This document shows, one piece after another, positions 1 to 64,000 of a DNA stretch of 64,000 nt. Positions within the stretch are counted from its first letter, which is position 1. Every line of letters begins with the position of its first letter. A program made the position numbers and the translations under genes. Source of the DNA: Bacteroidales bacterium (GTDB taxonomy: Bacteria > Bacteroidota > Bacteroidia > Bacteroidales > P3); the NCBI GenBank assembly GCA_041673165.1, contig JBAYYI010000003.1, positions 2,090 through 66,089 of the forward strand, written 5' to 3'. The notes below the pieces were generated by a model that did no database searches, had not been told where the DNA came from, and was given only the letters and a program-made list of their open reading frames with translations.

Positions 1-258
1 AATAACTAATCCAATCTTGGTTGTTCTCGGATCTTTTCCGTCTTTGCCAACAGATAATAAACCCTTCTTATCAGCATCAATTGCCATTGAGCGAAACTTA
101 TAAACCTTGAAGTCTTTATTGTTTTTCCCCACCCTTGTTTGTTTGTAAAATATTCCTCCTCTACTTCCTAAGCCTATTAATAAAGCTATAATTATAAACA
201 AAGGACTAAGAATGATTAGCCCAAACAAGGATGCGAGAAAATCAAATAACCTTTTCAT
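1..258 (-). CDS. Bacterial sugar transferase (polyprenyl-phosphate hexose-1-phosphate transferase family), N-terminal fragment; C-terminus lies outside the window
   Basis: Truncated, so absent from the ORF track. Reverse complement from the ATG at 258-256 reads MKRLFDFLASLFGLIILSPLFIIIALLIGLGSRGGIFYKQTRVGKNNKDFKVYKFRSMAIDADKKG. This is one TM helix followed by the KFRSM-type motif of WbaP/PglC-like transferases. The start lies 1 nt from the stop of the DegT gene. Confidence 0.75.
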   Translation of the reverse strand, partial: MKRLFDFLASLFGLIILSPLFIIIALLIGLGSRGGIFYKQTRVGKNNKDFKVYKFRSMAIDADKKGLLSVGKDGKDPRTTKIGLVI

Positions 259-259
259 C

Positions 260-1471
260 TTAAAGAGTTATTGCATAATATCCCTCTACAAGGTTTTTAA
301 CCACATAATCTATTTCTTGGTTTGTTAGTTGAGGATAGATAGGAAGGGATATTTCTCTCTTATATGTCTCATAAGCAATAGGGTGGTCTTCTATCTTATA
401 GCCCATGTTCTTGAAAAGAGTTAGCATCGGCATTGGTATATAGTGAACATTGGTTGCTATATTCCTGTCTGCCATATATTGAATTAGTTTATCTCTTTGT
501 TCTTCGGTTATTGGGTTAATCCTTAAAGCATAAAGGTGGTAAGATGTTGTTAGAGAACTTGTGTCTTGCTGAGGAAGTATTGCCCAGTGATTATCCTTCA
601 AAAGCTCTGAATATCTCTCATAAACTCTCTTTCTCTCATTAAGCAAGTAATCGTATTTCCTAAGTTGAGCTAATGCTATTGCTGCATTCACATCGGGCAT
701 ATTAATCTTCATACCATGAGCAATGATATCATAACGCCATGCTCCTGCCTTGGTTTTGGTGAAAGCGTCTTTTGTTTGACCATTAAGAGATAATATTCTT
801 AAATCTTTATATGTTTCATCATTATCAAAAGGCTGAGGAAGATTCAAGCAAATAGCTCCTCCCTCTGCTGAGGTTAGGTTTTTAACGGCATGAAGTGAAA
901 GAACACTCACATCAACCATTTGAGCTATTGTTTTATTTTGAAATGTTGCCCCAAGAGAATGAGCAGAGTCGGAAAGAACCATTATCCTGCCGAATTTCTT
1001 TTGGTTATCAGATTCTGCAACGAAAAGTTCTACGATTTCTTTTGAACATATTAGTTCCATAATCTTTTCGTAATCGCAAGGAACACCTCCTAAATCTACT
1101 GGGATTATTGCTTTTGTTCTTGGAGTTATGGCTTGCCTTATTTTCTCAACATCTATTGTAAGGTTTCTTGTTATATCAACCATAATAGGTCTTGCATTAG
1201 CATCCATAACTGCCATTGCAGTTGCACAATAGGTGTAGGAAGGAACAATAACCTCATCCCCAGCTTTAAGTCCTAACCATCGCAACATTAGAATTGTGCC
1301 ACTTGTCCAAGAATTAACACAATTCACTCTCTTAGCCTTACAATATTCTTGTAGGCCTTGTTCTAAGGCTGCAACTTTTGGACCTGTTGTTATCCAGCCT
1401 GAATTAAGACTATCGTTAACCTCATTTATTACATCTTGGTCAATAAATGGAGGGGCAAAAGGAATATTCAT
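260..1471 (-). CDS. DegT/DnrJ/EryC1/StrS family PLP-dependent sugar aminotransferase
   Basis: 403-aa ORF. It has the N-terminal SGWITTGPKV motif and SLHAVKNLTSAEGG with a candidate PLP lysine. It lies directly upstream of a sugar transferase on the same strand. Confidence 0.9.
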   Translation of the reverse strand: MNIPFAPPFIDQDVINEVNDSLNSGWITTGPKVAALEQGLQEYCKAKRVNCVNSWTSGTILMLRWLGLKAGDEVIVPSYTYCATAMAVMDANARPIMVDITRNLTIDVEKIRQAITPRTKAIIPVDLGGVPCDYEKIMELICSKEIVELFVAESDNQKKFGRIMVLSDSAHSLGATFQNKTIAQMVDVSVLSLHAVKNLTSAEGGAICLNLPQPFDNDETYKDLRILSLNGQTKDAFTKTKAGAWRYDIIAHGMKINMPDVNAAIALAQLRKYDYLLNERKRVYERYSELLKDNHWAILPQQDTSSLTTSYHLYALRINPITEEQRDKLIQYMADRNIATNVHYIPMPMLTLFKNMGYKIEDHPIAYETYKREISLPIYPQLTNQEIDYVVKNLVEGYYAITL

Positions 1472-1475
1472 CAGC

Positions 1476-2039
1476 TTAAATTGACATTATTTCTTTTTCC
1501 TTGATAACGTATAATTCCTCTGTGCTCTTGATTTCTTTTTCAGTAATTGCTTCGATTTCTTTTTCAACAACCTTTATTTCGTCTTCTGAAACTCCTTGAT
1601 CTTTTGATTTCTTTATCTTGTCAATTATTCCTCTTCTAACATTTCTGATACTTACTTTTGCATCTTCCACTTCTGCTTTTGCTCTCTTAGCAAGCTCTCT
1701 ACGTCTTTCTTCGGTAACAGGAGGAAGTGTGATTCTTAGCATATCTCCTTCAAATTTTGGAGTAAAACCAAGATTAGCTGCTAAAATAGCTTTATCAATT
1801 GGTGATAGCATAGCCTTTTCCCATGGTTGAATAACGATTTGTTTTGCATCAGGAGTAGAAACGTTTGCTACCTGAGATAGGTCAGTCATATTCCCGTAAT
1901 AATCTACTTTTATTCCTTCAAGCATAGAAGGAGATGCCTTGCCTGCTTTAATCTTATTCAAAGAGCCTTCAAGAAACTTTACTGCTCCTTGCATATTCGT
2001 TGTACACTCTTGGATTAAATTTTTTGATGAATCTGTCAT
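1476..2039 (-). CDS. frr: Ribosome recycling factor
   Basis: 187 aa. Full-length RRF pattern: GIKVDYYG, LSQVANVSTPD, LRITLPPVTEERRRELAKRAK, IRNVRR. Confidence 0.95.
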   Translation of the reverse strand: MTDSSKNLIQECTTNMQGAVKFLEGSLNKIKAGKASPSMLEGIKVDYYGNMTDLSQVANVSTPDAKQIVIQPWEKAMLSPIDKAILAANLGFTPKFEGDMLRITLPPVTEERRRELAKRAKAEVEDAKVSIRNVRRGIIDKIKKSKDQGVSEDEIKVVEKEIEAITEKEIKSTEELYVIKEKEIMSI

Positions 2040-2055
2040 AATATATTGGTTTTTA

Positions 2056-2487
2056 TTAAATTCTTGTTGCAGTTCTTTCGTAAGCCTTCGTTTCTCCTGA
2101 ATCGGTGGTGATAGTAAACTTAAACTTAATTGTATCTTTACTTACTAAAACTCCAGTTCCTTTCATCTTATATCCCGCTACTTGTTCTTCGAAAGAAGCT
2201 GTTGTGGTAACTACTGCTGCTTTTATTGAAAGACTTGGCTGTAGTCCAAATAAATCACCACTTATTAGTATCTGCCTACTGTCATTAGGATCAATCTTAA
2301 TTGTTCCAGTAATTGATTTTATAAGACTTTCGCTATTTTTAGTTTGAGGGAAAACAACCTCTTCACTAAGTTTCCACCTACCATTCCAATCTTCTGATGC
2401 TAGTGTTTTATCATCTTGACAAGACACAAAGCTCAGTGATATAAAAGCAAATAATACACCCAATAGGGCAGTAATTTTATTTTTCAT
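2056..2487 (-). CDS. Small lipoprotein, lipocalin-like beta-rich hypothetical protein
   Basis: 143 aa. Signal peptide ends in the lipobox-like SFVSC. The mature part is rich in alternating beta-strand patterns. No catalytic motif recognised. Confidence 0.5.
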   Translation of the reverse strand: MKNKITALLGVLFAFISLSFVSCQDDKTLASEDWNGRWKLSEEVVFPQTKNSESLIKSITGTIKIDPNDSRQILISGDLFGLQPSLSIKAAVVTTTASFEEQVAGYKMKGTGVLVSKDTIKFKFTITTDSGETKAYERTATRI

Positions 2488-2516
2488 TTCTTTAGTTCTA
2501 ATTATGTTTTAATGTG

Positions 2517-2524
2517 CAAATATA
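2517..2524 (-). promoter_or_regulatory. Bacteroidota -7 promoter box TATATTTG (lipoprotein gene)
   Basis: Plus-strand CAAATATA, 30 nt upstream of the start at 2487. Matches the TAnnTTTG consensus of Bacteroidota sigma-A promoters. Confidence 0.5.
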
Positions 2525-2588
2525 AGAATATAACCCTAATTCATATACAAAAAGTGTCGAAATAATTCGATGATATGTAATATTTGAG

Positions 2589-2596
2589 TAATTTTG
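2589..2596 (+). promoter_or_regulatory. -7 box TAATTTTG (pssA-purS-queA-pyrH unit)
   Basis: TAnnTTTG match 22 nt upstream of the ATG at 2619. Confidence 0.5.
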
Positions 2597-2618
2597 AAGC
2601 TTGAAATAAGAAAGAAAA

Positions 2619-3374
2619 ATGATAAAAAAACAAATTCCTAATACAATTACTCTTCTAAATTTGCTATGTGGGATACTCGCTATTTACACTCTCTACACAA
2701 CCGAAAGCCTAATCATACCTTCTGTTTTGGTTATTGTTGGAGCTGTGTTTGATTTTATGGACGGCTTAGCTGCAAGAGCCTTAAAAGCATATTCTAATCT
2801 CGGAAAGGAGTTAGATTCTTTGGCAGATCTCGTTACCTTTGGCGTTGCCCCAAGTTTAATTACGGTTGATTTACTTAAAGAGTTTTCACTATCAGACCCA
2901 TTCCTATTAAAATTTCCTTTCCTTGTTTTCATCCCAATTCTTATGGCTCTAATGTCAGCTTATAGATTAGCAAAATTTAATATAGACACTCGCCAAACAA
3001 TGGGTTTTATTGGAGTTCCTACTCCTGCAAATGCTCTTATATGGATTTCTCTTCCAATAATATATTATCTTGAAACTAATTCAATACATCTTTGGGGAAT
3101 AGGAAGCCAAGCATTTTACACAAATTTCACCGCAGTTTTATTAAACCCAATAGTTATTCTTCTTGGCTCAATTCTAATGTCTTTTTTGCTTGTTGCAGAG
3201 CTGCCTCTTTTTGCCCTAAAGTTTAAAAATTTCAGATGGAAAGACAATAAAGAGAAATTTATCTTCCTAATAATTGCATTATTCCTTATATTTGCATTTA
3301 ATTTATATTCAATTCCGCTGATAATAATAGTTTATATAATAGAATCATTAATCATTAACAAAATAAAGAAATGA
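2619..3374 (+). CDS. pssA: CDP-diacylglycerol--serine O-phosphatidyltransferase (CDP-alcohol phosphatidyltransferase family)
   Basis: 251 aa, polytopic. CDP-alcohol transferase motif DFMDGLAARALKAYSNLGKELDSLADLVTFG (D-x2-DG-x2-AR...G-x3-D-x3-D). Confidence 0.85.
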   Translation: MIKKQIPNTITLLNLLCGILAIYTLYTTESLIIPSVLVIVGAVFDFMDGLAARALKAYSNLGKELDSLADLVTFGVAPSLITVDLLKEFSLSDPFLLKFPFLVFIPILMALMSAYRLAKFNIDTRQTMGFIGVPTPANALIWISLPIIYYLETNSIHLWGIGSQAFYTNFTAVLLNPIVILLGSILMSFLLVAELPLFALKFKNFRWKDNKEKFIFLIIALFLIFAFNLYSIPLIIIVYIIESLIINKIKK

Positions 3375-3622
3375 AATTTATTGCTGAAATCGATGTAATG
3401 CCATTAAAGGCTTTATTAGACCCACAAGGAAAAGCTGTAACCTCTTCAATGGGGAATATCGGACTAGAACAAATATCTAATGTTAGAATTGGTAAACATA
3501 TAACTCTTGAGGTTGAAGCTTCCACAAAAGAAGAAGCAAGCTCTTTAGTTGACAGTGCTTGTAATCAATTACTTCATAATCCAGTAATGGAGCATTACGA
3601 ATTTAAACTTATTGAGGCATAA
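3371..3622 (+). CDS. purS: Phosphoribosylformylglycinamidine synthase subunit PurS
   Basis: 83 aa. PurS-like pattern: V.PK...LDPQGKAV...L...G...V..VR.GK...L. The start overlaps the pssA stop (ATGA). Confidence 0.8.
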   Translation: MKFIAEIDVMPLKALLDPQGKAVTSSMGNIGLEQISNVRIGKHITLEVEASTKEEASSLVDSACNQLLHNPVMEHYEFKLIEA

Positions 3623-4834
3623 ATGATAAGCAAGTCATTAGACATTGCTATTGCTGACTTTGATTATGCTTTGCCAGATTATAGAATTGCAAAGTTCCCT
3701 CTAAAGGAAAGAGATAAGGCTAAGCTTTTAGTTTTAAAAAATGAGGCAATTTCAGAGATACCATTCTTTGAGTTGCCTCAACTTTTAGATAAGGATACTC
3801 TATTAATATATAACGACACAAAAGTAGTTCATGCAAGGCTTTTCTTTAAGAAAGAGACAGGCTCTATGATTGAAGTTTTTTGTCTTGAACCAACTGACCC
3901 AAATGAAATCCAAATAGCTTTTGCACAAAAAGGATTAGGAAGATGGAAATGCTTTATTGGCAATAATAAGAAATGGAAAAGTGGCATACTAACCAAGACT
4001 ATTGAATTTGAAGGCAAGATAATTGAACTTTGTGCTGAAAGAGAAGTGCAGATTGATAATGCTTTTATAGTTAAGTTTACTTGGACTAAGGAATATTCTT
4101 TTGCTGAGGTTCTTGCTCTTATGGGAATTATTCCCCTGCCTCCTTATCTGAATAGAGAAGCAAGGAAAGAGGATAACGATGATTACCAAACAATTTATGC
4201 AATCGAGGAAGGCTCTGTTGCTGCACCTACTGCAGGATTACATTTCACTCAAAAAACATTCTTAGACCTTGAAGAAAAACAAATAAACTCAAGCTTTGTT
4301 ACTCTTCATGTTGGAGCTGGAACCTTTAAGCCTGTTAGCACCGACTCAATTTCTGAGCACGTAATGCACACCGAAAAAGTCACATTAACAAAGGAGGTCA
4401 TTAAGGATTTAATAAATCATATTGATAAGAAGATTGTTTGTGTGGGCACAACCTCAGTTAGAACAATAGAAAGTCTTTATTGGCATGGAGTTAAGCTAAT
4501 TGAAAACAAAGACACTGACTTAGAAATTGATATTCAACAATGGGAGCCTTACCAAAAAGAAACCCTAATTAGTCCTAAGCAAGCCCTTCAAGCAATAATC
4601 GAAAAAATGGGAGATGAAGACTTAATTTGTGGACAGACCCAAATCATTATTGCACCTTCTTATAAATATAGGATAGTAAAGGCAATGGTAACTAATTTTC
4701 ACCAACCTAAAAGCACATTATTATTATTAGTATCGGCAATGATAGGTGAGAAATGGAAAGAATGTTATAATTTTGCCTTAGAAAATGATTTTAGGTTTCT
4801 ATCATTTGGTGATGCATGTTATTTTGAGCCATAA
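3623..4834 (+). CDS. queA: S-adenosylmethionine:tRNA ribosyltransferase-isomerase
   Basis: 403 aa. QueA motifs: IAKFPLKERDKAKLLV, PLPPYL, YQTIYA, GSVAAPTAGLHFT, LHVGAGTFKPV, VGTTSVRTIES. Confidence 0.9.
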   Translation: MISKSLDIAIADFDYALPDYRIAKFPLKERDKAKLLVLKNEAISEIPFFELPQLLDKDTLLIYNDTKVVHARLFFKKETGSMIEVFCLEPTDPNEIQIAFAQKGLGRWKCFIGNNKKWKSGILTKTIEFEGKIIELCAEREVQIDNAFIVKFTWTKEYSFAEVLALMGIIPLPPYLNREARKEDNDDYQTIYAIEEGSVAAPTAGLHFTQKTFLDLEEKQINSSFVTLHVGAGTFKPVSTDSISEHVMHTEKVTLTKEVIKDLINHIDKKIVCVGTTSVRTIESLYWHGVKLIENKDTDLEIDIQQWEPYQKETLISPKQALQAIIEKMGDEDLICGQTQIIIAPSYKYRIVKAMVTNFHQPKSTLLLLVSAMIGEKWKECYNFALENDFRFLSFGDACYFEP

Positions 4835-4853
4835 ACAAGAAAAATAATAGATT

Positions 4854-5558
4854 ATGAAATACAAGAGAATATTATTAAAACTTAGTGGAGAGTCTCTTAT
4901 GGGAGAACAAGAATACGGAATATCTCCATTAATGCTATCTCAATATGCAAGAGAAATAAAGGAAGTTAAAGAAAAAGGCTGTGAAATTGCTATTGTGATT
5001 GGAGGAGGTAATATATTTAGAGGACTTCAAGGAGTAGCGCAAGGAACTGATAGAGTTCAAGGCGATTATATGGGAATGCTTGCAACAATTATCAACTCAA
5101 TGGCTTTGCAAGGGGAATTAGAAAAACAAGGCGTTAAAACAGAATTACTATCTGGTCTTGCAATTGAACCTATTTGTAAGGAACATTCTCGCCGCCGTTC
5201 AATTGAGGCTTTGGAAGAAGGTAAGGTAGTTATTATTGGAGGAGGAACAGGAAACCCTTATTTCACAACCGACACAGCTTCTTCTCTTAGAGCAATCGAA
5301 ATAAAGGCTGATGTTATCCTAAAAGGCACAAGGGTTGATGGAGTCTATACCGCAGACCCAGAGAAAGACCCAAAAGCAACGAAGTATTCTGAACTAAGCT
5401 TTCAAGAAGCCCTTACAAAACAATTGAAAATTATGGACATGACTGCTTTTGCCCTTTGTCAAGAAAACAATCTACCTATCTATGTTTTCGATATGAACAA
5501 GGAAGGCAATCTTCAAAAGGTGGTTATTGGCGAACATATCGGAACAATAATTAGATAG
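4854..5558 (+). CDS. pyrH: UMP kinase
   Basis: 234 aa. Motifs: YKRILLKLSGESL, VIGGGNIFRG, GNPYFTTDTA, KGTRVDGVYTADP. Confidence 0.95.
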   Translation: MKYKRILLKLSGESLMGEQEYGISPLMLSQYAREIKEVKEKGCEIAIVIGGGNIFRGLQGVAQGTDRVQGDYMGMLATIINSMALQGELEKQGVKTELLSGLAIEPICKEHSRRRSIEALEEGKVVIIGGGTGNPYFTTDTASSLRAIEIKADVILKGTRVDGVYTADPEKDPKATKYSELSFQEALTKQLKIMDMTAFALCQENNLPIYVFDMNKEGNLQKVVIGEHIGTIIR

Positions 5559-5594
5559 CAAATGGAAATACTTGTGTGTTAGAGTTTTTTTCCT

Positions 5595-5602
5595 TATTTT
5601 TG
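5595..5602 (+). promoter_or_regulatory. -7 box TATTTTTG (C69 dipeptidase)
   Basis: TAnnTTTG match 43 nt upstream of the ATG at 5646. Confidence 0.5.
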
Positions 5603-5645
5603 CGAACTTAAATACAAAAACATATTAATAATAAATAGAAATAAA

Positions 5646-7400
5646 ATGAACAAATTCAGAAAATTACTTTCAGTGATGCTTACTGTTGTTTTGGTAGGCT
5701 CATCTGTTTCGGCTTTTGCTTGCACGAGTTTCCTTGTAACAAAAGGTGCTTCAAAAGACGGTTCAACAATGATTACATATGCAGCAGACTCACACACCCT
5801 ATATGGTGAGCTATATTATAGAGCTGCAGCAACATATCCAGCAGGAACAATGCTACAAATTGTAGATTGGGATTCAGGTAAAAAACTGATAAAGATTCCT
5901 CAAATAGCTCAAACCTACACAACAGTTGGTAATTCAAATGAGTGGGGACTATCCATTACAGAGACAACTTATGGTGGAAGAGCAGAGCTTGAAGACTCAA
6001 CAGGAGGCATTGACTACGGTACATTAATTTACCTAACCCTACAAAGAGCTAAAAATGCTCGTGAGGCAATTAAACAAATGGCAGAATTAGTTGACACTTA
6101 TGGTTATTTCTCAGCAGGAGAATCTTTCTCAATAGCTGATGCAAATGAAGTTTGGATACTTGAAATGATTGGAAAAGGATATCCTGTACTTGACAATAAA
6201 GGAAAAACTCATAAGGATTGGAAACAAGGAGCAGTTTGGGTAGCAATGAGAATACCTGATGGATATATTTCAGGACACGCAAATCATGCTCGTATAACTC
6301 AATTCCCTCAAGAAGTTAAGAAAAGCTTTACTTCAATTTCTTCAAAGAACTTAAAAGAAATATTCCGTCCAGAGGTAGAAGTAATTTACTCTCATGATGT
6401 AGTAAGCTTTGCAAGATTAAAAGGATATTATGATGGAGCAGACAAAGATTTTTCATTTAGCGATACTTATGCACCAATAACATTTAGTGCTGCAAGAGGA
6501 TGCGAAGCAAGAGTTTATGCAGGTTTCCTACGTTGCGACAAATCAATTGTTAAGTATGAAGACTACGCAATGGGACATAACCTAAAAAACCGTATGCCAC
6601 TTTGGATTAAACCAGAAAACAAATTATCTGTTAGAGATGTTATGGAACTAATGAGAGATCATTACCAAGGCACACCAATGGATATGACAAATGATCTTGG
6701 AGCAGGTCCTCATGCTTGTCCTTATCGTTGGAGACCAATGGGATTTGAAGTTAATGGAGTTAGTTATGTTAATGAAAGAGCAATTTCAACCCAACAAACA
6801 GGCTTTGCTTTAGTTGCACAATCAAGAAGCTGGATGCCAGAAGGAGCAAAAGGAATTCTTTGGTTTGGAGTTGATGATACATATTCAACAGTTTTTGTTC
6901 CTATGTACACAAATATATCAAGAGCACCTGAAAACTTCCGTGAAGGAAATGGAGATATGGTAACATATTCTGAAACATCTGCTTTCTGGTTATTTAATCA
7001 AGTAACAAACTTTGCTTATCTAAGATATGATGATATGATTGTTGATGTTAGAAAAGTGCAAAAAGAATTAGAAGAAGGTTTTATTAAAGAAGTTGCAGAA
7101 TTTGACAATAAATTAAAATCAGTTTCACCAGACCAAATGAGAAGCGACATAACAAAATTCTCAATTACAAAATCAGACCAAACATTTAAAACTTGGAAGA
7201 AACTTAGCCAATACCTATTAGTAAAATATATTGATGGTAATGTTAAGAAGGAAAAAGATGGTAGATTTATGGAAAGCCCTTATCGTCAAGGACAAAATGT
7301 TTTCCCTGATCAAAAACCATATAGAGCAAAATGGTTAGAAATGATTGTAAAAGACCATGGAGAAATTCTAAAAGTTCCTGCAGGAGCAGAAACACACTAA
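5646..7400 (+). CDS. Peptidase family C69 dipeptidase, secreted
   Basis: 584 aa. The signal peptide ends at AFA. It is followed by CTSFLVTKGASKDGSTMITYAADSH, the N-terminal nucleophile Cys region of C69 dipeptidases. Confidence 0.85.
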   Translation: MNKFRKLLSVMLTVVLVGSSVSAFACTSFLVTKGASKDGSTMITYAADSHTLYGELYYRAAATYPAGTMLQIVDWDSGKKLIKIPQIAQTYTTVGNSNEWGLSITETTYGGRAELEDSTGGIDYGTLIYLTLQRAKNAREAIKQMAELVDTYGYFSAGESFSIADANEVWILEMIGKGYPVLDNKGKTHKDWKQGAVWVAMRIPDGYISGHANHARITQFPQEVKKSFTSISSKNLKEIFRPEVEVIYSHDVVSFARLKGYYDGADKDFSFSDTYAPITFSAARGCEARVYAGFLRCDKSIVKYEDYAMGHNLKNRMPLWIKPENKLSVRDVMELMRDHYQGTPMDMTNDLGAGPHACPYRWRPMGFEVNGVSYVNERAISTQQTGFALVAQSRSWMPEGAKGILWFGVDDTYSTVFVPMYTNISRAPENFREGNGDMVTYSETSAFWLFNQVTNFAYLRYDDMIVDVRKVQKELEEGFIKEVAEFDNKLKSVSPDQMRSDITKFSITKSDQTFKTWKKLSQYLLVKYIDGNVKKEKDGRFMESPYRQGQNVFPDQKPYRAKWLEMIVKDHGEILKVPAGAETH

Positions 7401-7426
7401 TCAATACTTAGTTTAACTAAGACTAA

Positions 7427-7465
7427 AGAGGCAATTGTTTATCAAATAACATTGCCTCTTTTTTT
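7427..7465 (+). terminator. Rho-independent terminator after the C69 dipeptidase gene
   Basis: AGAGGCAAT (7427-7435) pairs perfectly with ATTGCCTCT (7451-7459), followed by a T-run. Confidence 0.75.
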
Positions 7466-7517
7466 ATTAGAGAGCTTTTCACGACTTTGCAACTTAGTTT
7501 AGATAGAATAAATTATA

Positions 7518-7525
7518 TATCTTTG
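7518..7525 (+). promoter_or_regulatory. -7 box TATCTTTG (TonB-dependent receptor, about 105-nt leader)
   Basis: TATATCTTTGCAAG matches the extended consensus seen at several other starts in this window. Confidence 0.45.
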
Positions 7526-7637
7526 CAAGTTAAATAAACACGTTTAGGGATTGAATTTATTATTGTTATTTCAAAGAAAAGGAATAATATTAAGCTAAAA
7601 AGTTCTAATCATAAATTACATATAAAAACAAGAAATA

Positions 7638-9947
7638 ATGAGAAAGATACTCTTTATCATAGCCTTACTAATGAGCTTTTACTCTTATGCTGCACCAATT
7701 GCCGATAAGGATGACCACGCCAGTATAGAAGGACACGTCTTTGATGCAAGAACAGAAGAGCCAATAGCCTACGCTTCTGTTGGCATAAAAGGAACCTCAA
7801 TTGGTACCGTTACCGATATGGAAGGGGATTTCGTTATAAGAAAGCTTAAACCTGGCAAATACACCTTAGTTATAACTTATGTAGGGTATGAGAAATATGA
7901 AAAAGATATAGTAGTGATTGCTGGCAAAGCAACTCACGCCCACATCGAACTAAAAGAATCTAGGGTTATGATGGATGAGGTTGTTATCTCGGCAAGCAGG
8001 GTAGAAACCAGTAGGAAGGAAGCACCAGTTATAGTAAATGTTATGTCTGAGAAGACCTTCCAACAAACAAATGCACAAGACCTTTCCCAAGCCCTACCTT
8101 TCCAATCAGGAGTAAGAGTTGAATATAGCTGTCAAAACTGCGGTTTCTCCCAGGTAAGAATTAATGGTATGGATGGTCCTTATTCTCAAATCCTTATTGA
8201 CTCCAAACCAATAATGTCTGCCCTTGGTAGTGTTTATGGCCTTGAACAAATGCCTGTTAATATGGTTGAAAGAATTGAAGTAATTAAAGGAGCAGGTTCA
8301 GCACTCTATGGCTCAAATGCAATTGCAGGAACAATAAACATAATAACCAAAGAACCCCTCACCCCTTCCTATTCAATAGGCACAGACCTTCAAGCAGTAG
8401 GAATGAAGTCTTATGCACAAAACTTTAATGCAAACGCAGTTGTTATTGGTAAAAACAATAAATCAGGAGCCTCATTCTACCAAACATTTAGAAAGAAAAC
8501 CCCTTATGATCATGACAATGATGGGTTTTCTGAAATAGGTAAATTAGATGCTTTCTCATTTGGAACAAGATCTTTCTATAAACTATCCAATACCCAAAAG
8601 ATAACCTTGGAATACCACACAATGCAAGAAACACGTCGTGGAGGAGATGCCTTTGAACAACCACCACACCTATCAGGCATAACAGAGATGACAGACCATA
8701 AAATCCATTCAGGAGGACTAAACTACGACTATATTAGTCTTGATGGAGACAGCAAATACTCAATCTATAGTTCAGCACAATATATTGACAGAGAATCATA
8801 TTTTGGATCACATAAAGACCCAAGAGCATACGGAAGAAGCAATGATGTCACTTTTCTATTAGGAACACAAGGTTATAATAAAATAGAGAAACTACTATTC
8901 CTTCCAGCAAGTTTAGTTTATGGAGTAGAATATAGTGGGAATAAGTTAGAGGACAGTGTAGTTTGTTATAAGACAGGAACAAAACAATCAACCAATGTTA
9001 TTGGAGCATTTGCACAAGCAGAATGGACAGCCAAATACTTTAGATTTGTTGTAGGAGCACGTCTTGACAAACACAACCTAATTAAATCACCAATATTCTC
9101 ACCAAGGCTAAACATAATGTACACTCCAAGCGAAGACCTACAAGTTAGAGCATCTTATGGTTCAGGCTACAGAGCACCACAATCCTATGACGAAGACCTT
9201 CACGCAACACAACTTGGAGGACAAACAGTTAGAACCACACTTGACCCAAACCTAAGACCAGAATATTCACACAGCTTTAGCCTATCCTCCGACTACTATG
9301 TACAGCTAAGCGATGACTACCAAGCAAACTTCTTATTAGAAGGCTTCTACACCAGCCTAACAGATATCTTTGCCCTAAAGGTAGTTGACTCAGACCCAGG
9401 CTCAGATTCCAACACCCTAACCCAACTCCGCTATAACGCATCAGGAGCCAAAATAGGAGGAGTAAGCATAACAGCAAAACTTTCATACCAAGCCAAATAC
9501 ACCCTAACACTTGGCTATACCTACCAACAAAGCAAGTATAACGATAAAGAGAAATGGTCAGAAGAAACATCAGTAGTGGCAACAAGGACTATGCTTAGAA
9601 CCCCAGACAACTACGCCTATGCAACCCTAAGCCTAACACCAATAAAGCCAATGAACATATCCCTATCAGGAACCTATACCGGTCAAATGATAGTCCCACA
9701 TTACGCTGGCTACATACCAACAGACAAATTAGAAACAACACCCCATTTCTTTGACCTAAATCTTGTAGCATCCTATGACTTCAAACTAAAAGAAGACCTA
9801 ATGTTCCAAATTGGCGGAGGCATAAAAAACATATTCAACTCATACCAAAGAGACTTCGACCAAACCATAGACAGAGATGCAAGTTATATCTACGGCCCAA
9901 TGCTCCCTCGCACAATCTACATATCCTTAAAACTATATAGCAAATAA
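7638..9947 (+). CDS. TonB-dependent outer-membrane receptor with N-terminal carboxypeptidase-regulatory-like domain
   Basis: 769 aa. Signal peptide, then a CarbopepD_reg-like segment (GHVFDARTEEPIAYASVGIKGTSIGTVTDMEGDF), a plug (RIEVIKGAGSALYGSNAIAGTINIITK) and a beta-barrel with a C-terminal aromatic-rich strand. Confidence 0.85.
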   Translation: MRKILFIIALLMSFYSYAAPIADKDDHASIEGHVFDARTEEPIAYASVGIKGTSIGTVTDMEGDFVIRKLKPGKYTLVITYVGYEKYEKDIVVIAGKATHAHIELKESRVMMDEVVISASRVETSRKEAPVIVNVMSEKTFQQTNAQDLSQALPFQSGVRVEYSCQNCGFSQVRINGMDGPYSQILIDSKPIMSALGSVYGLEQMPVNMVERIEVIKGAGSALYGSNAIAGTINIITKEPLTPSYSIGTDLQAVGMKSYAQNFNANAVVIGKNNKSGASFYQTFRKKTPYDHDNDGFSEIGKLDAFSFGTRSFYKLSNTQKITLEYHTMQETRRGGDAFEQPPHLSGITEMTDHKIHSGGLNYDYISLDGDSKYSIYSSAQYIDRESYFGSHKDPRAYGRSNDVTFLLGTQGYNKIEKLLFLPASLVYGVEYSGNKLEDSVVCYKTGTKQSTNVIGAFAQAEWTAKYFRFVVGARLDKHNLIKSPIFSPRLNIMYTPSEDLQVRASYGSGYRAPQSYDEDLHATQLGGQTVRTTLDPNLRPEYSHSFSLSSDYYVQLSDDYQANFLLEGFYTSLTDIFALKVVDSDPGSDSNTLTQLRYNASGAKIGGVSITAKLSYQAKYTLTLGYTYQQSKYNDKEKWSEETSVVATRTMLRTPDNYAYATLSLTPIKPMNISLSGTYTGQMIVPHYAGYIPTDKLETTPHFFDLNLVASYDFKLKEDLMFQIGGGIKNIFNSYQRDFDQTIDRDASYIYGPMLPRTIYISLKLYSK

Positions 9948-9986
9948 AAAGAGAGGATAATCCTATAATTATAAGAACAAGACTGT

Positions 9987-10019
9987 AGAGACGCGATTTA
10001 TCGCGTCTCTTTCTATTTT
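9987..10019 (+). terminator. Rho-independent terminator after the TonB-dependent receptor gene
   Basis: AGAGACGCGA (9987-9996), loop TTTA, then TCGCGTCTCT (10001-10010). This is a perfect 10-bp GC-rich stem followed by TTCTATTTT. Confidence 0.8.
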
Positions 10020-10050
10020 CAAAAAATCAAAATGCATATCCACCAAATTA

Positions 10051-10082
10051 ATACGCTGAAAGGATTTGCTGAATCAAAGGAA
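10051..10082 (+). repeat. Dispersed 31-nt intergenic core element, copy 1
   Basis: ATACGCTGAAAGGATTTGCTGAATCAAAGGAA. The shared consensus with the copies at 27058, 36065 and 52296 is CGCTGAAAGrATTTnnTGAATCAAAG. Confidence 0.8.
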
Positions 10083-10151
10083 TAAAAAATTAAAACGCCG
10101 TAATAATTTTCTAAAACAAAGAAAGGATTTCCTAAAATAGCGTTTCATTTC

Positions 10152-10238
10152 AGTAAGGTGCCACCTTACACATAGTAACCCGCCACCTTACTCGAGTAAC
10201 CTGCCACCTTACTATAAGTAACCAGGCACCTTACTCAA
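10152..10238 (+). repeat. Four tandem 21/22-bp units with core GTAAnnnGCCACCTTAC
   Basis: GTAA begins at 10153, 10175, 10196 and 10218. The first unit, GTAAGGTG-C-CACCTTAC, is a perfect palindrome. Confidence 0.85.
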
Positions 10239-10264
10239 TTAATCCTTAGTTTTAAGAAACTAAA

Positions 10265-10300
10265 CCTTTGATTTGCAATATTATTACTTGATATTTCAAC
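10265..10300 (+). repeat. 36-bp conserved box, copy 1
   Basis: CCTTTGATTTGCAATATTATTACTTGATATTTCAAC. It matches 60568-60603 at 32 of 36 positions. Confidence 0.8.
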
Positions 10301-10372
10301 TCTCATTATCTATCATATTCAATTTCTTGCTAATTCAAGCCTTAAACCTATAAGAAATCCAAAACAATTTCC

Positions 10373-10380
10373 TATCTTTG
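10373..10380 (+). promoter_or_regulatory. -7 box TATCTTTG (MutS-related gene)
   Basis: CCTATCTTTGAAG, 55 nt upstream of the ATG at 10436. Confidence 0.5.
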
Positions 10381-10435
10381 AAGCGTGAAAGATTCGACGA
10401 CTAAGGTTGAATTAGTTACTTGAAGTAAAAGAATT

Positions 10436-12025
10436 ATGAATAGTCTTATTACATATATAAAGGGGTTATTTAGAAAAGAGAAAGAAGAAATTGAATCTCA
10501 GGATATTGATATTTCGGATTTATCTTTGTTTTATGAGCTTAAGAATGATAAGGAGTTTAAGGAGGCAAATAAGCAAGTTGTTCTTGATTTGGATTTGAAT
10601 GATGTCTTCTATAAGGTTGATAGGGCAAATTCTATTATAGGTAAACAGTATCTTTATAATCATATAATAAGTCAAAAAGTAAGTAAAAAAGATATTGATA
10701 TTATTGAAAAGAATGTTGATTATCTAATAGCAAGTGAAAAGAAAAAAAATGCCTTAGAAAAGATATTACAAAAGAGAGAATCTACTAAGCTATTACAGTT
10801 ACCGCATTTATTCATAGGCTCTGCATTTCCTTTGGACAAGTATATAAAGCTTTATTACCTACTCTCTTTCTCAGCCGTTTTATCACTTATATTATCGTTT
10901 TTCAACCCTTCATTTCTCTTATTGTTTATATTTATTGCAATAACAAATACTGCAATTCACTATTATAATAAAAGGAAACTATTCGTATTTCTCGACTCCA
11001 TATCTCAGTTAGAAACCTTATATAATATATCTCTTAAGATAGAAAAAACAGCTATAAAGCTAATAGAACAAGACGATACAAGAGAGAGCATTAGGGCATT
11101 ATCAAAAATAAGACATTGGTTAAGACCAATGAGCATAGGGAATGTTAATGAAACAAACGCAAATGAACTAATGGCTGTTTTTTTGGCCCCATTTGAACTA
11201 TTAAAAGGATTCTTCCTTATAGAGTTAATCGCAATGCACAAAGTCTTAACTGGCATTGAAACACAAAAAGAACATATATCTATATTATATAAATCAATTG
11301 GAAAGAAAGACCTCTATTTATCTATTTTGAAATTAAGAGAGCAAATGCCTTACTTCTGTAAACCAAAGTCTACAATGGATAATAAAACATTAGTTTGTGA
11401 GGCTGTTATCCACCCTTTGGTTGAAGATTGCATACCTAATAGCATAAGCCTAAACCAACAAAGCCTAATTATTACAGGCTCTAATATGTCAGGTAAGACA
11501 ACATTTCTTAGGACAATTGCAATAAATAATATACTTGGAAACACCTTAAACACATGTTTTGCTAAGAAATTTGAGGTCTCAAGAATGCAGACCCTAACTT
11601 CCATACGAGTAAAAGATGACCTTCTTTCTTCAAAAAGCTTTTTCTTTGAAGAGGTTTCTCTAATAAAAACTCTAATAGATGCCTGTTCAAAAGAGGAGAG
11701 ATATCTTTTTATTATCGATGAGCTATTCAAAGGAACCAATACAAGAGAAAGAATAGCAGCATCGAAATCTATCCTCCATTACTTAAATAAAACACACCAT
11801 ATTATACTATTTTCTACCCACGATTTAGAGCTTATAGAACTGCTTGACGATGATTTTGAGAGAGGATATTTCACAGAGAGTGTAGATAAAGGGGAGATAT
11901 CATTTAACTACACCCTCAACATAGGCAAGAGCTACGACACCAATGCAATAAAGATATTGGAACTAAACAACTACCCACAAGAGATAATAGATGACGCGTA
12001 TAGGAATATAAAGGAAATGGAATAA
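10436..12025 (+). CDS. MutS-related ATPase (MutS domain V only) with N-terminal membrane segments
   Basis: 529 aa. The C-terminal part carries ITGSNMSGKTTFLRT (Walker A), SFFFEEV, LFIIDELFKGTN (Walker B) and STHDLEL. Residues about 140-175 form two hydrophobic helices. No mismatch-binding or Smr domain recognised. Confidence 0.75.
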   Translation: MNSLITYIKGLFRKEKEEIESQDIDISDLSLFYELKNDKEFKEANKQVVLDLDLNDVFYKVDRANSIIGKQYLYNHIISQKVSKKDIDIIEKNVDYLIASEKKKNALEKILQKRESTKLLQLPHLFIGSAFPLDKYIKLYYLLSFSAVLSLILSFFNPSFLLLFIFIAITNTAIHYYNKRKLFVFLDSISQLETLYNISLKIEKTAIKLIEQDDTRESIRALSKIRHWLRPMSIGNVNETNANELMAVFLAPFELLKGFFLIELIAMHKVLTGIETQKEHISILYKSIGKKDLYLSILKLREQMPYFCKPKSTMDNKTLVCEAVIHPLVEDCIPNSISLNQQSLIITGSNMSGKTTFLRTIAINNILGNTLNTCFAKKFEVSRMQTLTSIRVKDDLLSSKSFFFEEVSLIKTLIDACSKEERYLFIIDELFKGTNTRERIAASKSILHYLNKTHHIILFSTHDLELIELLDDDFERGYFTESVDKGEISFNYTLNIGKSYDTNAIKILELNNYPQEIIDDAYRNIKEME

Positions 12026-12071
12026 AAAAGATATTAAAAATACTAAGGTAAAATTAAAAACACTAAACAGA

Positions 12072-12605
12072 ATGAAACATCAACAAATAATAACATTAAA
12101 TAAAGGACTTGTTTTTATATCGTTTATTTTGCTTTGCTTGTTTTCTAATGCTCAATCTTTGGTTAGTTTTGATTGTGAAGAAGAAACAGAACATATAAGC
12201 ATAAAATTAAGAGCTTTAACTCCATTTATGCTGAAAACTGATACAAGTGATAAAGAAATAGAGTGGATTGAAAACACATTATATTTTATTAAAGGGGATT
12301 CTATTTTGAAATGCCTCAGTTATGGAGAAGCAATAGAATGTTTAGATGCTATATATAAAGTAAAATATAAGAATACGAATATCTATATAGTTGACTTTTA
12401 CGAACTTCTTGTGGGATATAGCTATTGTATTATTGTAAGAGAAGATTTGCTGGAGGTTTTTATAACAGATATATACAATTTGAACGAAGAACTTTATGAA
12501 TTAGACTATAGCAGTATAGATTTTTCAAATAATAGCATTACTACTTTAAGAAACAAGGATACAGACGACAAGAGACAAGTATATTTCAAAAAAATTCAAC
12601 CGTAA
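12072..12605 (+). CDS. Hypothetical secreted protein
   Basis: 177-aa ORF with an N-terminal signal peptide (LVFISFILLCLFSNAQS). No recognisable domain. Confidence 0.4.
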   Translation: MKHQQIITLNKGLVFISFILLCLFSNAQSLVSFDCEEETEHISIKLRALTPFMLKTDTSDKEIEWIENTLYFIKGDSILKCLSYGEAIECLDAIYKVKYKNTNIYIVDFYELLVGYSYCIIVREDLLEVFITDIYNLNEELYELDYSSIDFSNNSITTLRNKDTDDKRQVYFKKIQP

Positions 12606-12618
12606 AGACATAAGAGTA

Positions 12619-13064
12619 ATGAAAAATAAAGTGAAATTTATGAGTGAAACAATATTAATTCCCAAAAAATCTGTAGGTATATTTAATATTAATGATAGAA
12701 TAAAAAACTACACTTATTTACATCATACCAAAGAGCATCATATAGAAACGGATTTTTCTTACGATAGTTATGACTTTAACGTAAAAGGTATGGTTTTATG
12801 GGTTGAAATGATGTAATTGAATCTATTTGTTGTAGCGAATCATGTTATCTTAATGATAAAAACCTAATTCTTATGCCTTTTGAAAACTTTCTATCTGAAT
12901 ATAATGTTATCCCAGATTCATCAGAAAAATCATATCTATTAGTAAATGGCAGAGGACAAAATCAAATTGTATATGAAATTGAAACATTAGGACTACAGAT
13001 TTGGGTTTGGAGAGGGAAAATTAGAACAGTTATTGCAAACAACTATGTTGAAGAAAATGAATAA
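12619..13064 (+). pseudogene. Small hypothetical gene split by a frameshift (ORFs 12619..12816 and 12873..13064)
   Basis: Frame 1 stops at 12814-12816 (WVEMM*). Frame 3 is open from 12807 (NDVIESICCSESCYLNDKNLILMPFENF...). The two frames overlap only across 12807-12813. A 1-nt shift there would give one protein of about 145 aa. Confidence 0.4.
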
Positions 13065-13232
13065 ATCTAAAGATTCTTATAAAATAAAACACGATTATTA
13101 CATTTATTTATACCCTATCAGGTATAGTTTATAGTAATTGTTGAGTATTCGTACCCGAAAGGGTATAATTCAAACGTTTAATACATAGGGAGGAAAAGGA
13201 ATATTGAAGTAATTAATTGATAATAACACATT

Positions 13233-14129
13233 ATGAACAAGGCTAATAGAACAACAGCAACAAGAATATTAATAACAAATATGTTTTTTCTAATAACAGT
13301 TTTGAGTGTTAATATATCATTTGGGCAGACAGATAAGCTGGGAGAAATAGTTGATAGAATTGCTGAAATAAATGTAGTTCAACATGAATACATTGGTATT
13401 GAATTTTCGGAAAGTGATAATTATAAAAACTTTAAGCAACTAAAAGACATTGCTACAACAGAAGAGTTAGTGCTTTTGACAGATAATAAAAATGCAACAG
13501 TTGCTTGTTATGCGACTTGGGCTTTAGCAGACAATAATTATAAAGATTTGAAAACTATTTTTCAAAAATTTATCTTAGAAGACAGAGAGATCAGAGATTT
13601 TAGTGGTTGCATAAACATGAACGATTATATTTCTTCTTCATTATATCATAGATATTGGGGTAGAATGTATATTAAAAAAACACTAACAGACAAGATACTA
13701 ATTGAACTAGACAGTATTATCATATATAGTAAAACCCCTATTAGTTGGTTGCTTATAAAAAGAGCATTGGATAATAGAATTTACGTAGAACCTTATAAAA
13801 CTCAGATTTCAATATTAGCATTTGAAAGAGAAAATATGGATGCAGTTTTATATTTATCTACTTGGCATAAAGCTGAATATGCAGATAATATTAAAGTAGC
13901 TCTTCTTAAGTATTTGAAAGAACAAGATTTTGAAGATTCATGGGCAAAAGATTATTATACAATAGTTGAAGAGTTATTTAAATTTAATGATCCTGAAATC
14001 AAAAAAGCAATAATTGCTAAGATGAAGCAGGATAGACATTGGGAAAAAGAGAAAGAACTTTTTAAACGCTTACTTTCTAATAATGGTATTTATAATATAG
14101 AGAATGAATGGGAAAAGCAACACTATTAA
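13233..14129 (+). CDS. Hypothetical exported or membrane-anchored protein, helical-repeat-like
   Basis: 298-aa ORF with an N-terminal hydrophobic segment (ILITNMFFLITVLSVNISFG). No motif recognised. Confidence 0.45.
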   Translation: MNKANRTTATRILITNMFFLITVLSVNISFGQTDKLGEIVDRIAEINVVQHEYIGIEFSESDNYKNFKQLKDIATTEELVLLTDNKNATVACYATWALADNNYKDLKTIFQKFILEDREIRDFSGCINMNDYISSSLYHRYWGRMYIKKTLTDKILIELDSIIIYSKTPISWLLIKRALDNRIYVEPYKTQISILAFERENMDAVLYLSTWHKAEYADNIKVALLKYLKEQDFEDSWAKDYYTIVEELFKFNDPEIKKAIIAKMKQDRHWEKEKELFKRLLSNNGIYNIENEWEKQHY

Positions 14130-14297
14130 ATTCCTTATCGGCTTATTGCTTATATTGAAGATGTTATAATGTCGTGGGGTTGGTTCTATATTGATGGTGA
14201 GTGGAGAGATGATATTTTTGATTCTGAGAATATATCAGATTAGGGGCTATTAAATAAAACAAAAAGACAGAAATAGCAAATTGAGATAATTGCAACA

Positions 14298-14906
14298 TTA
14301 CTTATAATCAAATACAAAAGGAGTATTTAGGAGATTATAATGTTCATCTACTAAGGATGTGTTGGCAAAGGTTGTGTGAGGGGTTTCTTTTATTCCGTAT
14401 GCATCGTGTATATGACCGAAGAGATTGTAGCGAGGCTTGATTTTTGAGATTGCTTTTAGTAAGTCTTGGCAACCGTAGTTTATTGTGCCTGAACAGTCTA
14501 ATATGCCTAAGGGTGGGCGATGTGAGATTAGGATATTGGTATCTTTGGGGATAAGTTTTATTGATTGTTCGTAGTCGGCAGACATAGCTTCTGAGACGAA
14601 GAATGGTAAGCCAAAGATATTTATATTTTCAATAGTTATTCTGCTTTTGTCAAGATAGTAACAGTTATTTGGTAATAAGTTTTGAATGGTTTTTATATTT
14701 TCCCCTTCTAAACAAAAATCGTGGTTGCCTCCTATAAAGATTTTATATTTATAATCTAAACTACTAAACCAGTTAATAAAATTCATAAGCTCTTCGTCTG
14801 TTCCTGCAAAAGAAACGTCTCCCGAGTGAATTATTAGGTCGGCTGAGGGTAAGTTTTTAACCTTTCGATGTAGGTTATGGGTGTCGGAGATATGAATAAT
14901 ACGCAT
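14298..14906 (-). CDS. Metallophosphoesterase (calcineurin-like phosphoesterase superfamily)
   Basis: 202 aa. Motifs: IIHISDTHNLH, HSGDVS, GGNHD, GHIH. The start is only 5 nt downstream of the rnfE stop. Confidence 0.8.
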   Translation of the reverse strand: MRIIHISDTHNLHRKVKNLPSADLIIHSGDVSFAGTDEELMNFINWFSSLDYKYKIFIGGNHDFCLEGENIKTIQNLLPNNCYYLDKSRITIENINIFGLPFFVSEAMSADYEQSIKLIPKDTNILISHRPPLGILDCSGTINYGCQDLLKAISKIKPRYNLFGHIHDAYGIKETPHTTFANTSLVDEHYNLLNTPFVFDYK

Positions 14907-14911
14907 TATTG

Positions 14912-15502
14912 CTATGCCTTGCTGGTCTTTAGTTTGTTTATGATTGCTATTAGGTAACCGAGGGCAATGAATGCTCCTGGTGCTAAGACGAAGATTAGGA
15001 TTCCGTCGTGGTCGCCTATGAATTTGTAGTTAAAGATTGAGCCTGCACCTAATATTTCTCTTACTGATCCAAGTATGGTTAGGGCTAAGGTGAAACCAAG
15101 TCCCATCCCTATTCCGTCAAGCATTGAGTCGAATACTGTGTTTTTGTTGGCATAGGCTTCTGCTCTTGCAAGAATTATACAGTTTACTACAATAAGTGGG
15201 ATGAAGATTCCTAAGCTTGCGTATAATGCTGGAACATATGCTTGCATTGATAATTGTAAGATAGTTACAAATGATGCTATAACAACAATAAACGCTGGTA
15301 TTCTAACTTTGTCTGGTATATAGCTTTTGATTGCAGAGATAACTATATTTGAACATATAAGTACAAAGGCTGTTGATAAGCCCATTCCTAAGCCATTGAT
15401 TGCAGAGGTTGTTGTTCCAAGGGTTGGACACATTCCAACTAAGAGTACAAATATTGGGTTTTCCTTTATTATTCCCTTTGATAATATACTTAACTTACTC
15501 AT
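14912..15502 (-). CDS. rnfE: Rnf electron-transport complex subunit E
   Basis: The track ORF is 14912..15553. I moved the start to the internal ATG at 15502 (MSKLSILSKGIIKENP) because the longer form overlaps rnfG. GMCPTLGTTTSAINGLGMG and NCIILARAEAYA resemble RnfE/NqrD rather than RnfA/NqrE. Confidence 0.8.
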   Translation of the reverse strand: MSKLSILSKGIIKENPIFVLLVGMCPTLGTTTSAINGLGMGLSTAFVLICSNIVISAIKSYIPDKVRIPAFIVVIASFVTILQLSMQAYVPALYASLGIFIPLIVVNCIILARAEAYANKNTVFDSMLDGIGMGLGFTLALTILGSVREILGAGSIFNYKFIGDHDGILIFVLAPGAFIALGYLIAIINKLKTSKA

Positions 15503-16100
15503 GGCTATTGGTTTTTTCTTGTTCTTGATATGTTTTATAAGCTTGGAAGGCATCTCTTATTGAAGAAAGAAAAGCTCTTGAGGATATTGTTGAGGCTGTT
15601 ATTGCATCAATATCTCCACCATCTTTACTTACGGTGAAGTTTACCGTAGAATTCTTTCCTATAATTGTTTGATTTGCTTTTGTTGATTTAAACCACTGGT
15701 CTATTTTTGAACCTAAGCCTGGGGTTTCAGCAGAAGATAGGACTGTATAGTTTGAAATGTTTCCTTTATCATCAACTCCAACCATTATTTCTATTGTGCC
15801 TGCATATCCCTCTGTTGAATAAGTTTGTATTGCCGCTCCGACAAGCTCTCCGTTTTCTTTTGCTGGATAAATTATAAATGGTTTTTCTCTTCCCTCAAGC
15901 TTAATTTCAACAGGCTGTCCTACTTTTGCATTCTTGTTTGGAAGGACATCCTTTATTGCATCTTGTTGCTTTTTGCTTTGAGCTGTTGCAATAGGTTCTT
16001 TTGTTACGGTGTAGATTCCTGCTAACAAAGAAGAGGAGATAAGAGATATTATGCTTAGAGATAATATCATATTTTTTAAAGACGATTCTAATTTTGCCAT
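15495..16100 (-). CDS. rnfG: Rnf electron-transport complex subunit G (FMN-binding)
   Basis: 201 aa. N-terminal TM anchor and an FMN_bind-like domain with DAITASTISSRA (covalent FMN Thr/Ser motif). Confidence 0.85.
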   Translation of the reverse strand: MAKLESSLKNMILSLSIISLISSSLLAGIYTVTKEPIATAQSKKQQDAIKDVLPNKNAKVGQPVEIKLEGREKPFIIYPAKENGELVGAAIQTYSTEGYAGTIEIMVGVDDKGNISNYTVLSSAETPGLGSKIDQWFKSTKANQTIIGKNSTVNFTVSKDGGDIDAITASTISSRAFLSSIRDAFQAYKTYQEQEKTNSHE

Positions 16101-16124
16101 AGTTTTTCTTTCTTTAAAATTAGT

Positions 16125-17087
16125 TTAGTAGCCAAAAGGTTTTGGTTTGAAGCCTTTGTTGATTAGTGGAGTTACTGCGTTCATAATAAGAATTGCAAAT
16201 GAGACTCCCTCTGGCATAGGTCCAAAGCTACGGAATATTATTGTTAGAACACCACAACCAAATCCAAAGACTAACTGTCCTTTATAGGTTATTGGCGAGG
16301 TTACCATATCTGTTGCCATAAATATCGCACCTAACATCAGACCTCCTGCTAACATATGATATGCAGGATTCATATATTGACTAGGGTCAACAAGCCATAG
16401 AACAAGAGCTAATGCTGCTGCACTAAGTAGGAATGATACGGGTATATGCCAAGTTATTACTTTTCTAAATAACATTATAAGACCTCCTATAATAAGAGCA
16501 AGAGCAGAAACCTCTCCTATTGATCCTCCTATATTCCCAATAAACATATTCCATAAATCAACAGCTTGACCGTTTTTTAGGGCAAGAATTGGTGTTGCTC
16601 CTGTTGTTGCATCTAAAAAGGGGGAATTAAAGATTGCTCCTGCTTTTGGTAGAGGCCATTCAGACATTGCAACCTTAGTTGGGAAAGATATAAAAAGGAA
16701 TACACGACCAACAAGTGCTGGATTGAAAGGGTTTTTCCCTAAGCCTCCATAAGACATTTTTGCAACTCCAATTGCAACCAAAGCTCCAATTGCAAGAATC
16801 CAAATTGGAACACTTGAAGGGAGGTTGAAAGCAAGTAGGATGCCTGTTATAACAGCTGAGCCGTCTTTAATTGTTGGAGTAACCTTAAGAACGAATTTCT
16901 GAATAAGCCATTCAAATAAGACACATAGGAAAACAGAAGTTAGAGTTACTACTAAGGCTGGTAAGCCAAAATAATATACTCCTACCAATAGGGCAGGCAA
17001 AAGGGCTATAACAACCGTCCACATTATGCTTTTTGTGGTTTGTTTGCTCTGAACGTGTGGTGAACCCGAAACAGTTAATAATGCCAT
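16125..17087 (-). CDS. rnfD: Rnf electron-transport complex subunit D
   Basis: 320 aa, polytopic. SPH near the N-terminus and DATTGATPL (flavinylation motif of RnfD/NqrB). Confidence 0.9.
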   Translation of the reverse strand: MALLTVSGSPHVQSKQTTKSIMWTVVIALLPALLVGVYYFGLPALVVTLTSVFLCVLFEWLIQKFVLKVTPTIKDGSAVITGILLAFNLPSSVPIWILAIGALVAIGVAKMSYGGLGKNPFNPALVGRVFLFISFPTKVAMSEWPLPKAGAIFNSPFLDATTGATPILALKNGQAVDLWNMFIGNIGGSIGEVSALALIIGGLIMLFRKVITWHIPVSFLLSAAALALVLWLVDPSQYMNPAYHMLAGGLMLGAIFMATDMVTSPITYKGQLVFGFGCGVLTIIFRSFGPMPEGVSFAILIMNAVTPLINKGFKPKPFGY

Positions 17088-17117
17088 ATTTCAAAAGTTT
17101 ATTTATATATTCTTGTT

Positions 17118-17693
17118 CTATCTCTTAGAGTCTAAATAAGACCTTGTGGAACGTATTATCTCTAAATATTTTATCTTATAATCTAATTCAAAATCCTCCT
17201 CCTTACAAAATGAGGTAAAGGATATAACCTTGTTAAACATTTTAATGAAATAGAAGTAGCTAATGCAAGGTTCATCTCCAACATAATATTTAGCCATAAA
17301 CCAAATAGCTTCTTTACCATTAATCGTTTCTTTTCCTTCTTTCTCAATCACAAAATCATTGAAAAACTCAGACCAATCAATTGAATGAAAGTTTGCATCA
17401 AGATAATCCTCTAAGCTTCCTTCATCCCAGCGGCTTGGACTGATTTGTATCTTCTCTTCAATAATCTCAATATCGCTCTCAGAGTCCATCTCATCTTCTG
17501 AATACTCTTCTGAAAAAGGACTATAAATTGTTATCTCTCCTTCTTGACCCTCTTCCAATTGCCAAGTGTCAGGATAGGAAACCATGAAATCATTAACCTT
17601 ATCGATATATAATTCTTTCCCTATTTGTTGTGCAGAAACTTGTGTGCAACAAAGAGCTAAGGATATGAATAATATTATTTTAATAAGTTTCAT
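17118..17693 (-). CDS. Hypothetical secreted acidic protein inserted between rnfC and rnfD
   Basis: 191 aa. Signal peptide (ILFISLALCCTQVSAQQ) and an acidic stretch (EEYSEDEMDSESDIEIIEE). Tightly packed: 7 nt after the rnfC stop and 30 nt before the rnfD start. Confidence 0.55.
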   Translation of the reverse strand: MKLIKIILFISLALCCTQVSAQQIGKELYIDKVNDFMVSYPDTWQLEEGQEGEITIYSPFSEEYSEDEMDSESDIEIIEEKIQISPSRWDEGSLEDYLDANFHSIDWSEFFNDFVIEKEGKETINGKEAIWFMAKYYVGDEPCISYFYFIKMFNKVISFTSFCKEEDFELDYKIKYLEIIRSTRSYLDSKR

Positions 17694-17700
17694 TTATTAA

Positions 17701-19032
17701 TTATCTATTTGACTTTTGACGTCTTAGTTCTGAAATATTGTTTTTTGAAAGACGAAGCATATCAAGAAGAGGTCGTCCAGCAGGGCAAGTATAAAGACAG
17801 GTTCCACATTCTATGCAGTCCATTGCAAATGCTTTTTCTGCATCTTCCCAAAGACGGTTCTCTGCTAACTGAGCAATAGTTATTGGCTCTAAGCCCATTG
17901 GACAAACAGTAATACATTTACCACAACGCAAACAATTCGTTTCTTCCTTTCGAGAAGATTCCTTATTTGACATAACTAAGATTGCAGAAGTCGTTTTAAC
18001 AGTTGGAGCTGATAGGTCGCTAATTGCTTTTCCCATCATTGGCCCTCCACTAATAACCTTACCTGTATCTTCTGGAAGTCCTCCGAAAGCATCTATTATC
18101 GATTGCATTGGAGTTCCCACCCTTACTAATAGGTTCTTTCTTTGTTTAACACTCTTTCCTGTTAGGGTTAGGACGTTCTCAATTAGTGGTTTGTTTTTTT
18201 GAACAGCATGATATATTGCTTCTGCTGTTCCAATATTATTTACTACACAACCTACTTCAATAGGGAGCTTACCACTTGGCACCTCTCTTTTGGTTAGTGC
18301 ATATATTAATTGCTTTTCTGCTCCTTGAGGATATTTTGTTTTAAGTGGGACAATCTCAATCCCATCAAATTGCTTAGCCAATTCTGTCATTCGCTTAATA
18401 GCAACTGGCTTATTTTCTTCAATTCCAACTAAGGCTTTCGTAACACCTAATGCTTTTTTCATTATTTGAATCCCAATTAAGGACTCTTCAACGCTTTCAG
18501 ACATTAATCTATAGTCGGATGTTAGGTAAGGCTCACATTCAGCCGCATTAATAATAAGAAATTCAGCTGTTTTGCCAGGAGGAACCATATATTTGATATG
18601 AGTAGGGAAGGCAGCTCCACCTAAACCCACAACACCCATTTCTTTTATCTTTTCAATTATCTCTTTTGAGTCAAGCTTAATTTCTCTTATTATATCTGTT
18701 GAATTATCAATCCCCTCCATCCACTCATCTTCTTCAACTTCAATATAAAGTGCTTGTTTCTTATAGCCAGTGAAGTCGGTTGCAAAATCAATCTTAGATA
18801 TTATTCCAGTATATGGAGAATGTGTATTAGCACAAATAAACTGTTCTGCCTTAGCAATAAGTTGTCCTGTCTTTACTCTATCTCCTTTTTGAACAATAAG
18901 AGTTGAGGGTGCTCCCAAATGTTGAGAAACAAAAACAACGCCCTGTTTTGGTAAAGGAAAAACTTCAATTGAACAATCATTAGTTAACTTATTTTCTTCT
19001 GGGTGAGCTCCACCCCTGCGAAATGTCTTCAT
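17701..19032 (-). CDS. rnfC: Rnf electron-transport complex subunit C
   Basis: 443 aa. GLGGAAFPTHIK (NADH/FMN site-like) and two ferredoxin motifs, CLRCGKCITVCP and CIECGTCLYTCP. Confidence 0.9.
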   Translation of the reverse strand: MKTFRRGGAHPEENKLTNDCSIEVFPLPKQGVVFVSQHLGAPSTLIVQKGDRVKTGQLIAKAEQFICANTHSPYTGIISKIDFATDFTGYKKQALYIEVEEDEWMEGIDNSTDIIREIKLDSKEIIEKIKEMGVVGLGGAAFPTHIKYMVPPGKTAEFLIINAAECEPYLTSDYRLMSESVEESLIGIQIMKKALGVTKALVGIEENKPVAIKRMTELAKQFDGIEIVPLKTKYPQGAEKQLIYALTKREVPSGKLPIEVGCVVNNIGTAEAIYHAVQKNKPLIENVLTLTGKSVKQRKNLLVRVGTPMQSIIDAFGGLPEDTGKVISGGPMMGKAISDLSAPTVKTTSAILVMSNKESSRKEETNCLRCGKCITVCPMGLEPITIAQLAENRLWEDAEKAFAMDCIECGTCLYTCPAGRPLLDMLRLSKNNISELRRQKSNR

Positions 19033-19916
19033 TGCTTTGATAGTTTTGTTAAATTTACTTGATTTGCTTTAGGAGTCTCGATTGTTTCTTTTTCCTTTTT
19101 TGGAGGGAAGTTGACTTCGTGAATAGCTCCTGTTGGACATACCTCAACACATTTGCGGCAAAGCTTACATTTATTAAAATCAATGTAAGCAAGATTATTT
19201 GTTAGGGTTATTGCTTCAAAAGGACAAGCCTTTACACATAGACCACAACCAATACAACTTACATTACAGTTTTTCTTTGCAATAACGCCTTTCTCAGTGT
19301 TTACACAACTTACAAATACTCTTCTATTCTTTATTCCTTTATTCCTTAACTCAATAACCTTTCTTGGACATTCCTTAACGCAAGCACCACAAGCAACACA
19401 TTTCTCCTCATCCACAACTGGAAGAAGGGTAATTGGGTCAATATGTATTGCATCGAAAGGACATACCGCAACGCAGTTCCCTAAACCTAAGCAAGAATTA
19501 GGACAACCTCCCTCTGATGCCATATTTAGGTGAGCATATAAGCAATCCTGAACGCCTTCATACTTAACTTTAGATGTTGTGTTGATTTTTCCCCCATTAC
19601 AACGAATAACTGCAATTTGAGGAGCAGCTTTACTTGCTTCCAAGCCCATGATTTTTGCGATATCTTCCATTACTATATTCCCTCCAACTGGGCATCGCAT
19701 ACCATCAAGGGAATTGTTCTTTACAATGTTTTCAGCCATTGAACGGCAGCCTGCATAACCACATCCCCCACAATTAGCTCCTGGGAGCATATCTGTTAGG
19801 GTATCTATTCGCGGGTCTTCAATTACTTTAAACTTTTGGGCAACAAAATAAAGAATTATAGCTGCTAAGGTTGCAGTCAAGACCAAAACCAAAATTGAGA
19901 AAATAATAGTTGACAT
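19029..19916 (-). CDS. rnfB: Rnf electron-transport complex subunit B (polyferredoxin)
   Basis: 295 aa. N-terminal TM helix, CGGCGYAGC, and several CxxCxxCxxxCP clusters. The stop overlaps the rnfC start. Confidence 0.9.
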   Translation of the reverse strand: MSTIIFSILVLVLTATLAAIILYFVAQKFKVIEDPRIDTLTDMLPGANCGGCGYAGCRSMAENIVKNNSLDGMRCPVGGNIVMEDIAKIMGLEASKAAPQIAVIRCNGGKINTTSKVKYEGVQDCLYAHLNMASEGGCPNSCLGLGNCVAVCPFDAIHIDPITLLPVVDEEKCVACGACVKECPRKVIELRNKGIKNRRVFVSCVNTEKGVIAKKNCNVSCIGCGLCVKACPFEAITLTNNLAYIDFNKCKLCRKCVEVCPTGAIHEVNFPPKKEKETIETPKANQVNLTKLSKQ

Positions 19917-19953
19917 AATATCTTAAACTTTATGTAGATAAAATTACAAGATG

Positions 19954-19961
19954 CAAAATTA
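19954..19961 (-). promoter_or_regulatory. -7 box TAATTTTG (rnf operon)
   Basis: Plus-strand CAAAATTA, 38 nt upstream of the rnfB start at 19916. Confidence 0.5.
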
Positions 19962-20404
19962 CAATAAAATAATATTAATTCCTCTTAAAACTACTTTTAA
20001 TTGCCTTTGAGTATGCGTATTAAAGTTAAAAAACGAGTCGTTATATTATCTTATTTTATTGATTGATTGCAAAGTAAATAGATAAATTCCCTATATCCAT
20101 TAATAATATTGAAATAGTAATAATATATCCATAAGACAAGACTATAAACAATAAGAATATCGAACTTCAAATATTTTTTTAATAAATCAAGGGGCAGAGG
20201 TTGGCACTAAGCTAACTTGTCTTAGTGCAACTCTGAACCTATTAAAGAACATTTACTGAGTGTCATCATTTCACTCTACTAAGGGGGTGTGAAACGGTGA
20301 AACAAGATTCATTTTCAATAGATTGCAAAAAGTAAGTGAAACAAACGTCAAAAAGAGGCGAAAATGGGCAAAAAAATCTGTAGAATTAAAAAGCATTTAC
20401 AGTG

Positions 20405-20530
20405 TCAAAGAATCGACTTAATGAATCAAAGAAAGGATTTCCTTAATCAAAGAAATAAAAAATTAGATCAAAGAACTAATCTCGTGAATCAAAGATCTAA
20501 TTTCTTGAATCAAAGACTTAGAAAACTAAA
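20405..20530 (+). repeat. Six tandem units at an exact 21-bp step with conserved word TCAAAGA
   Basis: TCAAAG starts at 20405, 20426, 20447, 20468, 20489 and 20510. The array abuts the stop of the NlpC/P60 gene (20535). Confidence 0.9.
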
Positions 20531-20534
20531 ACCC

Positions 20535-21317
20535 CTATAAGTATCTTTTGATTTTATTTAGTTGGTGGCTGTAAGTGGAAGAATGTTGAGGTAGTATTCC
20601 TTTATTATCAATTTGGTCTATTCTTACTTGACCAGATGCATGAATGATTAGATTGGATCCTATATATATTCCTACATGAGTGATTTTACCTTCTGTGTTA
20701 TTAAAAAAACATAAGTCTCCTTTTTCGGCTTCTTCGAGTGTTTTTACTTCTTCTCCTTGGGTTATTTGGTCTTTGGCGTCTCTTAGTAGATTTACTCCAA
20801 TTTGTTTATAACACATTTGAGTAAAGCCTGAACAATCTATTCCATAAAGGCTTTTCCCTCCCCATAAATAAGGAGCAGAAACGTATTTTAGGGCTATAGT
20901 AATAAGAGAAAGTATATTGGTTTTTGTTTTATTTATAGATTTAGGTTCTAATATTTGAAAAATTATATCTCCTAATTGGAATTTCTCTCCTATAAGCTGG
21001 GAACCTAAATATATAGGATAAATTATTCTCTGCTTTGTCTTTTGATTGGTTTGACTGATATAAGTTTGATCTAGGGTAACTATTTGTTTGGATGTTGAAG
21101 TGTAGGCATTGTAGTCTGTCTGACTTATTTCGATGGTTTGCTTTTGGTCAATCCAACCCACATACTGGTCATCAAAGTTTTCGATTAGGATTTTGTCTTC
21201 TATCTGCTCAAGAATCTTAAAGCAGTCGCCAAAGATTAGTTGGCTTATCATTTCACTTCTCTCGCTATTTTCTTTCCTAATAGGAACAATTGCTATGTGG
21301 CAAAATCCGTATCGCAT
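20535..21317 (-). CDS. NlpC/P60 (C40) family peptidoglycan peptidase with N-terminal SH3-like region
   Basis: 260 aa. YLWGGKSLYGIDCSGFTQMCY (catalytic Cys), ITHVGIYIG and IHASG (His). Confidence 0.8.
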   Translation of the reverse strand: MRYGFCHIAIVPIRKENSERSEMISQLIFGDCFKILEQIEDKILIENFDDQYVGWIDQKQTIEISQTDYNAYTSTSKQIVTLDQTYISQTNQKTKQRIIYPIYLGSQLIGEKFQLGDIIFQILEPKSINKTKTNILSLITIALKYVSAPYLWGGKSLYGIDCSGFTQMCYKQIGVNLLRDAKDQITQGEEVKTLEEAEKGDLCFFNNTEGKITHVGIYIGSNLIIHASGQVRIDQIDNKGILPQHSSTYSHQLNKIKRYL

Positions 21318-21319
21318 TT

Positions 21320-21904
21320 CTATATATTATTTGTTTCTATTGCGTAGATTATTTTTTCTATTATTCGGTCTTCATCGTTTAGTTGTGGGTTGTACTTTGA
21401 GCGTAGGTTATAGCCAAATATCTTTCCTAAGGATTGATAGAAGAAAGCCCTAAAACTACCTCTTAGCTCCTTTACTATGGTATAGGAATCGCTGCCTGTT
21501 TCTCTATCAACCAATCTTATTAAGACCTTGCCTTGGCTTCTTGAAAGCTTCTTTAGAGTGTTTCCAAACTTAAGATTAATTTCTTCTTCTGCTTGTTTCA
21601 TTAGTCCTTTTCTTTGCTTCTCAGGCTTGTCTTTCATTGCTATGCTATAAGATTCAAGTAGCTTTCCTGCTTGTTTGGCAAAGGGATAGGTCTTCTTAAC
21701 ATTGCGTATTAGCTTTGCATATTTCGCTTTTTCAGCATCGGTTAGAGGAGCAACATATCCCGATATATTTACTTCTTTTAAGTAGCTCATAGGAATTGTG
21801 TCGCCATCCATAACGGTAGCAAAAGTAACTATCCTGTTTTGTTGGCTATAACCAATTATTTGTATTGAGAACAAGAATATTATTATTAAACTAAGCTTTT
21901 TCAT
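21320..21904 (-). CDS. Hypothetical secreted protein (DUF4294-like)
   Basis: 194 aa with a signal peptide. The pattern ATVMDGDTIPMSYLKEVNI ... IRNVKKTYPFAK recalls a conserved Bacteroidota family of unknown function. The family assignment is from memory only. Confidence 0.5.
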   Translation of the reverse strand: MKKLSLIIIFLFSIQIIGYSQQNRIVTFATVMDGDTIPMSYLKEVNISGYVAPLTDAEKAKYAKLIRNVKKTYPFAKQAGKLLESYSIAMKDKPEKQRKGLMKQAEEEINLKFGNTLKKLSRSQGKVLIRLVDRETGSDSYTIVKELRGSFRAFFYQSLGKIFGYNLRSKYNPQLNDEDRIIEKIIYAIETNNI

Positions 21905-21951
21905 ATCTTTCAGTATTTATTCTTTTAGTTTAACAATAACTATGCCAAAGC

Positions 21952-23196
21952 TTATTTTTCCATACTATTGAACTTCCCTTCAAACCTTGCAAACTCTTTT
22001 TTAGCAAACTTTTGGTCTATAGTTATTTCTTTCTTATCAGTTTCTGGAGTTTCATACATTAGGTCTGTCATAACATTCTCTATTAAACCTCTTAAACCTC
22101 TTGCTCCAAGTTGATACTCTATTGCTTTTTCAACAAAGAAGTCTAAGGCATCGGAAGAGAACTTAAGCTTAACTCCATCCATTTCAAAGAGTTTCTTATA
22201 TTGTTTTATTATCGCATTCTTTGGCTCGGTAAGTATTCTCTTTAGTGCTTCTGCATTTAGTGGGTCAAGATGAGTTAGGACAGGGAACCTTCCCACAAGC
22301 TCAGGTATTAGTCCAAATTTCCTAATATCTTGAGGTTGTATATATTTTAAGATATTCTCTTTATCCACATCTTCATCTAAGTTTTTATTGAACTTAAACC
22401 CTATTGCATTTGCCTTTAGTCTTGTAGTAATAATCCTATCTATATTGTTGAACGCTCCCGCTGATATAAAAAGTATGTTCTTTGTGTTGACAGCTGTTAG
22501 CTTTTGGTCTGGGTGCTTTCTTCCTCCTTGTGGTGGAACGTGAACTATGCTTCCTTCCAAAAGTTTTAGAAGAGCTTGTTGAACTCCCTCTCCACTAACA
22601 TCTCTTGTTATTGAAGGGTTATCGCTCTTTCTTGCTATCTTATCTATTTCATCAATAAATACAATACCCTTTTCTGCTTTCTCAACATCATAGTCAGAGG
22701 CTTGAAGTAGTCTTGTCAATATAGTTTCAACATCTTCGCCAACATAGCCTGCCTCTGTTAGAACGGTAGCATCAGCAATTGCAAACGGAACATTTAACAT
22801 CCTTGCAACTGTTCTTGCTAAAAGAGTTTTACCTGTTCCTGTTTGTCCAACAATTATAATATTAGACTTATCAATCTCAATTTCTTCTGCATCATTTGAG
22901 CTACTAATTGTGTGGTTAAGTCTTTTGTAGTGATTATAGACCGCAACTGAAAGCACCTTCTTAGCATCCTCCTGTCCAATAACATATTGGTCAAGATATT
23001 CCTTTATTTCTTTTGGTTTCTTTATTTCAAGGCTTGCAACGTATTTAGAGTTCTTTGTTTGCTTGTCCTCTCTCTTCATTTCGTGAACCTTATCAATGCA
23101 ACTATCGCAAATGTTTGCTTCATAAGCATTGACCATAAAAGCAACTTCATTTTCTGCTTTTCCACAGAATGAACAATGTATCTTTGTTTTTGCCAT
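21952..23196 (-). CDS. clpX: ATP-dependent Clp protease ATP-binding subunit ClpX
   Basis: 414 aa. N-terminal C4 zinc finger (CSFCGK...CDSC), [28 protein letters not shown], and the pore loop [11 protein letters not shown]. Confidence 0.95.
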
Positions 23197-23200
23197 TAAT

Positions 23201-24472
23201 TTATCTTTTTTCTGTAATTTTCTTCCCCATCTTATGACCTTTTATTGAATAGAAGGCAATGAATAGATAGCAAGGTATTAATATTAAATAAGGTATTTGT
23301 CTATTGCCAATTTCTGTTGCCCAAGCTCCATAGATTAGTGGCATAACTGCTCCACCTGCAATAGCCATAATTAAAAGGGCAGAAGCAACAGCTGTGTGTT
23401 TTCCAAGTTTGTCTATAGCTAAAGGCCAAATTCCTGGCCACATTAGAGAATGAGCAAAACTTAGAAGAATAATAAATACTATTGAAAGAACGCCCTGTGT
23501 CATAATAGCTGCTATAACAAAGACAAGTCCTAAGGCTGAGCATATTGTTAGAGCTTTGCTTTGAGATATGTATTTAGGTACAAGTATTATTCCTAATATA
23601 TATCCAATTGTTAGTGCAATAAGACTAAGAGTTCCGAGCATAGGAGCAATATCTTTTGCAATTCCTTGACTTACGGCATAGAGTCCAAGAGTGTCAATTG
23701 CAATAACTTCAATTCCTACATAGAGAAAGAGAGCTAAGACTCCCAACCATAGATATGTGAAACTAAATATACTTCTTTCTTTATGTGTGATTGCATCGTA
23801 TTCAATTTCTTCTTCATTTTTAACCTCTGGAAGTTTTGCCAAAAGAACCATTATTGCCAAAAGGAATAATCCAATTGCAATTGCAATATAAGGAGGTATT
23901 ATTCTTTGAGTTAGAAGGTTAAGTTCTAAAATCCTTGCATCACCACTTAGGGTTTGAATATGCTGACTTAGAGCAGTCATATCTGAAAACAAGACCTTAG
24001 AAAGCCACAAAATGCCAATCATTCCAGCAATTTTATTGAAAAGTCCCATTATGCTCATTCTCTTTGCAGCCGATTCAATGGGGCCAAGAATAGTAACATA
24101 AGGGTTTACGGCAGTTTGTAAGAGTGCAAGACCAGTTCCTTGTAGGAATAGCCCGACAAGAAAAATAATGTAGTTTCTTTCTATTGCAGCAGGAATAAAA
24201 ACCAATGAGCCAATAGCCATAACCATAAGTCCAAGAGCCATTCCTTTTGCAAATCCAGTCTTTTTCAAAACCCAAGACGAAGGCAGAGCCATAACGAAAT
24301 AGGATATATAGAAAGCAAATGTAACTAAATAAGCCTGAGAATCTGATAGCTCACAAGCCTCACGAAGGAAAGGAATTAAAACGCTATTTAGCCAAGTTAT
24401 GAACCCAAAAATAAAATAAAGGATACCAATTATGGACAAGCTAAAAATCAAACTATTTTTTTTCTCTTTCAT
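23201..24472 (-). CDS. MFS sugar transporter (glucose/galactose or fucose:H+ symporter family)
   Basis: The track ORF extends to 24625. I moved the start to the ATG at 24472 ([36 protein letters not shown]) because a TATATTTG -7 box (24497-24504) lies inside the longer form. It has 12 TM-like segments. Confidence 0.8.
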
Positions 24473-24496
24473 AAGTTTTTCTGTTTTTTGAAGATG

Positions 24497-24504
24497 CAAA
24501 TATA
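24497..24504 (-). promoter_or_regulatory. -7 box TATATTTG (MFS transporter-clpX unit)
   Basis: Plus-strand CAAATATA, 25 nt upstream of the ATG at 24472. Confidence 0.5.
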
Positions 24505-24535
24505 GGAAAAACAATGATGTAAAGGAGAAATTTCT

Positions 24536-24543
24536 TAATTTTG
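24536..24543 (+). promoter_or_regulatory. -7 box TAATTTTG (GH3 hexosaminidase), divergent from the MFS promoter
   Basis: TAnnTTTG match 42 nt upstream of the ATG at 24586. Confidence 0.5.
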
Positions 24544-24585
24544 CCAACAATAAGAGAAGACTAATCAACCAAATAAGACAAGATA

Positions 24586-25716
24586 ATGATAAAGAGAATC
24601 GCAACCCTATTCGCCCTAACAACAATAATCCTCTTTCCTTTCATCCTTAATGCTCAAAACAATTCAAAAAAGGATAGAGAGCTTAGAGAGAAAATAGCAC
24701 AGATGCTTATTATTGGCTTTAGGGGTATGGAGCTTAGCCCCAAAAGTGAAATATACGGACTAATTGCAAAAGAAAAGATAGGAGGCGTTATATTATTTGA
24801 TTACGATGTGCCGAGTAAAAAGCCAAAAAGAAATATAGAAAACCCAGATCAGCTAAGGTCTCTTTGTTCGGAACTTCAAAAGCTGGGCAATAAAAGCCTT
24901 TTTATTTCAATTGATCAAGAGGGAGGAAAGGTAAGTAGGTTGAAAGAAAAGTATGGATTTCCACCAAGCGTATCCCAACAATTCTTAGGCGACAATAATA
25001 ACCCATCTCTCACAAAAGAATGGGCGTCACGCTCAGCAAGAAATCTCAAATCCTTAGGAATAAATCTTAATTTCACACCTTCTGTTGATGTAAACATTAA
25101 TCCTGACTGTCCAATAATCGGGAAATTAGAAAGGAGTTTTAGTAGTGATGCTCAAATGGTGGTTAAACACGCCAAAATTGTAATAGAAGAACATAGTAAA
25201 TTAGGAATAACAACAACTCTTAAGCATTTCCCTGGTCATGGCTCTTCTAAATCAGACACTCATAAAGGAATCGCAGATATAACAAGCACCTACGACGCTC
25301 AAGAGTTAGTCCCTTTCAAAGAACTAATCGAAGAAGGACTGGTTGATGTGGTTATGACTTCCCATGTCTTTAATGCAAATTTCGACTCACTCTATCCCTC
25401 AACAATGTCCTATAAAACCCTAACCAATATGTTGAAAGTTCAAATGGGCTTCAAAGGTATAATAGTTTCAGACGATATGGCAATGGGGGCAATTGCAAAA
25501 CAATATGACCTTGAAACTTGTTTGGAAAAAGCAATAAATGCAGGAGTTGATATGTTTATATTTTCAAATAACGGAGACAACTACGATAAGGAAATAGGCT
25601 ATAAAGCAATCGAAACAATATTCCAATTAGTTAAACAGGGCAAGGTAGATGAAAGAAAAATCTCTAACTCTTACGCCAAAATACTTAAACTAAAATCAGA
25701 TAAAGGACTTCAGTAA
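24586..25716 (+). CDS. Glycoside hydrolase family 3 beta-N-acetylhexosaminidase (NagZ-like), secreted
   Basis: 376 aa. Signal peptide, IDQEGGKVSRL, KHFPGHGSSKSDTH and GIIVSDDMAMGA. Confidence 0.8.
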   Translation: MIKRIATLFALTTIILFPFILNAQNNSKKDRELREKIAQMLIIGFRGMELSPKSEIYGLIAKEKIGGVILFDYDVPSKKPKRNIENPDQLRSLCSELQKLGNKSLFISIDQEGGKVSRLKEKYGFPPSVSQQFLGDNNNPSLTKEWASRSARNLKSLGINLNFTPSVDVNINPDCPIIGKLERSFSSDAQMVVKHAKIVIEEHSKLGITTTLKHFPGHGSSKSDTHKGIADITSTYDAQELVPFKELIEEGLVDVVMTSHVFNANFDSLYPSTMSYKTLTNMLKVQMGFKGIIVSDDMAMGAIAKQYDLETCLEKAINAGVDMFIFSNNGDNYDKEIGYKAIETIFQLVKQGKVDERKISNSYAKILKLKSDKGLQ

Positions 25717-25746
25717 AAGCCATTTTGAAAAAAGTAGAAAATTCCT

Positions 25747-25754
25747 TATCTTTG
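25747..25754 (+). promoter_or_regulatory. -7 box TATCTTTG (MscS-like gene)
   Basis: CCTTATCTTTGCAG, 31 nt upstream of the ATG at 25786. Confidence 0.55.
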
Positions 25755-25785
25755 CAGTTGTAAAACTAATTAACACTAAAAAAAT

Positions 25786-27006
25786 ATGGATTTCAAACCA
25801 ATTCTACAGAATATCGGACTCCACTCAGAGGGATTATTAATCTTCCTAAACACCATAATAAGTCTTTTTCTTATTGGTTTATTTGGCTGGATAGCATATA
25901 TGATAGCAAGAAAATACCTTGCACATCTAATTATTAAAATAGCAGGACATACCTCAACCGATTGGGATAACCTCCTTTTTGATAAGAAATTCTTCCGCCG
26001 TCTTGGATATCTAATTTCCGCCATAGTAATTCAAATAGGGCTAACCTCACTCGACTGGCAGTATATGGACATTATCCACAAATTCATATCAGCCTGGATA
26101 ACCTTTGCATCTGTCTTGCTTATTGGTTCTATTCTTGATGGGGTAAATAGGATATGGGAAAGCTACCCAATATCGAAAGAAAAACCACTAAAAATCTTTA
26201 CGCAAGTCTTGATGATATTTATATGGTGCGTTGCCTTAATAGTAGTAATCAGCATATTCACAGGAAAATCCCTACTCATATTACTTGGAGGACTAACAGC
26301 ATTTGCAGCAGTTCTAATCTTAGTTTTTCAAGACTCAATACTTGGCTTTGTGGCAGGCATTCAGCTAAGTGCAAACAATATGGTAAAGATAGGGGACTGG
26401 ATAGTTATGCAAAATAGGGGGGTTGATGGAGATGTTCTGGAAATCAACCTAACCACTGTTAAGGTTCAAAACTGGGACAAAACCATTACCACAATTCCAA
26501 CTCATAAATTAGTATCTGAATCTTTCACCAACTGGAGAGGGATGGAGGAGTCAGAAGGTAGGAGAATAAAACGTTCTATCAATATAGATATAAACACAAT
26601 CCATTACTTGACAGAACAGGAGATAGAAACTCTTAGAAAGTCTGAACTACTTAGAGACTACCTTGAAGAAAAGCTTAGATTCATTGAAGAGCATAATGCC
26701 TCACATAATACTTTACTTGACAAACGAAGACTAACAAATATAGGCACATTTAGAGAGTATCTTGATTCTTGGCTAAACACACGTCCTGATTTAAATCTTG
26801 AGATGACACATATGGTAAGGCAACTTCAACCAAGTGTAACAGGTGTGCCGATTGAAATTTATTGTTTCTCAGCAAAGCAAAGCTGGATAGAATATGAAAA
26901 AGTACAGTCTGACATCTTTGACCACGTCTTTGCAGTAATGGAATTATTCCACCTCAGAGCCTTCCAATATTCTTCAGGAACAGTTGCCGCATTAGACAAT
27001 AATTAA
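25786..27006 (+). CDS. Mechanosensitive ion channel family protein (MscS-like)
   Basis: 406 aa. N-terminal TM helices followed by the MscS beta-domain pattern KIGDWIVMQNRGVDGDVLEINLTTVKVQNWDKTITTIPTHKL. Confidence 0.8.
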   Translation: MDFKPILQNIGLHSEGLLIFLNTIISLFLIGLFGWIAYMIARKYLAHLIIKIAGHTSTDWDNLLFDKKFFRRLGYLISAIVIQIGLTSLDWQYMDIIHKFISAWITFASVLLIGSILDGVNRIWESYPISKEKPLKIFTQVLMIFIWCVALIVVISIFTGKSLLILLGGLTAFAAVLILVFQDSILGFVAGIQLSANNMVKIGDWIVMQNRGVDGDVLEINLTTVKVQNWDKTITTIPTHKLVSESFTNWRGMEESEGRRIKRSINIDINTIHYLTEQEIETLRKSELLRDYLEEKLRFIEEHNASHNTLLDKRRLTNIGTFREYLDSWLNTRPDLNLEMTHMVRQLQPSVTGVPIEIYCFSAKQSWIEYEKVQSDIFDHVFAVMELFHLRAFQYSSGTVAALDNN

Positions 27007-27010
27007 AAAA

Positions 27011-27090
27011 ATGAATCACTGAAAGGATTTTTTAGATCTTTGATCTAATTTTTTATTCCTTTGATTCAATAAATTCTTTCAGCGATTCAT
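27011..27090. repeat. 80-bp palindromic element containing an inverted copy of the 31-nt core
   Basis: ATGAATCACTGAAAGGATTT (27011-27030) versus the reverse complement of AAATTCTTTCAGCGATTCAT (27071-27090): 18 of 20 match. The centre holds AGATCTTTGATCT. The core copy lies on the minus strand at 27058-27089. Confidence 0.8.
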
Positions 27091-27158
27091 TTTTCTCTAT
27101 CCTAATACTGCGATTTAATCAAAGAAATTAGTAATTTTGTTGATTAATATGTTGTTTT

Positions 27159-29081
27159 ATGACTAAGATATACTTTTTTCCAAAGCAAGTTCTCTATTTG
27201 TTTTGGGCTTATTTGATTGGAATTGCCTTCTTTTTCTTGTTTAGAATCTTTATTTTACCCCTAAATATTGACTCTATAAGTGAAATCCTAAGCCAAAAAG
27301 GAGGATTAATACTTCTTTTCAAGGCTTTCTTTATGGGTTTTAGGTTCGATACCCTCATTTCCTGCTTTGCTCTTTCACCAATTTTGATTAGTTTTATCAT
27401 AGCCTACTTCTTCAATATCAAAAATAGGATATTCTATAAGGTAAATCACTACTTTCTTGTTGTAGTTTATTCCATTTTCTTCTCCATCTCATCAGTCGAT
27501 ATACCATATTTCAAGTATTTCTTCAACAGGTTTAATATTCAAGCCCTAACCTGGATGGATAACCCTCAATTTGTTTTTAAGATGATTTTTGAAGAGCCTT
27601 CTTATATTGTCTTTGTCTTTGTCTTTATTGGCATAATTGTTCTCTACTCTTGGCTAATGCTAAAAGTATATAAACGTTTCCTTAGGTTTAAGACTGAAAA
27701 AATTGATTCTAAGCCCTCTCTAAAAACCTATATAATCAATTCCATTATTTTTATAATCCTAATAGGACTTTGTTTTTTGGGTATGAGGGGAAGGATTGAA
27801 AAAAAATCGCCTATGAAAGTTGGGACTGCTTATTTTTCAAGCAATCCTCTAATCAATCAAATGGGACTTAATCCAAACTTTACATTTATTAAGAGTCTTG
27901 AAGAGAAGATGAAAGAAAAAAATAAGCCACTTAATTTGATGGATAAGAAAGAGGCTAAGCTTTATGTGGAAAATGAATTTAGGAGAATGAGAGCCTCTGG
28001 AGAGAAAAGAGATATTGTCTTAGATAAAAATACGAATGTTGTCCTTATTATAATGGAGGCAATGGGTACTTGCAATATTGGGCATTTTGGAAATACTTTA
28101 AATCTTACTCCAAATTTAGATAACCTAATTAATAATTCTGTTTCTTATGAGAATGTTTATACTGCTGGCATACATACCTATAATGGAGTTTATTCAAGCC
28201 TCTTTGGTCAGCCTGCACTCTTAGATAAACATTCAATGAACCTTACCATAATTCCAAAAATGGAAGGAGGACTGCCTGGTTTGCTTAGAGAAAATGGGTA
28301 TTCTACTATTTATTTCACAACACATGACGATCAGTTTGACAATATTGGAGGTTTCCTTTTGGCAAATGGCATTGAAAGGATAGTATCTGTTAAGGACTAT
28401 CCAAAAAATGAAGTAAAAAGCACCTTAGGAGTTCCTGACCATATTATGTTTAGTAGAGCAATTCAGGAGATTGGAAAGATGGATAAAGGAAAACCATTCT
28501 TTGCAACCCTTCTGACCTCATCAAATCATGGACCTTATATTTTGCCAGATAATATCCCTTTTAAAACAAAATCGAAAGACATAAAAGATAAAATCGTTGA
28601 GTATTCCGATTGGGCAATTGGGCAGTTTATTGAAAAAGCTAAGCAAACGTCTTGGTTTGAAAACACAGTCTTTGTTTTTATTGCAGACCATGGAGCATAT
28701 AAGGGAACAACAAATTATGAGCTTCCTCTTTCCTATCACCATAGCCCATTAATTTTCTATTGTCCTTCAAAGCTTGGGGCAAAGAAAGTGGAGAATATAG
28801 GACTTCAAATTGATATCTCTGCAATGGTTTCTTCCTACTTAGGCATTGAAAACACGAAAACACTTGGCATTGACTTCGAAACCTATCCCAGAAAGTATGG
28901 ATATTTTTCAGCAGACGATAAGCTTGGAGTAATAGATGATGAGTACTTCTATATTTGGAATAAGAACGGGGAGGAATATCTTTATAAATATAAGACAAAC
29001 GACAAGACAAATTATATAAAGCAAAATAGGGAAAAAGCAAGTGAGATGCAGAAATATGGGTTCTCTATGCTTATGTATTAG
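27159..29081 (+). CDS. LTA synthase / phosphoglycerol-transferase-like sulfatase family membrane protein
   Basis: 640 aa. Five N-terminal TM helices plus an extracytoplasmic alkaline-phosphatase-superfamily domain (IIMEAMGT, TSSNHGPY, ADHG). Confidence 0.75.
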   Translation: MTKIYFFPKQVLYLFWAYLIGIAFFFLFRIFILPLNIDSISEILSQKGGLILLFKAFFMGFRFDTLISCFALSPILISFIIAYFFNIKNRIFYKVNHYFLVVVYSIFFSISSVDIPYFKYFFNRFNIQALTWMDNPQFVFKMIFEEPSYIVFVFVFIGIIVLYSWLMLKVYKRFLRFKTEKIDSKPSLKTYIINSIIFIILIGLCFLGMRGRIEKKSPMKVGTAYFSSNPLINQMGLNPNFTFIKSLEEKMKEKNKPLNLMDKKEAKLYVENEFRRMRASGEKRDIVLDKNTNVVLIIMEAMGTCNIGHFGNTLNLTPNLDNLINNSVSYENVYTAGIHTYNGVYSSLFGQPALLDKHSMNLTIIPKMEGGLPGLLRENGYSTIYFTTHDDQFDNIGGFLLANGIERIVSVKDYPKNEVKSTLGVPDHIMFSRAIQEIGKMDKGKPFFATLLTSSNHGPYILPDNIPFKTKSKDIKDKIVEYSDWAIGQFIEKAKQTSWFENTVFVFIADHGAYKGTTNYELPLSYHHSPLIFYCPSKLGAKKVENIGLQIDISAMVSSYLGIENTKTLGIDFETYPRKYGYFSADDKLGVIDDEYFYIWNKNGEEYLYKYKTNDKTNYIKQNREKASEMQKYGFSMLMY

Positions 29082-31525
29082 AAAGGGTAACCGATACCGA
29101 AATTCATATTAATGCTGTTGAATTTTGTTTGAGGTATAACCCATCTTTCATTCATTGGTTTAGAAGGATCCCAAGCCTTTATTGCAAAGTCGAAACGTAT
29201 GATAAGGAATTGAATATTTAATCTAATACCAAAACCAAGACCAGTTGCTAATTCCTTATAGAAACTATCCAATTTAATTTGTCCACCTGGCATATCACTT
29301 TGTTTTTTGAGAGTCCAAACATTCCCAATGTCAACAAAGGTAGCTCCTTCCAAAGGACCTAAGATTGAGAAACGGTATTCAATGTTTCCACCAATTTGTA
29401 TGTCACCAGAGCGGTCATATCTAAGCTGCGTATCATCAATTTTAGATGAACCAGGGCCAATTTCTCTTAACTCCCAAGCTCTATGATTGTTATTGCCACC
29501 TGAGAAGAAGCTTTTCTCATAAGGAAGTCCACTTGAATTTCCATAAGGCAAACCAATACCGCCGTAAGCTCTAAAAACAAGGGTTTGGTTCTCGCTAATA
29601 TAATGATATTTCTTAACGTCAATATCTGTTCTTAGGTATTGTGCATAAGGGATTCCGAAAATGGTATATTGACCGGCATCATTTTTTGAGGAAACTGATA
29701 AGTTATCAACAAGGTATATAAGATTGCCTGCCGATTCAATATTAAAACGAAGATAGGTGAAGTCTTTTTTTCTGTTTAGCTCCTGACCATTATACAGAAA
29801 ACTATAACGAGAGTTAGTAACTAAGTGGTCGGAATATTGGTATCTAATCCTCTTATCCAATGTCTTGATATAGTCAACGTAATATTGACTTGTAACATTC
29901 ATTTTAACAAGATTTATTTCAATAGGTATGATTGCATGGTTGTATTCGGTTAAATAGTTCCAGCTGTATCCAAAGTTTAGATTGAAAATAGAACGCTCGA
30001 AATAATTCCTTTTTTGAAAATTATACCCAGTTTTAATTGTTGTGTGAGGGAGGAACTGCATTGAGTAGAAATTTGTTCCGAAAGGCATTAGGAAACGAGG
30101 AAATTCAATTCCAAAATCAAACCCAGTCTCAAAGGCATTAACCAATGACCATTTATTAATTGTATCTACACGACTACTAAATATATCACTCTTTATTTCA
30201 AAGGCAGTTTTACCATTGAAAGAAAAGATTTCAGCACCTTTGAATATGTTCTTATGTTGGACTCCTGCGTTTAATTCCATCCCAAAATTAGAATTATTGT
30301 TTGCAATTAAGGAGTTATTAACCGTAGAGAAATTAGCCTCTAATGAAGTAGTCAAAAGGACTGGTTTGGTTAGGGATAGCTTAATAAAACAATCTAAGAG
30401 AGATGTGTCCAATGCTTCTTGATTTTTGTCAAAAAGGACTGAAGAATATGAAATATCAATAAACTTAAAGTTCTTTAGCTGATTAAGTGCGTTATAAGTC
30501 CTTTCTGCATAGATAGGAGAATATAAACTATCCCTTTGAAACATCACTGTCCTAAGTATTGTTTTAATTCTCATTGACTCAGGAGGAGAGTAGATAACAT
30601 AGTACTTATTTAATCCGTACTTCTCTTTTTGACGATGAAAGATTATGTTAGTATCTATAACTGCATTGCTGTCTGAAATTTGCTGATAAGCAATATCGGG
30701 ATATATATATATGTTTCTAATCTTGTATTTCTTGAAAACAGGTGGCGTGCTTGTCATAAAATCAACCAAACTATCCTTATTTTCTTCTACTTTTAAGTCT
30801 TTACTCTTTATTTCTAAATTAACCTTTGTTGAATAGTTATTATTATTTGTGTCAATATTGAAAAGGATATAGTCTTTTGTGAAATCATAGTATCCTTGCT
30901 TGTTTAACTCTATTGTAAGTCTATTTCTTTCGTCATCAAATAAATCTTCATCGTAGTAAATATCTTTCTTAATAGGGGAAGAGTTCATAATTTCTAATGC
31001 AGAGCTTAAGATTGCAGTGTCTTTTGAACTAACAAAAAAAGTATCTATCTTATATCTCTTACCAGTCGTAATTGTATAGAAAACCTTTGCCTTTCTTTTG
31101 TAGTAAACAATGCTATCTTTAACATCTCCATCAAAACAACCCTTGTTTTTTAAGTAGCTCTTCATATCTTGAGTTGAACGGTAGGCATAATCCTTTTCAA
31201 ACTCAACTGGTTTTTGTCCTACCTTTCTATAAATGTTTCGAGAAATAAAACTAACAGTTGAATCCTCTCCTCTTGGTGAAATAGAATAGATATACATACC
31301 GAGTTTAATTCCTAAGATAGAGCTATTGGGGTCTTGTTTAATTAGATTAGCAAAATCAGATTTAGGTAGGGTTTTAGTATCAACCGATACTTTGTTCTTA
31401 GAAAGGAGATACCCATTCTTAGATATATGTTTATAGGGGCTACAACCCACAAAGAGTATTGTAGCAATAAGTAAAAAAGCTTTTATATTTAAGACCTTTT
31501 TCAATATAATCCTCCTAATTTTCAA
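29078..31525 (-). CDS. BamA/TamA-family outer-membrane protein, lipoprotein type (TamL-like)
   Basis: 815 aa. Signal peptide with the lipobox LFVGCS, POTRA-like repeats, and a C-terminal Omp85 barrel ending GIGYPF. Confidence 0.7.
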   Translation of the reverse strand: MKIRRIILKKVLNIKAFLLIATILFVGCSPYKHISKNGYLLSKNKVSVDTKTLPKSDFANLIKQDPNSSILGIKLGMYIYSISPRGEDSTVSFISRNIYRKVGQKPVEFEKDYAYRSTQDMKSYLKNKGCFDGDVKDSIVYYKRKAKVFYTITTGKRYKIDTFFVSSKDTAILSSALEIMNSSPIKKDIYYDEDLFDDERNRLTIELNKQGYYDFTKDYILFNIDTNNNNYSTKVNLEIKSKDLKVEENKDSLVDFMTSTPPVFKKYKIRNIYIYPDIAYQQISDSNAVIDTNIIFHRQKEKYGLNKYYVIYSPPESMRIKTILRTVMFQRDSLYSPIYAERTYNALNQLKNFKFIDISYSSVLFDKNQEALDTSLLDCFIKLSLTKPVLLTTSLEANFSTVNNSLIANNNSNFGMELNAGVQHKNIFKGAEIFSFNGKTAFEIKSDIFSSRVDTINKWSLVNAFETGFDFGIEFPRFLMPFGTNFYSMQFLPHTTIKTGYNFQKRNYFERSIFNLNFGYSWNYLTEYNHAIIPIEINLVKMNVTSQYYVDYIKTLDKRIRYQYSDHLVTNSRYSFLYNGQELNRKKDFTYLRFNIESAGNLIYLVDNLSVSSKNDAGQYTIFGIPYAQYLRTDIDVKKYHYISENQTLVFRAYGGIGLPYGNSSGLPYEKSFFSGGNNNHRAWELREIGPGSSKIDDTQLRYDRSGDIQIGGNIEYRFSILGPLEGATFVDIGNVWTLKKQSDMPGGQIKLDSFYKELATGLGFGIRLNIQFLIIRFDFAIKAWDPSKPMNERWVIPQTKFNSINMNFGIGYPF

Positions 31526-32762
31526 TATTCTTAATCTCAGACAGAATTTTTTTGCAAGCTCCCTTATTTTCTGAGATATAACTTAGACAAATATCTGAAC
31601 TTTTTTTGTAATAATCGCTATCTGATAATAAATAATCAATTAACTGAGATAATTTATCACTATCCGAGAAACTAAATGCACCTTCTTTTTCAACTAAATC
31701 AATAGCCTCTTTAAATTTCTTGTAGTTTGTTCCAAATAAAATTGGCTTTGAAAAAGTTGCTGCTTCCAATATATTATGTATTCCATCTCCAAATCCTCCT
31801 CCAATATAGGCAAGAGTTGCGTATTTATAGAGAGAAGATAAGATGCCAATAGAATCAATTATTAGGATACTATCTTTGTTTTCGGAATTTGAATAATCTG
31901 TTTTTTCAATCTCAGAATATCTTATTGCCTTAGGGAAAAGAGTTAGTATTTGTTCAATATGAGAAGAGTGTATTTCGTGTGGAGCAATAATAAGTTTGAA
32001 CTCTGATTTTGTTTTCTCCTTTGCCTCTTTCATTAACTGCTCATCCTTTTGCCAGCTACTACCCATAAGAACAACCTTATCGTTTTGGCAAAATTCTTTA
32101 ATCTTTTCAAAGTCTTTTTTCTCACTTGCAATTTGAGAAACCCTATCAAAACGAGTGTCGCCTGTCACCTTAGTATTCTCAAACCCAATTGACATTAGTA
32201 GGTCTTTTGTTTGTCTGTTTTGAACAAAGAAGAAATCAAAGTTCTTTAGTTGTTTCCTATACCAAGAACCAAAAGGGGAAAAGAAATATTGATTGGGGCG
32301 AAGTATTAGTGAGACTTGGAAAACCTTAGCACCAGACTTTTTTGCTCTTTTGATGAAATTGTACCAGAACTCATACTTAATGAAAAACACATATTCAGGA
32401 TGTGAAAGCTTAATGAAGCGTTTAGCATTTCTCTTTGTGTCGCTTGGAAGATAAATAACAATATCTGCCTTATCGTAGTTCTTTCTTATCTCGTAGCCCG
32501 ATGATGAAAAAAAGGTTAAGAGTATCTTATGGTTTGGGTTTTCTCTCTTAAAGTCTTCAATTAAAGGTCTGCCTTGTTCAAATTCGCCAAGTGAGGCTGC
32601 ATGAAACCAAGCGACCTTATCGTCTTTCTTTATTTTCTTTTCAAGTTCTTTAAAACTATTTTTGCGTCCTTGCACAATTAGTTTGGCCTTTTTATTGAAA
32701 GGAGATACTACTAATAATAGTAATGTATAGAACGAGATAAAAAAAGAATAAATACAATTCAT
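31515..32762 (-). CDS. waaA: 3-deoxy-D-manno-octulosonic acid (Kdo) transferase
   Basis: 415 aa. WFHAASLGEFEQGRPLIE and the C-terminal GGFGDGIHNILEAA motif typical of WaaA/KdtA. Confidence 0.85.
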   Translation of the reverse strand: MNCIYSFFISFYTLLLLVVSPFNKKAKLIVQGRKNSFKELEKKIKKDDKVAWFHAASLGEFEQGRPLIEDFKRENPNHKILLTFFSSSGYEIRKNYDKADIVIYLPSDTKRNAKRFIKLSHPEYVFFIKYEFWYNFIKRAKKSGAKVFQVSLILRPNQYFFSPFGSWYRKQLKNFDFFFVQNRQTKDLLMSIGFENTKVTGDTRFDRVSQIASEKKDFEKIKEFCQNDKVVLMGSSWQKDEQLMKEAKEKTKSEFKLIIAPHEIHSSHIEQILTLFPKAIRYSEIEKTDYSNSENKDSILIIDSIGILSSLYKYATLAYIGGGFGDGIHNILEAATFSKPILFGTNYKKFKEAIDLVEKEGAFSFSDSDKLSQLIDYLLSDSDYYKKSSDICLSYISENKGACKKILSEIKNIEN

Positions 32763-32765
32763 ATT

Positions 32766-33548
32766 TTAGAAATAATAAATCTTATCAGCGTCACGACCAA
32801 AGAAAGGGAACATCCAACCAACTTTTAGAGTAAACATCCTGTCTTGAAAAATCTTATTTTTAGATAGGTTATAGTTTATCTGGTAATCCCTTGTTGATTT
32901 TGTCCAAGCCTGATCAATCTCTAAACCAACGTAAAAATTAGTATAGCTTTTCTTACTCATATGAAGGTATCCTATAAATCCAGAAGCCATAACTCCCCTA
33001 ACTTGTCTATCATATAAATAAGCATAATCGCCTTCCAATTGTTCTGCAACCTCCAAGGTAGATTGGTAGATTATTTGGTGTTGAATCATTCCAAGTCCTA
33101 AGGTTAGCATTATACCTGAATTTGGTCTTTTCTTTGAAAGAGGGATAACCTTTCCAACTTTTCCCATAATGCTTAAGTTTCTATTATATCCAACAACGCC
33201 TGCATCAGAACCTTCTCTTGAAATAACAAAAGGATCTCCCTCTCTTGTCATAATTCCTGCAAGTATTTGATCCTTGTTCTTTGCATTATCGCTACCAAAT
33301 CCAAAGCCAAACTCCACAATATATAACCAGTTTTGTTTTGTCTTCCATCCAAGATTGGCATTCAAATTCATAAAGCTTTCATACTTATCAGCCATGTCAG
33401 CATCTGGGAAAGTCCATCCCAAAGCCGCAGTACAGAAAGGAGTAGATATTGGTTTGTCTTGTCCAACAATTACTTCTCCATTCTCTTGAGCAAAACTTGA
33501 AGATATTGAGGCAAGGAAAAGCGTAATTATTATGATTAGTTGTTTCAT
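32766..33548 (-). CDS. Hypothetical outer-membrane beta-barrel protein
   Basis: 260 aa. Signal peptide, alternating hydrophobic beta patterns and a C-terminal aromatic end (KIYYF). Lies 3 nt upstream of waaA. Confidence 0.4.
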   Translation of the reverse strand: MKQLIIIITLFLASISSSFAQENGEVIVGQDKPISTPFCTAALGWTFPDADMADKYESFMNLNANLGWKTKQNWLYIVEFGFGFGSDNAKNKDQILAGIMTREGDPFVISREGSDAGVVGYNRNLSIMGKVGKVIPLSKKRPNSGIMLTLGLGMIQHQIIYQSTLEVAEQLEGDYAYLYDRQVRGVMASGFIGYLHMSKKSYTNFYVGLEIDQAWTKSTRDYQINYNLSKNKIFQDRMFTLKVGWMFPFFGRDADKIYYF

Positions 33549-33566
33549 AGTATATGATTAATATTT

Positions 33567-35264
33567 TTATTCTTTAATAAACTTAACGACTTTTGTTCCA
33601 AGGCTAATAAAATATATGCCCCTATTAAGATTAGATATATCTATATTCGTTGTTTTATCTATAATACTCCCACTTATTATTTCAATTCCTAAGGAGTTTT
33701 TAATGGAATAGGAGTTTTTTTCGCCCTTATAATGGTTAAGTTTAATGTTAAGCATATCCTTTGAAGGGTTAGGATATATATTAAACGGGCTTTCGTTTTC
33801 TATTTTTTCCAAACCAATATCGCCTTTTGCAAGCATAACGTTTTGAATATTCATTTGTCCACCAATAACTTGAATATTTGAAATTGTTTTCTTCTTATAG
33901 CCAAAAGCACTATACGTAATTGTGTAGCTGCCATTTAATATTGGGCGATAATAGTAGCCTGTGCTTGTTTTTGTAAACACTTCGGAGTTAAATCCATCGT
34001 GATTCTCAATCCAAATTTTTGCTTTAATTGGCTCATTTGTTGCGCTATCTCTAACATAACCCTCTAATCCTTTTTGACAATATTCAATATAAGAGATTAG
34101 TCCTCCCTTTAAATATCTCCAATAATTATTTAACGAAGATGTTGAAAGTCTTTTGACAGAAGAAACTTCAAATGTAATTTCTCTTCCATATTTAAAATAG
34201 GTTTGATAATCTTGTCTTCCACCAGAAACCCTATACCAATTTGCTCCATTAGTATATCCTATGTTTGTAACATCTGTAAATAAGGATGAAGGAGAAGATG
34301 AGGGTATGGAATCAATAAAATTACTGCATACATCAATAAACCAATTTGCATCGGAATGAGTTCTTGCGGAAGGATAATAAGAATCGTAGGGATAGTTCAA
34401 AACTTCAGCTCCCGAATGAAGATTTGCAGACATGGCAAAATCATTGCTATCTGCATAAGCCATAAAAGCAAGGGTTTCAGCCTGCCACTGGAGTGAGTCA
34501 GGGTGAGGCCCTGCAACGGGACATGGGTAGTTTCTATTCAAATCAATATTGTTTGCATTAGATCTTGTTGAATAACTGACGTTAGCATTCCCTCCATATC
34601 CAGCATAAGTTCCGTCAGGATTAGAAAGAGGATTAATATAAACTTGTGTATTATTTATTATATCGGTTGCTCTTTGATTTATTCCATAATTTGACAAAAG
34701 CCAATCACTTAAACGAAGCATAAAAACATAGCCACCAAGCTCATCACCGTGCATTGTTGATGTATATAGAAACTTAGGTTTGTCGATATCTTGATAAGGG
34801 TTAGATGAAATCTTTAGTGCGAGTATTAATCTATTTTTTACAGAAAAGCCAATAGTATCTAATTTGCAAATATTCGGATAAGTCTGAGCAAATCTCCTCA
34901 TTAGAGAATCGTAAACCTCGAATGTTGGATACCTATCCCAATTACTCATTTGAGACATAGTGGTTGCCATAGTTAGTGCCTTTGAAGAGTTATCCTCTTC
35001 AAAAAAACTATGTTTAAGATTTAATTTAAGGAAGTTACTATACTGCTTTTCATTAACATAAGCCAGCAAATTCTCTCCCTTAGGGTAGTCTAAGTTAATT
35101 GTGTTTGCTAATAAATCTATGTCCTTAATCTCTTTAATTGGAATAAGAATTTTAGCCTCACCCGAAATAGATATTGCATTTCTCACTTTCTCAAGAGCAT
35201 TTCCTTGAGAGTAAGCAGTATTTATAAACAAAACGCCAAGAAGAAATACAATTAACCTTTTCAT
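33567..35264 (-). CDS. M14 family zinc carboxypeptidase with T9SS C-terminal sorting domain
   Basis: 565 aa. Signal peptide, STMHGDELGG (Zn ligands HxxE) and NLHSGAEV. The last 80 aa or so (FNIYPNPSKDMLNIKL...GIYFISL) match the Por secretion tail pattern. Confidence 0.8.
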   Translation of the reverse strand: MKRLIVFLLGVLFINTAYSQGNALEKVRNAISISGEAKILIPIKEIKDIDLLANTINLDYPKGENLLAYVNEKQYSNFLKLNLKHSFFEEDNSSKALTMATTMSQMSNWDRYPTFEVYDSLMRRFAQTYPNICKLDTIGFSVKNRLILALKISSNPYQDIDKPKFLYTSTMHGDELGGYVFMLRLSDWLLSNYGINQRATDIINNTQVYINPLSNPDGTYAGYGGNANVSYSTRSNANNIDLNRNYPCPVAGPHPDSLQWQAETLAFMAYADSNDFAMSANLHSGAEVLNYPYDSYYPSARTHSDANWFIDVCSNFIDSIPSSSPSSLFTDVTNIGYTNGANWYRVSGGRQDYQTYFKYGREITFEVSSVKRLSTSSLNNYWRYLKGGLISYIEYCQKGLEGYVRDSATNEPIKAKIWIENHDGFNSEVFTKTSTGYYYRPILNGSYTITYSAFGYKKKTISNIQVIGGQMNIQNVMLAKGDIGLEKIENESPFNIYPNPSKDMLNIKLNHYKGEKNSYSIKNSLGIEIISGSIIDKTTNIDISNLNRGIYFISLGTKVVKFIKE

Positions 35265-35282
35265 ATTAAAATTTATAACTTA

Positions 35283-35290
35283 CAAAAGTA
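35283..35290 (-). promoter_or_regulatory. -7 box TACTTTTG (M14 carboxypeptidase / barrel / waaA / TamL-like unit)
   Basis: Plus-strand CAAAAGTA, 19 nt upstream of the ATG at 35264. Confidence 0.45.
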
Positions 35291-35363
35291 CATATTTATT
35301 TTCATTATTTGAACCCAGAGCAGAAAATCTTACCCATAAATTTGAGAAATAAAAAATTAATTC

Positions 35364-35371
35364 TATATTTG
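35364..35371 (+). promoter_or_regulatory. -7 box TATATTTG (nitroreductase)
   Basis: TCTATATTTGCCAG, 52 nt upstream of the ATG at 35424. Confidence 0.5.
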
Positions 35372-35423
35372 CCAGAGAATAAAATAGGACTTAAAGATAA
35401 ATATAACATAAAACCACATTAAA

Positions 35424-36029
35424 ATGAGACCAATCAAACTATTATTAATTGCTTTACTATTAGTTAGTTCAACAGCTTTTGCACAAAATACTGAGAAGTC
35501 AGAAATAGTACTTAAAAACATATCAGAGCGTAAGAGTGTTAGAACATATACCGACCAAAAAGTTGAAAAAGAAGATTTAGAAAAGCTACTTAGGGCAGGA
35601 ATGTCAGCACCCTCAGCCGTTAATGCTCAACCTTGGGCTTTTATTGCAATAGATGACAGAGAAACATTGGATAAACTTGGAGACCTACTGCCTTATGCAA
35701 AAATGTTAAAACAAGCACAAGCAGCAATAATAGTATGTGGAGATATGAAAAAAGCATTAGAGGGCGAAGGACAAGAATATTGGATACAAGATTGTAGTGC
35801 TGCAACTCAAAATATATTATTAGCAGCAGAGAGCTTAGGGCTTGGTGCAGTTTGGACAGGAGTTTATCCAAAGAAAGAAAGAATGGAAACTGTTAGAAAA
35901 GAGATTTCACTTCCTGAACATATAATTCCACTATGTGTTATCCCGATTGGATGGCAGACTGGTAAGGAAAAACCAAAGCAAAAATACAAGGAAGAAAACA
36001 TACATTGGAATAAATGGGAAGGTAAATAA
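35424..36029 (+). CDS. Nitroreductase family protein (with signal-like N-terminus)
   Basis: 201 aa. Motifs: RKSVRTYTDQKV, APSAVNAQPWAF, LGLGAVWTG. Confidence 0.8.
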   Translation: MRPIKLLLIALLLVSSTAFAQNTEKSEIVLKNISERKSVRTYTDQKVEKEDLEKLLRAGMSAPSAVNAQPWAFIAIDDRETLDKLGDLLPYAKMLKQAQAAIIVCGDMKKALEGEGQEYWIQDCSAATQNILLAAESLGLGAVWTGVYPKKERMETVRKEISLPEHIIPLCVIPIGWQTGKEKPKQKYKEENIHWNKWEGK

Positions 36030-36040
36030 TTAGTAAGTTT

Positions 36041-36119
36041 ACCAATCAAAGAAAGAGAAAAATGAAACGCTGAAAGAATTTACTGAATCAAAGAAAGAAT
36101 TTTTTAAAGTGGCGTTTCA
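36041..36119 (+). repeat. Core element copy (36065-36096) inside an 8-bp stem / 41-nt loop structure
   Basis: AAACGCTGAAAGAATTTACTGAATCAAAGAAA. TGAAACGC (36063-36070) pairs with GCGTTTCA (36112-36119). TCAAAGA occurs at 36046 and 36088, which is 42 bp apart. Confidence 0.8.
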
Positions 36120-36144
36120 GAAAATTATTACGCAGTCTTATTTT

Positions 36145-37968
36145 TTAGAGAGTTTGTAGGGCTATAAGTTTTGAGTAAATGCCTTCCTTAGCTAATAGAC
36201 TTTGGTGTGTCCCTTGCTCTACTATTTCTCCATTATCCATAACTATGATTTTATCTGAGTTAAGAATTGTTGAAAGCCTATGAGCCACAACAAGGGTTGT
36301 CCTACCTTTCATAATTGTTTCAAGGGATTCTTGTACTAATCTTTCGCTTTCGGTGTCAAGGGCTGAGGTTGCTTCATCTAAGAGTAATATTGCTGGATTT
36401 TTCAGAATAGCTCTTGCAATACATATCCTCTGACGCTCTCCTCCTGAAATAGTTAAGCCTCTATCTCCAATATTAGTATAGTAGCCTTTTGGCATTTTCT
36501 CAATGAAATCATGAGCATTAGCTGCCTTTGCTGCCTTTTGCACTTCTTCAAGGCTTGAACTTATTCCAAAGGCTATGTTCCCGAAAATGGTATCATTAAA
36601 TAATATACTCTCTTGAGTAACAACTCCTATTTTATGTCTTAGAGAATTGATATTAAAGTCCATAATTGAAATGCTATCAATTGTTATATCTCCTTTCAAA
36701 GCGTCTTGAAATCTTGGAAGCAAATCTATAAGTGTGCTTTTGCCTGCACCCGAGCGTCCAACTATTGCAACTGTCTGTCCTTTTTCAATCTCAAGGTTTA
36801 TATTATCTAAAACAAGTTTCTCTTTCCCTTGCTCCTCAATATATGAGAATGAAACATTTTTATATTCTACCTTATCCTCAAAAATAATATCTTTTATTGC
36901 ATTTGGCTTTTCAATTATTCTTTCTGGTGCATCTAAGATTTCATATAATCTATGAGCTGCTGCTTCGGCTTTCTTAAGGTTATAATACGCTGATGTAACG
37001 CTTTGAAGTGGTGCTATTATCCTTGCAAACAAGAGTACAAAACCTATTAGAATGCTTGGGTGGATTTCTCCATTAATTACCATAATTCCTCCAAAAAGAA
37101 CAACAACCACTAATGCAAAGATTGCAAAAATCTCTGTAAGAGGAGAGGATAGGTCTTTGCGTCTAAGGATTTTTGTCATCAGTTTAGCATAGGCATTATT
37201 CTCCTGCTCAAATTTCTTTTGTATAATATCTCCTGCGTTATAGGCATTAATAACTCTTACTCCGCCAAGGGTCTCCTCAACTGTAGAAAGAACTGTTCCG
37301 ATTTGTTTTTGACCTTTTTCTGAGTTCCTATTTAGACTTGCTCCAATTTGTTTGATAAGTATAGCAACCAAAGGAAGTATAATGACAATAAAGATTACAA
37401 GTTTTTGGCTCGCAATCACTAAGGCAATTAGGAAGACAATAACCATAACAGGGTCTTTAGCCAACATTTGCAAGCTACTCATAACAGATATTTCAATATC
37501 GGAAAGGTCGGAACTCATTCTTGAAAGCAAGTCGCCTTTTCTTTTGTTAGAGAAAAATGAAAGAGGTAGGGTTGTTATCTTATGGTAGATATCATTTCTC
37601 AAATCTTTAACAACTCCATTTCTAACAGGAGCTAAGAAATACATAGCTAAGTAACGAAATAGGGCAGAAAGGAATGCAAAGACTAAATAAACAACACTTA
37701 GTACTGCAAGACAAGTATAGAGACCATAAGTTAGGCTTAAATAATTGAGGTTAAACGCAAAATAATCAATAATCACATCTTTATTAAATGCAAATTCAGG
37801 ACAAATTGCTGGAGCTTTAATGATTCCAAAGAGGACGGAAACAAAAGGAATTACAATAACAAAGGAAAAAAGAGAAGCAAAAACATAGAGTATATTGAAC
37901 ACTAAGTTTAAGATTACTTCTCTTTTGTAACCTTTGATATATTTGAATATTCTAAATATATTTTTCAC
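36145..37968 (-). CDS. ABC transporter permease/ATP-binding fusion (MsbA-like exporter)
   Basis: 607 aa. Six-TM domain, then GRSGAGKST (Walker A), LSGGERQR and ILLLDEATSALD (Walker B). Confidence 0.85.
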   Translation of the reverse strand: MKNIFRIFKYIKGYKREVILNLVFNILYVFASLFSFVIVIPFVSVLFGIIKAPAICPEFAFNKDVIIDYFAFNLNYLSLTYGLYTCLAVLSVVYLVFAFLSALFRYLAMYFLAPVRNGVVKDLRNDIYHKITTLPLSFFSNKRKGDLLSRMSSDLSDIEISVMSSLQMLAKDPVMVIVFLIALVIASQKLVIFIVIILPLVAILIKQIGASLNRNSEKGQKQIGTVLSTVEETLGGVRVINAYNAGDIIQKKFEQENNAYAKLMTKILRRKDLSSPLTEIFAIFALVVVVLFGGIMVINGEIHPSILIGFVLLFARIIAPLQSVTSAYYNLKKAEAAAHRLYEILDAPERIIEKPNAIKDIIFEDKVEYKNVSFSYIEEQGKEKLVLDNINLEIEKGQTVAIVGRSGAGKSTLIDLLPRFQDALKGDITIDSISIMDFNINSLRHKIGVVTQESILFNDTIFGNIAFGISSSLEEVQKAAKAANAHDFIEKMPKGYYTNIGDRGLTISGGERQRICIARAILKNPAILLLDEATSALDTESERLVQESLETIMKGRTTLVVAHRLSTILNSDKIIVMDNGEIVEQGTHQSLLAKEGIYSKLIALQTL

Positions 37969-39380
37969 TAATATCTATAATGGTCTGCTTTATATGGACC
38001 GTTTTTAGGAACTCCAAGATACTCAGCTTGCTCATCTGATAGAATAGTTAGCTTAACGCCAATTCTTTCTAAGTGAAGTCTTGCAACCTCTTCGTCAAGT
38101 TGTTTAGATAAACGATAAACGCCAACTGCATAATCATTTTCCCAAAGGTCAATTTGAGCTAAGGTTTGATTTGTGAAAGAACTACTCATTACAAATGAAG
38201 GATGTCCTGTTGCACAACCAAGATTAACCAAACGACCTTCAGCTAATAAATAAATACAATGACCATCTTCTGCAAAAGTATATTTATCAACCTGTGGTTT
38301 AATGTTTAATTTCTTAACTCCTGGCCAAGATTCTAATTTCTCAACTTGGATTTCATTATCGAAGTGTCCAATATTACAAACAATAGCTTCATCAGACATT
38401 TTTGACATTTGCTTAGCAGTGATAACGTCTTTGTTTCCTGTTGTAGTGACAAATATATTACCTTCCGAAAGAGCATCTTCAAGTGTTGTAACTTCAAATC
38501 CTTCCATAGCAGCTTGAAGAGCACAAATTGGATCTATTTCAGTCACAATAACTCTTGCTCCATAGCTTTTCATAGAATGAGCACAACCCTTACCAACATC
38601 GCCATAACCACAAACAACACAAATCTTTCCAGCAATCATAACATCTGTTGCTCTCTTGATTCCGTCAGCAAGTGATTCTCTACAACCATAAAGGTTATCG
38701 AATTTTGATTTAGTTACTGAGTCATTAACATTTATTGCAGGAATAAGAAGTTCTCCTCTTTCCATCATTTGATATAAACGGTGAACACCAGTAGTTGTTT
38801 CTTCACTAACACCCTTAAGTTCTGCAACTGTCCTATGCCATTTTTGATTATCTTCTTTTAAGACTTCTTTTATGGTCTTTAGAATAACAGCCTCTTCAGC
38901 TGAAGAAGGAGTTTTATCTAAAATAGAAGCATCTTTCTCTGCTGCATATCCTTTATGAACTAAAAGAGTAGCATCACCACCATCATCAACAATCATTTGA
39001 GCCCCTTTTCCATTAGGGAAAGAAAGAGCTTGATTAGTACACCACCAATATTCTTCTAAGGTTTCGCCTTTCCAAGCAAAAACAGGAACACCTGCTGCTG
39101 CAATTGCTGCTGCTGCATGGTCTTGAGTTGAGAATATATTGCAAGAAGCCCAACGAACGTCAGCTCCAAGAGCAGTTAGGGTTTCAATTAGTACTGCTGT
39201 TTGAATAGTCATATGAAGAGAACCAGTAATTCTAACTCCATTAAGAGGTTTTTTCTTACCGAATTTTTCTCTTAGAGCCATTAGACCTGGCATTTCTTTT
39301 TCTGCGATATCAATTTCTTTTCTACCAAAGTCAGCTAAGCTAATATCAGCTACTTTATACTTTAAATTGTAGTCTGTCAT
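37968..39380 (-). CDS. ahcY: Adenosylhomocysteinase
   Basis: 470 aa. Motifs: [51 protein letters not shown] at the C-terminus. Confidence 0.95.
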
Positions 39381-39418
39381 CTTTATATTTTTATGTTATA
39401 TTATTAATTATTATCGTG

Positions 39419-39426
39419 CAAAGTTA
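39419..39426 (-). promoter_or_regulatory. -7 box TAACTTTG (ahcY)
   Basis: Plus-strand CAAAGTTA, 39 nt upstream of the ahcY start at 39380. Confidence 0.45.
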
Positions 39427-39429
39427 CAA

Positions 39430-40506
39430 TTACAAATCCAATAATGAAGAGATTTTCTTAAAAACATCAGTATTTTCCATTACTCCAGTAAAATTTTCAG
39501 CTCCAACGCCAAATGCATAAATTGGAACCATAATAGCAGTATGATTAAAACTTGTCCACTTATCCTTAACCTTTCCTTCCTCAATACTTCCTCCATTAAT
39601 TGCTAGCCCACCTGTTTCATGGTCAGCAATAACAATAACAAGAGTATTTTTATCTCTTTTTGCAAATTCAATAGCTAAGCCAACTGCCTTATCAAAATCA
39701 AGAACCTCCTCAACCATATTATCAAACCTATTAAGGTGAGCCTCGAAATCAATTTGCGACCCCTCAACCATCATAAAGAAACCTTTTTTGTTTGCAGATA
39801 GAAGTTCAAGAGATTTCTCTAAGCTCTTTGAAAGCATATCGTCTCTCTTATTTGCTAGTGGTGGATGTCCATCATAAAGTAATCCTGCAACATGATTTGC
39901 TTTCTTATCTTTATTTCTTTTCAATGAACTAAGCTCATCTAAATTATAAACTAACTTATAGCCTCTTTTCTCTAAGCTATCAGTTAAAGAAAGTCCGTCT
40001 TTTCTATTTTTTGCAAGGAAGTTCTTCAACCCTCCTCCAATAAAAATATCAACATTCTCATCTAAAAGTGCAAGAGCTATTTCTTCATCCATCTTCCTAT
40101 GCTTAACATTTGCATAAAAGCTTGCAGGCGTTGCATGAGTTATATCACAAGTAACCACAATCCCTGTTGCAAGTCCTTTTTTCTTTGCAAGTGTCATAAG
40201 GCTTGGGTGAGGAAGCCAAAGAGAGTCAAGCCCTATGGATTCGTTATTTGCTTTCTTTCCAATAGCCATTGCAGTCCCTCCTGCTCCTGAATCAGTAATA
40301 TATTTATCTGCCGAATAAGTTTTAGAGAAACCCGTAACTGGCATATCGAACATATTTAACTGCCCTTTGTTTACAGTGTATGCTGCGTATGCGTGAGCAA
40401 GTCCCATTCCATCTCCTATCATTAAAATCACATTCTTAGGTTGTGAAAATGATAATAGAGGTAAGAGAGCAATTATTATAAATATTTTAAGTTTTATTTC
40501 TTTCAT
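39430..40506 (-). CDS. Alkaline phosphatase family protein, secreted
   Basis: 358 aa. Signal peptide, MIGDGMG, TDSGAGGTA (active-site Ser region) and ADHETGG. Confidence 0.8.
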   Translation of the reverse strand: MKEIKLKIFIIIALLPLLSFSQPKNVILMIGDGMGLAHAYAAYTVNKGQLNMFDMPVTGFSKTYSADKYITDSGAGGTAMAIGKKANNESIGLDSLWLPHPSLMTLAKKKGLATGIVVTCDITHATPASFYANVKHRKMDEEIALALLDENVDIFIGGGLKNFLAKNRKDGLSLTDSLEKRGYKLVYNLDELSSLKRNKDKKANHVAGLLYDGHPPLANKRDDMLSKSLEKSLELLSANKKGFFMMVEGSQIDFEAHLNRFDNMVEEVLDFDKAVGLAIEFAKRDKNTLVIVIADHETGGLAINGGSIEEGKVKDKWTSFNHTAIMVPIYAFGVGAENFTGVMENTDVFKKISSLLDL

Positions 40507-40520
40507 CTTAGATTATAGTT

Positions 40521-41498
40521 TTAGAATATCTCTTCTAACATCCTTAAATAAAGGTCTTTTGTTGTCCATCCCATTGTTTGAACTTGCTTTGGAACAATGC
40601 TCTGTGAAGACTGACCAGGAATAGTATTTACTTCTAAGAAAAATAGCTCTTCTTTCTCGCTATCATATATAAAATCTATCCTACAAACTCCCTTACAATT
40701 TAACTGCTTATAGATTTTCTTTGCAGTAGATTGAACTTCTTCTCTAACCTTATCTTCAATCTCTGCTGGGGTTATCTCTGCTGTTGAACCGTCATACTTA
40801 GCTTGGTAGTCGAAAAACTCATTAACAGGAATTACTTCGGTTATTGGAAAAGCAATTACCTCATTCCTTGTTTCCAAAACCCCACAAGTAAGTTCCCTAC
40901 CCTTAATAAACTCTTCAATAATCACTCTTTCATGAATCTTAAATGCAGTTTCTATTGCCTCTTTTAGGTCTTCTTTTCTCTTAACCTTAGTCATACCAAT
41001 GCTTGAACCCCCTTCTGAGGGTTTAACAAAAAGGGGTAAACTAAGTTTCATAAGAATATCATCAACACTTACTTGATTGTTTTTATAGAAGCTAATATTC
41101 CTTGCTACCCTAACAACATTCAATTCCCTAACAACAGCATTGCAAACAACCTTGTCGAAAGTTATTGCAGAAACCAATGAGCTACAAGAAGCAAAAGGAA
41201 TATTCATCATCTCAAAATAAGCTTGCAAAAGACCGTTTTCGCCTGGTGTGCCATGGACTATTATAAACACTCCGTCAAAACTAATCTTCTTATCTTCTAA
41301 TCTTAGAGAGAAATCATCCTTATTTATATTATATCTCTTGCCTTCAAGTTCGTAGTACCAATCTCTTTCCTTAAGAATAATCTTATAAACATTATAAATT
41401 GACTTATCAATGTTTTCTTCAACCTGAATTGCAGAACGAAGAGAAACCACAGCCTCTTCACTATTCCCCCCAGCCATTAATGCAATATTCTTTTTCAT
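40521..41498 (-). CDS. ddl: D-alanine--D-alanine ligase
   Basis: 325 aa. GGNSEE, HGTPGENG, an ATP-grasp region (PLFVKPSEGGSSIGM) and FLEVNTIPG. Confidence 0.9.
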   Translation of the reverse strand: MKKNIALMAGGNSEEAVVSLRSAIQVEENIDKSIYNVYKIILKERDWYYELEGKRYNINKDDFSLRLEDKKISFDGVFIIVHGTPGENGLLQAYFEMMNIPFASCSSLVSAITFDKVVCNAVVRELNVVRVARNISFYKNNQVSVDDILMKLSLPLFVKPSEGGSSIGMTKVKRKEDLKEAIETAFKIHERVIIEEFIKGRELTCGVLETRNEVIAFPITEVIPVNEFFDYQAKYDGSTAEITPAEIEDKVREEVQSTAKKIYKQLNCKGVCRIDFIYDSEKEELFFLEVNTIPGQSSQSIVPKQVQTMGWTTKDLYLRMLEEIF

Positions 41499-41540
41499 TA
41501 TATTCTTTTATTATTATTATCTATCTTATTAATTCCTTGT

Positions 41541-42005
41541 TTACTGTTCAAATCCCTCACATTCATGCTTTGTACATATAATCCCCTCTTGCCCAAACAC
41601 CTTTTCATTCAAGAAGAAGAACATATGATTTATCTCTAAACTAATACGGCGAAACTCTTCTAAGATAAACTCTTTCTCTCCCTCTGCCTTGGATGGGTCT
41701 TCAAAACAGTAGTGTAGGAAGTTCTTAGCTTCACCCGTAAAATAAGGGCATCTCTCTTTTGCATTATCACAAACAGTAATCACATAATCCCATTCCTTAT
41801 CTAAGAACTCATCAACTCTTTTTGGCTTATTTGAAGAAATATCAATACCATTTTCTTCCATAACCCTAATAGCTAATGGGTGAACTTCATTTGCAGGTAT
41901 TGTTCCTGCTGAGTAAACATTTAGGGAAGGGTTTATTTGTTTTAGCCAAGCTTCTGCCATCTGTGAGCGGCATGAATTGCCTGTGCAAAGTATTAGTATG
42001 TTCAT
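41541..42005 (-). CDS. Low-molecular-weight phosphatase family arsenate reductase-like protein
   Basis: 154 aa. ILILCTGNSCRSQMAE (CX5R P-loop) and the VCDNAKERCP Cys pair typical of thioredoxin-coupled ArsC. Confidence 0.7.
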   Translation of the reverse strand: MNILILCTGNSCRSQMAEAWLKQINPSLNVYSAGTIPANEVHPLAIRVMEENGIDISSNKPKRVDEFLDKEWDYVITVCDNAKERCPYFTGEAKNFLHYCFEDPSKAEGEKEFILEEFRRISLEINHMFFFLNEKVFGQEGIICTKHECEGFEQ

Positions 42006-42343
42006 AAGTTATCTTTTAGCTCTAAGAGGAATTCTTTTATTTCATTAAGCGAACGAACAAGCTCAACATTAACAGTATTGTTCTCGTCCTTAGTTTCTGT
42101 TGTTACCTTAGTTTTCAAATAGTTCTTTGTTCCGTCAATAGTATATCCACAGGTTTTAGTCAGATAGTGGATTTGCTTTAGGAGTTCAATATCTTTCTTA
42201 GTATAGAACCTTACTCCCCTCTTATTCTTATGAGGTTTGATTTGAGAAAATTCTGTTTCCCAAAATCTAAGAGTAGGTAAACTAACGTCCAATTCCTTAG
42301 AAACCTCTCCAATACTATAATATAATCTATTTGAATCTTCCAT
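42002..42343 (-). CDS. MerR family transcriptional regulator
   Basis: 113 aa. N-terminal HTH: YSIGEVSKELDVSLPTLRFWE...RFYTKKDIELLKQI. The stop overlaps the start of the downstream phosphatase gene. Confidence 0.75.
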   Translation of the reverse strand: MEDSNRLYYSIGEVSKELDVSLPTLRFWETEFSQIKPHKNKRGVRFYTKKDIELLKQIHYLTKTCGYTIDGTKNYLKTKVTTETKDENNTVNVELVRSLNEIKEFLLELKDNL

Positions 42344-42347
42344 TTCT

Positions 42348-42713
42348 CTAATAAGGCATTGGTGTAAAGGCGTTTTCTATATGATTTATCTTTGTGCCAC
42401 TTTCATTTGTAACAATAGCTATTATATCAAATCTTGCTTCTTCGTTAATGTTGTTTCTCACTATATAACTATTGGCAACCTTTATTATTGCTCTTTGTTT
42501 CTCTTTTGTAACCGCAGATTCAGGCTCGCAAAATACATCATTGCTCCTTGTCTTAACCTCAATGAAAACAACCTCTCCACTATTTCTTGCAATAATATCA
42601 ATCTCATTCTTCCCACTCCTATAATTCCTTTCCAAGATGATATAATTCTTCTCAATCAAATACTCTAAGGCTAACCTCTCTCCCTTTTGTCCAAAAACAT
42701 ACGATGTATCCAT
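42348..42713 (-). CDS. YraN family (UPF0102) predicted endonuclease
   Basis: The track ORF starts at 42773. I moved the start to the ATG at 42713 (MDTSYVFGQKGERLALEYL) to avoid overlap with mrr. EIDIIA...VVFIEVKTR is the PD-(D/E)xK-like YraN core. Confidence 0.7.
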   Translation of the reverse strand: MDTSYVFGQKGERLALEYLIEKNYIILERNYRSGKNEIDIIARNSGEVVFIEVKTRSNDVFCEPESAVTKEKQRAIIKVANSYIVRNNINEEARFDIIAIVTNESGTKINHIENAFTPMPY

Positions 42714-42735
42714 TTTCTTTATCCCTCTCAATAAA

Positions 42736-43602
42736 TTAAAAGTATCTCTCAAAGTAAGAAATATCTGGTTCATATACTGTTTTAGCTGTTACACCTAATT
42801 CAATATCTTGAAACATTTTTTCTAAATCTTGACCATCAATTAATTCTAATTTAGATTTTTTATCTTCTTCAATTCTTCGAGCTTCTTTTGAAAAGTTTCC
42901 TGTTGTAATAAATAACATCCTATCTTTATTCTCTGCAACACTGCAAAAGGCATGTACATCTTTTGTTGGAACGGAACCTTCGTATCTTTTGCATTGGAAA
43001 GCTATTTGATATTTAATAAATGGATTTATTTTAAGAGTAGCGTAACCATCAATCCCACCATCATGAGATAGTTGAGTAATTTTAATATCTTCAAAGTTGT
43101 AATTTCTTAATAATTCTCCACATAATTTTTCAAATCCTTCGGGAGATACTTTTTTGATAATGCTTAATAAAGAAGTGTTTTTTAATAAGATATTTTCTTC
43201 TGGCTCTTCAATATTTATTTTTTCAGTAGGTTTTTCTTTTTCTTTTTTTTCTATTTTAATTTTTCTATTAAGAGTTGTCCATTTCTTATATATTCTAAGA
43301 GCTTCATCATCATTAAAACTTTTAGCTTTTTCAATTCCCTTATCGGTTAAAGTCCATATTCCCCTAGAAGAAGAAGATAAATAACCTTCCCAAATTAAAT
43401 ATTGACGGGCAAATGCAACTTGATTATTAAATATCAATGCTCCGCTCTTAGGGTACCTCTTATTTAAGAGCTCTTCATCTAAGTTTTCTTTATCTGCAAT
43501 CTTTTGACTTACTTCATTAGGAGTTGCTGACCCAAGCTCTAATAATACATCTAATAATGGTTTAAACCATCTAACAAACTGAACAGTTTTCTTTGCTTTC
43601 AT
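42736..43602 (-). CDS. mrr: Mrr-type restriction endonuclease (Mrr_N winged helix plus Mrr_cat nuclease)
   Basis: 288 aa. The C-terminal domain carries DGGIDGYA...IAFQCKRY...LFITTGNFSKEA, the PD-(D/E)xK core of Mrr. The N-terminal region resembles the Mrr N-terminal wHTH. Confidence 0.8.
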   Translation of the reverse strand: MKAKKTVQFVRWFKPLLDVLLELGSATPNEVSQKIADKENLDEELLNKRYPKSGALIFNNQVAFARQYLIWEGYLSSSSRGIWTLTDKGIEKAKSFNDDEALRIYKKWTTLNRKIKIEKKEKEKPTEKINIEEPEENILLKNTSLLSIIKKVSPEGFEKLCGELLRNYNFEDIKITQLSHDGGIDGYATLKINPFIKYQIAFQCKRYEGSVPTKDVHAFCSVAENKDRMLFITTGNFSKEARRIEEDKKSKLELIDGQDLEKMFQDIELGVTAKTVYEPDISYFERYF

Positions 43603-43606
43603 AATA

Positions 43607-44521
43607 TTATTCTTGCTCTATAATTACTTTAAATTTTTCTACAGTCAAGGTAGTTTTTCTTCCAATAACATAAGCTTGGTTGTTTTCTTTTATATGTCCA
43701 ATTGGAATGTTGAAAGCAACTGGGAAATCATAGTCTTGGACAGTATCCATAATTATTCTATGTGGAGCTTTCCCAAATCGAATAAAATTATCGTGCATAT
43801 CAGTCATTCCTCCAACAATTAAACCCTTCAAATCCTTTAACTTACCTGCTCTTCTCAAAGCCTGCATCATCCTATCGATATGATAAATATACTCGTCTAA
43901 GTCTTCAATAAATAAAATCTTGTCTTTAGTGTCGCCAAAGCTATTTGAACCAAGCAAGCTATAAAGAACCGATAAGTTTCCCCCAATAAGTTCTCCCTCA
44001 GCCTTGCCTTTCCTATTCATTATATACTTCTTATAATAGTTTTTGTTCTCTCCCTCAAACAATATCTTCTTTAAACTAATCACAGCATTTGAAAAGAAAT
44101 CATCCTCCGTAATATTAATAGGCATAATTGCGTGAATGGTTTCAATATTATAGTTGAAATAGATATGGGAAAGCAAGACCGTTGGGTCAGAATAGCCTAT
44201 TATCCATTTAGGGTTTTGAATAAATAAAGAGAAATCAAGCAAATCAATAATCCTAACAGTCCCATAACCCCCTCTTGCACAAAAGATAGCTTTTATCTCC
44301 TTATTATCTAAGAAAGATTGCAAGTCCTTAGCCCTCTCATTATCAGAACCAGCAAATTGATTCTTTTTCAAACCAATGCTTTTCCCAATAACAGGCACCA
44401 AACCCCAAGAAACAAGTAGCTTAATCGTAGCCCCCACCTCCTCAATACTAATCTTACGAGCAGTTGCAACAATCCCAATCTTATCTCCTTTCTTAAGTAG
44501 TTCCGGTCTCTTAGTCATCAT
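43607..44521 (-). CDS. LD-carboxypeptidase (peptidase S66, muramoyltetrapeptide carboxypeptidase-like)
   Basis: 304 aa. Motifs: GDKIGIVATA, FCARGGYGT, IGYSDPT (nucleophile Ser), GH near the C-terminus. Confidence 0.8.
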   Translation of the reverse strand: MMTKRPELLKKGDKIGIVATARKISIEEVGATIKLLVSWGLVPVIGKSIGLKKNQFAGSDNERAKDLQSFLDNKEIKAIFCARGGYGTVRIIDLLDFSLFIQNPKWIIGYSDPTVLLSHIYFNYNIETIHAIMPINITEDDFFSNAVISLKKILFEGENKNYYKKYIMNRKGKAEGELIGGNLSVLYSLLGSNSFGDTKDKILFIEDLDEYIYHIDRMMQALRRAGKLKDLKGLIVGGMTDMHDNFIRFGKAPHRIIMDTVQDYDFPVAFNIPIGHIKENNQAYVIGRKTTLTVEKFKVIIEQE

Positions 44522-44537
44522 TATAATTTATAGAAAG

Positions 44538-44545
44538 CAAAGATA
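44538..44545 (-). promoter_or_regulatory. -7 box TATCTTTG (LD-carboxypeptidase / mrr / yraN / merR unit)
   Basis: Plus-strand CAAAGATA, 17 nt upstream of the ATG at 44521. Confidence 0.45.
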
Positions 44546-44758
44546 CTTAAAAAGAAATAAATAATTGTACAAATTGATTATTAAATCTGATAACTTAGGG
44601 TTTAGCAAATGAATAACACTATAAACCACAAGAAAAACTTTAAATAAATTAATCTCACTCAATACTTATTTCTTACAAACTAAAATCAGGACGATAAAAA
44701 CAAATGTAAATTGCATTTATGCTTAGTTCGAAATCTTTAAACCTTGATTTGTACGGAG

Positions 44759-44792
44759 GAAACGAAGGTTTACACTTTTTAATCTTCGTTTC
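44759..44792. repeat. Perfect 9-bp hairpin GAAACGAAG / CTTCGTTTC with a 16-nt loop
   Basis: 44759-44767 pairs with 44784-44792. It immediately precedes the 22-bp array. Confidence 0.7.
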
Positions 44793-44800
44793 GATCTCCA

Positions 44801-44882
44801 ATTCATGCCATGATATGACCAACTTCATGCCATGAATTGGGAACTATCATGGCATGATGTTGACGGTATCATGGCATGATTC
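44801..44882. repeat. Four 22-bp units, two TCATGCCATGA followed by two TCATGGCATGA, forming an 80-bp dyad
   Basis: The word starts at 44803, 44825, 44847 and 44869 (exact 22-bp step). The two halves are reverse complements of each other. Confidence 0.9.
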
Positions 44883-44943
44883 TTTGATTGAAGTGGCGAT
44901 TTAGGAGTTTGTTTCTTTGTTTTTGGACTAGGAAATGGGCAAA

Positions 44944-44978
44944 GAAAAAAGGACAACCTTGTGGGATTGTCCTTTTTC
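44944..44978 (-). terminator. Bidirectional hairpin terminator downstream of the PpiD-like gene
   Basis: AAGGACAA (44949-44956) pairs with TTGTCCTT (44967-44974). An A-run lies on one side and a T-run on the other. It sits 28 nt beyond the stop at 45006. Confidence 0.7.
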
Positions 44979-45005
44979 TTTATTTTGGGTTTGGGTGTTT
45001 TTGGT

Positions 45006-47141
45006 TTAGAAGAAGAAGCTAAAGTTATTTTGTACTTTTGCTTTTTCTTGAAGTACTTGAAGTGGAAGACGAAGTTGTGATGTCTTTTGCATATTCTTCA
45101 TATCAAATGATTGTTGTATCATTTGTGGGTCTTCCTTGGTTTCTCTCTTACTAATGGCATCAACGTTTACAATATAGACTCCGTTATATCCCTTGATTGG
45201 TTTTTGGATTCCTGTTTTTGTTGCTGCTGCAAGGGTTCCGATTACTCTCATTTCTGGTCCTGCTTGAACGAAGTATGGGTCGCCAAATGAAACGTTTGCT
45301 GCTGTGTCAACGGTTGTGTTTTCTTTTAATGATATTGCGTCAAGTGTTTTTTCGCTTGCTATTAACTTGTCTGCTTTCTTCATTAAGATTTCTGCTTTCT
45401 TATCCATTCTTACCATGTTTTCAATAAATGGTTTTACTTGGTCAAGTGGTAAGATGCCTTTTTCTTTAATATCTTTTACTCCTACTACAAGGAACATATC
45501 TGTTAGTTCGTATATTTCTGGTGCAACATCGCCTTTCTTTGTGTCTTTGTTGAATACCCAACGTACTATCTCTCTTGCATAAGGGGTTCCGTTTAGTTGG
45601 AAGTCCATATCTCTAAGTTGTGAGGTTAGGATGTTTAGGTTTTGTTTTTGTGCTGCTGTTGTGAAGCCTGCCATGTTGGTTGATGCTCCTAAGAAGTTGT
45701 TTGCATTATCACGGATTTCATTAACTGTTTTTTCGCTTGGGCGTATTTCCATAACAATTGTTGCAACTTGTAGTTTGTTTACTGGGTTTGTTTTTCCTGT
45801 TACTTTAATTAACATATATCCCATTCCGTTTGGTATCTCATAAGTAAATACTCCGTTCATTGGAGTTGTGTTAACTAAGTTGTAAAGGTCTGATTGAAGT
45901 TGACCATCTAAAAGCCAGCCAGAATCTCCCATGTTTTTCTTTGCCTCAGGGTCGTCAGAGTATTTTGCTACGTTGTTTTCAAATCCTGCTGCATCTTTAC
46001 TTACTATTGAATAAACGCTATCTTTTAGTTTTGTTGCTGCTTCTTCATTTCTTTTTATCTCTCCTCCTGCTGTGCTGTTAAGGATTAGAATTCTGGAGAA
46101 ACGAACTGAGTCTGGGCGTGCTTGCATTGCTGTAAGTTTTGCCATTACCCAGTTTCCTCCGTTTTGGAATGGTGCGATGAAACTACCTATGCTTGCTTTT
46201 GAAAGTATTGAATCTGGTATTATTTGTTCAAATTGCTCTCTCTTATAGTAGTTACTGTCATAGTATTGATCTGATACGTTTGAGATAAATCCTGGAATTT
46301 CAATTGAAGATATCTCTTGGAATTGAGCATAGGTTGAGATTACTGAATCGTTAATTGCTTTTATGTCTGCTGGTGATGGAACGATTGGGAATTTAACAAA
46401 CTCAACATCACGCATTGATTCGTTTAGTTTAAATTCATTCTTATGTTCATCATAGTATTTCTTGTAATCAGCTTCTTCAATCTTAATTGTGTTGTCTGCA
46501 ACTGCTGAGAAAGGAAGAAGTGTATAACGAGAGTTTGTTGTCTTGTCGTAAACTGAGCTAAGGTGTGCTGCAATTGCTTTTGGCATATACATACTCTTAG
46601 CAAGTAGTTTCTCGTATTTTTCTTGTAAACGGCTCTTCTTAACATATTTTTCAAAGTTTCTCCAAGATGCTTGTTCTTCTGCAGGAAGTTTATCAAACTG
46701 TGCAATGTATTGTGATATTGCTTGTTTGTTATAGTTTCCTGTTTGAGGGTCTGAGAAGTTTTGAATAACCATTGGATGAATGAAGTTTCCGAAGAACATA
46801 TCATTTAACTCTTCTTTCCCAACACTAATACCAATTTTTTCATACTCAGCTGACAATAGCTTTTCGTTTAAAAGTTCTTGATAAGCTTGTTGACGTACAG
46901 TATAGCTTTGTTCAGGGTTTAAAGCATCAGTCTTATACTGTTGTTTCATGTTTGTTTCAATATTTTGAGACATTTCTTCAAACTCGTTCCTTGTGATTTC
47001 AACACCATCAACTGTTGCTATGTTATTAGGTGCACTTGTGTTCTTTGTAAATATGTCACTGAAAACAAATGATAAGATAGCTATTGCTATGATTGCAACT
47101 GCTATTCCCGCTCTTTTTCTGATTCTACCAATAATCGCCAT
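45006..47141 (-). CDS. Periplasmic chaperone / peptidylprolyl isomerase (PpiD/SurA-like)
   Basis: 711 aa. N-terminal membrane anchor (AGIAVAIIAIAILSFVF), a SurA_N-like helical region and a central parvulin-like segment. Confidence 0.7.
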   Translation of the reverse strand: MAIIGRIRKRAGIAVAIIAIAILSFVFSDIFTKNTSAPNNIATVDGVEITRNEFEEMSQNIETNMKQQYKTDALNPEQSYTVRQQAYQELLNEKLLSAEYEKIGISVGKEELNDMFFGNFIHPMVIQNFSDPQTGNYNKQAISQYIAQFDKLPAEEQASWRNFEKYVKKSRLQEKYEKLLAKSMYMPKAIAAHLSSVYDKTTNSRYTLLPFSAVADNTIKIEEADYKKYYDEHKNEFKLNESMRDVEFVKFPIVPSPADIKAINDSVISTYAQFQEISSIEIPGFISNVSDQYYDSNYYKREQFEQIIPDSILSKASIGSFIAPFQNGGNWVMAKLTAMQARPDSVRFSRILILNSTAGGEIKRNEEAATKLKDSVYSIVSKDAAGFENNVAKYSDDPEAKKNMGDSGWLLDGQLQSDLYNLVNTTPMNGVFTYEIPNGMGYMLIKVTGKTNPVNKLQVATIVMEIRPSEKTVNEIRDNANNFLGASTNMAGFTTAAQKQNLNILTSQLRDMDFQLNGTPYAREIVRWVFNKDTKKGDVAPEIYELTDMFLVVGVKDIKEKGILPLDQVKPFIENMVRMDKKAEILMKKADKLIASEKTLDAISLKENTTVDTAANVSFGDPYFVQAGPEMRVIGTLAAATKTGIQKPIKGYNGVYIVNVDAISKRETKEDPQMIQQSFDMKNMQKTSQLRLPLQVLQEKAKVQNNFSFFF

Positions 47142-47201
47142 TACTAAATGTTATTTGTTGTTGTTATATAAAATTCTCTAATACTTTTTGCTAATAGCTT
47201 G

Positions 47202-47209
47202 CAAAAGTA
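47202..47209 (-). promoter_or_regulatory. -7 box TACTTTTG (PpiD-like gene)
   Basis: Plus-strand CAAAAGTA, 61 nt upstream of the ATG at 47141. Confidence 0.4.
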
Positions 47210-47294
47210 GGAAGAAAATCACTAATTAGAAACTTTTTAATTAAAAAAGTGCATTTAAAACAATAAAACTTAGTTTAGATTTGTTTGTTTGGAG

Positions 47295-47302
47295 TATCTT
47301 TG
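47295..47302 (+). promoter_or_regulatory. -7 box TATCTTTG (S41 peptidase)
   Basis: GAGTATCTTTGCTAC, 24 nt upstream of the ATG at 47327. Confidence 0.55.
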
Positions 47303-47326
47303 CTACAAATTTAACAATATAGTTCT

Positions 47327-48973
47327 ATGCTACATAAAAGAATAATACTCGTTCTGCTTTCATTCATCCTTATTGTTCCAACTCTTAAAGCACAAGAGGA
47401 AGATAAGGGATTTGAACTATCAAAAAACCTTGAAATCTTCTCATCTGTTTATAAAAATCTTCATTTGAATTATGTTGATGATATTAACCCAGGGGAGCTA
47501 ATGAAAAACGCAATTGATGCGATGTTGGCTAAACTTGACCCCTACACTAATTATATCCCTGAATCGGATATTGAAGATGTTAAATTACAGCTTATGGGTC
47601 AGTATGGAGGGATTGGAGCTTTAATTCACACACAAAACGGACAGGTAATTATATCAGAACCCTACCAAGGACTGCCAGCAGACAAAGCAGGCTTGAAGGC
47701 AGGGGATATAATCTTAGAGGTTAATGGTCAAATTGCAAAAGACAAGAGCTCAGACCAGGTTAGAGAGTTTCTTAGAGGACAAGCTGGATCGGAAATTAGG
47801 ATTAAGGTTTTAAGAGATGGTAAAGAGGTTGAGAAAATCTTTAAGAGGGAAGAGATAACTCTTGAAAATGTTCCTTACTATGGAATGGTTAAGAATGAGA
47901 TAGGCTATATTAAACTAAATGAATTTACGAAAGACGCTGCAAATAATGTATCTAATGCTTTTAGGGAGCTGAAAAATAAAAATCCTAATATTAAAGGTTT
48001 AATTCTTGACCTAAGAGGAAATGGTGGTGGTTTACTTACCGATGCTGTTAATATTGTTAATATATTTGTTGATAAGGGTCAAAACATTGTTTCAACAAAA
48101 GGAAAGGTTGCAGAAAAGAACCAAACATTCAAAACTCTTTATCCTTCTGTTGACTTAAATATTCCAATTATTGTTTTGGTTGATAACTACTCTGCATCGG
48201 CTTCTGAAATTGTTGCAGGAAGTCTCCAAGACCTAGACCGTGCTGTAATTATGGGTCAAAGAACTTATGGCAAAGGTTTAGTTCAAAACATTATCCCTCT
48301 AACCTATAATGCTCAAATGAAGGTTACGATTTCAAAATACCATATCCCAAGTGGTCGTTGTATTCAAGCCATTGACTATTCGCATAGGGACGAAAATGGC
48401 AGGGCAATGAAACTACCAGATTCTCTGAAAACTGCTTTCAAAACAAAGGGAGGAAGAACGGTTTATGATGGATTTGGGATTGAGCCAGATGTTGTGGTGG
48501 AGCCAAAATATGCAAGCCCTTTAATAATGACAATAATCACTAAGTTCCTTGCTTTTGAATTTGCTTCAGACTTTGTGAAGAATAACCCAACAATTCCAAG
48601 TGCTAAAGACTTTGAGATAACAGACAAAATATATAATCAATTCACTGACTTTATTAAAGATAAGGATTATTCCTATTCAACAATGACTGAAAGGATGTTA
48701 AGTGAATTGGAATCAATGTCAAAGAAAGAGCTATATGGAGAAGAGATTGAAAAGACTATTGAAGACTTAAAGCAGAAGATTGAAAAGGATAAGAGCAGTG
48801 ATTTAATCAAGTTCAAAGATGATATAAAGGATATACTATTATCAGAAATTGTTGTTAGATACTATTATCAAAAAGGAAGGATAGAGGCTCTTTTGCAATC
48901 AGACACCGAAGTTGAAGAGGCTGTTAAGCTATTGTTAAGCCCAAGTGATTATAATAAGATTTTGACAAAATAA
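47327..48973 (+). CDS. S41 family C-terminal processing peptidase with PDZ domain
   Basis: 548 aa. Signal peptide, PDZ (GLPADKAGLKAGDIILEVNG), LDLRGNGGG, and SASASEI with the catalytic Ser. Confidence 0.85.
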   Translation: MLHKRIILVLLSFILIVPTLKAQEEDKGFELSKNLEIFSSVYKNLHLNYVDDINPGELMKNAIDAMLAKLDPYTNYIPESDIEDVKLQLMGQYGGIGALIHTQNGQVIISEPYQGLPADKAGLKAGDIILEVNGQIAKDKSSDQVREFLRGQAGSEIRIKVLRDGKEVEKIFKREEITLENVPYYGMVKNEIGYIKLNEFTKDAANNVSNAFRELKNKNPNIKGLILDLRGNGGGLLTDAVNIVNIFVDKGQNIVSTKGKVAEKNQTFKTLYPSVDLNIPIIVLVDNYSASASEIVAGSLQDLDRAVIMGQRTYGKGLVQNIIPLTYNAQMKVTISKYHIPSGRCIQAIDYSHRDENGRAMKLPDSLKTAFKTKGGRTVYDGFGIEPDVVVEPKYASPLIMTIITKFLAFEFASDFVKNNPTIPSAKDFEITDKIYNQFTDFIKDKDYSYSTMTERMLSELESMSKKELYGEEIEKTIEDLKQKIEKDKSSDLIKFKDDIKDILLSEIVVRYYYQKGRIEALLQSDTEVEEAVKLLLSPSDYNKILTK

Positions 48974-49008
48974 GGCCTATCTATTAAATCTAAATCTATA
49001 AATTTACT

Positions 49009-51591
49009 ATGTCTATGAGGAAGTTTTATTTACTATTTTGTATTTCGTTTCTATTTTCTTTGAGTGCTAATTCTCAAACAAATGATTCTTTATCTGAAAA
49101 AGAAGAAGAGGCTATGGGTTTTCTTAAGGCTTATATGCCCTTAAGCGATATTGCAGATTACGATGAGGCTTTTTTCACCTCTCAGATTAAAACAGCTTTC
49201 AAGGCAAGAGATTATTTTGATTGGGGAAAAACAATTCCAGAAGAGATATTCCGTCACTTTGTTTTAGTCTATAGAGTAAATAATGAAAACTTAGATAGTT
49301 CAAGACATGTTTTCTGTAATGAGCTAAAGGATAGGATAAAGAATATGACTATGTATGACGCTGCTTTGGAAGTTAATCACTGGTGTCATGAATATGTAAA
49401 TTATAAGGGAGCTGATGGCAGGACTTCTTCTCCTTTATCAACCATAAGAACCTCTCATGGGCGTTGTGGTGAGGAATCAACCTTTACGGTAACTGCTCTT
49501 AGGGCTGTTTCAATTCCTGCAAGACAGTGCTATACTCCTCGCTGGGCTCATACAGACGACAATCACGCATGGGTTGAGGTTTGGATTGACGGCACTTGGT
49601 ACCACCTTGGAGCATGTGAACCAGAACCAGAACTTAATATAGCATGGTTTGACGCTCCTGCAAAAAGAACAATGATGGTTCACACTACTGTTTTTGGGGG
49701 AGAGTATAAAGGAGCAGAAGAGGTAAACTACCAAACAGAACTATACTCTAAAATTAATCTTTTGCCAAACTACACTCAAACAAAAAAGATATATGTTAGG
49801 GTAAATGACTCTAAGGGTTATCCTGTCAAAGATTGTGATGTTGATTTTGGCTTATATAATTATGCAGAGTTTTATCCTATTGCTCAAACAAAAACAGATG
49901 AAAGAGGCTTAACCTATCTAACAACAGGCTTAGGCGATTTAGTGATTTGGGCAAATAAGAACAGTGATTATGCTTATAAGAAGATAACAGTAGTGGATAC
50001 AGATACTCTTTCTCTTGTCATAATGCCTAATCAAAATAGAGAATATGAGGAATTGTTTGAAGTTACTCCTCCTATTCAAAGAGCAATAACTACAATTTCT
50101 GGAGAGAAAGTAAAAGTAAATGCAAGACGCCTACTCTACGAAGACTCAATTAGAAATGCCTATATTGCAAGATTCCCAAATGATGATTATATTAAGAACC
50201 TTAGTTTTGAGTTTCCCCTTTTTGATTCAAACGATGTTTCAACCATAATTAAGAATAGCTGGGGAAACTATAAGGATATCGAAGCCTTTCTTAGAGAAAA
50301 CAAAAAGACTCATGAGGCATTAGATATCTTAAAGGTTATTTATGAGAAGGATTTAAGAGATACTCCAAAAGAAATCCTCCAAAGTCATTTAGATGTCTAT
50401 CTAAAAACTAAACCAAACCTCAATTACCCAAAAGAGATAATTGATAACTATATCCTTAATCCAAGAATACAATTGGAGCTAATAACAAGTTGGAGAGAGT
50501 TTATAAATGAAAACAAAAATGAGATATTCCTTGAAAATGATATTAGTTCACCTTCTCAAATAGGAAAGTGGATTGAAGAGAATATTAGCTTAAATAAAAC
50601 AGATAATTACTACGGCTGCCAAATCTCTCCTAAGGGTGTTATTCGCTTAGAGGAGGCAGATGAGGTTTCTATGGAGATTCTCTTTGTTGCAATTTCAAGA
50701 ACATTATTCTTTCCTGCAAAATACGACTGGGCAACAGGCAAGGCTATGTATTATGAGAATGGAGAATGGATTACTGCTTTACACAAGAATAAACAAGAAG
50801 AGGGTGGAGAGGCTGATATTAAGAATAACGGAAAAAGCATATTGAATGTCTATAATAATACTACCACAAATAGGATTAAACCAGAGTATTCAACCCATTT
50901 TACTCTTGCTAAATTTGTTGACGGTAAGTTCCAAACGCTTGACTACGAATATGACCCAAAATTTAAGGACTTTCCAGAGAAATTAAACTTAGAGTCTGGA
51001 TACTACCGCTTACTTACAGGCAATAGGGCAAATGATGGAACGGTTTATATTAAGACAAACTACTTTAATCTTAAACCAGGTAGGACTTCTGATTTATTTG
51101 TAGAGCTAAGAGAAATCTCTCAAAATCTTGTTGTTGAAGGTGTGATGAAGATGAATACTAATGTTAATCTTCAAAATAAAGAAAAGACAACCTTAGCTGA
51201 GCTTTCAAACGATAAGGGATTAGTTATTGCAATTATCGACCCTAATTCGGAGCCAACAAAACATATAATGGTTGATATTCCATTATTTAAAGAAGAATTT
51301 GAACAGTGGCAAGGGGGAGTCCTTTTCTTAGTTCCAGAGAATAAACTAAGAGGAGATTTTTCTGAAAAAACCTATAAAAACCTTCCAGAGCAATCTGTCC
51401 TTGCAATAGATAAAGGGAATAAGATTTTAAAACAAGTTCTCAAAGCAACAAAGAAAGATATAAAAGATAATCTCCCAATAATTCTTTTAATCACAAAAGA
51501 AGGTAATATAGTATTTCTTTCAGATGGATACAGGATTGGCTCAGGGGAAAACCTAATTAAAACAATTTACCAGATAGAAGAAAAGAAATGA
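49009..51591 (+). CDS. Transglutaminase-like domain protein, large secreted
   Basis: 860 aa. Signal peptide and a transglutaminase core, GRCGEESTFTVTALRAVSIPARQCY...HAWVEVWIDGTWYHL (Cys-His-Asp type). Confidence 0.7.
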   Translation: MSMRKFYLLFCISFLFSLSANSQTNDSLSEKEEEAMGFLKAYMPLSDIADYDEAFFTSQIKTAFKARDYFDWGKTIPEEIFRHFVLVYRVNNENLDSSRHVFCNELKDRIKNMTMYDAALEVNHWCHEYVNYKGADGRTSSPLSTIRTSHGRCGEESTFTVTALRAVSIPARQCYTPRWAHTDDNHAWVEVWIDGTWYHLGACEPEPELNIAWFDAPAKRTMMVHTTVFGGEYKGAEEVNYQTELYSKINLLPNYTQTKKIYVRVNDSKGYPVKDCDVDFGLYNYAEFYPIAQTKTDERGLTYLTTGLGDLVIWANKNSDYAYKKITVVDTDTLSLVIMPNQNREYEELFEVTPPIQRAITTISGEKVKVNARRLLYEDSIRNAYIARFPNDDYIKNLSFEFPLFDSNDVSTIIKNSWGNYKDIEAFLRENKKTHEALDILKVIYEKDLRDTPKEILQSHLDVYLKTKPNLNYPKEIIDNYILNPRIQLELITSWREFINENKNEIFLENDISSPSQIGKWIEENISLNKTDNYYGCQISPKGVIRLEEADEVSMEILFVAISRTLFFPAKYDWATGKAMYYENGEWITALHKNKQEEGGEADIKNNGKSILNVYNNTTTNRIKPEYSTHFTLAKFVDGKFQTLDYEYDPKFKDFPEKLNLESGYYRLLTGNRANDGTVYIKTNYFNLKPGRTSDLFVELREISQNLVVEGVMKMNTNVNLQNKEKTTLAELSNDKGLVIAIIDPNSEPTKHIMVDIPLFKEEFEQWQGGVLFLVPENKLRGDFSEKTYKNLPEQSVLAIDKGNKILKQVLKATKKDIKDNLPIILLITKEGNIVFLSDGYRIGSGENLIKTIYQIEEKK

Positions 51592-52268
51592 GAAAAATAA
51601 TATCATATAAGTTCAATCACTTAATAACTTTAACCTCTTTATTCCTATTGTTTTTCAGCATAAACCTAATGGCTCAGCCTGTTAAAAGCACAGTTGAGAC
51701 CTCCAATCAAGCCTGGAAATATGGAATAAGAGCTGGAGCAAATTATGACGGAACAAATATTCGTCAAGGTTCTGAATATAAAATAGGATGGAAGGCAGGA
51801 TTTGTTGCAGAGAAGAGATTAGTATATAATATGTATTTCCAACCCTCAATATCATTTCTAAACAAAGGATATCAATCTGAAATGCCTTTCTCCCAAAGGG
51901 ATGATATCAATGCATATTTAATTGAAGGAGTTGCAGGAATGTTAATGAAATTTGGAGATGAGAGGGCTGGAAGAGGTTTAATCATTTCAATTGCACCATA
52001 TTTTACTTATGGAATTGGTGGAAACTCAATATTTGAAGATTTAAGAGACCCATTAGATACTAATTACTTTGGTAAGGTAACTGAAAAAACCTTTTCGGAT
52101 AATAGGTTAAATGCCTTTGATATTGGATTTCAATTAGGTCTTGGTTATGATATTAATCATAGATGGGAATTAGGAGGAGTTTATATTTTTGGACTTAATA
52201 AAATGAGGAATAATTCAAATGCTCTTTGGACAGGATTTCAAGTCCATCTAAGCTATTTCTTTTATTAG
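51588..52268 (+). CDS. Outer-membrane beta-barrel protein (porin/PorT-like family)
   Basis: 226 aa. Signal peptide, alternating beta-strand pattern and an aromatic C-terminus (LSYFFY). The start overlaps the upstream stop. Confidence 0.55.
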   Translation: MRKIISYKFNHLITLTSLFLLFFSINLMAQPVKSTVETSNQAWKYGIRAGANYDGTNIRQGSEYKIGWKAGFVAEKRLVYNMYFQPSISFLNKGYQSEMPFSQRDDINAYLIEGVAGMLMKFGDERAGRGLIISIAPYFTYGIGGNSIFEDLRDPLDTNYFGKVTEKTFSDNRLNAFDIGFQLGLGYDINHRWELGGVYIFGLNKMRNNSNALWTGFQVHLSYFFY

Positions 52269-52273
52269 AAAGC

Positions 52274-52347
52274 CAAACGCTGAAACAGTAAATTAATACG
52301 CTGAAAGAATTTCTTGAATCAAAGATCTAATTTTTTAAATCAAAGAA
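52274..52347 (+). repeat. Core element copy (52296-52326) plus partial copy, phased at 21 bp
   Basis: ATACGCTGAAAGAATTTCTTGAATCAAAGATC. CGCTGAAA occurs at 52278 and 52299. TCAAAGA occurs at 52319 and 52340. Confidence 0.8.
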
Positions 52348-52351
52348 AGGA

Positions 52352-54556
52352 TTATACTGGAATTGAAATCTTTACCGTTGTTCCTTTATTTAATTCAGAT
52401 TCTAAAGAGATTTTTCCTCCTATAAGTTCAATATATGCCTTAGCAATTGGTAAGCCCAATCCATTACCACCATAAGATCTTGTCAATTCAGAATCAACTT
52501 GGCGAAATGGGAAGAAAACAACCCTTTTCATCTCTTCTGGAATTCCAATACCTTTATCAATTACGCTGATTTCAGCATTTGAATTATCAATCATACATTT
52601 AACTAAGACATCTCCTTTTTGAGTAAATTTGATAGAATTATCTATTATATAATTTACTACTTTTCCTATTTTTTCCTCATCTGAATTAAGAATAAACTCA
52701 TCACAAGAGTGATTTATCTCGCAATTAATGATTATTCCCTTTTCTTTTGCGACAAAGTTTTGTTCATAAACAATGTTTTTTATAAGCGATAATAGGTCAA
52801 ATGGTTTTATTTGAGGTACTATTTGGTTGGAGTAAATTTTAGAAATCTCAATTATGTTATCAATGATAATAATTAATTTTTCTGTATTGTTAGCTATTTG
52901 TGATGAGAACTCTTTTAGATCTTCTAAGCTATTATCCTTTTGTGAGATTAGTTTTGTAAATCCTATTATTGAATTAAGAGGTGTTCTTACTTCATGTGAC
53001 ATATTACGTAAGAATGAAGATTTTAATTTGTCACTTTCTTCGGCTCTTTCTTTTGCTGCAATTAATTCTTTTTCTGAATTGAGTTCTTCTGTTATATCTC
53101 TACCAACTCCAATAACCTTTAGAGGCTTTCCTTCACTATTTCTTATTAGTGTTCCCTGCGATTTGATATGAATAATACGTCCATCTTTGTGAATAACTCG
53201 ATATTCTGTATCATATTCTTTTTCCCCTTTTATGGCTAATTGGTTAGTTTCCTTGAATTTTTCTTTGTCATCAGGATGGATTAAGTCGAATAAAGAATTC
53301 AAATTATTCTTTTCTGAATTTTCTATTCCGAAAACTTCGCATACTCTATTACCCCATGTCAGATTACCACTTTCTATGTCCAATTCCCAAACGGCTAATT
53401 TAGCAGATTGAGCTGCTAATTGAAGTCCAGAGTCTTTTTCTATTAAATCATTCTGTATTTTTTTGTTTAATTCTATTTCACAACTAAGTGAATTATTGGT
53501 ATTTATTAGTTCCTCAGTCCTTTCAAATACTCGCCTTTCAAGTTCTTCTTCTACCTTTTTTCGTCTTGAAATTTCCTTTTGTAATTGTATATATTGCCCC
53601 TCAAGCCTTCTTTCTATTTCTTTCTGTTTAGTGCGATCAATTCCAAAACAGATTGTTTTTATTAGCTTCCCCTCTGGAGAGTAAATTCCATTATTTGTCC
53701 ATGCAATCCATAACTTCTCTCCATTTTTCTTTACATTTTCGTTCTCGCTACTATAATAATTTTCAGGATTTTTTGAAACAATGCTTAATTTATTCTTTAG
53801 GTCATAACCAAATGAGTCAAACTCATTGACAATTGTGCCAACAATATTCTTGCCAACAATTTCTTCATCCTTAAAATGAAATAGTCTTTTCCCAAATGCA
53901 TTGATAAATAATATAATTCCCTCAGGGTCTAATTCTAATACAATGCTTGTTGACTGATCGATTAATGTGCGATATTTTATTTGGTTCTCAACTAACTTAT
54001 TTTCTATATCTCTTCGTTCCGATATTTCTTTCTCTAAGCTCTTATTTAAATTATATAGCTGCTCTGTTCTCTCAATAATTTTTTGTTCAAGATTACTTTT
54101 ATATTCATTTGTATCTATATCCAATCGTGCCCTTTGGCTTATATCAAGGATATTCCCAAGTAAAAGTTTAGTATTCCCAAATTTTACAATGCTTGCAAAT
54201 ATCATTAAATAAACAATTTCTCCATTTTTCTTTCTCCCACGGATTTCATACTTAATAGGAGTAAAATCACTTGAAAGTCTAAGATTCTTTTTTTCTTTTA
54301 ATAATGCTTGGTCTTCTGCTATTACTATCTCTTCAGGACTAATACCAATAAGTTCGTCTTTTTCGTATCCAAATATTTCATTAAATGCTTGGTTAGAATA
54401 CTGTAACTTATTTTCATTTAGAATAAATACACCAGTAAGAGAATTCTCACAAAAGGCATGAAATAATATATTATCATCCTTTTCAAACTCTTCAACTGAA
54501 ATAGTTTTGATGGGATTATCTATATTATCTTGAAAAGTGGGTTTGTTATTCTTCAT
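52352..54556 (-). CDS. Multi-PAS sensor histidine kinase (cytoplasmic, no receiver domain)
   Basis: 734 aa. Three PAS-like modules separated by coiled-coil linkers, an H-box (FLRNMSHEVRTPLNSIIGF), an N-box and G-boxes (DKGIGIP, GGNGLGLPIAKAY). Confidence 0.8.
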   Translation of the reverse strand: MKNNKPTFQDNIDNPIKTISVEEFEKDDNILFHAFCENSLTGVFILNENKLQYSNQAFNEIFGYEKDELIGISPEEIVIAEDQALLKEKKNLRLSSDFTPIKYEIRGRKKNGEIVYLMIFASIVKFGNTKLLLGNILDISQRARLDIDTNEYKSNLEQKIIERTEQLYNLNKSLEKEISERRDIENKLVENQIKYRTLIDQSTSIVLELDPEGIILFINAFGKRLFHFKDEEIVGKNIVGTIVNEFDSFGYDLKNKLSIVSKNPENYYSSENENVKKNGEKLWIAWTNNGIYSPEGKLIKTICFGIDRTKQKEIERRLEGQYIQLQKEISRRKKVEEELERRVFERTEELINTNNSLSCEIELNKKIQNDLIEKDSGLQLAAQSAKLAVWELDIESGNLTWGNRVCEVFGIENSEKNNLNSLFDLIHPDDKEKFKETNQLAIKGEKEYDTEYRVIHKDGRIIHIKSQGTLIRNSEGKPLKVIGVGRDITEELNSEKELIAAKERAEESDKLKSSFLRNMSHEVRTPLNSIIGFTKLISQKDNSLEDLKEFSSQIANNTEKLIIIIDNIIEISKIYSNQIVPQIKPFDLLSLIKNIVYEQNFVAKEKGIIINCEINHSCDEFILNSDEEKIGKVVNYIIDNSIKFTQKGDVLVKCMIDNSNAEISVIDKGIGIPEEMKRVVFFPFRQVDSELTRSYGGNGLGLPIAKAYIELIGGKISLESELNKGTTVKISIPV

Positions 54557-54594
54557 ATTGGTATGTGTTAAATCAAAGACTAAGAAAATCAGCT

Positions 54595-55506
54595 TTATTT
54601 ATTGATAAATTTATCTTGATATATGTTTTCTGGTCTTTTATGTTTCCATCTCTTGTGTGACCAAAGCCAATAAGGGGACGCTTGTTTTATTGTTTTCTCT
54701 AATTCTCTAAGATATTTAAGAGTTATTTCTCCATACTGGGTTTCTTGTGGGTCGTCTTCAAGAGGGATTAACTCAAATGAATAATAACCCCTCTTAACTT
54801 TACTGACTCTATAATATATTACAGGAAAGCCTTCCTTCTTTGCTAAGTTCTCTGGACCAAAAATTGCTGGTGTGTCTTGATTAAGAAACTCTGTCCAATA
54901 GCATTTATGCTTATCATTTGGGCTTTGGTCTGCAAGTAACATAAATATTGTAGGCGTTTTCTCTTGTTTTTTTTGCTCAATTAATGCTTTAACATTATCA
55001 GAATAGCAGACCTCTGTTCCATAACGTGTCCTCTTCTTATGCATTAGGTCTCCAAAAACTTTATTACTCATTCTTTTTCCAACACCAACACCTTGGAAAT
55101 TGAACTGCATACCAAGCGATAAGACCATATACTCCCAATTATTATGGTGAGATGATACAAATATTAAGCTTTGGTTTTTGTTATAATACTTTTCAAGAAC
55201 CTCTTTATTTTGACAAGAATATCTCTTCATTAGATTTGTTTTAGAGATAGTAAGCATCTTCAACGCCTCCATAAAGACATCTGAGAGGTGGTTATAGAAT
55301 TGCTTTTTTATTGTTTTAAGTTCTTCTTCTGTTTTATTTGGGAAGGATTTCTTGAGGTTTGTTTCCACAACCATAACCCTATATTTTAATAAATATTGAA
55401 GTATTGGTCTTAGGATATTAGAAACACCATATAGAAACCACATCGGCAAAAGAGATAATGGGACTAATAGACAATAGAAAACAAAATAATATACAATTTT
55501 CTTCAT
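54595..55506 (-). CDS. Lipid A biosynthesis late acyltransferase family protein (LpxL/LpxM-like)
   Basis: 303 aa. N-terminal TM helix and SSHHNNWEY (the HxxxxE/D acyltransferase motif as in LpxL, H-x-x-N-W-E). Confidence 0.7.
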   Translation of the reverse strand: MKKIVYYFVFYCLLVPLSLLPMWFLYGVSNILRPILQYLLKYRVMVVETNLKKSFPNKTEEELKTIKKQFYNHLSDVFMEALKMLTISKTNLMKRYSCQNKEVLEKYYNKNQSLIFVSSHHNNWEYMVLSLGMQFNFQGVGVGKRMSNKVFGDLMHKKRTRYGTEVCYSDNVKALIEQKKQEKTPTIFMLLADQSPNDKHKCYWTEFLNQDTPAIFGPENLAKKEGFPVIYYRVSKVKRGYYSFELIPLEDDPQETQYGEITLKYLRELEKTIKQASPYWLWSHKRWKHKRPENIYQDKFINK

Positions 55507-55522
55507 ATTGTAAATTTAGATT

Positions 55523-58414
55523 TTAGTTATTGTGTTCAGCCTTTGGCATGGTGAAAATAAAATCACTTCCTTTGCCTAATTCTGATTCTACCCAAATAAG
55601 TTCTTCATGTTTTTGTATAAGTTCTTTAACAATCGATATCCCTAATCCAGTGCCTTTTTCCCCTTGGGTTCCTACTTTTGTTTCGTTAGAATCGCTAATA
55701 AATAGTTGATTTGCATATTCCTGATCCATTCCAACTCCGTTATCAGAGATGGTTATTTGAATCTTATTGTCTTTTTCCTTTGATTCAACCTTGATTTCAC
55801 CATTTTTGTTGGTGAACTTGATTGAATTACTTATTAGGTTTCTCAATATTGTTTTCAATATATTGATATCTGCTTCAATATATAAGTTGTCTGGAATTGA
55901 ACAAGAAAGGGTTATATTTTTAACTTGAGCATGTGTGTTTAAATTCTTAAATGTATGTAAAACAACTGCTTTAAGTTCAAACACTTTTTTGTCAACATCC
56001 ATTATACCTGACCTAACTCTAAGCCAAACAAGTATTTCTTCCATTAGTTTGTATCCCTTTTCAGAACTTTCGTTTATGATACCTGTAAATTCTTTTATAT
56101 TCTCCTTATCTATTTCCTCTAAGTTATCTAAAATATATTGAGAGAATCCTATTATTGATGTGAAAGGATTTTTTAAATCATGAGCAAGTATCCCAATAAA
56201 CTTGTCCTTATCGAAGTTAATCTTTTGAAGATCTTTGGTAAAGGCAATGATTTTCTCTTCTTTTTCTTTTCTTTCAGATATATCAAAGAAAGTCACAACT
56301 GCACCGATGGCTTCTCCTTGGTGTATTTGAGGGTATGAGAAATACTCTGCAGGGAAATATGAACCATCTTTTCTCCAAAACACCTCATCAGCCGAATGCA
56401 TGCCTATATTGTTTGTAAAAGCTTTGTAAATAATGCAGTCATGTATGTTCATAGGATTTCCATCTATATCTGAATGATGAATTAGGTTATGTATGTTTTG
56501 ACCTAGTAAATCCTCTTCTTTTGAATAGCCAAGAATATTTAGGCAAGCTTTATTAGCAAATGTGCAATTCCCATTATTATCTATTCCATATATACCTTCT
56601 GCGGTTGAGTTTAATAGTAGGCTTATCTTTTCTTCTTTTTCTTTTCTTTCAGTTATATCAATGAAGGTTAGAACAGCTCCAATAACTTCTTCTTTATGTA
56701 TTTGAGGGTGAGAAAAGAGCTCAACTGGAATTTTTGAACCATCTTTTTTCCAAAACACCTCATCAGACGAATGCATACCTTTACCGTTCTTAAAAGCATT
56801 TTCAATAGTGCAATCTTGCGTTTTGATAGGTTTGCCTTCAATATCTGAATGATGAATTAGGTTATGCATGTTTTGACCTAATAATTCTTCTTCTTTTGAA
56901 TAGCCAAGTATATTTAGGCAAGCTTGGTTAACAAATGTGCAATTCCCATTATTATCTAATCCATAAATACCTTCAGCAGTAGAGTTTAATATTAGGTTTA
57001 TCTTTTCTTCTTTTTCTCTAATAATATCTTTTTCCTTCAATATCTCTGTAATATCTCTGCTTATACTAATAATTCCGATAACTTTCCTATTATCGTCAAA
57101 CAAAGGAATTTTATTAGTCTGTTCTTGTCTCGTTTCTCCATTAACATCACAGAACAAATTAATCTTCCCTTTTAGTTGCTTGCCTGTTTGAAAAACATTA
57201 TCATCTTCTTCTTGATACTCTTTTGCTCTATCCTCAGGGACAAGATCTCCATAGCTTTTACCAATAATATCTTTCCAACTATTATAGCCAGTAAGTGTTG
57301 CAAGACTTTGGCTACAAAAAACTATTTTCCCATCTTCATTCTTGAAGAGTACATAATCAGTTATATGTTCCAAAAAAGTTTCAAAGTAACGGTTGAATAA
57401 TAAATACTCTTGTTCTTGTTCTTTCTCATGAGTTAAATCTTGAAGAGTAAGGAAAACTCCATAGCCTTCAACTTTTAGCGGTTCTGAACTTAGTCCAATC
57501 CATTTGATTTGGTTTTCTTGTTGTAATCCAACTTCAAAATTAGAAATAGAAACTCCTTTTTCCAATGTTTTTATACCCGGACATTCATCATCAGGAACAG
57601 GGCTTAGGTCAGGATAAATAAAGCTAAAGTTTTTTGAATGCAAATTAACACTTAGTAAATCTTCTTTTGAAGCTCCTAAAATATTTTCTGTAGCTCTATT
57701 GCAGTCAATAATATTACCCTCCTTGTCAGTAAGAATAACCCCCTCATGAAGAGTTTGAAAAATTGATTTGTATTTATGTTCACTTTCCTCAACCTTAACA
57801 AAAACATCCTTATAAGCAGAGTTTAATGTGTTGAGTTCAATATTATTCTTATCAAGTTCTTTTACCAATTTAATAAAAGCTTTATTGAAATAACTTATTG
57901 AACTAATAAGGATTATTGCTGTAATAAATATAGTAAATAATGCATATATCCAGCTTATAAAATTAGCGTTAAAAGCATTAAAGTCTATTTCTCTAACAAA
58001 TAGCTTGTTTAAAATAGAATATTCAATTACAATATAGCCTAAGAGGGCAATAATAGAATAGATTATTCCTAATTTTTTACCGTATAAAACAGTAATTATT
58101 GCAATACCAATAAGACATAAGAAGTGACCACCAGAAAATCCAAAGTATAAATTCCCTACAAATCCTGAAATAAGGAATAATGAACCGACAATATGAGATT
58201 TTAGAATAATGGATAGTTTGTTTCTTAAAAGGAAAATAACCGAAATGAGTATAAACATGCTACAAAACAAAACATAATTAATATCAAATCCATATTCAAT
58301 AATTTGAATTAAAGAGAAAGCAATTGCAGGAAGGGCTAAAATTAATAAACTAAGAATAGAATATTTGAATAGTTTCTCTCTAGCTGAATTCATTTCCGTT
58401 TTTAAGTCTTTCAT
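55523..58414 (-). CDS. Membrane-bound multi-PAS sensor histidine kinase
   Basis: The track ORF starts at 58504, which would overlap the tRNA-Cys terminator. I moved the start to the ATG at 58414 (MKDLKTEMNSAREK), 48 nt downstream of a TATTTTTG -7 box. It has about 6 TM helices, 4-5 PAS modules, an H-box (ILAHDLKNPFTSIIGF) and an HATPase domain (DNGVGM, GTGLGISIVKEL). Confidence 0.8.
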   Translation of the reverse strand: MKDLKTEMNSAREKLFKYSILSLLILALPAIAFSLIQIIEYGFDINYVLFCSMFILISVIFLLRNKLSIILKSHIVGSLFLISGFVGNLYFGFSGGHFLCLIGIAIITVLYGKKLGIIYSIIALLGYIVIEYSILNKLFVREIDFNAFNANFISWIYALFTIFITAIILISSISYFNKAFIKLVKELDKNNIELNTLNSAYKDVFVKVEESEHKYKSIFQTLHEGVILTDKEGNIIDCNRATENILGASKEDLLSVNLHSKNFSFIYPDLSPVPDDECPGIKTLEKGVSISNFEVGLQQENQIKWIGLSSEPLKVEGYGVFLTLQDLTHEKEQEQEYLLFNRYFETFLEHITDYVLFKNEDGKIVFCSQSLATLTGYNSWKDIIGKSYGDLVPEDRAKEYQEEDDNVFQTGKQLKGKINLFCDVNGETRQEQTNKIPLFDDNRKVIGIISISRDITEILKEKDIIREKEEKINLILNSTAEGIYGLDNNGNCTFVNQACLNILGYSKEEELLGQNMHNLIHHSDIEGKPIKTQDCTIENAFKNGKGMHSSDEVFWKKDGSKIPVELFSHPQIHKEEVIGAVLTFIDITERKEKEEKISLLLNSTAEGIYGIDNNGNCTFANKACLNILGYSKEEDLLGQNIHNLIHHSDIDGNPMNIHDCIIYKAFTNNIGMHSADEVFWRKDGSYFPAEYFSYPQIHQGEAIGAVVTFFDISERKEKEEKIIAFTKDLQKINFDKDKFIGILAHDLKNPFTSIIGFSQYILDNLEEIDKENIKEFTGIINESSEKGYKLMEEILVWLRVRSGIMDVDKKVFELKAVVLHTFKNLNTHAQVKNITLSCSIPDNLYIEADINILKTILRNLISNSIKFTNKNGEIKVESKEKDNKIQITISDNGVGMDQEYANQLFISDSNETKVGTQGEKGTGLGISIVKELIQKHEELIWVESELGKGSDFIFTMPKAEHNN

Positions 58415-58461
58415 AAAAAGGAGTTTTAAAATGATAAGGTTAATATATTGATAACAATACG

Positions 58462-58469
58462 CAAAAATA
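58462..58469 (-). promoter_or_regulatory. -7 box TATTTTTG (membrane PAS kinase)
   Basis: Plus-strand CAAAAATA, 48 nt upstream of the ATG at 58414 and downstream of the tRNA terminator. Confidence 0.45.
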
Positions 58470-58492
58470 CAATAAATGTTATAATATAAAAA

Positions 58493-58518
58493 CAAAAAAG
58501 CCACCTTGTGAGGTGGCT
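58493..58518 (-). terminator. Rho-independent terminator downstream of tRNA-Cys
   Basis: On the minus strand AGCCACC-TCACAA-GGTGGCT is followed by TTTTTT (plus-strand AAAAAA at 58493-58498). Confidence 0.7.
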
Positions 58519-58536
58519 GAAACGATTATTTTCTTG

Positions 58537-58607
58537 AGGTCTCTTCCAGATTCGAACTGGAGTGGACGGTTTTGCAGACCGGTGCCTAACCGCTCGGCCA
58601 AGAGACC
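58537..58607 (-). tRNA. tRNA-Cys (anticodon GCA)
   Basis: Minus-strand sequence: GGTCTCTTGGCCGAGCGGTTAGGCACCGGTCTGCAAAACCGTCCACTCCAGTTCGAATCTGGAAGAGACCT. Acceptor stem GGTCTCT/AGAGACC, T-arm TCCAG-TTCGAAT-CTGGA, anticodon loop CTGCAAA. CCA is not encoded. Confidence 0.85.
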
Positions 58608-58703
58608 TTGTTTTAATCAGGTTGCAAAATTACAACTTTTTTCCATATTACCAAAACCACAAGCCTTTTTAACAAAAAAAATGATTAGGTCTTAGCTTTT
58701 TTA

Positions 58704-58711
58704 TATCTTTG
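58704..58711 (+). promoter_or_regulatory. -7 box TATCTTTG (lpxD)
   Basis: TTATATCTTTGCAG, 28 nt upstream of the ATG at 58740. Confidence 0.55.
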
Positions 58712-58739
58712 CAGAAGGAATAAAATTATAATATAAGAT

Positions 58740-59771
58740 ATGGAATTTACTGCAGGACAAATTGCCCAAATGTTGGGAGGAATGGTAGTGGGAAATGAAA
58801 ATGCTATCGTTAACACTCTTTGTAAGATTGAAGAAGGAACAGAAAAGGGGATGTCTTTCCTTTCAAACCCTAAATACGAACATTATATCTACGACACAAA
58901 AGCTTCAGTGGTTATTGTGAATAAAGGCTTTGAACCGGATAAAGAACTAAAGACAACAATTATAAAAGTAGATGACGCATACGGTTGTTTTGCAAAGGTC
59001 TTAGATATCTATAATGAATATATGCTAAACAAGACAGGAGTTTCTTCTCTTTCATTTATTTCAAAGTCTTCTTCAATCGAAGGGGAGCCTTATGTAGGAG
59101 AGTTTGCCTTTATTGGAGAAAATGTGAAAATAGGCAAGGGAGCAAAGATATATCCCCATGTTTATATTGGTGACAATGTTCAAATAGGCGATAATGTCAC
59201 CTTTTTCTCAGGTGCAAAGGTTTATCATTCTTGCATAATAGGGAATAATTGTAGCATTAACTCAGGAGCTGTTATCGGAGCTGATGGTTTTGGTTTTGCT
59301 CCCCTTGAAGATGGTTCTTTTAAGAAGATTGCACAAATAGGAAATGTTATTTTAGAAGATAATGTCGATATTGGAGCAAACACAACAATAGACAGAGCAA
59401 CAATGGGAAGCACTATAATTAAAAAAGGAGTAAAATTAGACAACCTTATTCAAATAGGACATAATGTAACAATTGATCAAAACACAGTTATTGCTGCACA
59501 AACAGGAGTTTCTGGTTCAACAAAAATAGGTAAGAATTGTTTTATTGGAGGTCAAGTTGGATTTGCAGGACATATAGCAATAGGCGACAATGTTAAGATT
59601 GGAGCTCAGTCAGGCATTATGTCTAATATTGCAGACAATTCAAGCGTTTTTGGCTCACCTTCTTGGGATGCAAGACCATATATGAAAAGCTATTCGTTCT
59701 TTAGAAAGCTTCCAGATCTTGCCGCAAAAATAAACGAACTTGAAAAAAGGATAAAAGAATTAGAGAAATAA
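58740..59771 (+). CDS. lpxD: UDP-3-O-acylglucosamine N-acyltransferase
   Basis: 343 aa. N-terminal LpxD domain, long left-handed beta-helix hexapeptide repeats (IGDNV.IG...) and a C-terminal coiled coil. Confidence 0.9.
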   Translation: MEFTAGQIAQMLGGMVVGNENAIVNTLCKIEEGTEKGMSFLSNPKYEHYIYDTKASVVIVNKGFEPDKELKTTIIKVDDAYGCFAKVLDIYNEYMLNKTGVSSLSFISKSSSIEGEPYVGEFAFIGENVKIGKGAKIYPHVYIGDNVQIGDNVTFFSGAKVYHSCIIGNNCSINSGAVIGADGFGFAPLEDGSFKKIAQIGNVILEDNVDIGANTTIDRATMGSTIIKKGVKLDNLIQIGHNVTIDQNTVIAAQTGVSGSTKIGKNCFIGGQVGFAGHIAIGDNVKIGAQSGIMSNIADNSSVFGSPSWDARPYMKSYSFFRKLPDLAAKINELEKRIKELEK

Positions 59772-59776
59772 AAATA

Positions 59777-59816
59777 AAACAACCCTATGCAAAAAGCGTA
59801 GGGTTGTTTCTTTTTT
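59777..59816. terminator. Bidirectional terminator between convergent lpxD and folE
   Basis: AAACAACCCTA (59777-59787) pairs with TAGGGTTGTTT (59799-59809), followed by CTTTTTT. An A-rich run precedes it for the opposite strand. Confidence 0.8.
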
Positions 59817-60423
59817 AAGAAAGCTTTGAACTTATAAGCTGAAGAAATTCCGCTCTTGTTTCACTCTTAAGAAAAGCACCAGTGAAGTCAGAAGTCGTAG
59901 TAACAGAATTTTGTTTCTGAACACCACGCATACTCATACAAAGATGTCTTGCCTCAATCACAACAATAACCCCAAGTGGGTTTAGGGTTTCTTGAATACA
60001 ATCTTTAATTTGCTTAGTTAAACGCTCTTGAACCTGAAGTCGGCGAGAAAAGCACTCCACAACACGAGGAATCTTACTAAGTCCAACAATCTTTCCATTA
60101 GGAATATAGCCAACGTGAGCCTTTCCAATCATAGGAACCATATGATGCTCACAAAGAGAATAAATCTCAATCTCCTTAACAATAACCATTTGTTTATAGT
60201 CCTCATTAAAGGTAGCAGAGCGAAGAATCTCAACAGGGTCTTCATCGTAACCGTGAGTGAAGAACTGCATAGCCTTTGCAACCCTCATAGGAGTATCCAA
60301 AAGCCCCTCACGAGAGGCATCCTCCCCAATCAAAGTTAAAATCTCTTTATAGTGATGAGCTAATTTCTCAAGGGTTTCTGGGTTATATCTTTCAGTTTTT
60401 TTATATCCTTTATCAATATCCAT
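59815..60423 (-). CDS. folE: GTP cyclohydrolase I
   Basis: 202 aa. Motifs: [45 protein letters not shown]. Confidence 0.95.
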
Positions 60424-60462
60424 AAGAATTATTTTGTCTGTAAAAATCTAAATATTAAGATG

Positions 60463-60470
60463 CAAAATTA
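60463..60470 (-). promoter_or_regulatory. -7 box TAATTTTG (folE)
   Basis: Plus-strand CAAAATTA, 40 nt upstream of the ATG at 60423. Confidence 0.5.
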
Positions 60471-60567
60471 TGAAAATTAAGCTCACAATCCATAAAAAGG
60501 CAATAAATAATTATTAAATAGAAAATCTTTCGCATGGAAAACAAAGAAAGGAAGTCGCAACCTGACA

Positions 60568-60603
60568 CCTTTGATTTACAATTTTATTACTTGACATTCC
60601 AAC
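60568..60603 (+). repeat. 36-bp conserved box, copy 2
   Basis: CCTTTGATTTACAATTTTATTACTTGACATTCCAAC. It matches 10265-10300 at 32 of 36 positions. Confidence 0.8.
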
Positions 60604-60709
60604 TATAATATAAAAGCATAAGTAATTTGCTGGATTATAAGCTGGATTTGTTCTTGGTTCAGTAAGTTCCTAAGTAAGGAATCCAATAAAAGGGAAATGT
60701 TTTGTTTTT

Positions 60710-60733
60710 TCATTTATTTTGTTTTCCTTTGCA
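60710..60733 (+). repeat. 24-nt exact repeat TCATTTATTTTGTTTTCCTTTGCA, copy 1 (within a similar block of about 55 nt)
   Basis: Identical 24-mer at 61884-61907. The flanking upstream 30 nt is also similar (AGGAATCCAATAAAAGGGAAATG versus AGGAATCAAGTGAGGAAATT). Confidence 0.85.
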
Positions 60734-60808
60734 GTGTTGAAATAGCTTAGCTCTTAGTTATGACGTCTTTGGTCTAAGCCTTATTTAAGAAAACCAACCA
60801 AATAATAA

Positions 60809-60840
60809 GAATATCAATTGGAAAGGAATATCAATTGGAA
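60809..60840 (+). repeat. Direct repeat GAATATCAATTGGAA x2
   Basis: 60809-60823 and 60826-60840, identical 15-mers. Confidence 0.8.
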
Positions 60841-60919
60841 CAAAACAAAAGCTAGAGTTTATAATTGCCTGATAACAACAAAAGAAAACAAACTAATAAC
60901 AAAGAAATTCATAAAACAA

Positions 60920-61245
60920 TAAGGCTTTAAATTGATTTAGATAAGGTATCTCTCAATTTTTATAAGCTCATTTTGAATCTGCATAAGCTCATTTTGAATC
61001 TTTACAAGGTAATTGCATACAATAACCGCCATTTTTTGCCCCAAAAACCGCCGGTTTTTGACTGAAAAAAGACTTTTTTTGATTAGAAACCGCCGGTTTT
61101 TGGGGTAAAACTCGGCAGTTTTTGGGTCTCAACTCCTTATGAAAATCTAAAAAGAGCTTATAAGGATTTAAAATGAGCTTATGTAGATTGAAAAAAAGCT
61201 TGTTACGAATTAGAAATAGCTTATATAGATTCAAAAATTACATAT
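60920..61245. repeat. Imperfect palindrome of about 300 bp built from phased 21-bp modules (dyad axis at 61072)
   Basis: ATAAGCTCATTTTGAATCT occurs exactly at 60962-60980 and 60983-61001. Five AAACCGCCGGTTTTTG-type units start at 61024, 61046, 61067, 61088 and 61109. Inverted copies of the first word lie at 61143-61161, 61164-61182 and 61185-61203. 61039-61057 mirrors 61087-61105 with one mismatch. Confidence 0.9.
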
Positions 61246-61274
61246 AATAACCCAATCAGATAACGTTATAGTAA

Positions 61275-61325
61275 AATAAGATAGTATAATAGTAATAATA
61301 ATAGAATAAGATAGCATAATAGTAA
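61275..61325 (+). repeat. AT-rich direct repeat AATAAGATAG(T/C)ATAATAGTAA x2, 30 bp apart
   Basis: 61275-61295 and 61305-61325 are identical at 20 of 21 positions. They lie 50-100 nt upstream of the HU-like gene. Confidence 0.8.
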
Positions 61326-61373
61326 AATAAGAAAACTTAATCATTCGAAATAATCATTTAATAATCAAATAAT

Positions 61374-61799
61374 ATGCCAATAAAATATTTTAGATTAAAG
61401 AAGAAAATTACAATAAACTCAATTCCGGTGGATAGGTATATTGCTAATATTCAAATCGAAACCAATGCTGACCTTGAAATGATTTCGGAGATAATTGAGA
61501 AGCAAAGTACTATGAGTAGGGGTGATATTATGGGAGTGCTTGCTCAACTTGAACCTGCAATTTGGTTTATGCTGGAAAATGGACATCCTGTAACGCTTGG
61601 AGTTTTAGGGACTTTCTATCCTGCAATTGATGCATTGTCGATGGATAGCCCAGAGAAAGTTACTACTAGGACTATTAAAAGATTTAGAACAATTTTCAAG
61701 CCCTCAAAATATCTAAAGAAAAGGTTTAAAGATGTACAATTTGTTCTTGGCGACAACAAGGTCAGGGAAGTAAGATACAAGAAAAAACCTCTTGAATAG
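61374..61799 (+). CDS. HU-family (Bacteroidota histone-like) DNA-binding protein
   Basis: 141 aa. The pattern EMISEIIEKQSTMSRGDIMGVLAQLEPAIWFMLENGHPVTLGVLGTFYP....KRFRTIFKPSK resembles the Bacteroidota-specific HU-like family often found in accessory islands. Confidence 0.6.
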   Translation: MPIKYFRLKKKITINSIPVDRYIANIQIETNADLEMISEIIEKQSTMSRGDIMGVLAQLEPAIWFMLENGHPVTLGVLGTFYPAIDALSMDSPEKVTTRTIKRFRTIFKPSKYLKKRFKDVQFVLGDNKVREVRYKKKPLE

Positions 61800-61883
61800 T
61801 TACAGAATTACCAGAATAGTATAAAATTCAGTCCTCTAACTTCATATTAAGCAGGAATCAAGTGAGGAAATTATTTTGATTTG

Positions 61884-61907
61884 TCATTTATTTTGTTTTC
61901 CTTTGCA
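61884..61907 (+). repeat. 24-nt exact repeat TCATTTATTTTGTTTTCCTTTGCA, copy 2 (upstream of the KAP NTPase)
   Basis: Identical to 60710-60733. It ends 58 nt before the KAP NTPase ATG. Confidence 0.85.
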
Positions 61908-61965
61908 CAGTCATAAGACTTTAATTTTGATTTAATGACACTATATTTTAACCTTTAATGATTGT

Positions 61966-64000
61966 TATGAAAGAAAATCATCCTATAAATTTATTAGAAG
62001 GAAATCCTATAACAAAAATAGAAGAAGATGTTTTTGGAAGAGGAGAGATTGTAAAAAACCTAACTGATTACATTCATTACAGAAAAGATTTATATAATCC
62101 AAAGTGTTTTACTATCGGCTTGTATGGTAAATGGGGAGAAGGGAAAACATCTATTTTGAATATGGTAGAGAGTGAATTATTAAGCAAGAAAGATAACATT
62201 GTTCTAGTTCGATATAATCCTTGGTTTCTAAAAGATCAAGAATCAGTACTACTTGATTTTTTTAATTCAATTTGTGCAGAAAGTTTTGATAAAAAAGTTA
62301 TCAATTTAATTAAAAAATATGGAAGTGTCATTTCATTAGGAACTAAAGGCATTCTAGGACTCTCTGGTGTACCATTAATAGGGGAATTTTTAGACTATAT
62401 AATTAAAGCAATAAAGGGAATTGACAACAACAAACCTATTTCAAAACAAAAAGATGAGGTAAATGAAGCTATTAAAAATTCAGGTAAACATTTAGTTGTT
62501 TTTGTAGATGATTTAGATAGATTAGATTGTGAAGAAATTCATGCTGTTCTAAAATTAATAAGACAAAATACAGACTTTGATAATACAACATATATTCTAT
62601 CTATGGATTATCATATAGTCACTCAGTCAATAAACTCATATTTCTCAGATAAGAAAGAAAACTCAGGGAAAAGCTTCCTAGACAAGATTATACAATTTCC
62701 ATTACATCTACCAACTATACAAAAAATGCATCTTAATAAATTTGCAGAGATTCATATTGATGAATTACTAAGTAGGATTTGGAAAAATCCAAAAGAAGAA
62801 ATCAATATAAAAGATCTAAAATATAATTTAGAAACTTATGTAAATCCATTATTTTTAACTCCGCGAGATATAATACAATATGTAAATATTCTCAATTATA
62901 TTGTTCCTACATTATATAAGGAAGTTGATTTATCTGACTTGTTTTTATTGGAAGCATTAAAGAAATTTAGTTATGATTCTTATGATAAAATAAGGAATCG
63001 TAGGCATATTTTTATATCTAATCCGTTTTTTACCGATTATTACTTAGCAGAGAAATACAAAAAAGATGAAGAAAAAGAAGACATCAGAAAAAAGAACATA
63101 GAATCAATTCATATAAATAATACTTATAATAAGGCTATATATATAAATAAGATTATTGATATATTATTAAATGACTATTTGAACATTGGCGGACTTAAGA
63201 ACCGCAAGAAATTATGTGACCCTAATTTCTTTGATAAGTATTTTCTTTATACTACACCAGATAATCAAATTCCAGAAAAAGAAATTAATACGCTAACAGA
63301 ACTTATAGGAACAGCTGAAATCAATGAAATTGTATTAAAACTTAATGAGTATAACGAGCAATATGGATTTGATGAAATTAGAAGAACTATTGATACAATT
63401 GTTAGATATAGAGATATAGAGAATTATGAGAAATTAATTTCAAATATAACAATTGCATTTAGTTTAATGGATAATGCAATAAAAGATAGAATTTATTTTT
63501 GCTCAATTGTTGATAGAAACATATTTGGAAATTTACTTGAAGAAGTAGATGATGCAGTGAAGCTTAATTATAGATTGATTTTCGAGATAGCTAATAGTAT
63601 AGTTGATAAAGCAGATATTAATTTTTCTATGGAACTTGCTTTGCAAATGGTTAATAATTACGCATATGTTTGTAAAAATGATTATGATGAATTGATTAGA
63701 AAAATTATTAATAAATACATCTCATTAAATGGCGAAATTAGTTTATTTAATATTGAGAGTCCAAGAACCAAAGTATTTATCTTAAAATATTGGAATTTCG
63801 CTATGCCAGAAAACTTTTTAGAAGCTAAAAAGAATGTTATTGAAGATGATAAATTAGATATAATAGGACTTATTAGCTCCTTTATGCAAGAAGAAAAACA
63901 AGACGGCTATTTAAAACTTATTGAGTTGTTTGATAAAGATAAGTTGAAAGAGAAATTAGACAAGAAAATCTCTTTGGTTCAGGAATATGACAAACAATAT
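61966..64000 (+). CDS. KAP-family P-loop NTPase, 5' part (ORF still open at the window end)
   Basis: Absent from the ORF track because no stop is reached. ATG at 61966. It reads MKENHPINLLEGNPITKIEEDVFGRGEIVKNL...CFTIGLYGKWGEGKTSILN (Walker A), NPWFL, a hydrophobic insert (GILGLSGVPLIGEFL), and HLVVFVDDLDRLDCEEIHAVLKLIR (Walker B, DDLDR). This is the KAP NTPase signature. Confidence 0.75.

Follow-up and report, generated by a model that had tools for sequence, protein, structure and literature searches.

A probable new family of modular palindromic intergenic repeats in uncultured Bacteroidales, with one copy upstream of a MutS-related gene

Bacterial interspersed mosaic repeats are poorly catalogued beyond Proteobacteria and a few pathogens. 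Two families of small non-coding repeats that fold back on themselves, Correia (NEMIS) in Neisseria and BOX in Streptococcus pneumoniae, have inverted ends and defined termini, come with duplicated target sequence (TA in the case of Correia) and can provide adjacent genes with promoters or terminators. BOX is modular, with the order boxA-(boxB)n-boxC and a varying number of middle modules. REP elements are recognised by a unit of 20-40 nt that forms its own stem-loop and by a GTAG or CGTC tag (PMC3733652). BrickBuilt, described in Porphyromonas gingivalis (Klein et al. 2015, PMC4596501), is a minisatellite of intergenic regions that has a leader and a tail; long stem-loops are predicted for it, and it shows promoter activity. 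Its unit number varies, it has no Rfam match, and evidence for its mobility comes from target-site duplication and empty sites; according to its authors, BLAST matches were found in P. gingivalis and P. gulae only, and they proposed a 'putative mobile promoter' (PMC4596501). The PgRS/MITE464 element of P. gingivalis is similar to BrickBuilt.

The repeat reported here lies in a 64-kb stretch of Bacteroidales DNA (the window) with a G+C content of about 33%. The closest relatives in the genome collection were uncultured Bacteroidales MAGs from digester and wastewater sources, among them Go_Prim_bin_146 (93-95% nucleotide identity to the window) and STF2_138 (about 86-88%); the sole other contig returned by an exact-protein look-up was identical in sequence. 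A gap of 488 nt (9948-10435) separates a TonB-dependent receptor gene (7638-9947) from a MutS domain V gene (10436-12025). The intrinsic terminator of the receptor gene (9987-10010, plus strand), a hairpin with a 10-bp stem and six GC pairs followed by a T-run with the tail TTCTATTTTC, is the left boundary and lies outside the repeat; it was kept at two related loci, L018 and L003. We consider it likely that positions 10045-10403 constitute one copy of an undescribed modular palindromic intergenic repeat family of this uncultured Bacteroidales group. The copy is about 355 bp long and non-coding.

The original prediction had described a composite non-coding element with three layers, a 31-nt core, four phased operator-like words and a 36-bp box, and all of them were present. 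They are not independent, being the left arm, the centre and the right arm of one family. The left arm (10045-10152, plus strand) consists of five tandem A-rich 21-nt A-type modules, identified by profile HMM, by their 21-nt register and as direct repeat D2; an HMM built exclusively from copies in other genomes matched the same interval with E=6e-25. The 31-nt core (10051-10082) corresponds to modules 1 and 2 of these five. The centre is the B array (10153-10234, plus strand), four 17-nt pseudo-palindromic units detected by tandem-repeat, motif and fold analyses. It is followed by the right arm (10235-10300, minus strand) with three inverted A-type modules, recognised by HMM and by reading the reverse complement. 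The 36-bp box (10265-10300) is part of this arm. Since both arms share one 21-nt register, with the right one reverse-complemented, the four units are flanked by inverted arrays of a single module family. HMM and alignments further delimited a tail (10301-10403, plus strand), which is common to long-form copies elsewhere and at whose end lie the predicted promoter and the region of transcript start for the MutS-related gene. An HMM of right arm plus tail, again from other genomes only, matched 10235-10403 (E=4e-33). The outer boundaries of the element are fuzzy: the arms are inverted arrays of the 21-nt module, and the alignments did not yield a sharply defined terminal repeat.

Two kinds of brick, 21-22 nt each, would build the family. 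The A-type brick would be an A-rich 21-mer containing ACGCTGAAAG or TCAAAG, the B-type brick a 17-nt pseudo-palindrome, GTAAnnTG-C-CAnnTTAC, plus a linker of 4-5 nt. In the full form, A-modules would be followed by four B units, inverted A-modules and a tail ending in a Bacteroidetes -7 promoter box, an order that makes the whole element a long imperfect palindrome. The first reading of the locus recognised no described repeat family, and our searches agreed with this. Rfam covariance models returned one tRNA only for the window at gathering score, nothing credible for 9900-10500 at E up to 10, and two tRNAs and nothing else for 12 related loci. A full-text literature search for the motif yielded unrelated papers only (human and plant primer matches).

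BrickBuilt and the window family both reside in Bacteroidales, are present in tens of copies, are always intergenic and have units of about 22-23 nt in tandem at their centre, flanked by a leader and a tail. In both, the number of units varies between orthologous loci, housekeeping genes adjoin, and the ends have promoter capacity, which is predicted in the case of the window family. The BrickBuilt_5 copy and the window copy each lie just after the terminator of the upstream gene. The window family is nevertheless not a member of BrickBuilt, from which it is set apart by termini, period and unit structure (the BrickBuilt unit sequence is published as a figure only). The IS5-like 12-nt terminal repeats of BrickBuilt, GAGACCTTTGCA/TGCAAAGGTCTC, were absent from 9948-10435 at up to two mismatches, in a comparison that covered GAGACCTTTGCA and two variants. 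The period is 21-22 nt, made up of a 17-nt unit and a 4-5-nt linker, as compared to 23 nt without spacers in BrickBuilt, and arrays hold one to five units instead of up to about 23. Finally, the arms of the window family are tandem 21-nt modules in inverted arrangement, whereas leader and tail of BrickBuilt are non-repetitive.

Like REP/BIME repeats of Proteobacteria, the family is an intergenic mosaic of short palindromic units and other motifs. The 3'-end bias of the A-type core, the hairpin potential of the family and possible protein-binding sites are REP/BIME-like as well. The unit GTAACCTG-C-CACCTTAC, however, starts with GTAA, has no GTAG or CGTC tag and contains C/C mismatches, and a single unit cannot fold alone because the loop would be 1 nt. 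In contrast to BIMEs, units are in direct and not in alternating orientation. REP/BIME repeats are associated with RAYT transposases; by eye, no RAYT gene was seen in the loci examined. Correia and BOX are unrelated in sequence and belong to other phyla, and their middle modules are no specially constrained 17-nt dyad sites. The family is a new one within a known kind, the bacterial interspersed mosaic repeats.

We favour a description as a MITE/BIME-like mosaic repeat with putative mobility and BrickBuilt as its closest described analogue, and we think this description is probably right. The element is MITE-like in being small (less than about 600 bp), non-coding and multi-copy (at least 40 loci). 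No convincing target-site duplication was seen by eye in the flanks of the A2 alignment, and a TCA...TCA pair flanked one related subfamily only. MutS-related orthologues in genomes and metagenomes offered no clean empty site, and the relatives lacking the element also differed in synteny. Likewise, nitroreductase orthologues next to the element at 36 kb (see below) either carried the element or had a different synteny and gave no clean boundary. In the loci examined there was neither a second array or inverted partner within 8 kb nor a transposase or autonomous element bounded by these ends. BLAST of plasmid and phage collections with the whole element gave no match.

The family is dispersed, strictly intergenic and tied to no gene or orientation. 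The 17-mer scan with the query GTAACCNGCCACCTTAC covered one genome per species, and its counts are minimum values. Arrays with 2-5 units in tandem were found at no fewer than 40 loci in 10 MAGs, in low-GC Bacteroidales only among the matches listed, with at least 12 arrays in STF2_138 and at least 10 in Go_Prim_bin_146. A point on the other side is that the window itself contains a single B array in its 64 kb. In other taxa and phyla and in viral contigs, every match listed was a single unit; the viral ones sit in apparent conserved phage coding sequence. At the low-GC Bacteroidales loci all 88 units and all 19 cores lay outside ORFs, where intergenic DNA makes up just 13-15%, as compared to 19 of 63 single units in other taxa. 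The intergenic enrichment expected for the core was thus borne out, and its copies extend beyond the window. Relative to array orientation, the left gene was on the plus strand in 15 loci and on the minus strand in 13, the right gene in 14 and 11, respectively. The neighbours were unrelated, mostly housekeeping genes, and all types of intergenic region were represented, including convergent and divergent ones.

The modal array, found at many loci, has four units and the same order of linkers, namely one of 5 nt, then TCGA, then TAT(G/A)A. Elsewhere, too, arrays are flanked on the left by A-rich modules ending in ...CAGCGTTTCATTTCA and on the right by inverted modules, TCAAATAATCCTTTGTTTTAC TAAACTAAACCTTTGATTCAC .... 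From the conserved linker order, whole arrays look like copies of one master and not like independent local expansions. These copies are old. In the arms they grouped by locus across genomes, with 90-94% identity as opposed to 55-80% for paralogues. Window and L018 shared 94% in the right arm, L023 and L102 93% and 91%, L055 and L114 92% and 92%, L076 and L098 94%, and L061 and L121 90%. This grouping at common orthologous loci indicates that the insertions predate the splits of the sampled species, and the locus clustering gave no sign of a recent burst of copies. Between orthologues the number of units differed, 4 versus 3 and 4 versus 1. Synteny was seen to break at the array: the left arm of the window copy is 96% identical to that of L003, its right arm 67%, and on its right side, which agrees with L062 at 87%, L003 continues into a different gene. 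A MAG-only clade of digester and wastewater Bacteroidales thus carries a modular 'brick' repeat that fills intergenic regions, supplies putative promoters and coincides with synteny breakpoints. It probably fragments short-read assemblies; in L003, for instance, the contig breaks off some 230 nt beyond the array.

Another observation concerned the conservation of the 17-mer. Between paralogues, units were 95.7% identical and linkers 64% within STF2_138, and 95.4% and 74% within Go_Prim_bin_146. In the comparison of the window clade with UBA4893/UBA5515-type clades, units still shared 91% while linkers were at 36%, about chance level, and the MutS-related proteins were 67% identical. Units conserved so far above their linkers point to a constrained sequence read by something sequence-specific. 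The 17-mer is probably the recognition sequence of a trans-acting protein. Gene conversion may contribute to unit conservation. The reader could be a recombinase or transposase that spread the family or else a host DNA-binding protein; genes for HU-like proteins are found close to some of the copies, and their products would be among the candidates. With a period of 21-22 bp, about two helical turns per unit, successive sites would fall on one face of the helix. The unusually constrained 17-mer provides a concrete bait for the protein that reads it.

It is possible, if unlikely, that the family goes further than this and forms a functional system and not fossil junk. The 17-bp GTAAnnTG-C-CAnnTTAC would then be the dedicated chromosomal site of a protein conserved across a family-level Bacteroidales clade, and phased four-site arrays together with inverted A-tract modules would assemble a nucleoprotein structure. 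Candidate readers would be a nucleoid-associated protein or else a recombinase or transposase that has become domesticated. Such a structure would mark intergenic boundaries, carry portable promoters and seed recombination between loci, the latter being proposed on account of the synteny breaks at arrays.

A related explanation would dispense with a selfish repeat altogether and regard the arrays as binding sites selected by the host, either for a nucleoid-associated protein or for a global regulator, that serve a regulon or chromosome organisation. The constraint on the 17-mer with respect to linkers and arms, within as well as between clades, the phasing at two helical turns and the retention of copies at orthologous loci across species would all be in line with it. 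We consider it unlikely, however, since the arrays have no fixed promoter geometry and their neighbours no common function, the linker order is copied as in a master element, and both the variable unit number between orthologues and the synteny breaks fit badly with selected sites. The mosaic repeat remains our preferred reading.

Four tandem units starting with GTAA at 10153, 10175, 10196 and 10218 had been announced, the first as a perfect palindrome, and were found as such (10153-10169, 10175-10191, 10196-10212 and 10218-10234, separated by the linkers ACATA, TCGA and TATAA). TRF gave a period of 22 and 3.9 copies, and the array motif was matched five times as compared to 0.12 times in shuffles. 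Unit 1 is GTAAGGTG-C-CACCTTAC, and the other three retain one half-site. The 17-mer is dyad-symmetric at 12 of 17 positions, the symmetry being broken at the CC...CC positions. As a whole, the array is an 82-nt imperfect palindrome with a perfect 11-bp terminal stem, AGTAAGGTGCC/GGCACCTTACT. Many arrays, the one in the window included, have GTAAGGTGCCACCTTAC as their first unit, and others have GTAACCTGGCAGGTTAC as their last; each of these changes renders the outermost half-units complementary. This was the case in 10 of 21 arrays, by two routes (GC in eight, CG in two), and in 10 of the 21 the array ends are perfect inverted repeats of 8-11 bp. In the alignment of these 21 arrays, global dyad pairing amounted to 68%, as compared to 18-36% with slid partner columns.

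The window array folded with -28 kcal/mol and a z-score of -7.2; a z-score of -5.2 was also obtained for the array. The inverted words AATCAAAGG (10072-10080) and CCTTTGATT (10265-10273), proposed at the outset to bracket the array like the terminal inverted repeats of a MITE, are perfectly inverted to each other along 9 nt and form the closing stem in a single-strand fold of 10040-10305 (z -5.0), which supports the bracketing. The left arm alone is without structure (z -0.06). Any tandem pseudo-palindrome will obtain inflated z-scores from shuffling, and for this reason we read the array fold as dyad architecture at the DNA level and not as proof of an RNA structure.

An action at the RNA level would be expected if the family resembled REP or Correia elements and its hairpins acted as terminators, made 3' ends more stable or served as RNase III substrates. 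The strongly negative z-scores are compatible with this, and so is the placement of the A-type core: of 17 cases that could be determined, 14 had it beyond the 3' end of a gene read in the same direction, often at 11-40 nt from the stop, and where both neighbours could be determined (15 cases) it lay between convergent genes in 8. The window has three solo A-type elements. The one at 27005-27096 (unstranded) folds back on itself almost perfectly, with a stem of about 21 bp, A and T runs alongside, and z-scores of -4.8 and -6.3 for the two strands. The one at 36058-36119 (plus strand; z -2.7) lies between convergent nitroreductase and ABC transporter genes, has short inverted termini, TGAAACGC/GCGTTTCA, and is kept in L004/L144. 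The third (52265-52353, plus strand), detected by HMM, lies between the convergent genes of an outer-membrane beta-barrel protein and a PAS histidine kinase and is kept in L007. The first two resemble a hairpin followed by a U-tract. Together with the 3' bias of the core this look makes a REP-like 3'-end role plausible for solo A-type elements. For the family as a whole we find an RNA-level function quite doubtful. The inner C/C mismatches of the B array are invariant, with none of 21 arrays pairing them; arrays also occur in divergent promoter regions; a canonical terminator already precedes the window element; and the unstructured left arm, the missing Rfam match and the inflation of shuffle z-scores weaken the argument from folding.

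A Bacteroidetes-type -7 box, TATCTTTG (10373-10380, plus strand), lies 63 nt upstream of the ATG at 10436 and is the only exact TAnnTTTG in 9948-10435; degenerate -7-like words are found in the right arm, TAGTTTTA at 10247 and TTGATTTG at 10268. A sigma-70 promoter scan performed at chance level and is unsuited to Bacteroidetes, so that TAnnTTTG was analysed instead; this motif was present 24-120 nt upstream of 19 of the 24 window ORFs with a free upstream region. The MutS-related gene would be transcribed from this predicted promoter at the right end of the repeat. The -7 box and about 35 nt around it are common to tails upstream of unrelated genes (L055, L076, L098, L107 and L114). At the equivalent place, MutS-related orthologues without the repeat have TAGTTTTG-gtgaaagatt. 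As promoter and 'gtgaaagatt' also occur in genomes without the repeat, the promoter may be native to the gene and have been absorbed, not delivered, by the element.

The original prediction had implied that the four units form an operator at which a dimeric transcription factor regulates the MutS-related gene. The perfect 17-bp palindrome of unit 1 and the half-sites kept in the other three, the spacing of 21-22 bp that places sites on one helical face, and the conservation of the array at the syntenic locus L018 would be as expected from a locus-specific operator. Yet arrays of the same kind stand beside unrelated genes in both orientations, also between convergent genes, at those 40 or more loci. 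Furthermore, UBA5515, UBA4893 and three metagenome contigs have the MutS-related orthologue with its promoter and no array, and in L003 and L062 left arm and array precede a different gene. The operator was not supported, and one that serves this gene is very improbable. With its location 135-235 nt upstream of the -7 box and a terminator between it and the upstream gene, the array would be a passenger at the MutS-related locus.

We give next to no credence to an inverton, in which a recombinase would act at the words at 10068-10080 and 10265-10276 and flip the promoter segment between them: inverted repeats of 9-12 nt around about 185 bp in a Bacteroidales genome, with promoter-like words nearby, call this to mind, but the array kept its orientation to both flanking genes in 7 of 7 orthologous pairs, the segment enclosed by the inverted words has no exact -7 box, and the words are mere arm modules. 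Equally far-fetched are an iteron-type replication origin or plasmid centromere, as might be suggested by 17-nt direct repeats spaced at about 22 bp next to A+T-rich DNA, and a decayed gene: a single MAG holds 12 or more arrays, no rep or par gene is adjacent, plasmid and phage collections gave no match, and 9948-10435 contains no ORF of 50 aa or more, nor was a coding remnant detected at the position upstream of the MutS-related gene in relatives, where a decayed gene had been considered.

Some further candidates were discarded. The repeats of 17 nt and linkers of 4-5 nt are incompatible with a CRISPR array, which has repeats of 23-47 nt and unique spacers of about 26-72 nt. A mini-ORF, ATG AAA CGC TGA, at the head module has a start codon that is not conserved across copies. 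Likeness to IHF, sigma-54 or dif/res sites was dropped as well, because their consensus positions do not fit.

Within the window, the A-type core had been reported in four near-identical intergenic copies. Four copies do exist, and all of them are outside ORFs of 100 aa or more; near-identical is too strong a term for copies that differ at 4-6 of 32 positions. The degenerate 26-mer core CGCTGAAAGRATTTNNTGAATCAAAG had exactly four matches (10054+, 27059-, 36068+ and 52299+), where shuffles led to an expectation of 0. Searches of the window with up to three mismatches found no second copy of the exact 32-mer core and only the query itself for the exact 36-mer box. Relatives of core and box were hence recovered by the degenerate core and by direct reading, not by exact-word search. 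Isolated copies of the bracketing word had been noted at two more places. The one at 7571 was detected by neither family HMM and is regarded as chance. The one near 10383 is family sequence, inside the tail conserved with copies elsewhere, and not a separate isolated copy.

The match of the box (10265-10300) to 60568-60603 was confirmed (32 of 36 positions); with one more base on either side it is 34 of 38, and no further copy was found in the window at up to six mismatches. The second box belongs to a partial copy (60541-60605, plus strand). This copy contains the A-module word AAAACAAAGAAAGGA, which is found unchanged at 10116-10130, a single degenerate unit, GCAACCTGACACCTTTG, with 13 of 17 positions matching by eye, and modules of the right arm. 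The HMM match of 60567-60603 was weak (E=0.006). Read directly from the sequence, this copy appears as a short derivative.

Recognition of the family averts mis-annotation of its copies as gene-specific operators, small RNAs or small ORFs. An example of the latter is the 58-aa LNQR ORF at 20364-20540. Its heptads might suggest a coding origin of the 21-nt period, which was rejected on the grounds that TGA closes the frame in CGCTGA-type modules elsewhere. The region harbours an A-type array of six 21-nt units (20402-20535, plus strand), each starting with TCAAAGA, as defined by TRF, register and HMM, which reaches up to the stop codon of a minus-strand gene (20535-21317). This is a fifth related array, missed in the original prediction.

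At two loci from the related genomes Go_Prim_bin_146 and AS08sgBPME_458, L003 (2408-2467) and L062, the left arm and array of the window's repeat were followed by a different gene. This gene (MTKKEALKLFEERKVRTVWD...), which looks RhuM/Bro-N-like, occupied the place of the MutS-related gene; the L003 contig stopped about 230 nt beyond the array.

Another group of 21-22-nt tandem arrays was found at 60960-61340 of the window, composed of two copies of ATAAGCTCATTTTGAATCTGC, about four of CAAAAACCGCCGGTTTTTGACT and about five of CTTATAAAGATTTAAAAAGAG. They lie upstream of a 141-aa gene (61374-61799), which we read as HU-like. At three further loci (L037, L060 and L064), arrays of the 17-nt B units were located about 160 nt upstream of genes resembling this HU-like gene. 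The remaining 2.2 kb or so of the window (61800-64000) had a G+C content of roughly 26% and contained no complete ORF of at least 60 aa. This stretch may be part of a long ORF extending past the window edge or, alternatively, an A+T-rich non-coding island.

A third small module was observed as a hairpin of the form CTTGC-N3-4-GCAAGCGGNAANCCGA. In the orthologous copy of the repeat in STF2_138 it occurred as an insertion inside the left arm (L018, 2604-2640), and it was present in two copies on the minus strand of L098, downstream of the composite there, in a leader of about 240 nt. The hairpin represents an RNA motif or else a dispersed repeat of its own.

Within the 618-nt gap that precedes rnfB, positions 20190-20300 (plus strand) carried a conserved motif, roughly 110 nt long, with the pattern GGCACTAAGC...CTTAGTGCAA..CTGAACCTATTAAA...TTTCACTnTACTAAGGGGG, which occurred a second time at an unrelated locus of another MAG (L147, from about 1969). 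A search of Rfam with this motif returned no matches at E thresholds of up to 1, and it may represent an undescribed small RNA.

A 58-aa ORF with LNQR heptads (20364-20540, plus strand) was rejected as a gene: it is what the 21-nt A-type array yields when translated, and it would be a false gene call. A 375-nt tandem duplication (56256-57017; 2.0 copies, 84% identity) sits within a 993-aa ORF on the minus strand (55523-58504), which indicates an internal protein repeat.

Follow-up and report, generated by a model that had tools for sequence, protein, structure and literature searches.

The window, by which we mean the whole 64-kb stretch of DNA analysed, carries an NlpC/P60 gene and rnfB, both on the minus strand, and in the gap between them an array of six 21-nt units, hereafter the focal array (Table 1). 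Read on the plus strand, TCAAAGA starts at 20405, 20426, 20447, 20468, 20489 and 20510; the preliminary description of this DNA was right that the six words follow one another at an exact 21-bp step, and right also that the array lies directly after the NlpC/P60 stop codon (20535-20537), since unit 6 ends at 20530 and leaves a gap of 4 nt. TCAAAGA occurs 37 times in the window, both strands counted, against 25.5 copies expected, and six copies in an exact 21-nt series rule out chance. Tandem Repeats Finder likewise reports a period of 21 with 0% indels at the focal array, and a self-match scan of the window over lags of 8-44 nt finds arrays at lags 21/42 and 22/43 only.

The six units are not copies of one sequence. 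Unit 1 is head-like, units 2-5 are the middle types AAGGATTTCCTTAA, AATAAAAAATTAGA, ACTAATCTCGTGAA and TCTAATTTCTTGAA, and unit 6 is of the tail type CTTAGAAAACTAAA. No unit departs from the others at positions 1-7, variation at positions 20-21 is slight, and the spacers (positions 8-21) agree between units at 4-11 of 14 positions; compared whole, units have 11-18 of 21 positions in common. The preliminary description took this pattern as a sign that the array is no recent tandem duplication, a view upheld both by the low sharing between units and by the presence of an array at this spot in relatives whose NlpC/P60 proteins are 93, 90 and 82% identical. Its statement that the word is conserved while everything else drifts holds only in part: the spacers of neighbouring units do differ, but they are recurring module types common to other loci. 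Units at non-orthologous loci agree with four of the six focal spacers at 13-14 of 14 positions, and units 4 and 5 are identical throughout to units of loci L035 and L026, respectively. Because the spacers recur at unrelated loci, the focal array is a string of distinct family modules rather than one unit that has drifted.

A conserved non-coding block, single-copy and not a member of the family, is found on the rnfB side of the array. It is 88% identical in L008/L048 and 77% identical in L005, and has no alignable counterpart in L012, where the sequence of the gap is different; the gap of L014 is only 86 nt long. A covariation analysis found one compensated pair of 37, its four sequences being too few for the purpose. 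The block contains a terminator-like hairpin on the minus strand (20195-20235), followed by UUGAUUUAUU. As this is the next terminator-like hairpin beyond the array, the array is probably part of a 3' UTR of about 350 nt on the NlpC/P60 transcript. In an Rfam search of the gap no family reached its gathering score, with nothing beyond noise when E was relaxed to 10, and a consensus scan of the gap found no terminator and only slightly more promoter-like matches than shuffled sequence (9 against 5.7 ± 2.6).

Table 1. Focal array, neighbouring features and further family copies in the window
Feature	Position	Strand	Remarks
rnfB	19029-19916	-	488 nt from focal array
Single-copy conserved non-coding block, not family	20170..20400	-	between array and rnfB; conserved in L005, L008, L011, L048
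58-aa ORF over array	20364..20540	+	reads units as heptad (L)NQRxxxL
Focal array, six 21-nt units	20405..20530	+	PWM score 13.5-20.7 per unit
A/U-rich hairpin, unit 3 / unit 5 spacers AAAUUAGAUC / GAUCUAAUUU	20457..20506	-	followed by U-run on NlpC/P60 transcript strand
NlpC/P60 gene	20535-21317	-	Pfam NLPC_P60 + SH3_16
Four units + inverted cap ATAGCGTTTCATTT	10053..10150 (units 10053-10136)	+	3' of the terminator of a TonB-dependent receptor gene; orthologue in L049
Composite remainder: four 22-nt units (AGTAACCnGCCACCTTACTnn), then inverted 21-nt units	10152..10292	.	composite also in L017, L022, L049, L057, L093
82-nt hairpin form: AATGAA, three units, inverted cap	27010..27091	.	arms 13/14 complementary; A5 and T5 flanks; fold z -6.2
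Three units + cap GTGGCGTTTCAG	36046..36122 (units 36046-36108)	+	convergent gap between nitroreductase and ABC transporter genes; identical in L051
Four units	52277..52360	+	convergent gap, abuts both stop codons; orthologue in L095
Solitary tail-type unit TCAAAGACTAAGAAAATCAGC	54573..54593	+	85% identical to matching part of focal unit 6

Besides the focal array, the window contains five more copies of the family in the same 21-nt register. The preliminary description had pointed to a dispersed core at four other gaps, and this too is borne out: GAAAGAATTTCTTGAATCAAAGA recurs with at most three mismatches at 27058 (minus strand), 36072 and 52303, against 0.01 matches expected. The fourth copy is at 10053. 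In the element at 27010-27091 the inner 45 nt or so are inverted relative to L005/6/7 whilst the outer arms are collinear, a rearrangement that we read as recombination between the inverted units. L011 has a 29-bp perfect inverted repeat.

Anatomy, distribution and placement of the family

A position weight matrix (PWM) was built from the units and its hits chained into arrays, yielding 69 arrays of 2-6 units, among which the focal array with its six units belongs to the largest class. In units that the search pattern left unconstrained, conservation is strongest at C2, at G6 and over T18-G19-A20-A21, followed by A11, and a conserved 11-nt core, TGAAwCnnnGA, straddles the unit boundary. The loci were picked by a pattern containing AATCAAAG, which biases the census of words and may hide other architectures. 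By inspection, the 21-nt units are non-palindromic.

The build is modular and the number of internal units variable. In the 53 arrays from which the grammar was read, a head ending in AAAATGAA is followed by units of a few recurring middle types and then by a tail. The tail may be a unit of the ACAAAGACTTAG type, of which focal unit 6 is an example; an inverted unit of the form xCnnnGaTTCATTTT, which closes a hairpin and makes a terminal inverted repeat with the head; a ATTACGCAGTCTTATTTTTT module; or an adjoining 22-nt array (GTAAGGTGGCAGGTTAC) followed by inverted 21-nt units. The capped form with an inverted tail has a fixed length of 82 nt at five loci, where the termini AATGAAwCnnnG are complementary at 11-14 of 14 positions, and in capped copies the core becomes the palindrome TGAAyC-NNN-GrTTCA. 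Most arrays, the focal one included, have no inverted end.

The preliminary description had stressed the phase of the focal words, and the same register is strictly held throughout the family. Neighbouring strong units lie 21 nt apart in 150 instances and 42 nt apart in six, and never at 20, 22, 41 or 43 nt; 156 of the 159 distances, spanning unit types and several genomes, are multiples of 21. This is so even though the unit types share only 4-9 of 14 spacer positions. The conserved non-coding block beside the focal array, by comparison, has small indels between the same relatives. The lack of off-register indels points either to a constraint on unit length, as phased reading at two helical turns would impose, or to a turnover that copies whole units.

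A scan of one genome per species (185,579 species) with the pattern GAAAGRATTTNNTNAATCAAAG found at least 88 loci. Among the 80 matches listed, 47 fall in three Bacteroidales MAGs: JAGNRX01 with 25, DUQY01 with 14 and JAQVXZ01 (GCA_028708845.1) with 8. Nearly all other genomes among the matches listed have one or two isolated hits, the exceptions with in-register, family-like arrays being L060 (a Ca. Onthomorpha MAG) and L067 (a Bacteroidales MAG from yak rectum). A metagenome scan for three phased TCAAAGA words recovered the family at 3 of 120 loci, almost all the rest being unrelated perfect tandem repeats. Viral contigs gave chance matches only, and blastn against plasmid and phage records returned nothing related. 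Given this concentration in a few MAGs and the near-absence of relatives from the metagenome, viral, phage and plasmid scans, the family is lineage-restricted. It is non-coding and, within a small number of related genomes of uncultured Bacteroidales, is scattered over many loci that have nothing else in common, with copies at six places in the window and at least 25, at least 14 and at least 8 loci in the three MAGs.

Arrays of both orientations are found between genes, a short way past a stop codon. Intergenic positions account for 63 of the 69 arrays, with the surrounding genes called as ORFs by a simple rule of at least 90 aa. Both neighbouring genes are known for 42 arrays, which occupy 11 convergent, 5 divergent and 26 tandem gaps. 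In the tandem gaps the array is nearer the 3' end of the upstream gene in 22 cases and nearer the 5' end in 2, with 2 ties (p=3.6e-5), and the distance from array to stop codon has a median of 27 nt. Thirteen arrays point the same way as the upstream gene and 13 the opposite way. Array strand shows no link to local GC skew (17:24), a weak proxy for replication direction when taken, as here, from 8-kb pieces.

Orthologous sites and unit turnover

Orthologues of the focal gap were fetched through NlpC/P60 homologues, and 12 sites of the family could be compared between genomes. Between species with 75-97% identity in the flanks, arrays keep their place and register whilst their contents differ. 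As judged from these comparisons, units turn over and invert between relatives. Unit number differs in L027 versus L032, L042 versus L090 and L029 versus L089, and the whole contents differ in L073 versus L099. Elsewhere the words are swapped between almost identical spacers, L039 having ATGAAGA/ACGAAGA where L058 has TCAAAGA/TCAAAGA. At the focal gap, L005 contains mostly ACGAAGA and has one exact 21-nt unit twice, 42 nt apart. Two strains, L008 and L048, differ at five positions in the array, four of them within unit 6, as if the whole unit had been replaced. That three species have arrays at orthologous sites suggests a low mobility.

The preliminary description had read the focal array as a word under selection amid drifting spacers, a reading that by its own account depended on how the two behave in orthologues. 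In the eight alignable orthologous pairs, the word differs at 16 of 210 positions and the rest of the unit at 45 of 420 (Fisher p=0.25). The comparison of the window with its 90% relative, taken by itself, gives 3 of 112 and 17 of 224 (p=0.09), and in one pair the word changes faster than the rest (5/35 against 3/70). On these alignments the word does not appear clearly more constrained than the spacers, the outcome that the preliminary description had itself put forward as a refutation. Where words change, they are replaced by the discrete alternatives ACGAAGA, ACAAAGA, ACGCTGA and TCACTGA, which argues that no single word is under selection.

Nor is the array a site special to NlpC/P60 and rnfB, since it is one of many copies and is absent from the more distant relatives. 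In L012 (NlpC/P60 75% identical) all that is left of the array is a remnant of the tail type next to the stop codon, and the short gap of L014 (74%) contains none.

A probable mosaic repeat family and its alternatives

We consider the focal array to be a copy, of the longest class, of a family of small interspersed mosaic repeats that is specific to this lineage and made up of 21-nt modules, a reading to which we give a probability of roughly 0.65. The family is new and undescribed, and is of a known kind of element. Arrays would grow and shrink by whole 21-nt units, through slippage or unequal exchange between the 11-nt cores; single units would be replaced by other family units through gene conversion or slippage; and segments would invert between inverted units. 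Arrays may be tolerated behind genes because insertions there are least harmful. The strict 21-bp register would suggest a phased reader, the likeliest being a protein by which the family is propagated or bound. As for the focal copy, it would not regulate NlpC/P60 or rnfB in any specific way, and the most it may do is help to end the NlpC/P60 transcript through the A/U-rich hairpin of units 3 and 5 and the U-run after it.

Several observations fit the mosaic-repeat reading poorly. Neutral dynamics of the repeats can hardly account by themselves for the absence of off-register indels, which could point to a function for the host. No protein that might mobilise or bind the family was found; the genes between inverted array pairs are housekeeping genes, with no transposase. 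The five copies with both inverted termini have no target-site duplication and do not show cut-and-paste MITE behaviour, and the low mobility suggested by arrays at orthologous sites also sits uneasily with an interspersed repeat. Terminal inverted repeats are present at the five 82-nt loci and lacking in most arrays. With no partner transposase found between inverted array pairs and no target-site duplication at the five loci, the family is not filed as a classical MITE.

A literature search for the TCAAAGA word or for such Bacteroidales repeats returned nothing apart from BrickBuilt and BOX. BrickBuilt of Porphyromonas gingivalis is a minisatellite with a 23-nt unit that lies, between leader and tail modules, within a MITE-like element, found in a member of the Bacteroidales, always intergenic, in many dispersed copies and with a narrow host range (PMC4596501). 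The likeness extends to short tandem units with conserved and variable positions, a unit number that varies by locus, flanking head and tail modules, and occasional false ORF annotations. BrickBuilt differs in its unit of 23 rather than 21 nt, in reaching 22.8 units where our arrays have 2-6, in its near-identical units where ours are of several distinct types, in having 0-6% indels where ours have none, in a long leader and tail of about 300 nt that our arrays lack, and in being confined to one species where our family spans several species-level genomes. Its terminal repeat GAGACCTTTGCA has a single chance-level near-match in the window, at 58991, and there is no sequence relation between the two families.

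BOX of Streptococcus pneumoniae, with its boxA-boxB(n)-boxC order, has a comparable modular grammar with variable internal tandem modules, and is likewise dispersed, intergenic and prone to lie downstream of genes (PMC3049150). BOX elements also differ in size between strains through the gain and loss of modules. Their modules, however, are 45-59 nt long with a stable RNA fold, they belong to Firmicutes, and their terminal repeats resemble those of an IS element, a partner for which we found no equivalent.

Mosaic intergenic arrays of short direct and inverted motifs at gene 3' ends are also known as BIME/REP and REPIN in Proteobacteria and as NIMEs in Neisseria, and some copies of these form hairpins. 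REP units are imperfect palindromes of 20-40 nt that occur with a RAYT transposase. The 82-nt capped form resembles a REPIN doublet, whereas the unit here is a non-palindromic 21-mer in strict tandem register. CRISPR arrays, in which identical repeats of at least 23 nt alternate with unique spacers and which go with cas genes, are a poor comparison, as the conserved part here is about 11 nt and the "spacers" recur between loci.

An unlikely alternative is that the arrays are a phased platform with a host function, on which a lineage-specific DNA-binding protein (nucleoid-associated, insulating or termination-linked) would occupy one helix face every two turns and mark gene ends, with selection keeping the ruler. 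In favour of such a platform are the register itself, with no distance one nucleotide off either one or two units; the retention of C2, G6 and TGAA in an A+T-rich genome; the palindromic core of capped copies; and the persistence of arrays at orthologous sites whilst their flanks fall to 75-88% identity. Against it, the word is no more conserved than the spacers in orthologues and changes from one alternative to another, arrays are free to differ in unit number, the focal-gap array is missing from the 74-75% relatives, the genes between inverted array pairs include no candidate protein, and the strand of the arrays is not biased with respect to local GC skew. A more specific version, in which the arrays would be phased landing pads of a lineage-specific protein that marks gene ends, the two-turn ruler being selected whilst the units turn over, is distinctly unlikely; if true, the family would be a cis element in array form, spread over the whole chromosome, for which bacteria offer no described parallel.

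We regard it as quite improbable that the array is an intrinsic terminator or 3'-end stabiliser of the NlpC/P60 transcript and that other members serve their own genes likewise. The minus strand of the array does contain a predicted hairpin followed by a U-run (-11.3 kcal/mol; the T-rich tail begins 24 nt inside the array), and the 82-nt capped member in the window folds strongly and is flanked by A5 and T5 like a two-way terminator (Table 1). Across the family, where an array and a stop codon are about 50 nt apart or less, the array is usually not accompanied by a terminator that could be detected (34 of 54 gene-array pairs). The stem of the focal hairpin, however, is composed of A/U pairs only and has a 24-nt loop, so that it may at best be a weak terminator, and the consensus scan for terminators passed it over. 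The array folds no better than shuffled sequence on either strand (z +0.33 on the plus and -0.92 on the minus strand), and a better terminator-like hairpin stands 300 nt further on, in the conserved block. Most direct arrays have no hairpin, and those at least 55 nt from the stop codon usually have a good terminator hairpin in between (12 cases), many arrays thus being downstream of a terminator already.

The preliminary description had also offered a protein-titrating RNA, in which UCUUUGAUU, present six times in the minus-strand 3' UTR, would sponge an RNA-binding protein. The probable inclusion of the array in the transcript, between the stop codon and the next terminator-like hairpin, agrees with this. 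The even split of orientations relative to the upstream gene (13:13) nevertheless makes a strand-specific RNA role unlikely, no significant fold presents the motifs, the word changes in orthologues and Rfam offers no credible match. Sponging sRNAs of the CsrB/RsmZ kind are transcribed in one sense and present their motifs on a defined structure, which the split orientations and the fold scores here do not suit. We therefore set this proposal aside as very improbable.

Theta-plasmid iterons are direct repeats of 17-22 bp with an inverted half-site, gathered at one origin beside a replication-initiator gene, and direct repeats of 21-22 bp with a conserved word are the classic spacing of iterons and LytTR sites. 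The family shares with iterons the direct repeats at two helical turns, the conserved core with a variable remainder and an inverted copy at one end. That the focal array consists of origin iterons, or is a pair-type transcription-factor site (LytTR-like, 9+12 bp) acting locally on rnfB, is all the same hardly credible, since it is one of dozens of chromosomal copies per genome behind unrelated genes, no similarity to plasmids or phages was found, and its neighbours are RnfB and NlpC/P60, with no replication-initiator gene near. LytTR sites are two 9-bp direct repeats 12 bp apart, placed just upstream of a regulated promoter; the spacing would suit them, but the arrays run to six units, 22 of 24 scorable ones lie behind stop codons, and the focal array is 488 nt from the rnfB start, with a hydrogenase operon in between in L005/L008.

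Equally hard to credit is a small basic heptad-repeat protein, in which the ORF at 20364-20540 would be a real gene and 21 nt would stand for seven codons: the ORF is open with an ATG start, many family heads have an in-frame ATG (AAAATGAATCAAAGA), and 22 of 53 arrays keep its frame open where shuffling leaves about 3, yet stops interrupt it in the other 31, no reading frame is open in most arrays, the common ACGCTGA-type units place a TGA in frame, and the inverted caps and random orientation are unlike a gene. The orthologues refute a coding reading of the focal locus, with frame statistics and the lack of a Pfam match also against it. In L008/L009 (NlpC/P60 90% identical) the ORF stops at codon 22 through a change of TCAAAGA to TTAAAGA, in L005 (93%) it stops at codon 21, and in L011 (82%) it has no ATG. 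The 58-aa ORF is, on these comparisons, evidently a repeat artefact and no gene, although a gene caller has annotated it on a public contig.

The family thus yields false small ORFs and false "regulatory arrays" behind many genes in these MAGs. It also breaks assemblies, several public contigs ending inside the focal array, and a family model would allow annotators to mask the repeats. Because it keeps an exact 21-bp register over unit types and species, it offers a test of whether phasing is selected or a by-product of unit turnover. Finally, it marks a poorly known lineage of anaerobic Bacteroidales from landfill, digester and gut samples, in which it could serve as a strain-typing locus.

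Non-coding block and hydrogenase-like operon between the array and rnfB

Between the focal array of six 21-nt units and rnfB lies a single-copy conserved non-coding block (Table), restricted to those of the compared relatives that also have the array. The distal of its hairpins (20195-20235, minus strand) is terminator-like. No credible match to the block was found in Rfam. Possible identities for the block are a small RNA and an element of a 3' UTR. The two relatives with 93% and 90% NlpC/P60 identity, L005 (11420-16795) and L008 (7044-12419), encode a three-gene NADH-dependent [FeFe]-hydrogenase-like operon with the Pfam domains 2Fe-2S thioredoxin-like, Complex1_51K, and Fe_hyd_lg_C. In both, this operon separates the array from rnfB; in L005 the genes that come next do not belong to rnf at all. 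The window, where the corresponding interval is 19917-20534, has no such operon.

Among the public contigs of relatives, several (L006, L007, L010, and L011) terminate within or shortly past the array, which suggests that the 21-nt repeat family disrupts short-read assemblies.

Composite element and other repeats

A second repeat family, with the 22-nt unit AGTAACCnGCCACCTTACTnn, adjoins the 21-nt family copy at 10053-10150. Its unit is a quasi-palindrome (GTAAGGTGGCAGGTTAC), also present at five loci outside the window (L017, L022, L049, L057, and L093). The units occur in both orientations, mostly flanked by direct and inverted 21-nt units; the resulting assembly of 21-nt, 22-nt, and inverted 21-nt units is a foldback-like composite of ~240 nt, downstream of which lies a Bacteroidetes-type promoter box (TAnnTTTG). 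Part of the far arm of this composite is the 62-nt dispersed repeat, which includes the complement of the 21-nt family word.

Repeat features of the window and the conserved block
Feature	Position	Description
Conserved non-coding block	20170-20400	single-copy; two hairpins
22-nt repeat family	10152-10242	three or four tandem units
62-nt dispersed repeat	10264-10325 and 60567-60628	76% identical; ACCTTTGATTTRCAAT.TTATTACTTGA.ATT.CAAC
Further repeat pair	60691-60760 and 61865-61934	74% identical; contains TTTGTTTTCCTTTGCA
Large imperfect palindrome	60917-61248	arms 60943-61071 and 61073-61201, 71% complementary
22-nt-period array	44793-44889	TCATGCCATGA twice, then near-complement TCATGGCATGA twice
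375-nt tandem duplication	56256-57017	two copies, 84% identical

Inverted repeats and putative binding regions

The hairpin element at 27010-27091 was compared with L005 (4157-4308) and L011 (1189-1340, from the 82% relative). Its inner ~45 nt are flipped between close relatives while the outer arms are unmoved, and the matching site in L011 carries a perfect 29-bp inverted repeat. Here a short segment has naturally inverted between inverted repeats.

In the large palindrome, 21-nt repeats (ATAAGCTCATTTTGAATCTGC and its complement) surround three AAACCGCCGGTTTTTG motifs. It sits between the genes for GTP cyclohydrolase I and an HU-HIG DNA-binding protein (61374-61799), and resembles either an origin or iteron-type region or the putative binding region of the HU-HIG protein. 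The minus-strand operon that starts at 44521 has the 22-nt-period array ~270-370 nt upstream of its start; this array looks like a set of putative operator sites. Finally, the 375-nt tandem duplication lies within a 993-aa ORF (55523-58504, minus strand).

Follow-up and report, generated by a model that had tools for sequence, protein, structure and literature searches.

The four TCATG(C/G)CATGA words that begin at 44803 of the window (the whole stretch of 64,000 nucleotides that was analysed) form a solo member of a dispersed array family. The family is lineage-restricted, and its arrays are bounded and mostly have four units. The array in the window is not a private operator of the neighbouring ldcA-merR unit. 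To judge from comparative sequence evidence, its most probable reader would be one paralogue of the HU-HIG proteins, and the balance leans towards the array being a solo docking platform for four HU-HIG dimers. This reading draws on the dispersal and phasing of the family, the selection on the arms of its word, the symmetry of the word centre, the linkage of arrays to HU-HIG genes and the co-occurrence of the two across genomes.

The window belongs to the genome of an uncultured Bacteroidales bacterium (G000; 2.25 Mb, 33% G+C, 145 contigs, 95% complete). The seven genes from ddl to the ppiD-like gene are all on the minus strand, which places the array between the terminator of the ppiD-like gene and the promoter region of ldcA (Table 1). 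It lies 282–358 bp upstream of the ldcA start (44521) and at least 260 bp from the ldcA -7 box. The four words, their exact 22-bp step and their position just after the ppiD-like terminator were all re-found as originally predicted, and five or more word matches occurred in 0 of 100 shuffles of the window. In the orthologous arrays of G005 and G014 the arms of the first word are the same, the centre of this word is G in G014, and the array spacers diverge by 18–33%. The ldcA-ppiD intergenic region is filled in G000, G005 and G014 (436–497 bp; LdcA of the sisters is 89% identical) and array-free in G002, G011, G012 and G007 (195–283 bp), where both the terminator and the TATCTTTG box are kept. 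This box is read as a -7 element on the basis of TAnnTTTG, the consensus of Bacteroidetes promoters. Because it is conserved in array-free congeners, the core promoter of ldcA is independent of the array. A sigma-70 and terminator scan, which excludes Bacteroidetes-type promoters, gave no signal above shuffles.

Table 1. Features of the ldcA-ppiD locus and its neighbouring genes (positions in the window)
Feature	Position	Strand	Remarks
Word 1, TCATGCCATGA	44803–44813		5-1-5 palindrome, centre C
Word 2, TCATGCCATGA	44825–44835		
Word 3, TCATGGCATGA	44847–44857		same palindrome, flipped centre
Word 4, TCATGGCATGA	44869–44879		
Three 11-bp spacers	44814–44868		44814–24, 44836–46 and 44858–68; span includes words 2 and 3
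Inverted pair GAAACGAAG / CTTCGTTTC	44759–44792		inverted-repeat scan
Tail with TTCTTTGATTGAAG and GAAGTGGCGATTT	44880–44902		words of two other families
Leader module AAATCAGGACGATA...AAATGTAAATTGCATTT...	44683–44757	+	flank comparison; common to the arrays at C98 (gene-linked) and C8
Segment present in G000, G005 and G014, missing from the ldcA-ppiD spacer of G002	~44768–44938		MAFFT, four intergenic regions; limits approximate, AT-rich DNA makes the ends uncertain
Terminator hairpin of ppiD-like gene	44946–44977	-	kept in array-free genomes
-7 box TATCTTTG, Bacteroidetes-type	44538–44545	-	17 nt before ldcA start
ddl	40521–41498	-	
Low-molecular-weight phosphatase	41541–42005	-	
merR	42002–42343	-	
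yraN	42348–42773	-	
mrr	42736–43602	-	
ldcA	43607–44521	-	
ppiD-like	45006–47141	-	

The array was originally described as a single large dyad with mirrored spacers, which is not a trait of the family. The 2+2 arrangement of centres (CCGG) is found in 5 of 39 four-word arrays, the remainder being CCCC (14), CCGC (7) and others. Mirroring of the spacers in the window copy extends to 6 of 11 positions, and the complementarity of spacer 1 to spacer 3 is 4.87, compared with 4.69 ± 0.31 for random pairing between arrays. A whole-array dyad or long hairpin was rejected on these grounds, there being no conserved dyad in the family and no spacer complementarity above control. The predicted RNA fold of 44755–44895 is strong (-63.6 kcal/mol, z = -9.5) because of the particular centre pattern of this copy. 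The hairpin noted upstream of the array stands as an inverted repeat (12-nt arms at 44759–44770 and 44781–44792, 92% complementary) but not as a conserved structure, since in the G005 orthologue GAAACTAAG lies opposite CTTCGTTTT with no compensatory change. The pair looks like words of the 21-bp TGAA(A/T)C(G/A)(C/A)AG family. A search of 43500–46000 with Rfam 15 returned only sub-threshold hairpin (miRNA) matches, at 26.7 bits against gathering scores of 67–89.

A genome-wide search for the word, which the original prediction had proposed as a check, revealed a real phased family far above chance. G000 contains 41 exact words, compared with 0.8 expected from base composition, and every one of them lies within one of ten intergenic arrays with an exact 22-bp step. 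The number of words is four in nine of these arrays and five in the tenth; no solitary exact word was found anywhere in the genome. One-mismatch variants number 16 against 27 expected, with none near the arrays. This count does not exceed background, so decaying copies are absent. Unrelated genes flank the ten arrays (ldcA/ppiD, gyrB-like, uvrB/S46 peptidase, uppS, gldF/sprA-like, aroK, femAB-like and flippase-like). Copies occur in both orientations and in all gene contexts, synteny breaks adjoin the arrays, and the array flanks are mosaic with common modules. A shared regulon was rejected as an explanation of the ten arrays, given the unrelated flanking genes and orientations that match random intergenic placement. 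Outside G000, 10 of 16 congeners have pairs of words with the 22-bp step, as does one further genus of the same family, and a sample of 16 genomes from the order's other families gave none. Arrays of at least three words are found in about a dozen Bacteroidales MAGs in a search of one genome from each of 185,579 species. No three-word array is present in IMG/VR, and a phage origin was rejected. Exactly four words are carried by 39 of 53 non-redundant arrays.

Orthologous arrays in G000 and either G005 or G014 were compared in 14 well-registered cases, leaving out two comparisons mis-registered by one unit and one trivially identical pair. The ten arm positions show no change at all (0/560, 0%). 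The centre is changed in 25 of 56 instances (45%), always by C/G flips and never to A/T. Spacers are changed at 142 of 462 positions (31%) and flanks at 421 of 1834 (about 23%). At C74, one spacer and both adjoining centres are inverted en bloc between species (TGTTGGTCAAT versus ATTGACCAATA). The position-specific composition of 117 spacers follows a symmetric pattern, W-n-Y-n-R-n-Y-n-R-n-W, and the 22-bp unit is therefore two-fold symmetric both about the word and about the spacer. As read from these substitutions, the comparisons show strong purifying selection on the arms. The pattern of arms, centres and spacers fits a symmetric dimer that reads double-stranded DNA, and it does not fit a neutral minisatellite or a decaying MITE. 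Invariant arms beside divergent spacers and freely flipping centres are unusually sharp evidence that the cell uses its solo arrays.

The TCATGSCATGA family is one of several with the same design, as had been suspected from the window, where other arrays appeared to share the architecture with different words. A count of fixed-step 9-mer arrays (at least three copies) in G000 gave 35 at period 21, 38 at period 22 and 16 at period 23, with 0–2 at every other period from 15 to 35. In all, the genome carries about 90 arrays of 21–23-bp period in about ten word families, nearly all of them palindromes with an asymmetric centre of 1–4 nt (for example TGAATCAAAGAA, AAATTAATACGC, GCTAAGATGTACATCTTAGC, CTTGSCAAG and TGACATGGGTATGTCA). 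The largest 22-bp family, GCTAAGATGTACATCTTAGC, has about 20 arrays; its cognate gene was not found in the 145-contig assembly, where the candidates are HU-HIG fragments at contig ends. Words of different families also occur side by side, and the array in the window is flanked by GAAACGAAG and its complement on the left and by CTTTGATTGAAG and AAGTGGCGATTT on the right. At C7:40738–41200, a cassette of four CTCCCTTGCCAAC words at a 22-bp step in G000 occupies the place of a TCATG cassette between the same flanks in G005 and G014, with no target-site duplication evident at this swap site. At C6:8812–9728, a gene resembling those for outer-membrane proteins in G000 replaces the array-bearing segment of the orthologous locus. 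From these replacements it follows that arrays turn over as cassettes of about 180–195 bp.

Two of the ten TCATGSCATGA arrays lie just upstream of paralogous HU-HIG genes, each encoding 141 amino acids. The array at C98:150–237 precedes the gene at C98:418–843, and that at C137:863–961 precedes the gene at C137:300–713. Over the compared 208 bp the contig C137 is identical to one of G014, and its binning may be wrong. The C98 protein is recognised as HU-HIG by PF18291 (E 3.6e-23), and the AF2 model (pLDDT 88) has 4FMR, HU and IHF as its top PDB matches. No gene other than HU-HIG recurs among the neighbours of the ten arrays. The linkage is also general within G000, which has 14 full-length PF18291 genes. 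Upstream DNA is readable for 13 of these, because one is at a contig edge, and a phased array is found no more than about 400 bp upstream of 12 of the 13.

The upstream word is specific to each paralogue or near-identical pair, and such words cover most of the dispersed 21–23-bp families. At period 22 these are TCATGSCATGA (C98 and C137), CTTGSCAAG (C43) and AAA(C/G)(G/T)GGCGTTT (C42:1700), the last of which is related to the tail of the array in the window. C7 has GAATGSCATTC at period 21–22, while GACATGGGTATGT (C6) and GATGyrCATC (C48) have period 23. Period 21 is represented by TGAA(A/T)C(G/A)(C/A)AG (C40:1494), GAAACrsCGTAwTAATTT (C17) and CTGAATCACTGA (C18); words of the TGAATCAAAG type, as found in the tail of the window array, lie upstream of the C40:1494 gene. 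Beyond G000, 66 HU-HIG loci were examined, among them loci of Bacteroides spp. and Prevotellaceae. Phased words lie within 450 bp upstream of about 42 of these loci and within 450 bp downstream of only one.

The relation between word and protein is also apparent among the congeners. TCATGSCATGA precedes the C98 gene and its orthologues in seven congeners, and the eight proteins with this word in front of their genes, which represent seven species and share 58–88% identity with the C98 protein, group in a single clade (SH-aLRT 94). Their nearest relatives are proteins preceded by TAATG-, CAATG-, GAATG- or AAATG-S-CAT words, and all words of the form xxATG-S-CATxx map to one larger protein clade. 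The TCATG class is distinguished by four residues, E35, E41, K77 and W85; W85 is aligned with R55 of HU, an arm residue. The clustering of proteins and words on the tree is partly phylogenetic inertia. Gene-linked arrays often have a -7 box, assigned on the Bacteroidetes-type consensus, within about 10–35 bp, and this closeness would fit the role of an operator. HU-HIG proteins that are 99% identical (L104 versus L152 and L157) have different upstream arrays, and an array swap without protein change is therefore possible, which speaks against the HU-HIG reading.

Of the 11 congeners with arrays 8 have a clade-A gene, and of the 6 without arrays none has; these genomes are kin and not independent samples, the gene and its upstream array being inherited together. 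The array-free G007 retains only a C-terminal remnant of the clade-A gene, with the K77 and W85 signature. In three array-positive genomes no clade-A gene was identified. G004 (98% complete) has three arrays, and its nearest paralogue is preceded by A(C/G)ATGSCAT(G/C)T, which shares the core CATGSCATG. G006 is 76% complete, and G013 is fragmented, with the DNA upstream of its candidate gene masked. Two further families show a broadly similar distribution, with exceptions. Abundant TAATGSCATTA arrays are limited to genomes in which a gene with that upstream word was found and to G009, which has 23 TAATGSCATTA pairs and whose single examined clade-B gene carries CAATGSCATTG. G011 and G012 have no TAATGSCATTA array except the gene-linked one, and this suggests that the gene-linked array is primary. 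Arrays of GACATGGGYATGT occur only in G000, G005 and G006, with a matching gene in G000 and G006 and none identified in G005. The window array thus shares the features of phased arrays linked to HU-HIG: a symmetric word repeated 3–7 times at a 21–23-bp step with variable spacers, an HU-HIG gene of the same genome with that word arrayed just upstream, and dispersed arrays that co-occur with the cognate paralogue, leaving G004, G006 and G013 unexplained.

We infer that an HU-HIG protein is the binder, and likewise its stoichiometry and its effect on DNA and transcription. Each unit comprises the 11-bp two-fold symmetric TCATG-S-CATGA and an 11-bp weakly symmetric spacer. Each word may be the dock of a homodimer of one paralogue with the HU/IHF fold, encoded at C98:418–843 with a second copy on C137. 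A 22-bp step is about two helical turns and would set four dimers abreast on one face of the DNA, possibly as a bent and compact nucleoprotein particle covering about 88 bp. The array in front of the protein's own gene would probably serve autoregulation. The solo copies, such as that in the window, could be additional high-affinity sites with an architectural, insulating or titrating role, kept by selection in the host and not specifically for the adjacent genes. The broader proposal, that HU-HIG paralogues are architectural proteins that each read a private palindrome, autoregulate and mark ten to several dozen further chromosomal sites with four-dimer particles, is more tentative and in our estimate falls just short of an even chance.

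The family might instead be a mosaic repeat that is selfish and non-autonomous, like BrickBuilt or the MITE-minisatellites, spread by host transposase or recombination without a dedicated binder, and found before HU-HIG genes through insertion preference or hitch-hiking. Such an element would account for the patchy, lineage-restricted spread (10 of 16 congeners, about 12 MAGs in 185,579 species), the filled and empty orthologous sites, the cassette replacement between identical flanks at C7, the synteny breaks, the mosaic flanks with shared modules, and the swap of arrays without protein change seen for L104 against L152 and L157. We nevertheless consider it unlikely. Immobile orthologous copies keep every arm position while their spacers diverge by 31%, and decay or spacer-homogenising conversion predicts otherwise. 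Moreover, degenerate copies are absent, as are IS5-type BrickBuilt terminal inverted repeats near the arrays, a RAYT gene and a visible target-site duplication at the swap site, and the strong preference for four units is unlike a slipping minisatellite. A rather less probable alternative is that some other sequence-specific dimeric protein binds the arrays and its gene moves along with them, a ribbon-helix-helix or HTH factor for example. Selection and symmetry demand a symmetric reader and name none, and the G004 arrays exist without a clade-A gene. Against this, no other gene recurs beside the arrays, the HU-HIG link is near-universal and paralogue-specific, and in G007 it is the HU-HIG gene itself that was lost along with the arrays.

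That the element acts as structured RNA or single-stranded DNA seems very unlikely. In such a role the words would pair 1 with 4 and 2 with 3 in a long hairpin acting as a transcript stabiliser, terminator or small RNA, as the stable predicted fold, the sub-threshold Rfam matches and the location just downstream of the ppiD-like gene might imply. However, the dyad is confined to 5 of 39 arrays, spacers 1 and 3 are no more complementary than shuffled partners, and the arms are conserved without covariation, the centre flips giving C-C or G-G mismatches in most arrays. The copies also occur in either orientation and whatever the gene context, no Rfam family reaches threshold, and the ppiD-like gene has its own terminator, which is kept in array-free genomes. 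There is hardly any likelihood left for the proposal with which the locus was first presented, namely a local operator of ldcA-mrr-yraN-merR bound by the MerR-family regulator encoded 2 kb away. The merR gene was confirmed at its place in Table 1, and proximity is all that speaks for it as the source of the binder. Ten copies are dispersed through the genome and the other nine have unrelated neighbours, including housekeeping genes. The MerR orthologue occurs in 17 of 17 congeneric genomes, six of them without a TCATGSCATGA array, and four (G002, G007, G011 and G012) lack the array in the same intergenic region while keeping the operon and the TATCTTTG box. MerR operators are single dyads inside the promoter spacer, whereas here four sites at a 22-bp step lie at least 260 bp from the ldcA -7 box and do not belong to that class.

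Reading by an HU-HIG paralogue has to be set beside what has been published on these proteins. The HU-HIG clade of the HU/IHF superfamily (PF18291; PDB 4FMR) is described as a lineage-specific expansion with rapid divergence (Burroughs et al. 2017, PMC5499826). Its members were called enigmatic and unlikely to be sequence-specific factors, and were suggested to be interceptors of invading DNA; cognate arrays are not mentioned (PMC5499826). The 14 paralogues of G000 agree with this expansion, and 4FMR is the best fold match of the C98 protein. The published prediction differs from the private-word reading given here, and the argument for non-specificity counts against the HU-HIG reading of the array. 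That argument comes from the only published analysis of a clade that has expanded massively across Bacteroidota, gut Bacteroides and Porphyromonas among them; in the literature searched, no paper links HU-HIG proteins to phased arrays. If the private-word reading is true, it gives a function to the 'enigmatic' HU-HIG expansion of Bacteroidota. Protein and word would diversify jointly, with arrays replaced as cassettes from one species to the next; in bacteria this would be the counterpart of those expanding DNA-binding families that are paired with dispersed repeats. The C98:418–843 protein and the 88-bp site, with ten invariant positions per word, form a clean reagent pair from this locus.

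Similar geometry is known from plasmid iterons (the 22-bp iterons of pPS10 and R6K) and from ParR- and omega-type centromeres, where three to ten sites spaced by about 20–22 bp are bound cooperatively on one face and autoregulate the gene of their binder. Iterons are direct, non-palindromic repeats beside a rep or par gene on a replicon, whereas the TCATGSCATGA arrays have ten chromosomal copies, are palindromic and orientation-free, and are flanked by housekeeping genes with no rep or par gene nearby. As far as the analogy goes, the resemblance would be in geometry only. The REP/BIME elements of enterobacteria are dispersed intergenic palindromic repeats, mosaic and located after gene ends, and include the IHF-binding RIB/RIP class. 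REPs are imperfect palindromes of 35–40 nt that are recognised as hairpins by the RAYT transposase. The arrays share with REP/BIME the dispersed, intergenic, palindromic and mosaic character, and some REP/BIME are bound by a protein of the HU/IHF family. However, REP/BIME lack exact phasing at two helical turns, and IHF has one general site where each HU-HIG paralogue would have a private word. No RAYT gene (Y1 transposase, PF01797) was matched in G000 (95% complete), although control genomes were, and a RAYT-dependent REP/BIME system is therefore excluded.

The nearest described repeat is BrickBuilt, a minisatellite/MITE of Porphyromonas gingivalis and P. gulae, of which each genome has about 20 copies, all of them between genes (Klein et al. 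2015, PMC4596501). Its units repeat every 23 nt and consist of a conserved and a variable half, and it has leader and tail modules, a lineage-restricted distribution and no known function (PMC4596501). The number of units ranges from 1 to 22.8, the terminal inverted repeats are of IS5 type, and no binding protein has been proposed (PMC4596501). Both repeats belong to Bacteroidales and are alike in their intergenic position, divided units, leader and tail, and restriction to lineages. Membership of the TCATGSCATGA arrays in BrickBuilt was rejected, as the 23-nt unit AGACCATAGTATCCTCTCATATG has no sequence similarity to the 22-bp-period word and the IS5-type terminal inverted repeats are absent. 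The repeats GAGACCTTTGCA and TGCAAAGGTCTC have no match with up to two mismatches in the non-coding DNA around the ten arrays, and the single match within 600 bp of any array is inside the ldcA coding sequence. The strong preference for four units also contrasts with the wide range of BrickBuilt. Even so, both can stand directly in front of a gene of the HU family: BrickBuilt_14 adjoins such a gene, PGN_0872 (PMC4596501), and an HU-HIG homologue of P. gulae follows about 95 bp after the end of a BrickBuilt array with 9 units. Should each paralogue read its own phased array, BrickBuilt could be reinterpreted as an array of HU-HIG sites, and HU-HIG proteins and repeats of 21–23 bp would receive one testable answer.

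At one locus of the genome under study, G000, outside the window, whole arrays replace one another between identical flanks. G000 carries a cassette of CTCCCTTGCCAAC words (~181 bp), while the loci of its two sister species, G005 (L059) and G014 (L050), carry a cassette of the palindromic word TCATGSCATGA (~184 bp) instead. No target-site duplication is visible at this swap. At a second locus a gene stands in the place of an array. Between flanks common to all three species, G000 has an outer-membrane-protein-like gene, and G005 (L037) and G014 (L069) have in its place a ~480 bp non-coding segment. The TCATG array in this segment shares its leader and tail with the gene-linked copy on C98.

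Arrays upstream of genes for HU-HIG (PF18291) proteins, the proposed readers, also vary. The proteins encoded at L104, from the congener G007, and at the retrieved loci L152 and L157 are 99% identical and yet preceded by different arrays, and thus an unchanged HU-HIG gene can have its upstream array exchanged. The HU-HIG gene inside the window is preceded by a different phased array, and AAACCGCCGGTTTTTG words also occur upstream of it. In G007 a C-terminal remnant (LKGIGVFGVWVTS...) of a clade A gene, the clade preceded by TCATGSCATGA, has unrelated sequence fused upstream, and the G007 genome contains no TCATGSCATGA array. In G017, from another genus of the family, CTCATGCCATGAG words lie in a G+C-richer mosaic, flanked by other phased families (AACCTGGTT... 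and CCACCCTTTCAGCAC), with no HU-HIG gene within 1.5 kb.

Features and their coordinates
Feature	Location	Words	Units	Step
Locus of cassette, G000	C7:40738-41200	CTCCCTTGCCAAC	4	22 bp
Cassette, G005 and G014	L059, L050	TCATGSCATGA	4	22 bp
Locus with outer-membrane-protein-like gene, G000	C6:8812-9728			
HU-HIG upstream array, G007	L104	AAGATGyrCATCTT	3	23 bp
HU-HIG upstream array	L152, L157	GGTAAGGTGGCAGGTTACT	5	22 bp
HU-HIG gene, window	61374-61742 (G000 C3:63463-63831)			
Array upstream of window gene		AGCTTAT-type	4	21 bp
Clade A remnant, G007	L089 (C14:916-1128)			
Mosaic, G017	L001:1440-1700	CTCATGCCATGAG	3	22 bp
Region of BrickBuilt-type array and HU-HIG homologue, Porphyromonas gulae DSM 15663 (NZ_KB899167.1)	L188:3765-4500		9	23 nt

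Smaller rearrangements occur within arrays. Between the array on contig C74 and L058, a block comprising one spacer and both centres is inverted, and in the upstream array on C48 the centres are inverted from CA to TG within one array. Such block inversion between adjacent palindromic words suggests template switching or recombination between palindromes. The small G000 contig C137 (2.9 kb) matches C83 of G014 (L052) with 100% identity in a compared stretch of 208 bp and with 99% identity across 662 bp, and the two genomes differ elsewhere by ~10%. C137 may be mis-binned or recently exchanged.

The 23-nt-period BrickBuilt repeat of Porphyromonas offers a comparison. In P. gulae, an HU-HIG homologue, whose ATG is at 4059, begins ~95 bp past the end of the BrickBuilt-type array, and on this arrangement the published repeat may be the site array of its adjoining HU-HIG homologue. 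In P. gingivalis, BrickBuilt_14 adjoins PGN_0872, which is consistent with such a role.

Follow-up and report, generated by a model that had tools for sequence, protein, structure and literature searches.

What role is played by an imperfect palindrome of about 300 bp that lies beside a gene for an HU-like DNA-binding protein in a Bacteroidales genome? The palindrome was found in the window, that is, the whole 64-kb stretch of DNA analyzed here, where it occupies the gap between folE (59815-60423, minus strand) and the HU-like gene (61374-61799, plus strand), which belongs to the HU-HIG clade. The wider surroundings consist of ordinary chromosomal genes, including tRNA-Cys, lpxD, folE, PAS histidine kinases and a lipid A acyltransferase, and a KAP P-loop NTPase gene follows the HU-HIG gene and runs off the window.

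The element is a lattice of fifteen modules of 21-22 bp at 60920-61235. The initial annotation had counted about 14; its modular phasing was recovered, and the count is here fifteen. Five 21-bp modules, which we call B-words, form the left arm (60920-61023, with their TTTAGAT motif on the plus strand). The left-arm word ATAAGCTCATTTTGAATCT recurs exactly at 60962-60980 and 60983-61001, as had been noted, and of the two degenerate copies proposed to the left of these, the one at 60941 holds up with 12 of 19 matches, while the one at 60920 has only 8 of 19 and is not significant alone (a 19-mer matches the background at 5.5 +/- 2.0 positions). A further degenerate copy at 61004 matches at 9 of 19. 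The right arm (61131-61245, minus strand) carries five 21-bp B-words in inverted orientation; the previously reported scores of 15, 17 and 15 of 19 at 61143, 61164 and 61185 were reproduced, and the weaker copies said to follow them were located at 61206 (13 of 19) and 61227 (14 of 19). Between the arms, five units of another type, the A-words, make up the central array (61024-61130, no strand assigned) at a step of 21-22 bp and start at the annotated positions 61024, 61046, 61067, 61088 and 61109. They are palindromes composed of an A-tract, a GC core and a T-tract: CAAAAACCG-C-CGGTTTTTG occurs twice, AAAAAAG-A-CTTTTTT (61065-61079) forms the dyad center on the axis at 61072, and the other two units are degenerate. 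An AT-rich spacer of 128 nt with its own 30/51-bp repeats (ATAGTAAAATAAGATAG...) lies between the lattice and the ATG (61246-61373). This spacer is absent in relatives, and their lattice reaches the start codon.

The large dyad stood up well to comparison. Around the axis at 61072, the arms 60943-61071 and 61073-61201 agree in 92 of 129 positions (71%), and the mirror relation of 61039-61057 with 61087-61105 holds at 18 of 19. Dyads of the same size scored at all axes of the window gave a mean of 35.3 (sd 5.5), with 63 for the best axis outside the element, and the maxima in 1000 first-order Markov simulations with the composition of the region averaged 51.7 (sd 2.7), the highest being 65. The observed 92 exceeds this highest simulated value, and the symmetry is thus better than expected of chance AT-rich DNA, a point on which the initial annotation had left its own claim open to refutation. 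The period-21/22 arrays of the gap were found independently by TRF. The region had been described as non-coding, and in agreement with this, the only ORF (81 aa, minus strand, 60989-61234) has no Pfam match. A decayed gene was considered and rejected, as neither the element nor its counterparts in relatives show a coding signal. An assembly artefact was rejected as well, because the sequence of the whole element is identical in ten independent metagenome assemblies (contigs from ENA, JGI, Logan and NCBI). The palindrome of about 300 bp is genuine and represents one copy of a conserved and previously unnoticed DNA element.

Related HU-HIG loci were collected from exact-protein look-ups, a one-genome-per-species scan (18 loci) and a metagenome scan (44 loci). 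Upstream sequence of 190 nt or more was available for 62 loci from about 20 lineages, whose HU-HIG proteins are 48-69% identical, and in 60 of these loci TRF detected a period-21/22 array within about 260 nt before the HU-HIG start. The suggestion that the palindrome belongs to an undescribed class of phased elements is thereby borne out by more than 60 related loci, and the HU-like neighbor singled out at the beginning proves to be the sole constant partner of the element among the relatives examined. The remaining neighbors vary from glycosyltransferase or capsule-type loci to polyprenyl synthetase with ClpP and, in the window, folE with the KAP NTPase, the latter being present only in the lineage of the window among the relatives examined. 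Many of the relatives sit inside polysaccharide loci. Genomes contain two or three array modules in ordinary chromosomal contexts (for instance, at 0.88 and 2.30 Mb of OY782678), and each module of one genome has a different core; with about 18 core types, the lack of any shared core among about 8 within-genome pairs does not reach significance. Nine of 12 sampled lineages have another ORF of 126-135 aa directly behind the HU-HIG gene, and all four of these second ORFs that were put through Pfam are HU-HIG paralogs. Most relatives have such a second paralog and the window has none; the second and third tandem paralogs each lack a separate array. When relatives were sought in cultured Bacteroides or Prevotella, the subfamily profile returned only the same uncultured subfamily, and a search with a Prevotellaceae member gave 4 matches. 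No description of the lattice was found in the literature searched, the coverage of which was incomplete. On these comparative data, both the element class and its linkage to HU-HIG genes are well supported.

The part shared by the arrays consists of 3-6 A-words, and the central A-word array is the conserved core of the element. An A-word is an odd-length palindrome of four to six A, a GC core of 5-7 nt that is usually centered on C, and four to six T. All lineages share identical A/T tracts, and the core is uniform within an array and differs between lineages. For example, A-words of other lineages read AAAAAGTG-C-CACTTTTT, AAAAATCG-C-CGATTTTT, AAAATAG-C-CTATTTT, AAAAAAG-C-CTTTTTT and AAAAAGTC-G-CACTTTTT. 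Across 124 distinct units, positions +/-1 to +/-3 vary by Watson-Crick double substitutions: the pairs at +/-3 are GC (47 units), AT (35) and TA (20), and those at +/-2 are TA (56), AT (22), CG (21) and GC (11). The covariation score of 0.409 compares with 0.135 in shuffles and no more than 0.117 in slid controls; the units had been picked for at least 6 of 8 symmetric matches, which inflates the percentage paired and leaves the identity of the core unforced. Among the units of an array, identity was 0.85 in the core, 0.84 in the tracts and 0.37 in the flanks, and the respective values between lineages were 0.40, 0.85 and 0.36. The core therefore looks selected in each lineage and the tracts look selected everywhere. 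In other words, the tracts look like a universal requirement, the core like a requirement private to each lineage, and the spacers appear to be free. Immediately beside the units, the left flank is rich in pyrimidines and the right flank in purines, which is symmetric. A strand polarity of the units, for which the sense-strand G/C skew of the arrays was considered (positive in 36 and negative in 17 non-redundant loci), was dismissed since these flanks are symmetric.

The spacing of the A-words is strict. Neighboring centers are separated by 21 bp (n=18) or 22 bp (n=32) and never by 20 or 23 bp, and the mean of 21.64 bp corresponds to 10.8 bp per half unit, or about two helical turns per unit. 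In 22 lineages with differing cores, the unit centers fall at -61, -83, -104, -126, -148 and -170 relative to the ATG. The Rayleigh statistic for this register is R 0.72 with p about 1e-5 or below; the 22 lineages are related, which keeps this p from being a clean probability, and the formula becomes invalid (negative) at the best periods. The cores have turned over, and the register of the array has been kept. The A-array (61016-61134) also has the strongest AA/TT periodicity of 10.5-11 bp in the window, with a power of 6.4 (window median 0.16, 99.9th percentile 4.1). In a wedge model, its ratio of end-to-end distance to contour length is the lowest of the window, 0.51, with 0.747 as the next-lowest value and a median of 0.955; this ratio depends on the table of wedge parameters used, and the AA/TT periodicity is a parameter-free measure. 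Of 43 non-redundant related loci, 39 have their highest AA/TT periodicity within the 310 nt before the HU-HIG start. The array is thus predicted to be intrinsically curved and to be the most curved DNA of the window.

The gene downstream of the lattice encodes 141 aa, matches PF18291 (E 6.8e-20), and its product carries the NCBI name "MAG: hypothetical protein WC135_00980". The subfamily profile spans the full length of Thermotoga HU (1B8Z) with a weak score (E 0.06), and a PDB sequence search with the single protein returned nothing relevant. An AlphaFold2 model (pLDDT 83) consists of an N-terminal beta-hairpin followed by an HU fold, and its top Foldseek matches are all HU/IHF. The profile and the model place the protein in the HU/IHF (DNABII) superfamily, within the HU-HIG clade. 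This clade is a large radiation specific for Bacteroidota, in which 2973 clusters at 50% identity match the profile. Pro92 aligns with the proline of the HU arm motif NPQT, which we take to be the DNA-intercalating proline of HU. The adjacent HU-HIG is the simplest candidate for the cognate binding protein of the array because it combines the HU fold and the aligned proline with a unit length near the footprint of HU/IHF.

The relation between protein and core is graded. All 68 pairs with protein identity of at least 90% share their core, and the shared fraction falls to 58% at 80-90%, 22% at 70-80% and 3% at 60-70% identity. In two independent comparisons (L037 with L076, and L052 with L073, the latter two being 81% identical), the closest pairs with different cores differ mostly at residues 8-33, that is, in the N-terminal hairpin. 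From linkage and this co-divergence, both of which are partly explained by shared ancestry, we infer a pairing of protein and site. The only comparative study that was found regarded HU-HIG proteins as unlikely to be sequence-specific and as having no conserved genomic associations (Burroughs et al. 2017, PMC5499826); the associations examined there were with protein-coding neighbors, not with non-coding DNA.

The array could also act as a curved upstream promoter element or as a set of sites for an unlinked regulator, with the HU-HIG gene as only the regulated target, and we judge this unlikely. It would agree with the A/T tracts and their phase being the universally conserved part, with the conserved register relative to the gene start, and with a similarly built array at 10152-10242, which lies upstream of an unrelated gene and has no HU-HIG gene beside it. 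Curvature alone, however, leaves unexplained why the GC cores are palindromic, uniform within an array and different between lineages, and an unlinked regulator would need to vary in step with every one of the two or three different modules of a genome. A related question is whether the array works as DNA or as RNA. A putative Bacteroidetes-type promoter-like box (TTTG, 19 nt, TTCCTTTG; 60701-60731, plus strand), found with the regular expression TTTG-N18-21-(TA/Tn/nA)nnTTTG, has no second copy within 700 nt before the HU-HIG gene and implies a transcription start near 60738; a near-identical 34-nt copy of it occurs at 61874-61907 before the KAP NTPase gene. Where a canonical box is recognizable (the window, L054/L097 and L062), it is upstream of the array, as is a -7-like TTTGCAG box in the L033 and L049/L050 groups, and none of the scanned loci has a promoter box between the array and the ATG. 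Matches in the TTTGCA and canonical promoter scans were too sparse to place the HU-HIG promoter, and a scan for sigma-70 promoters and terminators revealed no enrichment of the former and none of the latter. Since the boxes lie upstream, the array may be transcribed, and a role at the RNA level is possible. It would then be a leader element in the 5' UTR that forms small A-core-U hairpins or, in the window, an imperfect hairpin of 130 bp, and this RNA might be bound by HU-HIG or might affect the stability or translation of the mRNA. The plus strand of the element indeed folds to -119.8 kcal/mol (z -13; minus strand, -102.2), compensatory changes would preserve hairpin stems as well as duplex sites, and a 77-bp inverted repeat of Porphyromonas gingivalis is transcribed (PMC8757827). 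Against these points, mismatches show no G:U bias, with 13 G:T and 10 A:C in the large dyad, and the cores make no use of wobble pairs, as G:T (6) is about as frequent there as A:C (5). Many cores would give 1-nt loops or stems with hardly any pairs other than A-U, a single array can hold asymmetric cores in either orientation (L051, L049/50), pairing of the long-range arms is not conserved, and the strict 21/22-bp spacing and the 10.8-bp phasing of A/T tracts are properties of duplex DNA. At the gathering threshold, Rfam detected only the tRNA-Cys elsewhere in the window and no family at the element, and an Rfam scan by E-value yielded only generic hairpins far below threshold. We therefore hold a leader RNA to be improbable, though it is kept as the main rival reading, and action on duplex DNA is favored by the sequence patterns.

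The initial annotation had compared the element with replication origins and partition centromeres, and this lead did not survive. As an iteron-type origin or a centromere of an integrated plasmid, phage or island, the element would have its 21-22-bp iteron-like repeats, direct and inverted, placed next to an AT-rich tract, and its tripartite layout recalls that of parC of plasmid R1. Moreover, contig L003 diverges from the window left of 60604, which could mark the boundary of an island; the first 60 nt of L003, its divergent part, have no match elsewhere in the window. Yet no Rep, ParA or ParM gene is found adjacent to the element, in the window or in the relatives examined, in line with the annotated lack of Rep and Par genes, and the next genes are by Pfam folE, HU-HIG and the KAP NTPase. 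No DnaA box resembling TTATCCACA is present from 58925 to 64000, a span that includes the gap, and the window as a whole has 23 matches compared with 20.7 expected by chance. The gap has no blastn similarity to plasmids and a single 34-bp match of chance level to phages (E 6e-3). HU-HIG relatives were not found in viral contigs, and a search for the words in such contigs hit 22 loci, none of them an array (21 with a single match and one with two matches about 860 bp apart). In addition, several modules are present per chromosome and the element diverges together with a chromosomal gene, which leaves an origin or centromere very remote. Equally remote is a mobile or switchable element, either a palindromic repeat of MITE type or an invertible promoter like those of Bacteroidales capsule loci. 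Inverted arms do flank a center of 140 bp, and many relatives lie in polysaccharide loci, but neither the A-word nor the B-word recurs elsewhere in the window, there is no neighboring gene for a recombinase or transposase, the lineages agree in the distance of the array from the ATG, and again the element diverges with the HU-HIG gene. The proposed comparison of strains for inversion showed a single orientation in the ten independent assemblies; an inversion would change little because the center itself is palindromic.

The element is most likely the landing pad and control region of HU-HIG itself and not a replication origin, because a curved palindromic lattice of 21-22 bp is found just upstream of one HU-HIG subfamily. 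Its sequence is probably that of an array of dimer sites in duplex, pre-bent DNA, bound by HU-HIG for autoregulation or for the assembly of a nucleoprotein complex. On balance, we consider it somewhat probable that the element is the cis half of a module of DNA lattice and HU-HIG gene that is conserved in uncultured Bacteroidales. In such a module, one dimer of the DNA-bending protein encoded next door would occupy each 21-22-bp unit on the same face of the pre-bent duplex, and the dimers would build a cooperative, wrapped complex. The specificity of HU-HIG would co-evolve with the core, and the variable N-terminal beta-hairpin may be the part involved. The complex would feed back on the transcription of the HU-HIG gene and may also serve as a site of nucleation or titration. 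In the window, the B-word arms are expanded and inverted, and the lattice therefore becomes a 300-bp palindrome.

Several described systems share parts of this organization. The E. coli hns gene has curved upstream DNA and fis has six Fis sites, both being autoregulated genes for nucleoid proteins. The locus resembles them in that the gene for an architectural protein lies behind curved DNA or a cluster of sites for the protein itself, here candidate sites. Such clustered or curved sites before the protein's own gene were found to be conserved, as judged from the 60 of 62 loci, the register and the predicted curvature. In contrast to hns and fis, the lattice is strictly of 21-22 bp with long palindromes and a lineage-specific core, and the protein is of the HU/IHF superfamily. 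In parC of plasmid R1, which is bound by ParR, two sets of five 11-bp repeats flank the promoter, and pSM19035 has arrays of heptads bound by omega; in both plasmids, a small dimeric binder forms a cooperative complex that is curved or ring-like. Phased direct and inverted repeats upstream of a gene for a small protein and a tripartite layout are common to these plasmids and the window, whereas the present element is chromosomal, has 21-22-bp units, lacks a ParM or ParA NTPase and is paired with an HU fold instead of a ribbon-helix-helix protein. The iterons of theta plasmids are phased repeats of about 17-22 bp. The lattice likewise consists of tandem repeats in this size range, with a similar phasing and mixture of direct and inverted copies, but comes without a Rep gene, a DnaA box or a replicon. 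Recognition by IHF includes A-tracts with a narrow minor groove that flank a kinked center. The fold of HU-HIG matches that of the proteins in IHF-DNA and HU-DNA complexes (1IHF and others), and a dimer could plausibly occupy about 20 bp; unlike the symmetric, tandem and core-variable units described here, the sites of IHF are asymmetric and single.

The nearest described case in Bacteroidota is a large imperfect inverted repeat with 77-bp arms in a surface-polysaccharide locus of P. gingivalis that also contains the DNABII gene PG0121, whose product prefers this repeat in vitro (PMC3969353, PMC8757827). The repeat and the HU gene are at opposite ends of an operon of about 19 kb, PG0121 is described there as highly similar to E. 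coli HU, and the region between the arms encodes a 550-nt antisense RNA (PMC8757827). Both cases thus combine a large imperfect inverted repeat with a DNABII gene; however, the papers describe neither a 21-bp lattice nor A-tract palindromes, and in our reading PG0121 is not an HU-HIG.

Placed next to one HU-HIG subfamily, the arrays provide about 18 natural site variants for studying how an HU fold might read sequence, and they are an unusually clean natural example of phased A-tract curvature. They may regulate capsule loci in Bacteroidales of the gut and of anaerobic digesters. A bolder proposal, possible but in our opinion doubtful, is that the HU-HIG subfamily comprises sequence-specific architectural proteins with a private, fast-evolving palindromic code and a pre-bent, phased landing pad. 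If true, a self-contained pair of a protein and a positioned solenoid would represent a new kind of bacterial chromatin element or an orthogonal switch, with modules often located inside surface-polysaccharide loci, and the published view of HU-HIG as non-specific would be overturned.

The outer parts of the palindrome are less conserved than its center. In relatives, flanking B-words also follow a 21-bp lattice, and those of about 40% of lineages share the motif TT(T/A)AGA; on the left flank, 22 copies are forward and 4 reversed, and on the right flank, 1 is forward and 10 are reversed. Inverted flanks are significant in about 6 of 21 lineages tested (about a third), with z values of 8.7 in the window, 8.1 in L040, 4.6 in L046, 4.1 in L051, 3.7 in L037 and 3.1 in L057, and the flanks of L041 and L046 match better as direct repeats. 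Because inverted arms are clear in only six lineages, the 300-bp palindrome is a lineage-specific elaboration. The long hairpin or cruciform put forward initially is accordingly not an essential feature, and the mismatches in its arms are without a G:U strand bias.

Elsewhere in the 64 kb, TRF found only four period-21/22 arrays, at three places outside the gap. A kinship of these arrays with the palindrome had been suspected, which holds for the similarly built array at 10152-10242 and fails for the AATCAAAG arrays, a different dispersed repeat. Lastly, a point against the proposed pairing of lattice and protein is that the A and B types of words coexist in the window, though it has only one HU-HIG gene.

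Most modules related to the one in the window, each consisting of an array of 21-22-bp units and an adjoining HU-HIG gene, carry a second, shorter ORF of 126-144 aa that lies 60-90 bp 3' of the first gene (loci L033, L035-L039, L041, L043, L046-L048, L052, L054 and L100). This second ORF has no array of its own, and in every case checked, by precomputed Pfam annotations and by running four lineages through Pfam, it encodes an HU-HIG paralog. The module in the window comprises a single gene only. In several lineages, small ORFs of 74-90 aa stop just 5' of the arrays (L033 3526-3789, L035 3269-3541, L036 3278-3550 and L037 3370-3594), one of them with a weak match to HU-DNA_bdg (PF14848); the window has no counterpart of these ORFs.

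Two of the related contigs, L046 and L049 (JADLKP010000045.1 and JADLKP010000124.1), belong to a metagenome-assembled genome labelled Methanobrevibacter sp. but carry Bacteroidales-type HU-HIG modules with arrays identical to those of Bacteroidales UBA5515, and this bin is probably contaminated. In the related module of L044, a run of N lies within the right-arm repeats (2806-2920), which appear to break assemblies.

The gene that follows the HU-HIG gene in the window (61967-64000, continuing past the window end) encodes a KAP-family P-loop NTPase (PF07693, E 2.5e-43) that is 695-698 aa long in same-species contigs and adjoins the module in this lineage only. A promoter-like box of 34 nt, composed of TTTG, 19 nt and TTCCTTTGCA, occurs in two copies with 94% identity at 60700-60733, with the HU-HIG gene 640 nt downstream, and at 61874-61907, immediately 5' of the gene for the KAP NTPase.

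Another duplicated box, of 38 nt and with the sequence ACCTTTGATTT(G/A)CAAT(A/T)TTATTACTTGA(T/C)ATT(T/C)CAACT, has one copy (60567-60604) to the left of the palindromic element and the other (10264-10301) to the right of a second array. One same-species contig (L003, positions 1-60) departs from the window exactly at 60604, where the first copy ends; this point could mark the edge of an island, or the contig end could be chimeric.

The second 21-22-bp array (10152-10242) has four units, GTAAGGTG-C-CACCTTAC followed by three copies of GTAACCnGCCACCTTAC. It is similar in build to the A-words, the palindromic units of the element, with GTGCCAC as the core and with TAAG/CTTA replacing the A/T tracts, the same as in the related locus L052. 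No HU-HIG gene is found near this array, and a gene with MutS domain V lies ~200 bp downstream; it could represent an orphan site or a target in trans.

A dispersed family of intergenic repeats was also noted (10045-10100, 20403-20520, 27030-27100, 36054-36110 and 52290-52346), with a 21-bp module formed by GAATCAAAGAA plus 12 variable nt and often preceded by CGCTGAAAGGATTTGCT. Most copies are located at gene 3' ends or in gaps between convergent genes. Two copies, at 26995-27099 and 20426-20530, belong to the segments whose predicted curvature in the window ranks next after that of the A-word array. A further repeat, a 375-bp tandem duplication in two copies with 84% identity (56256-57017), is situated inside a 993-aa ORF (55523-58504). 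PAS, HisKA and related domains are encoded by the matching same-species gene, and the tandem copies themselves appear to code for repeated PAS-like segments.
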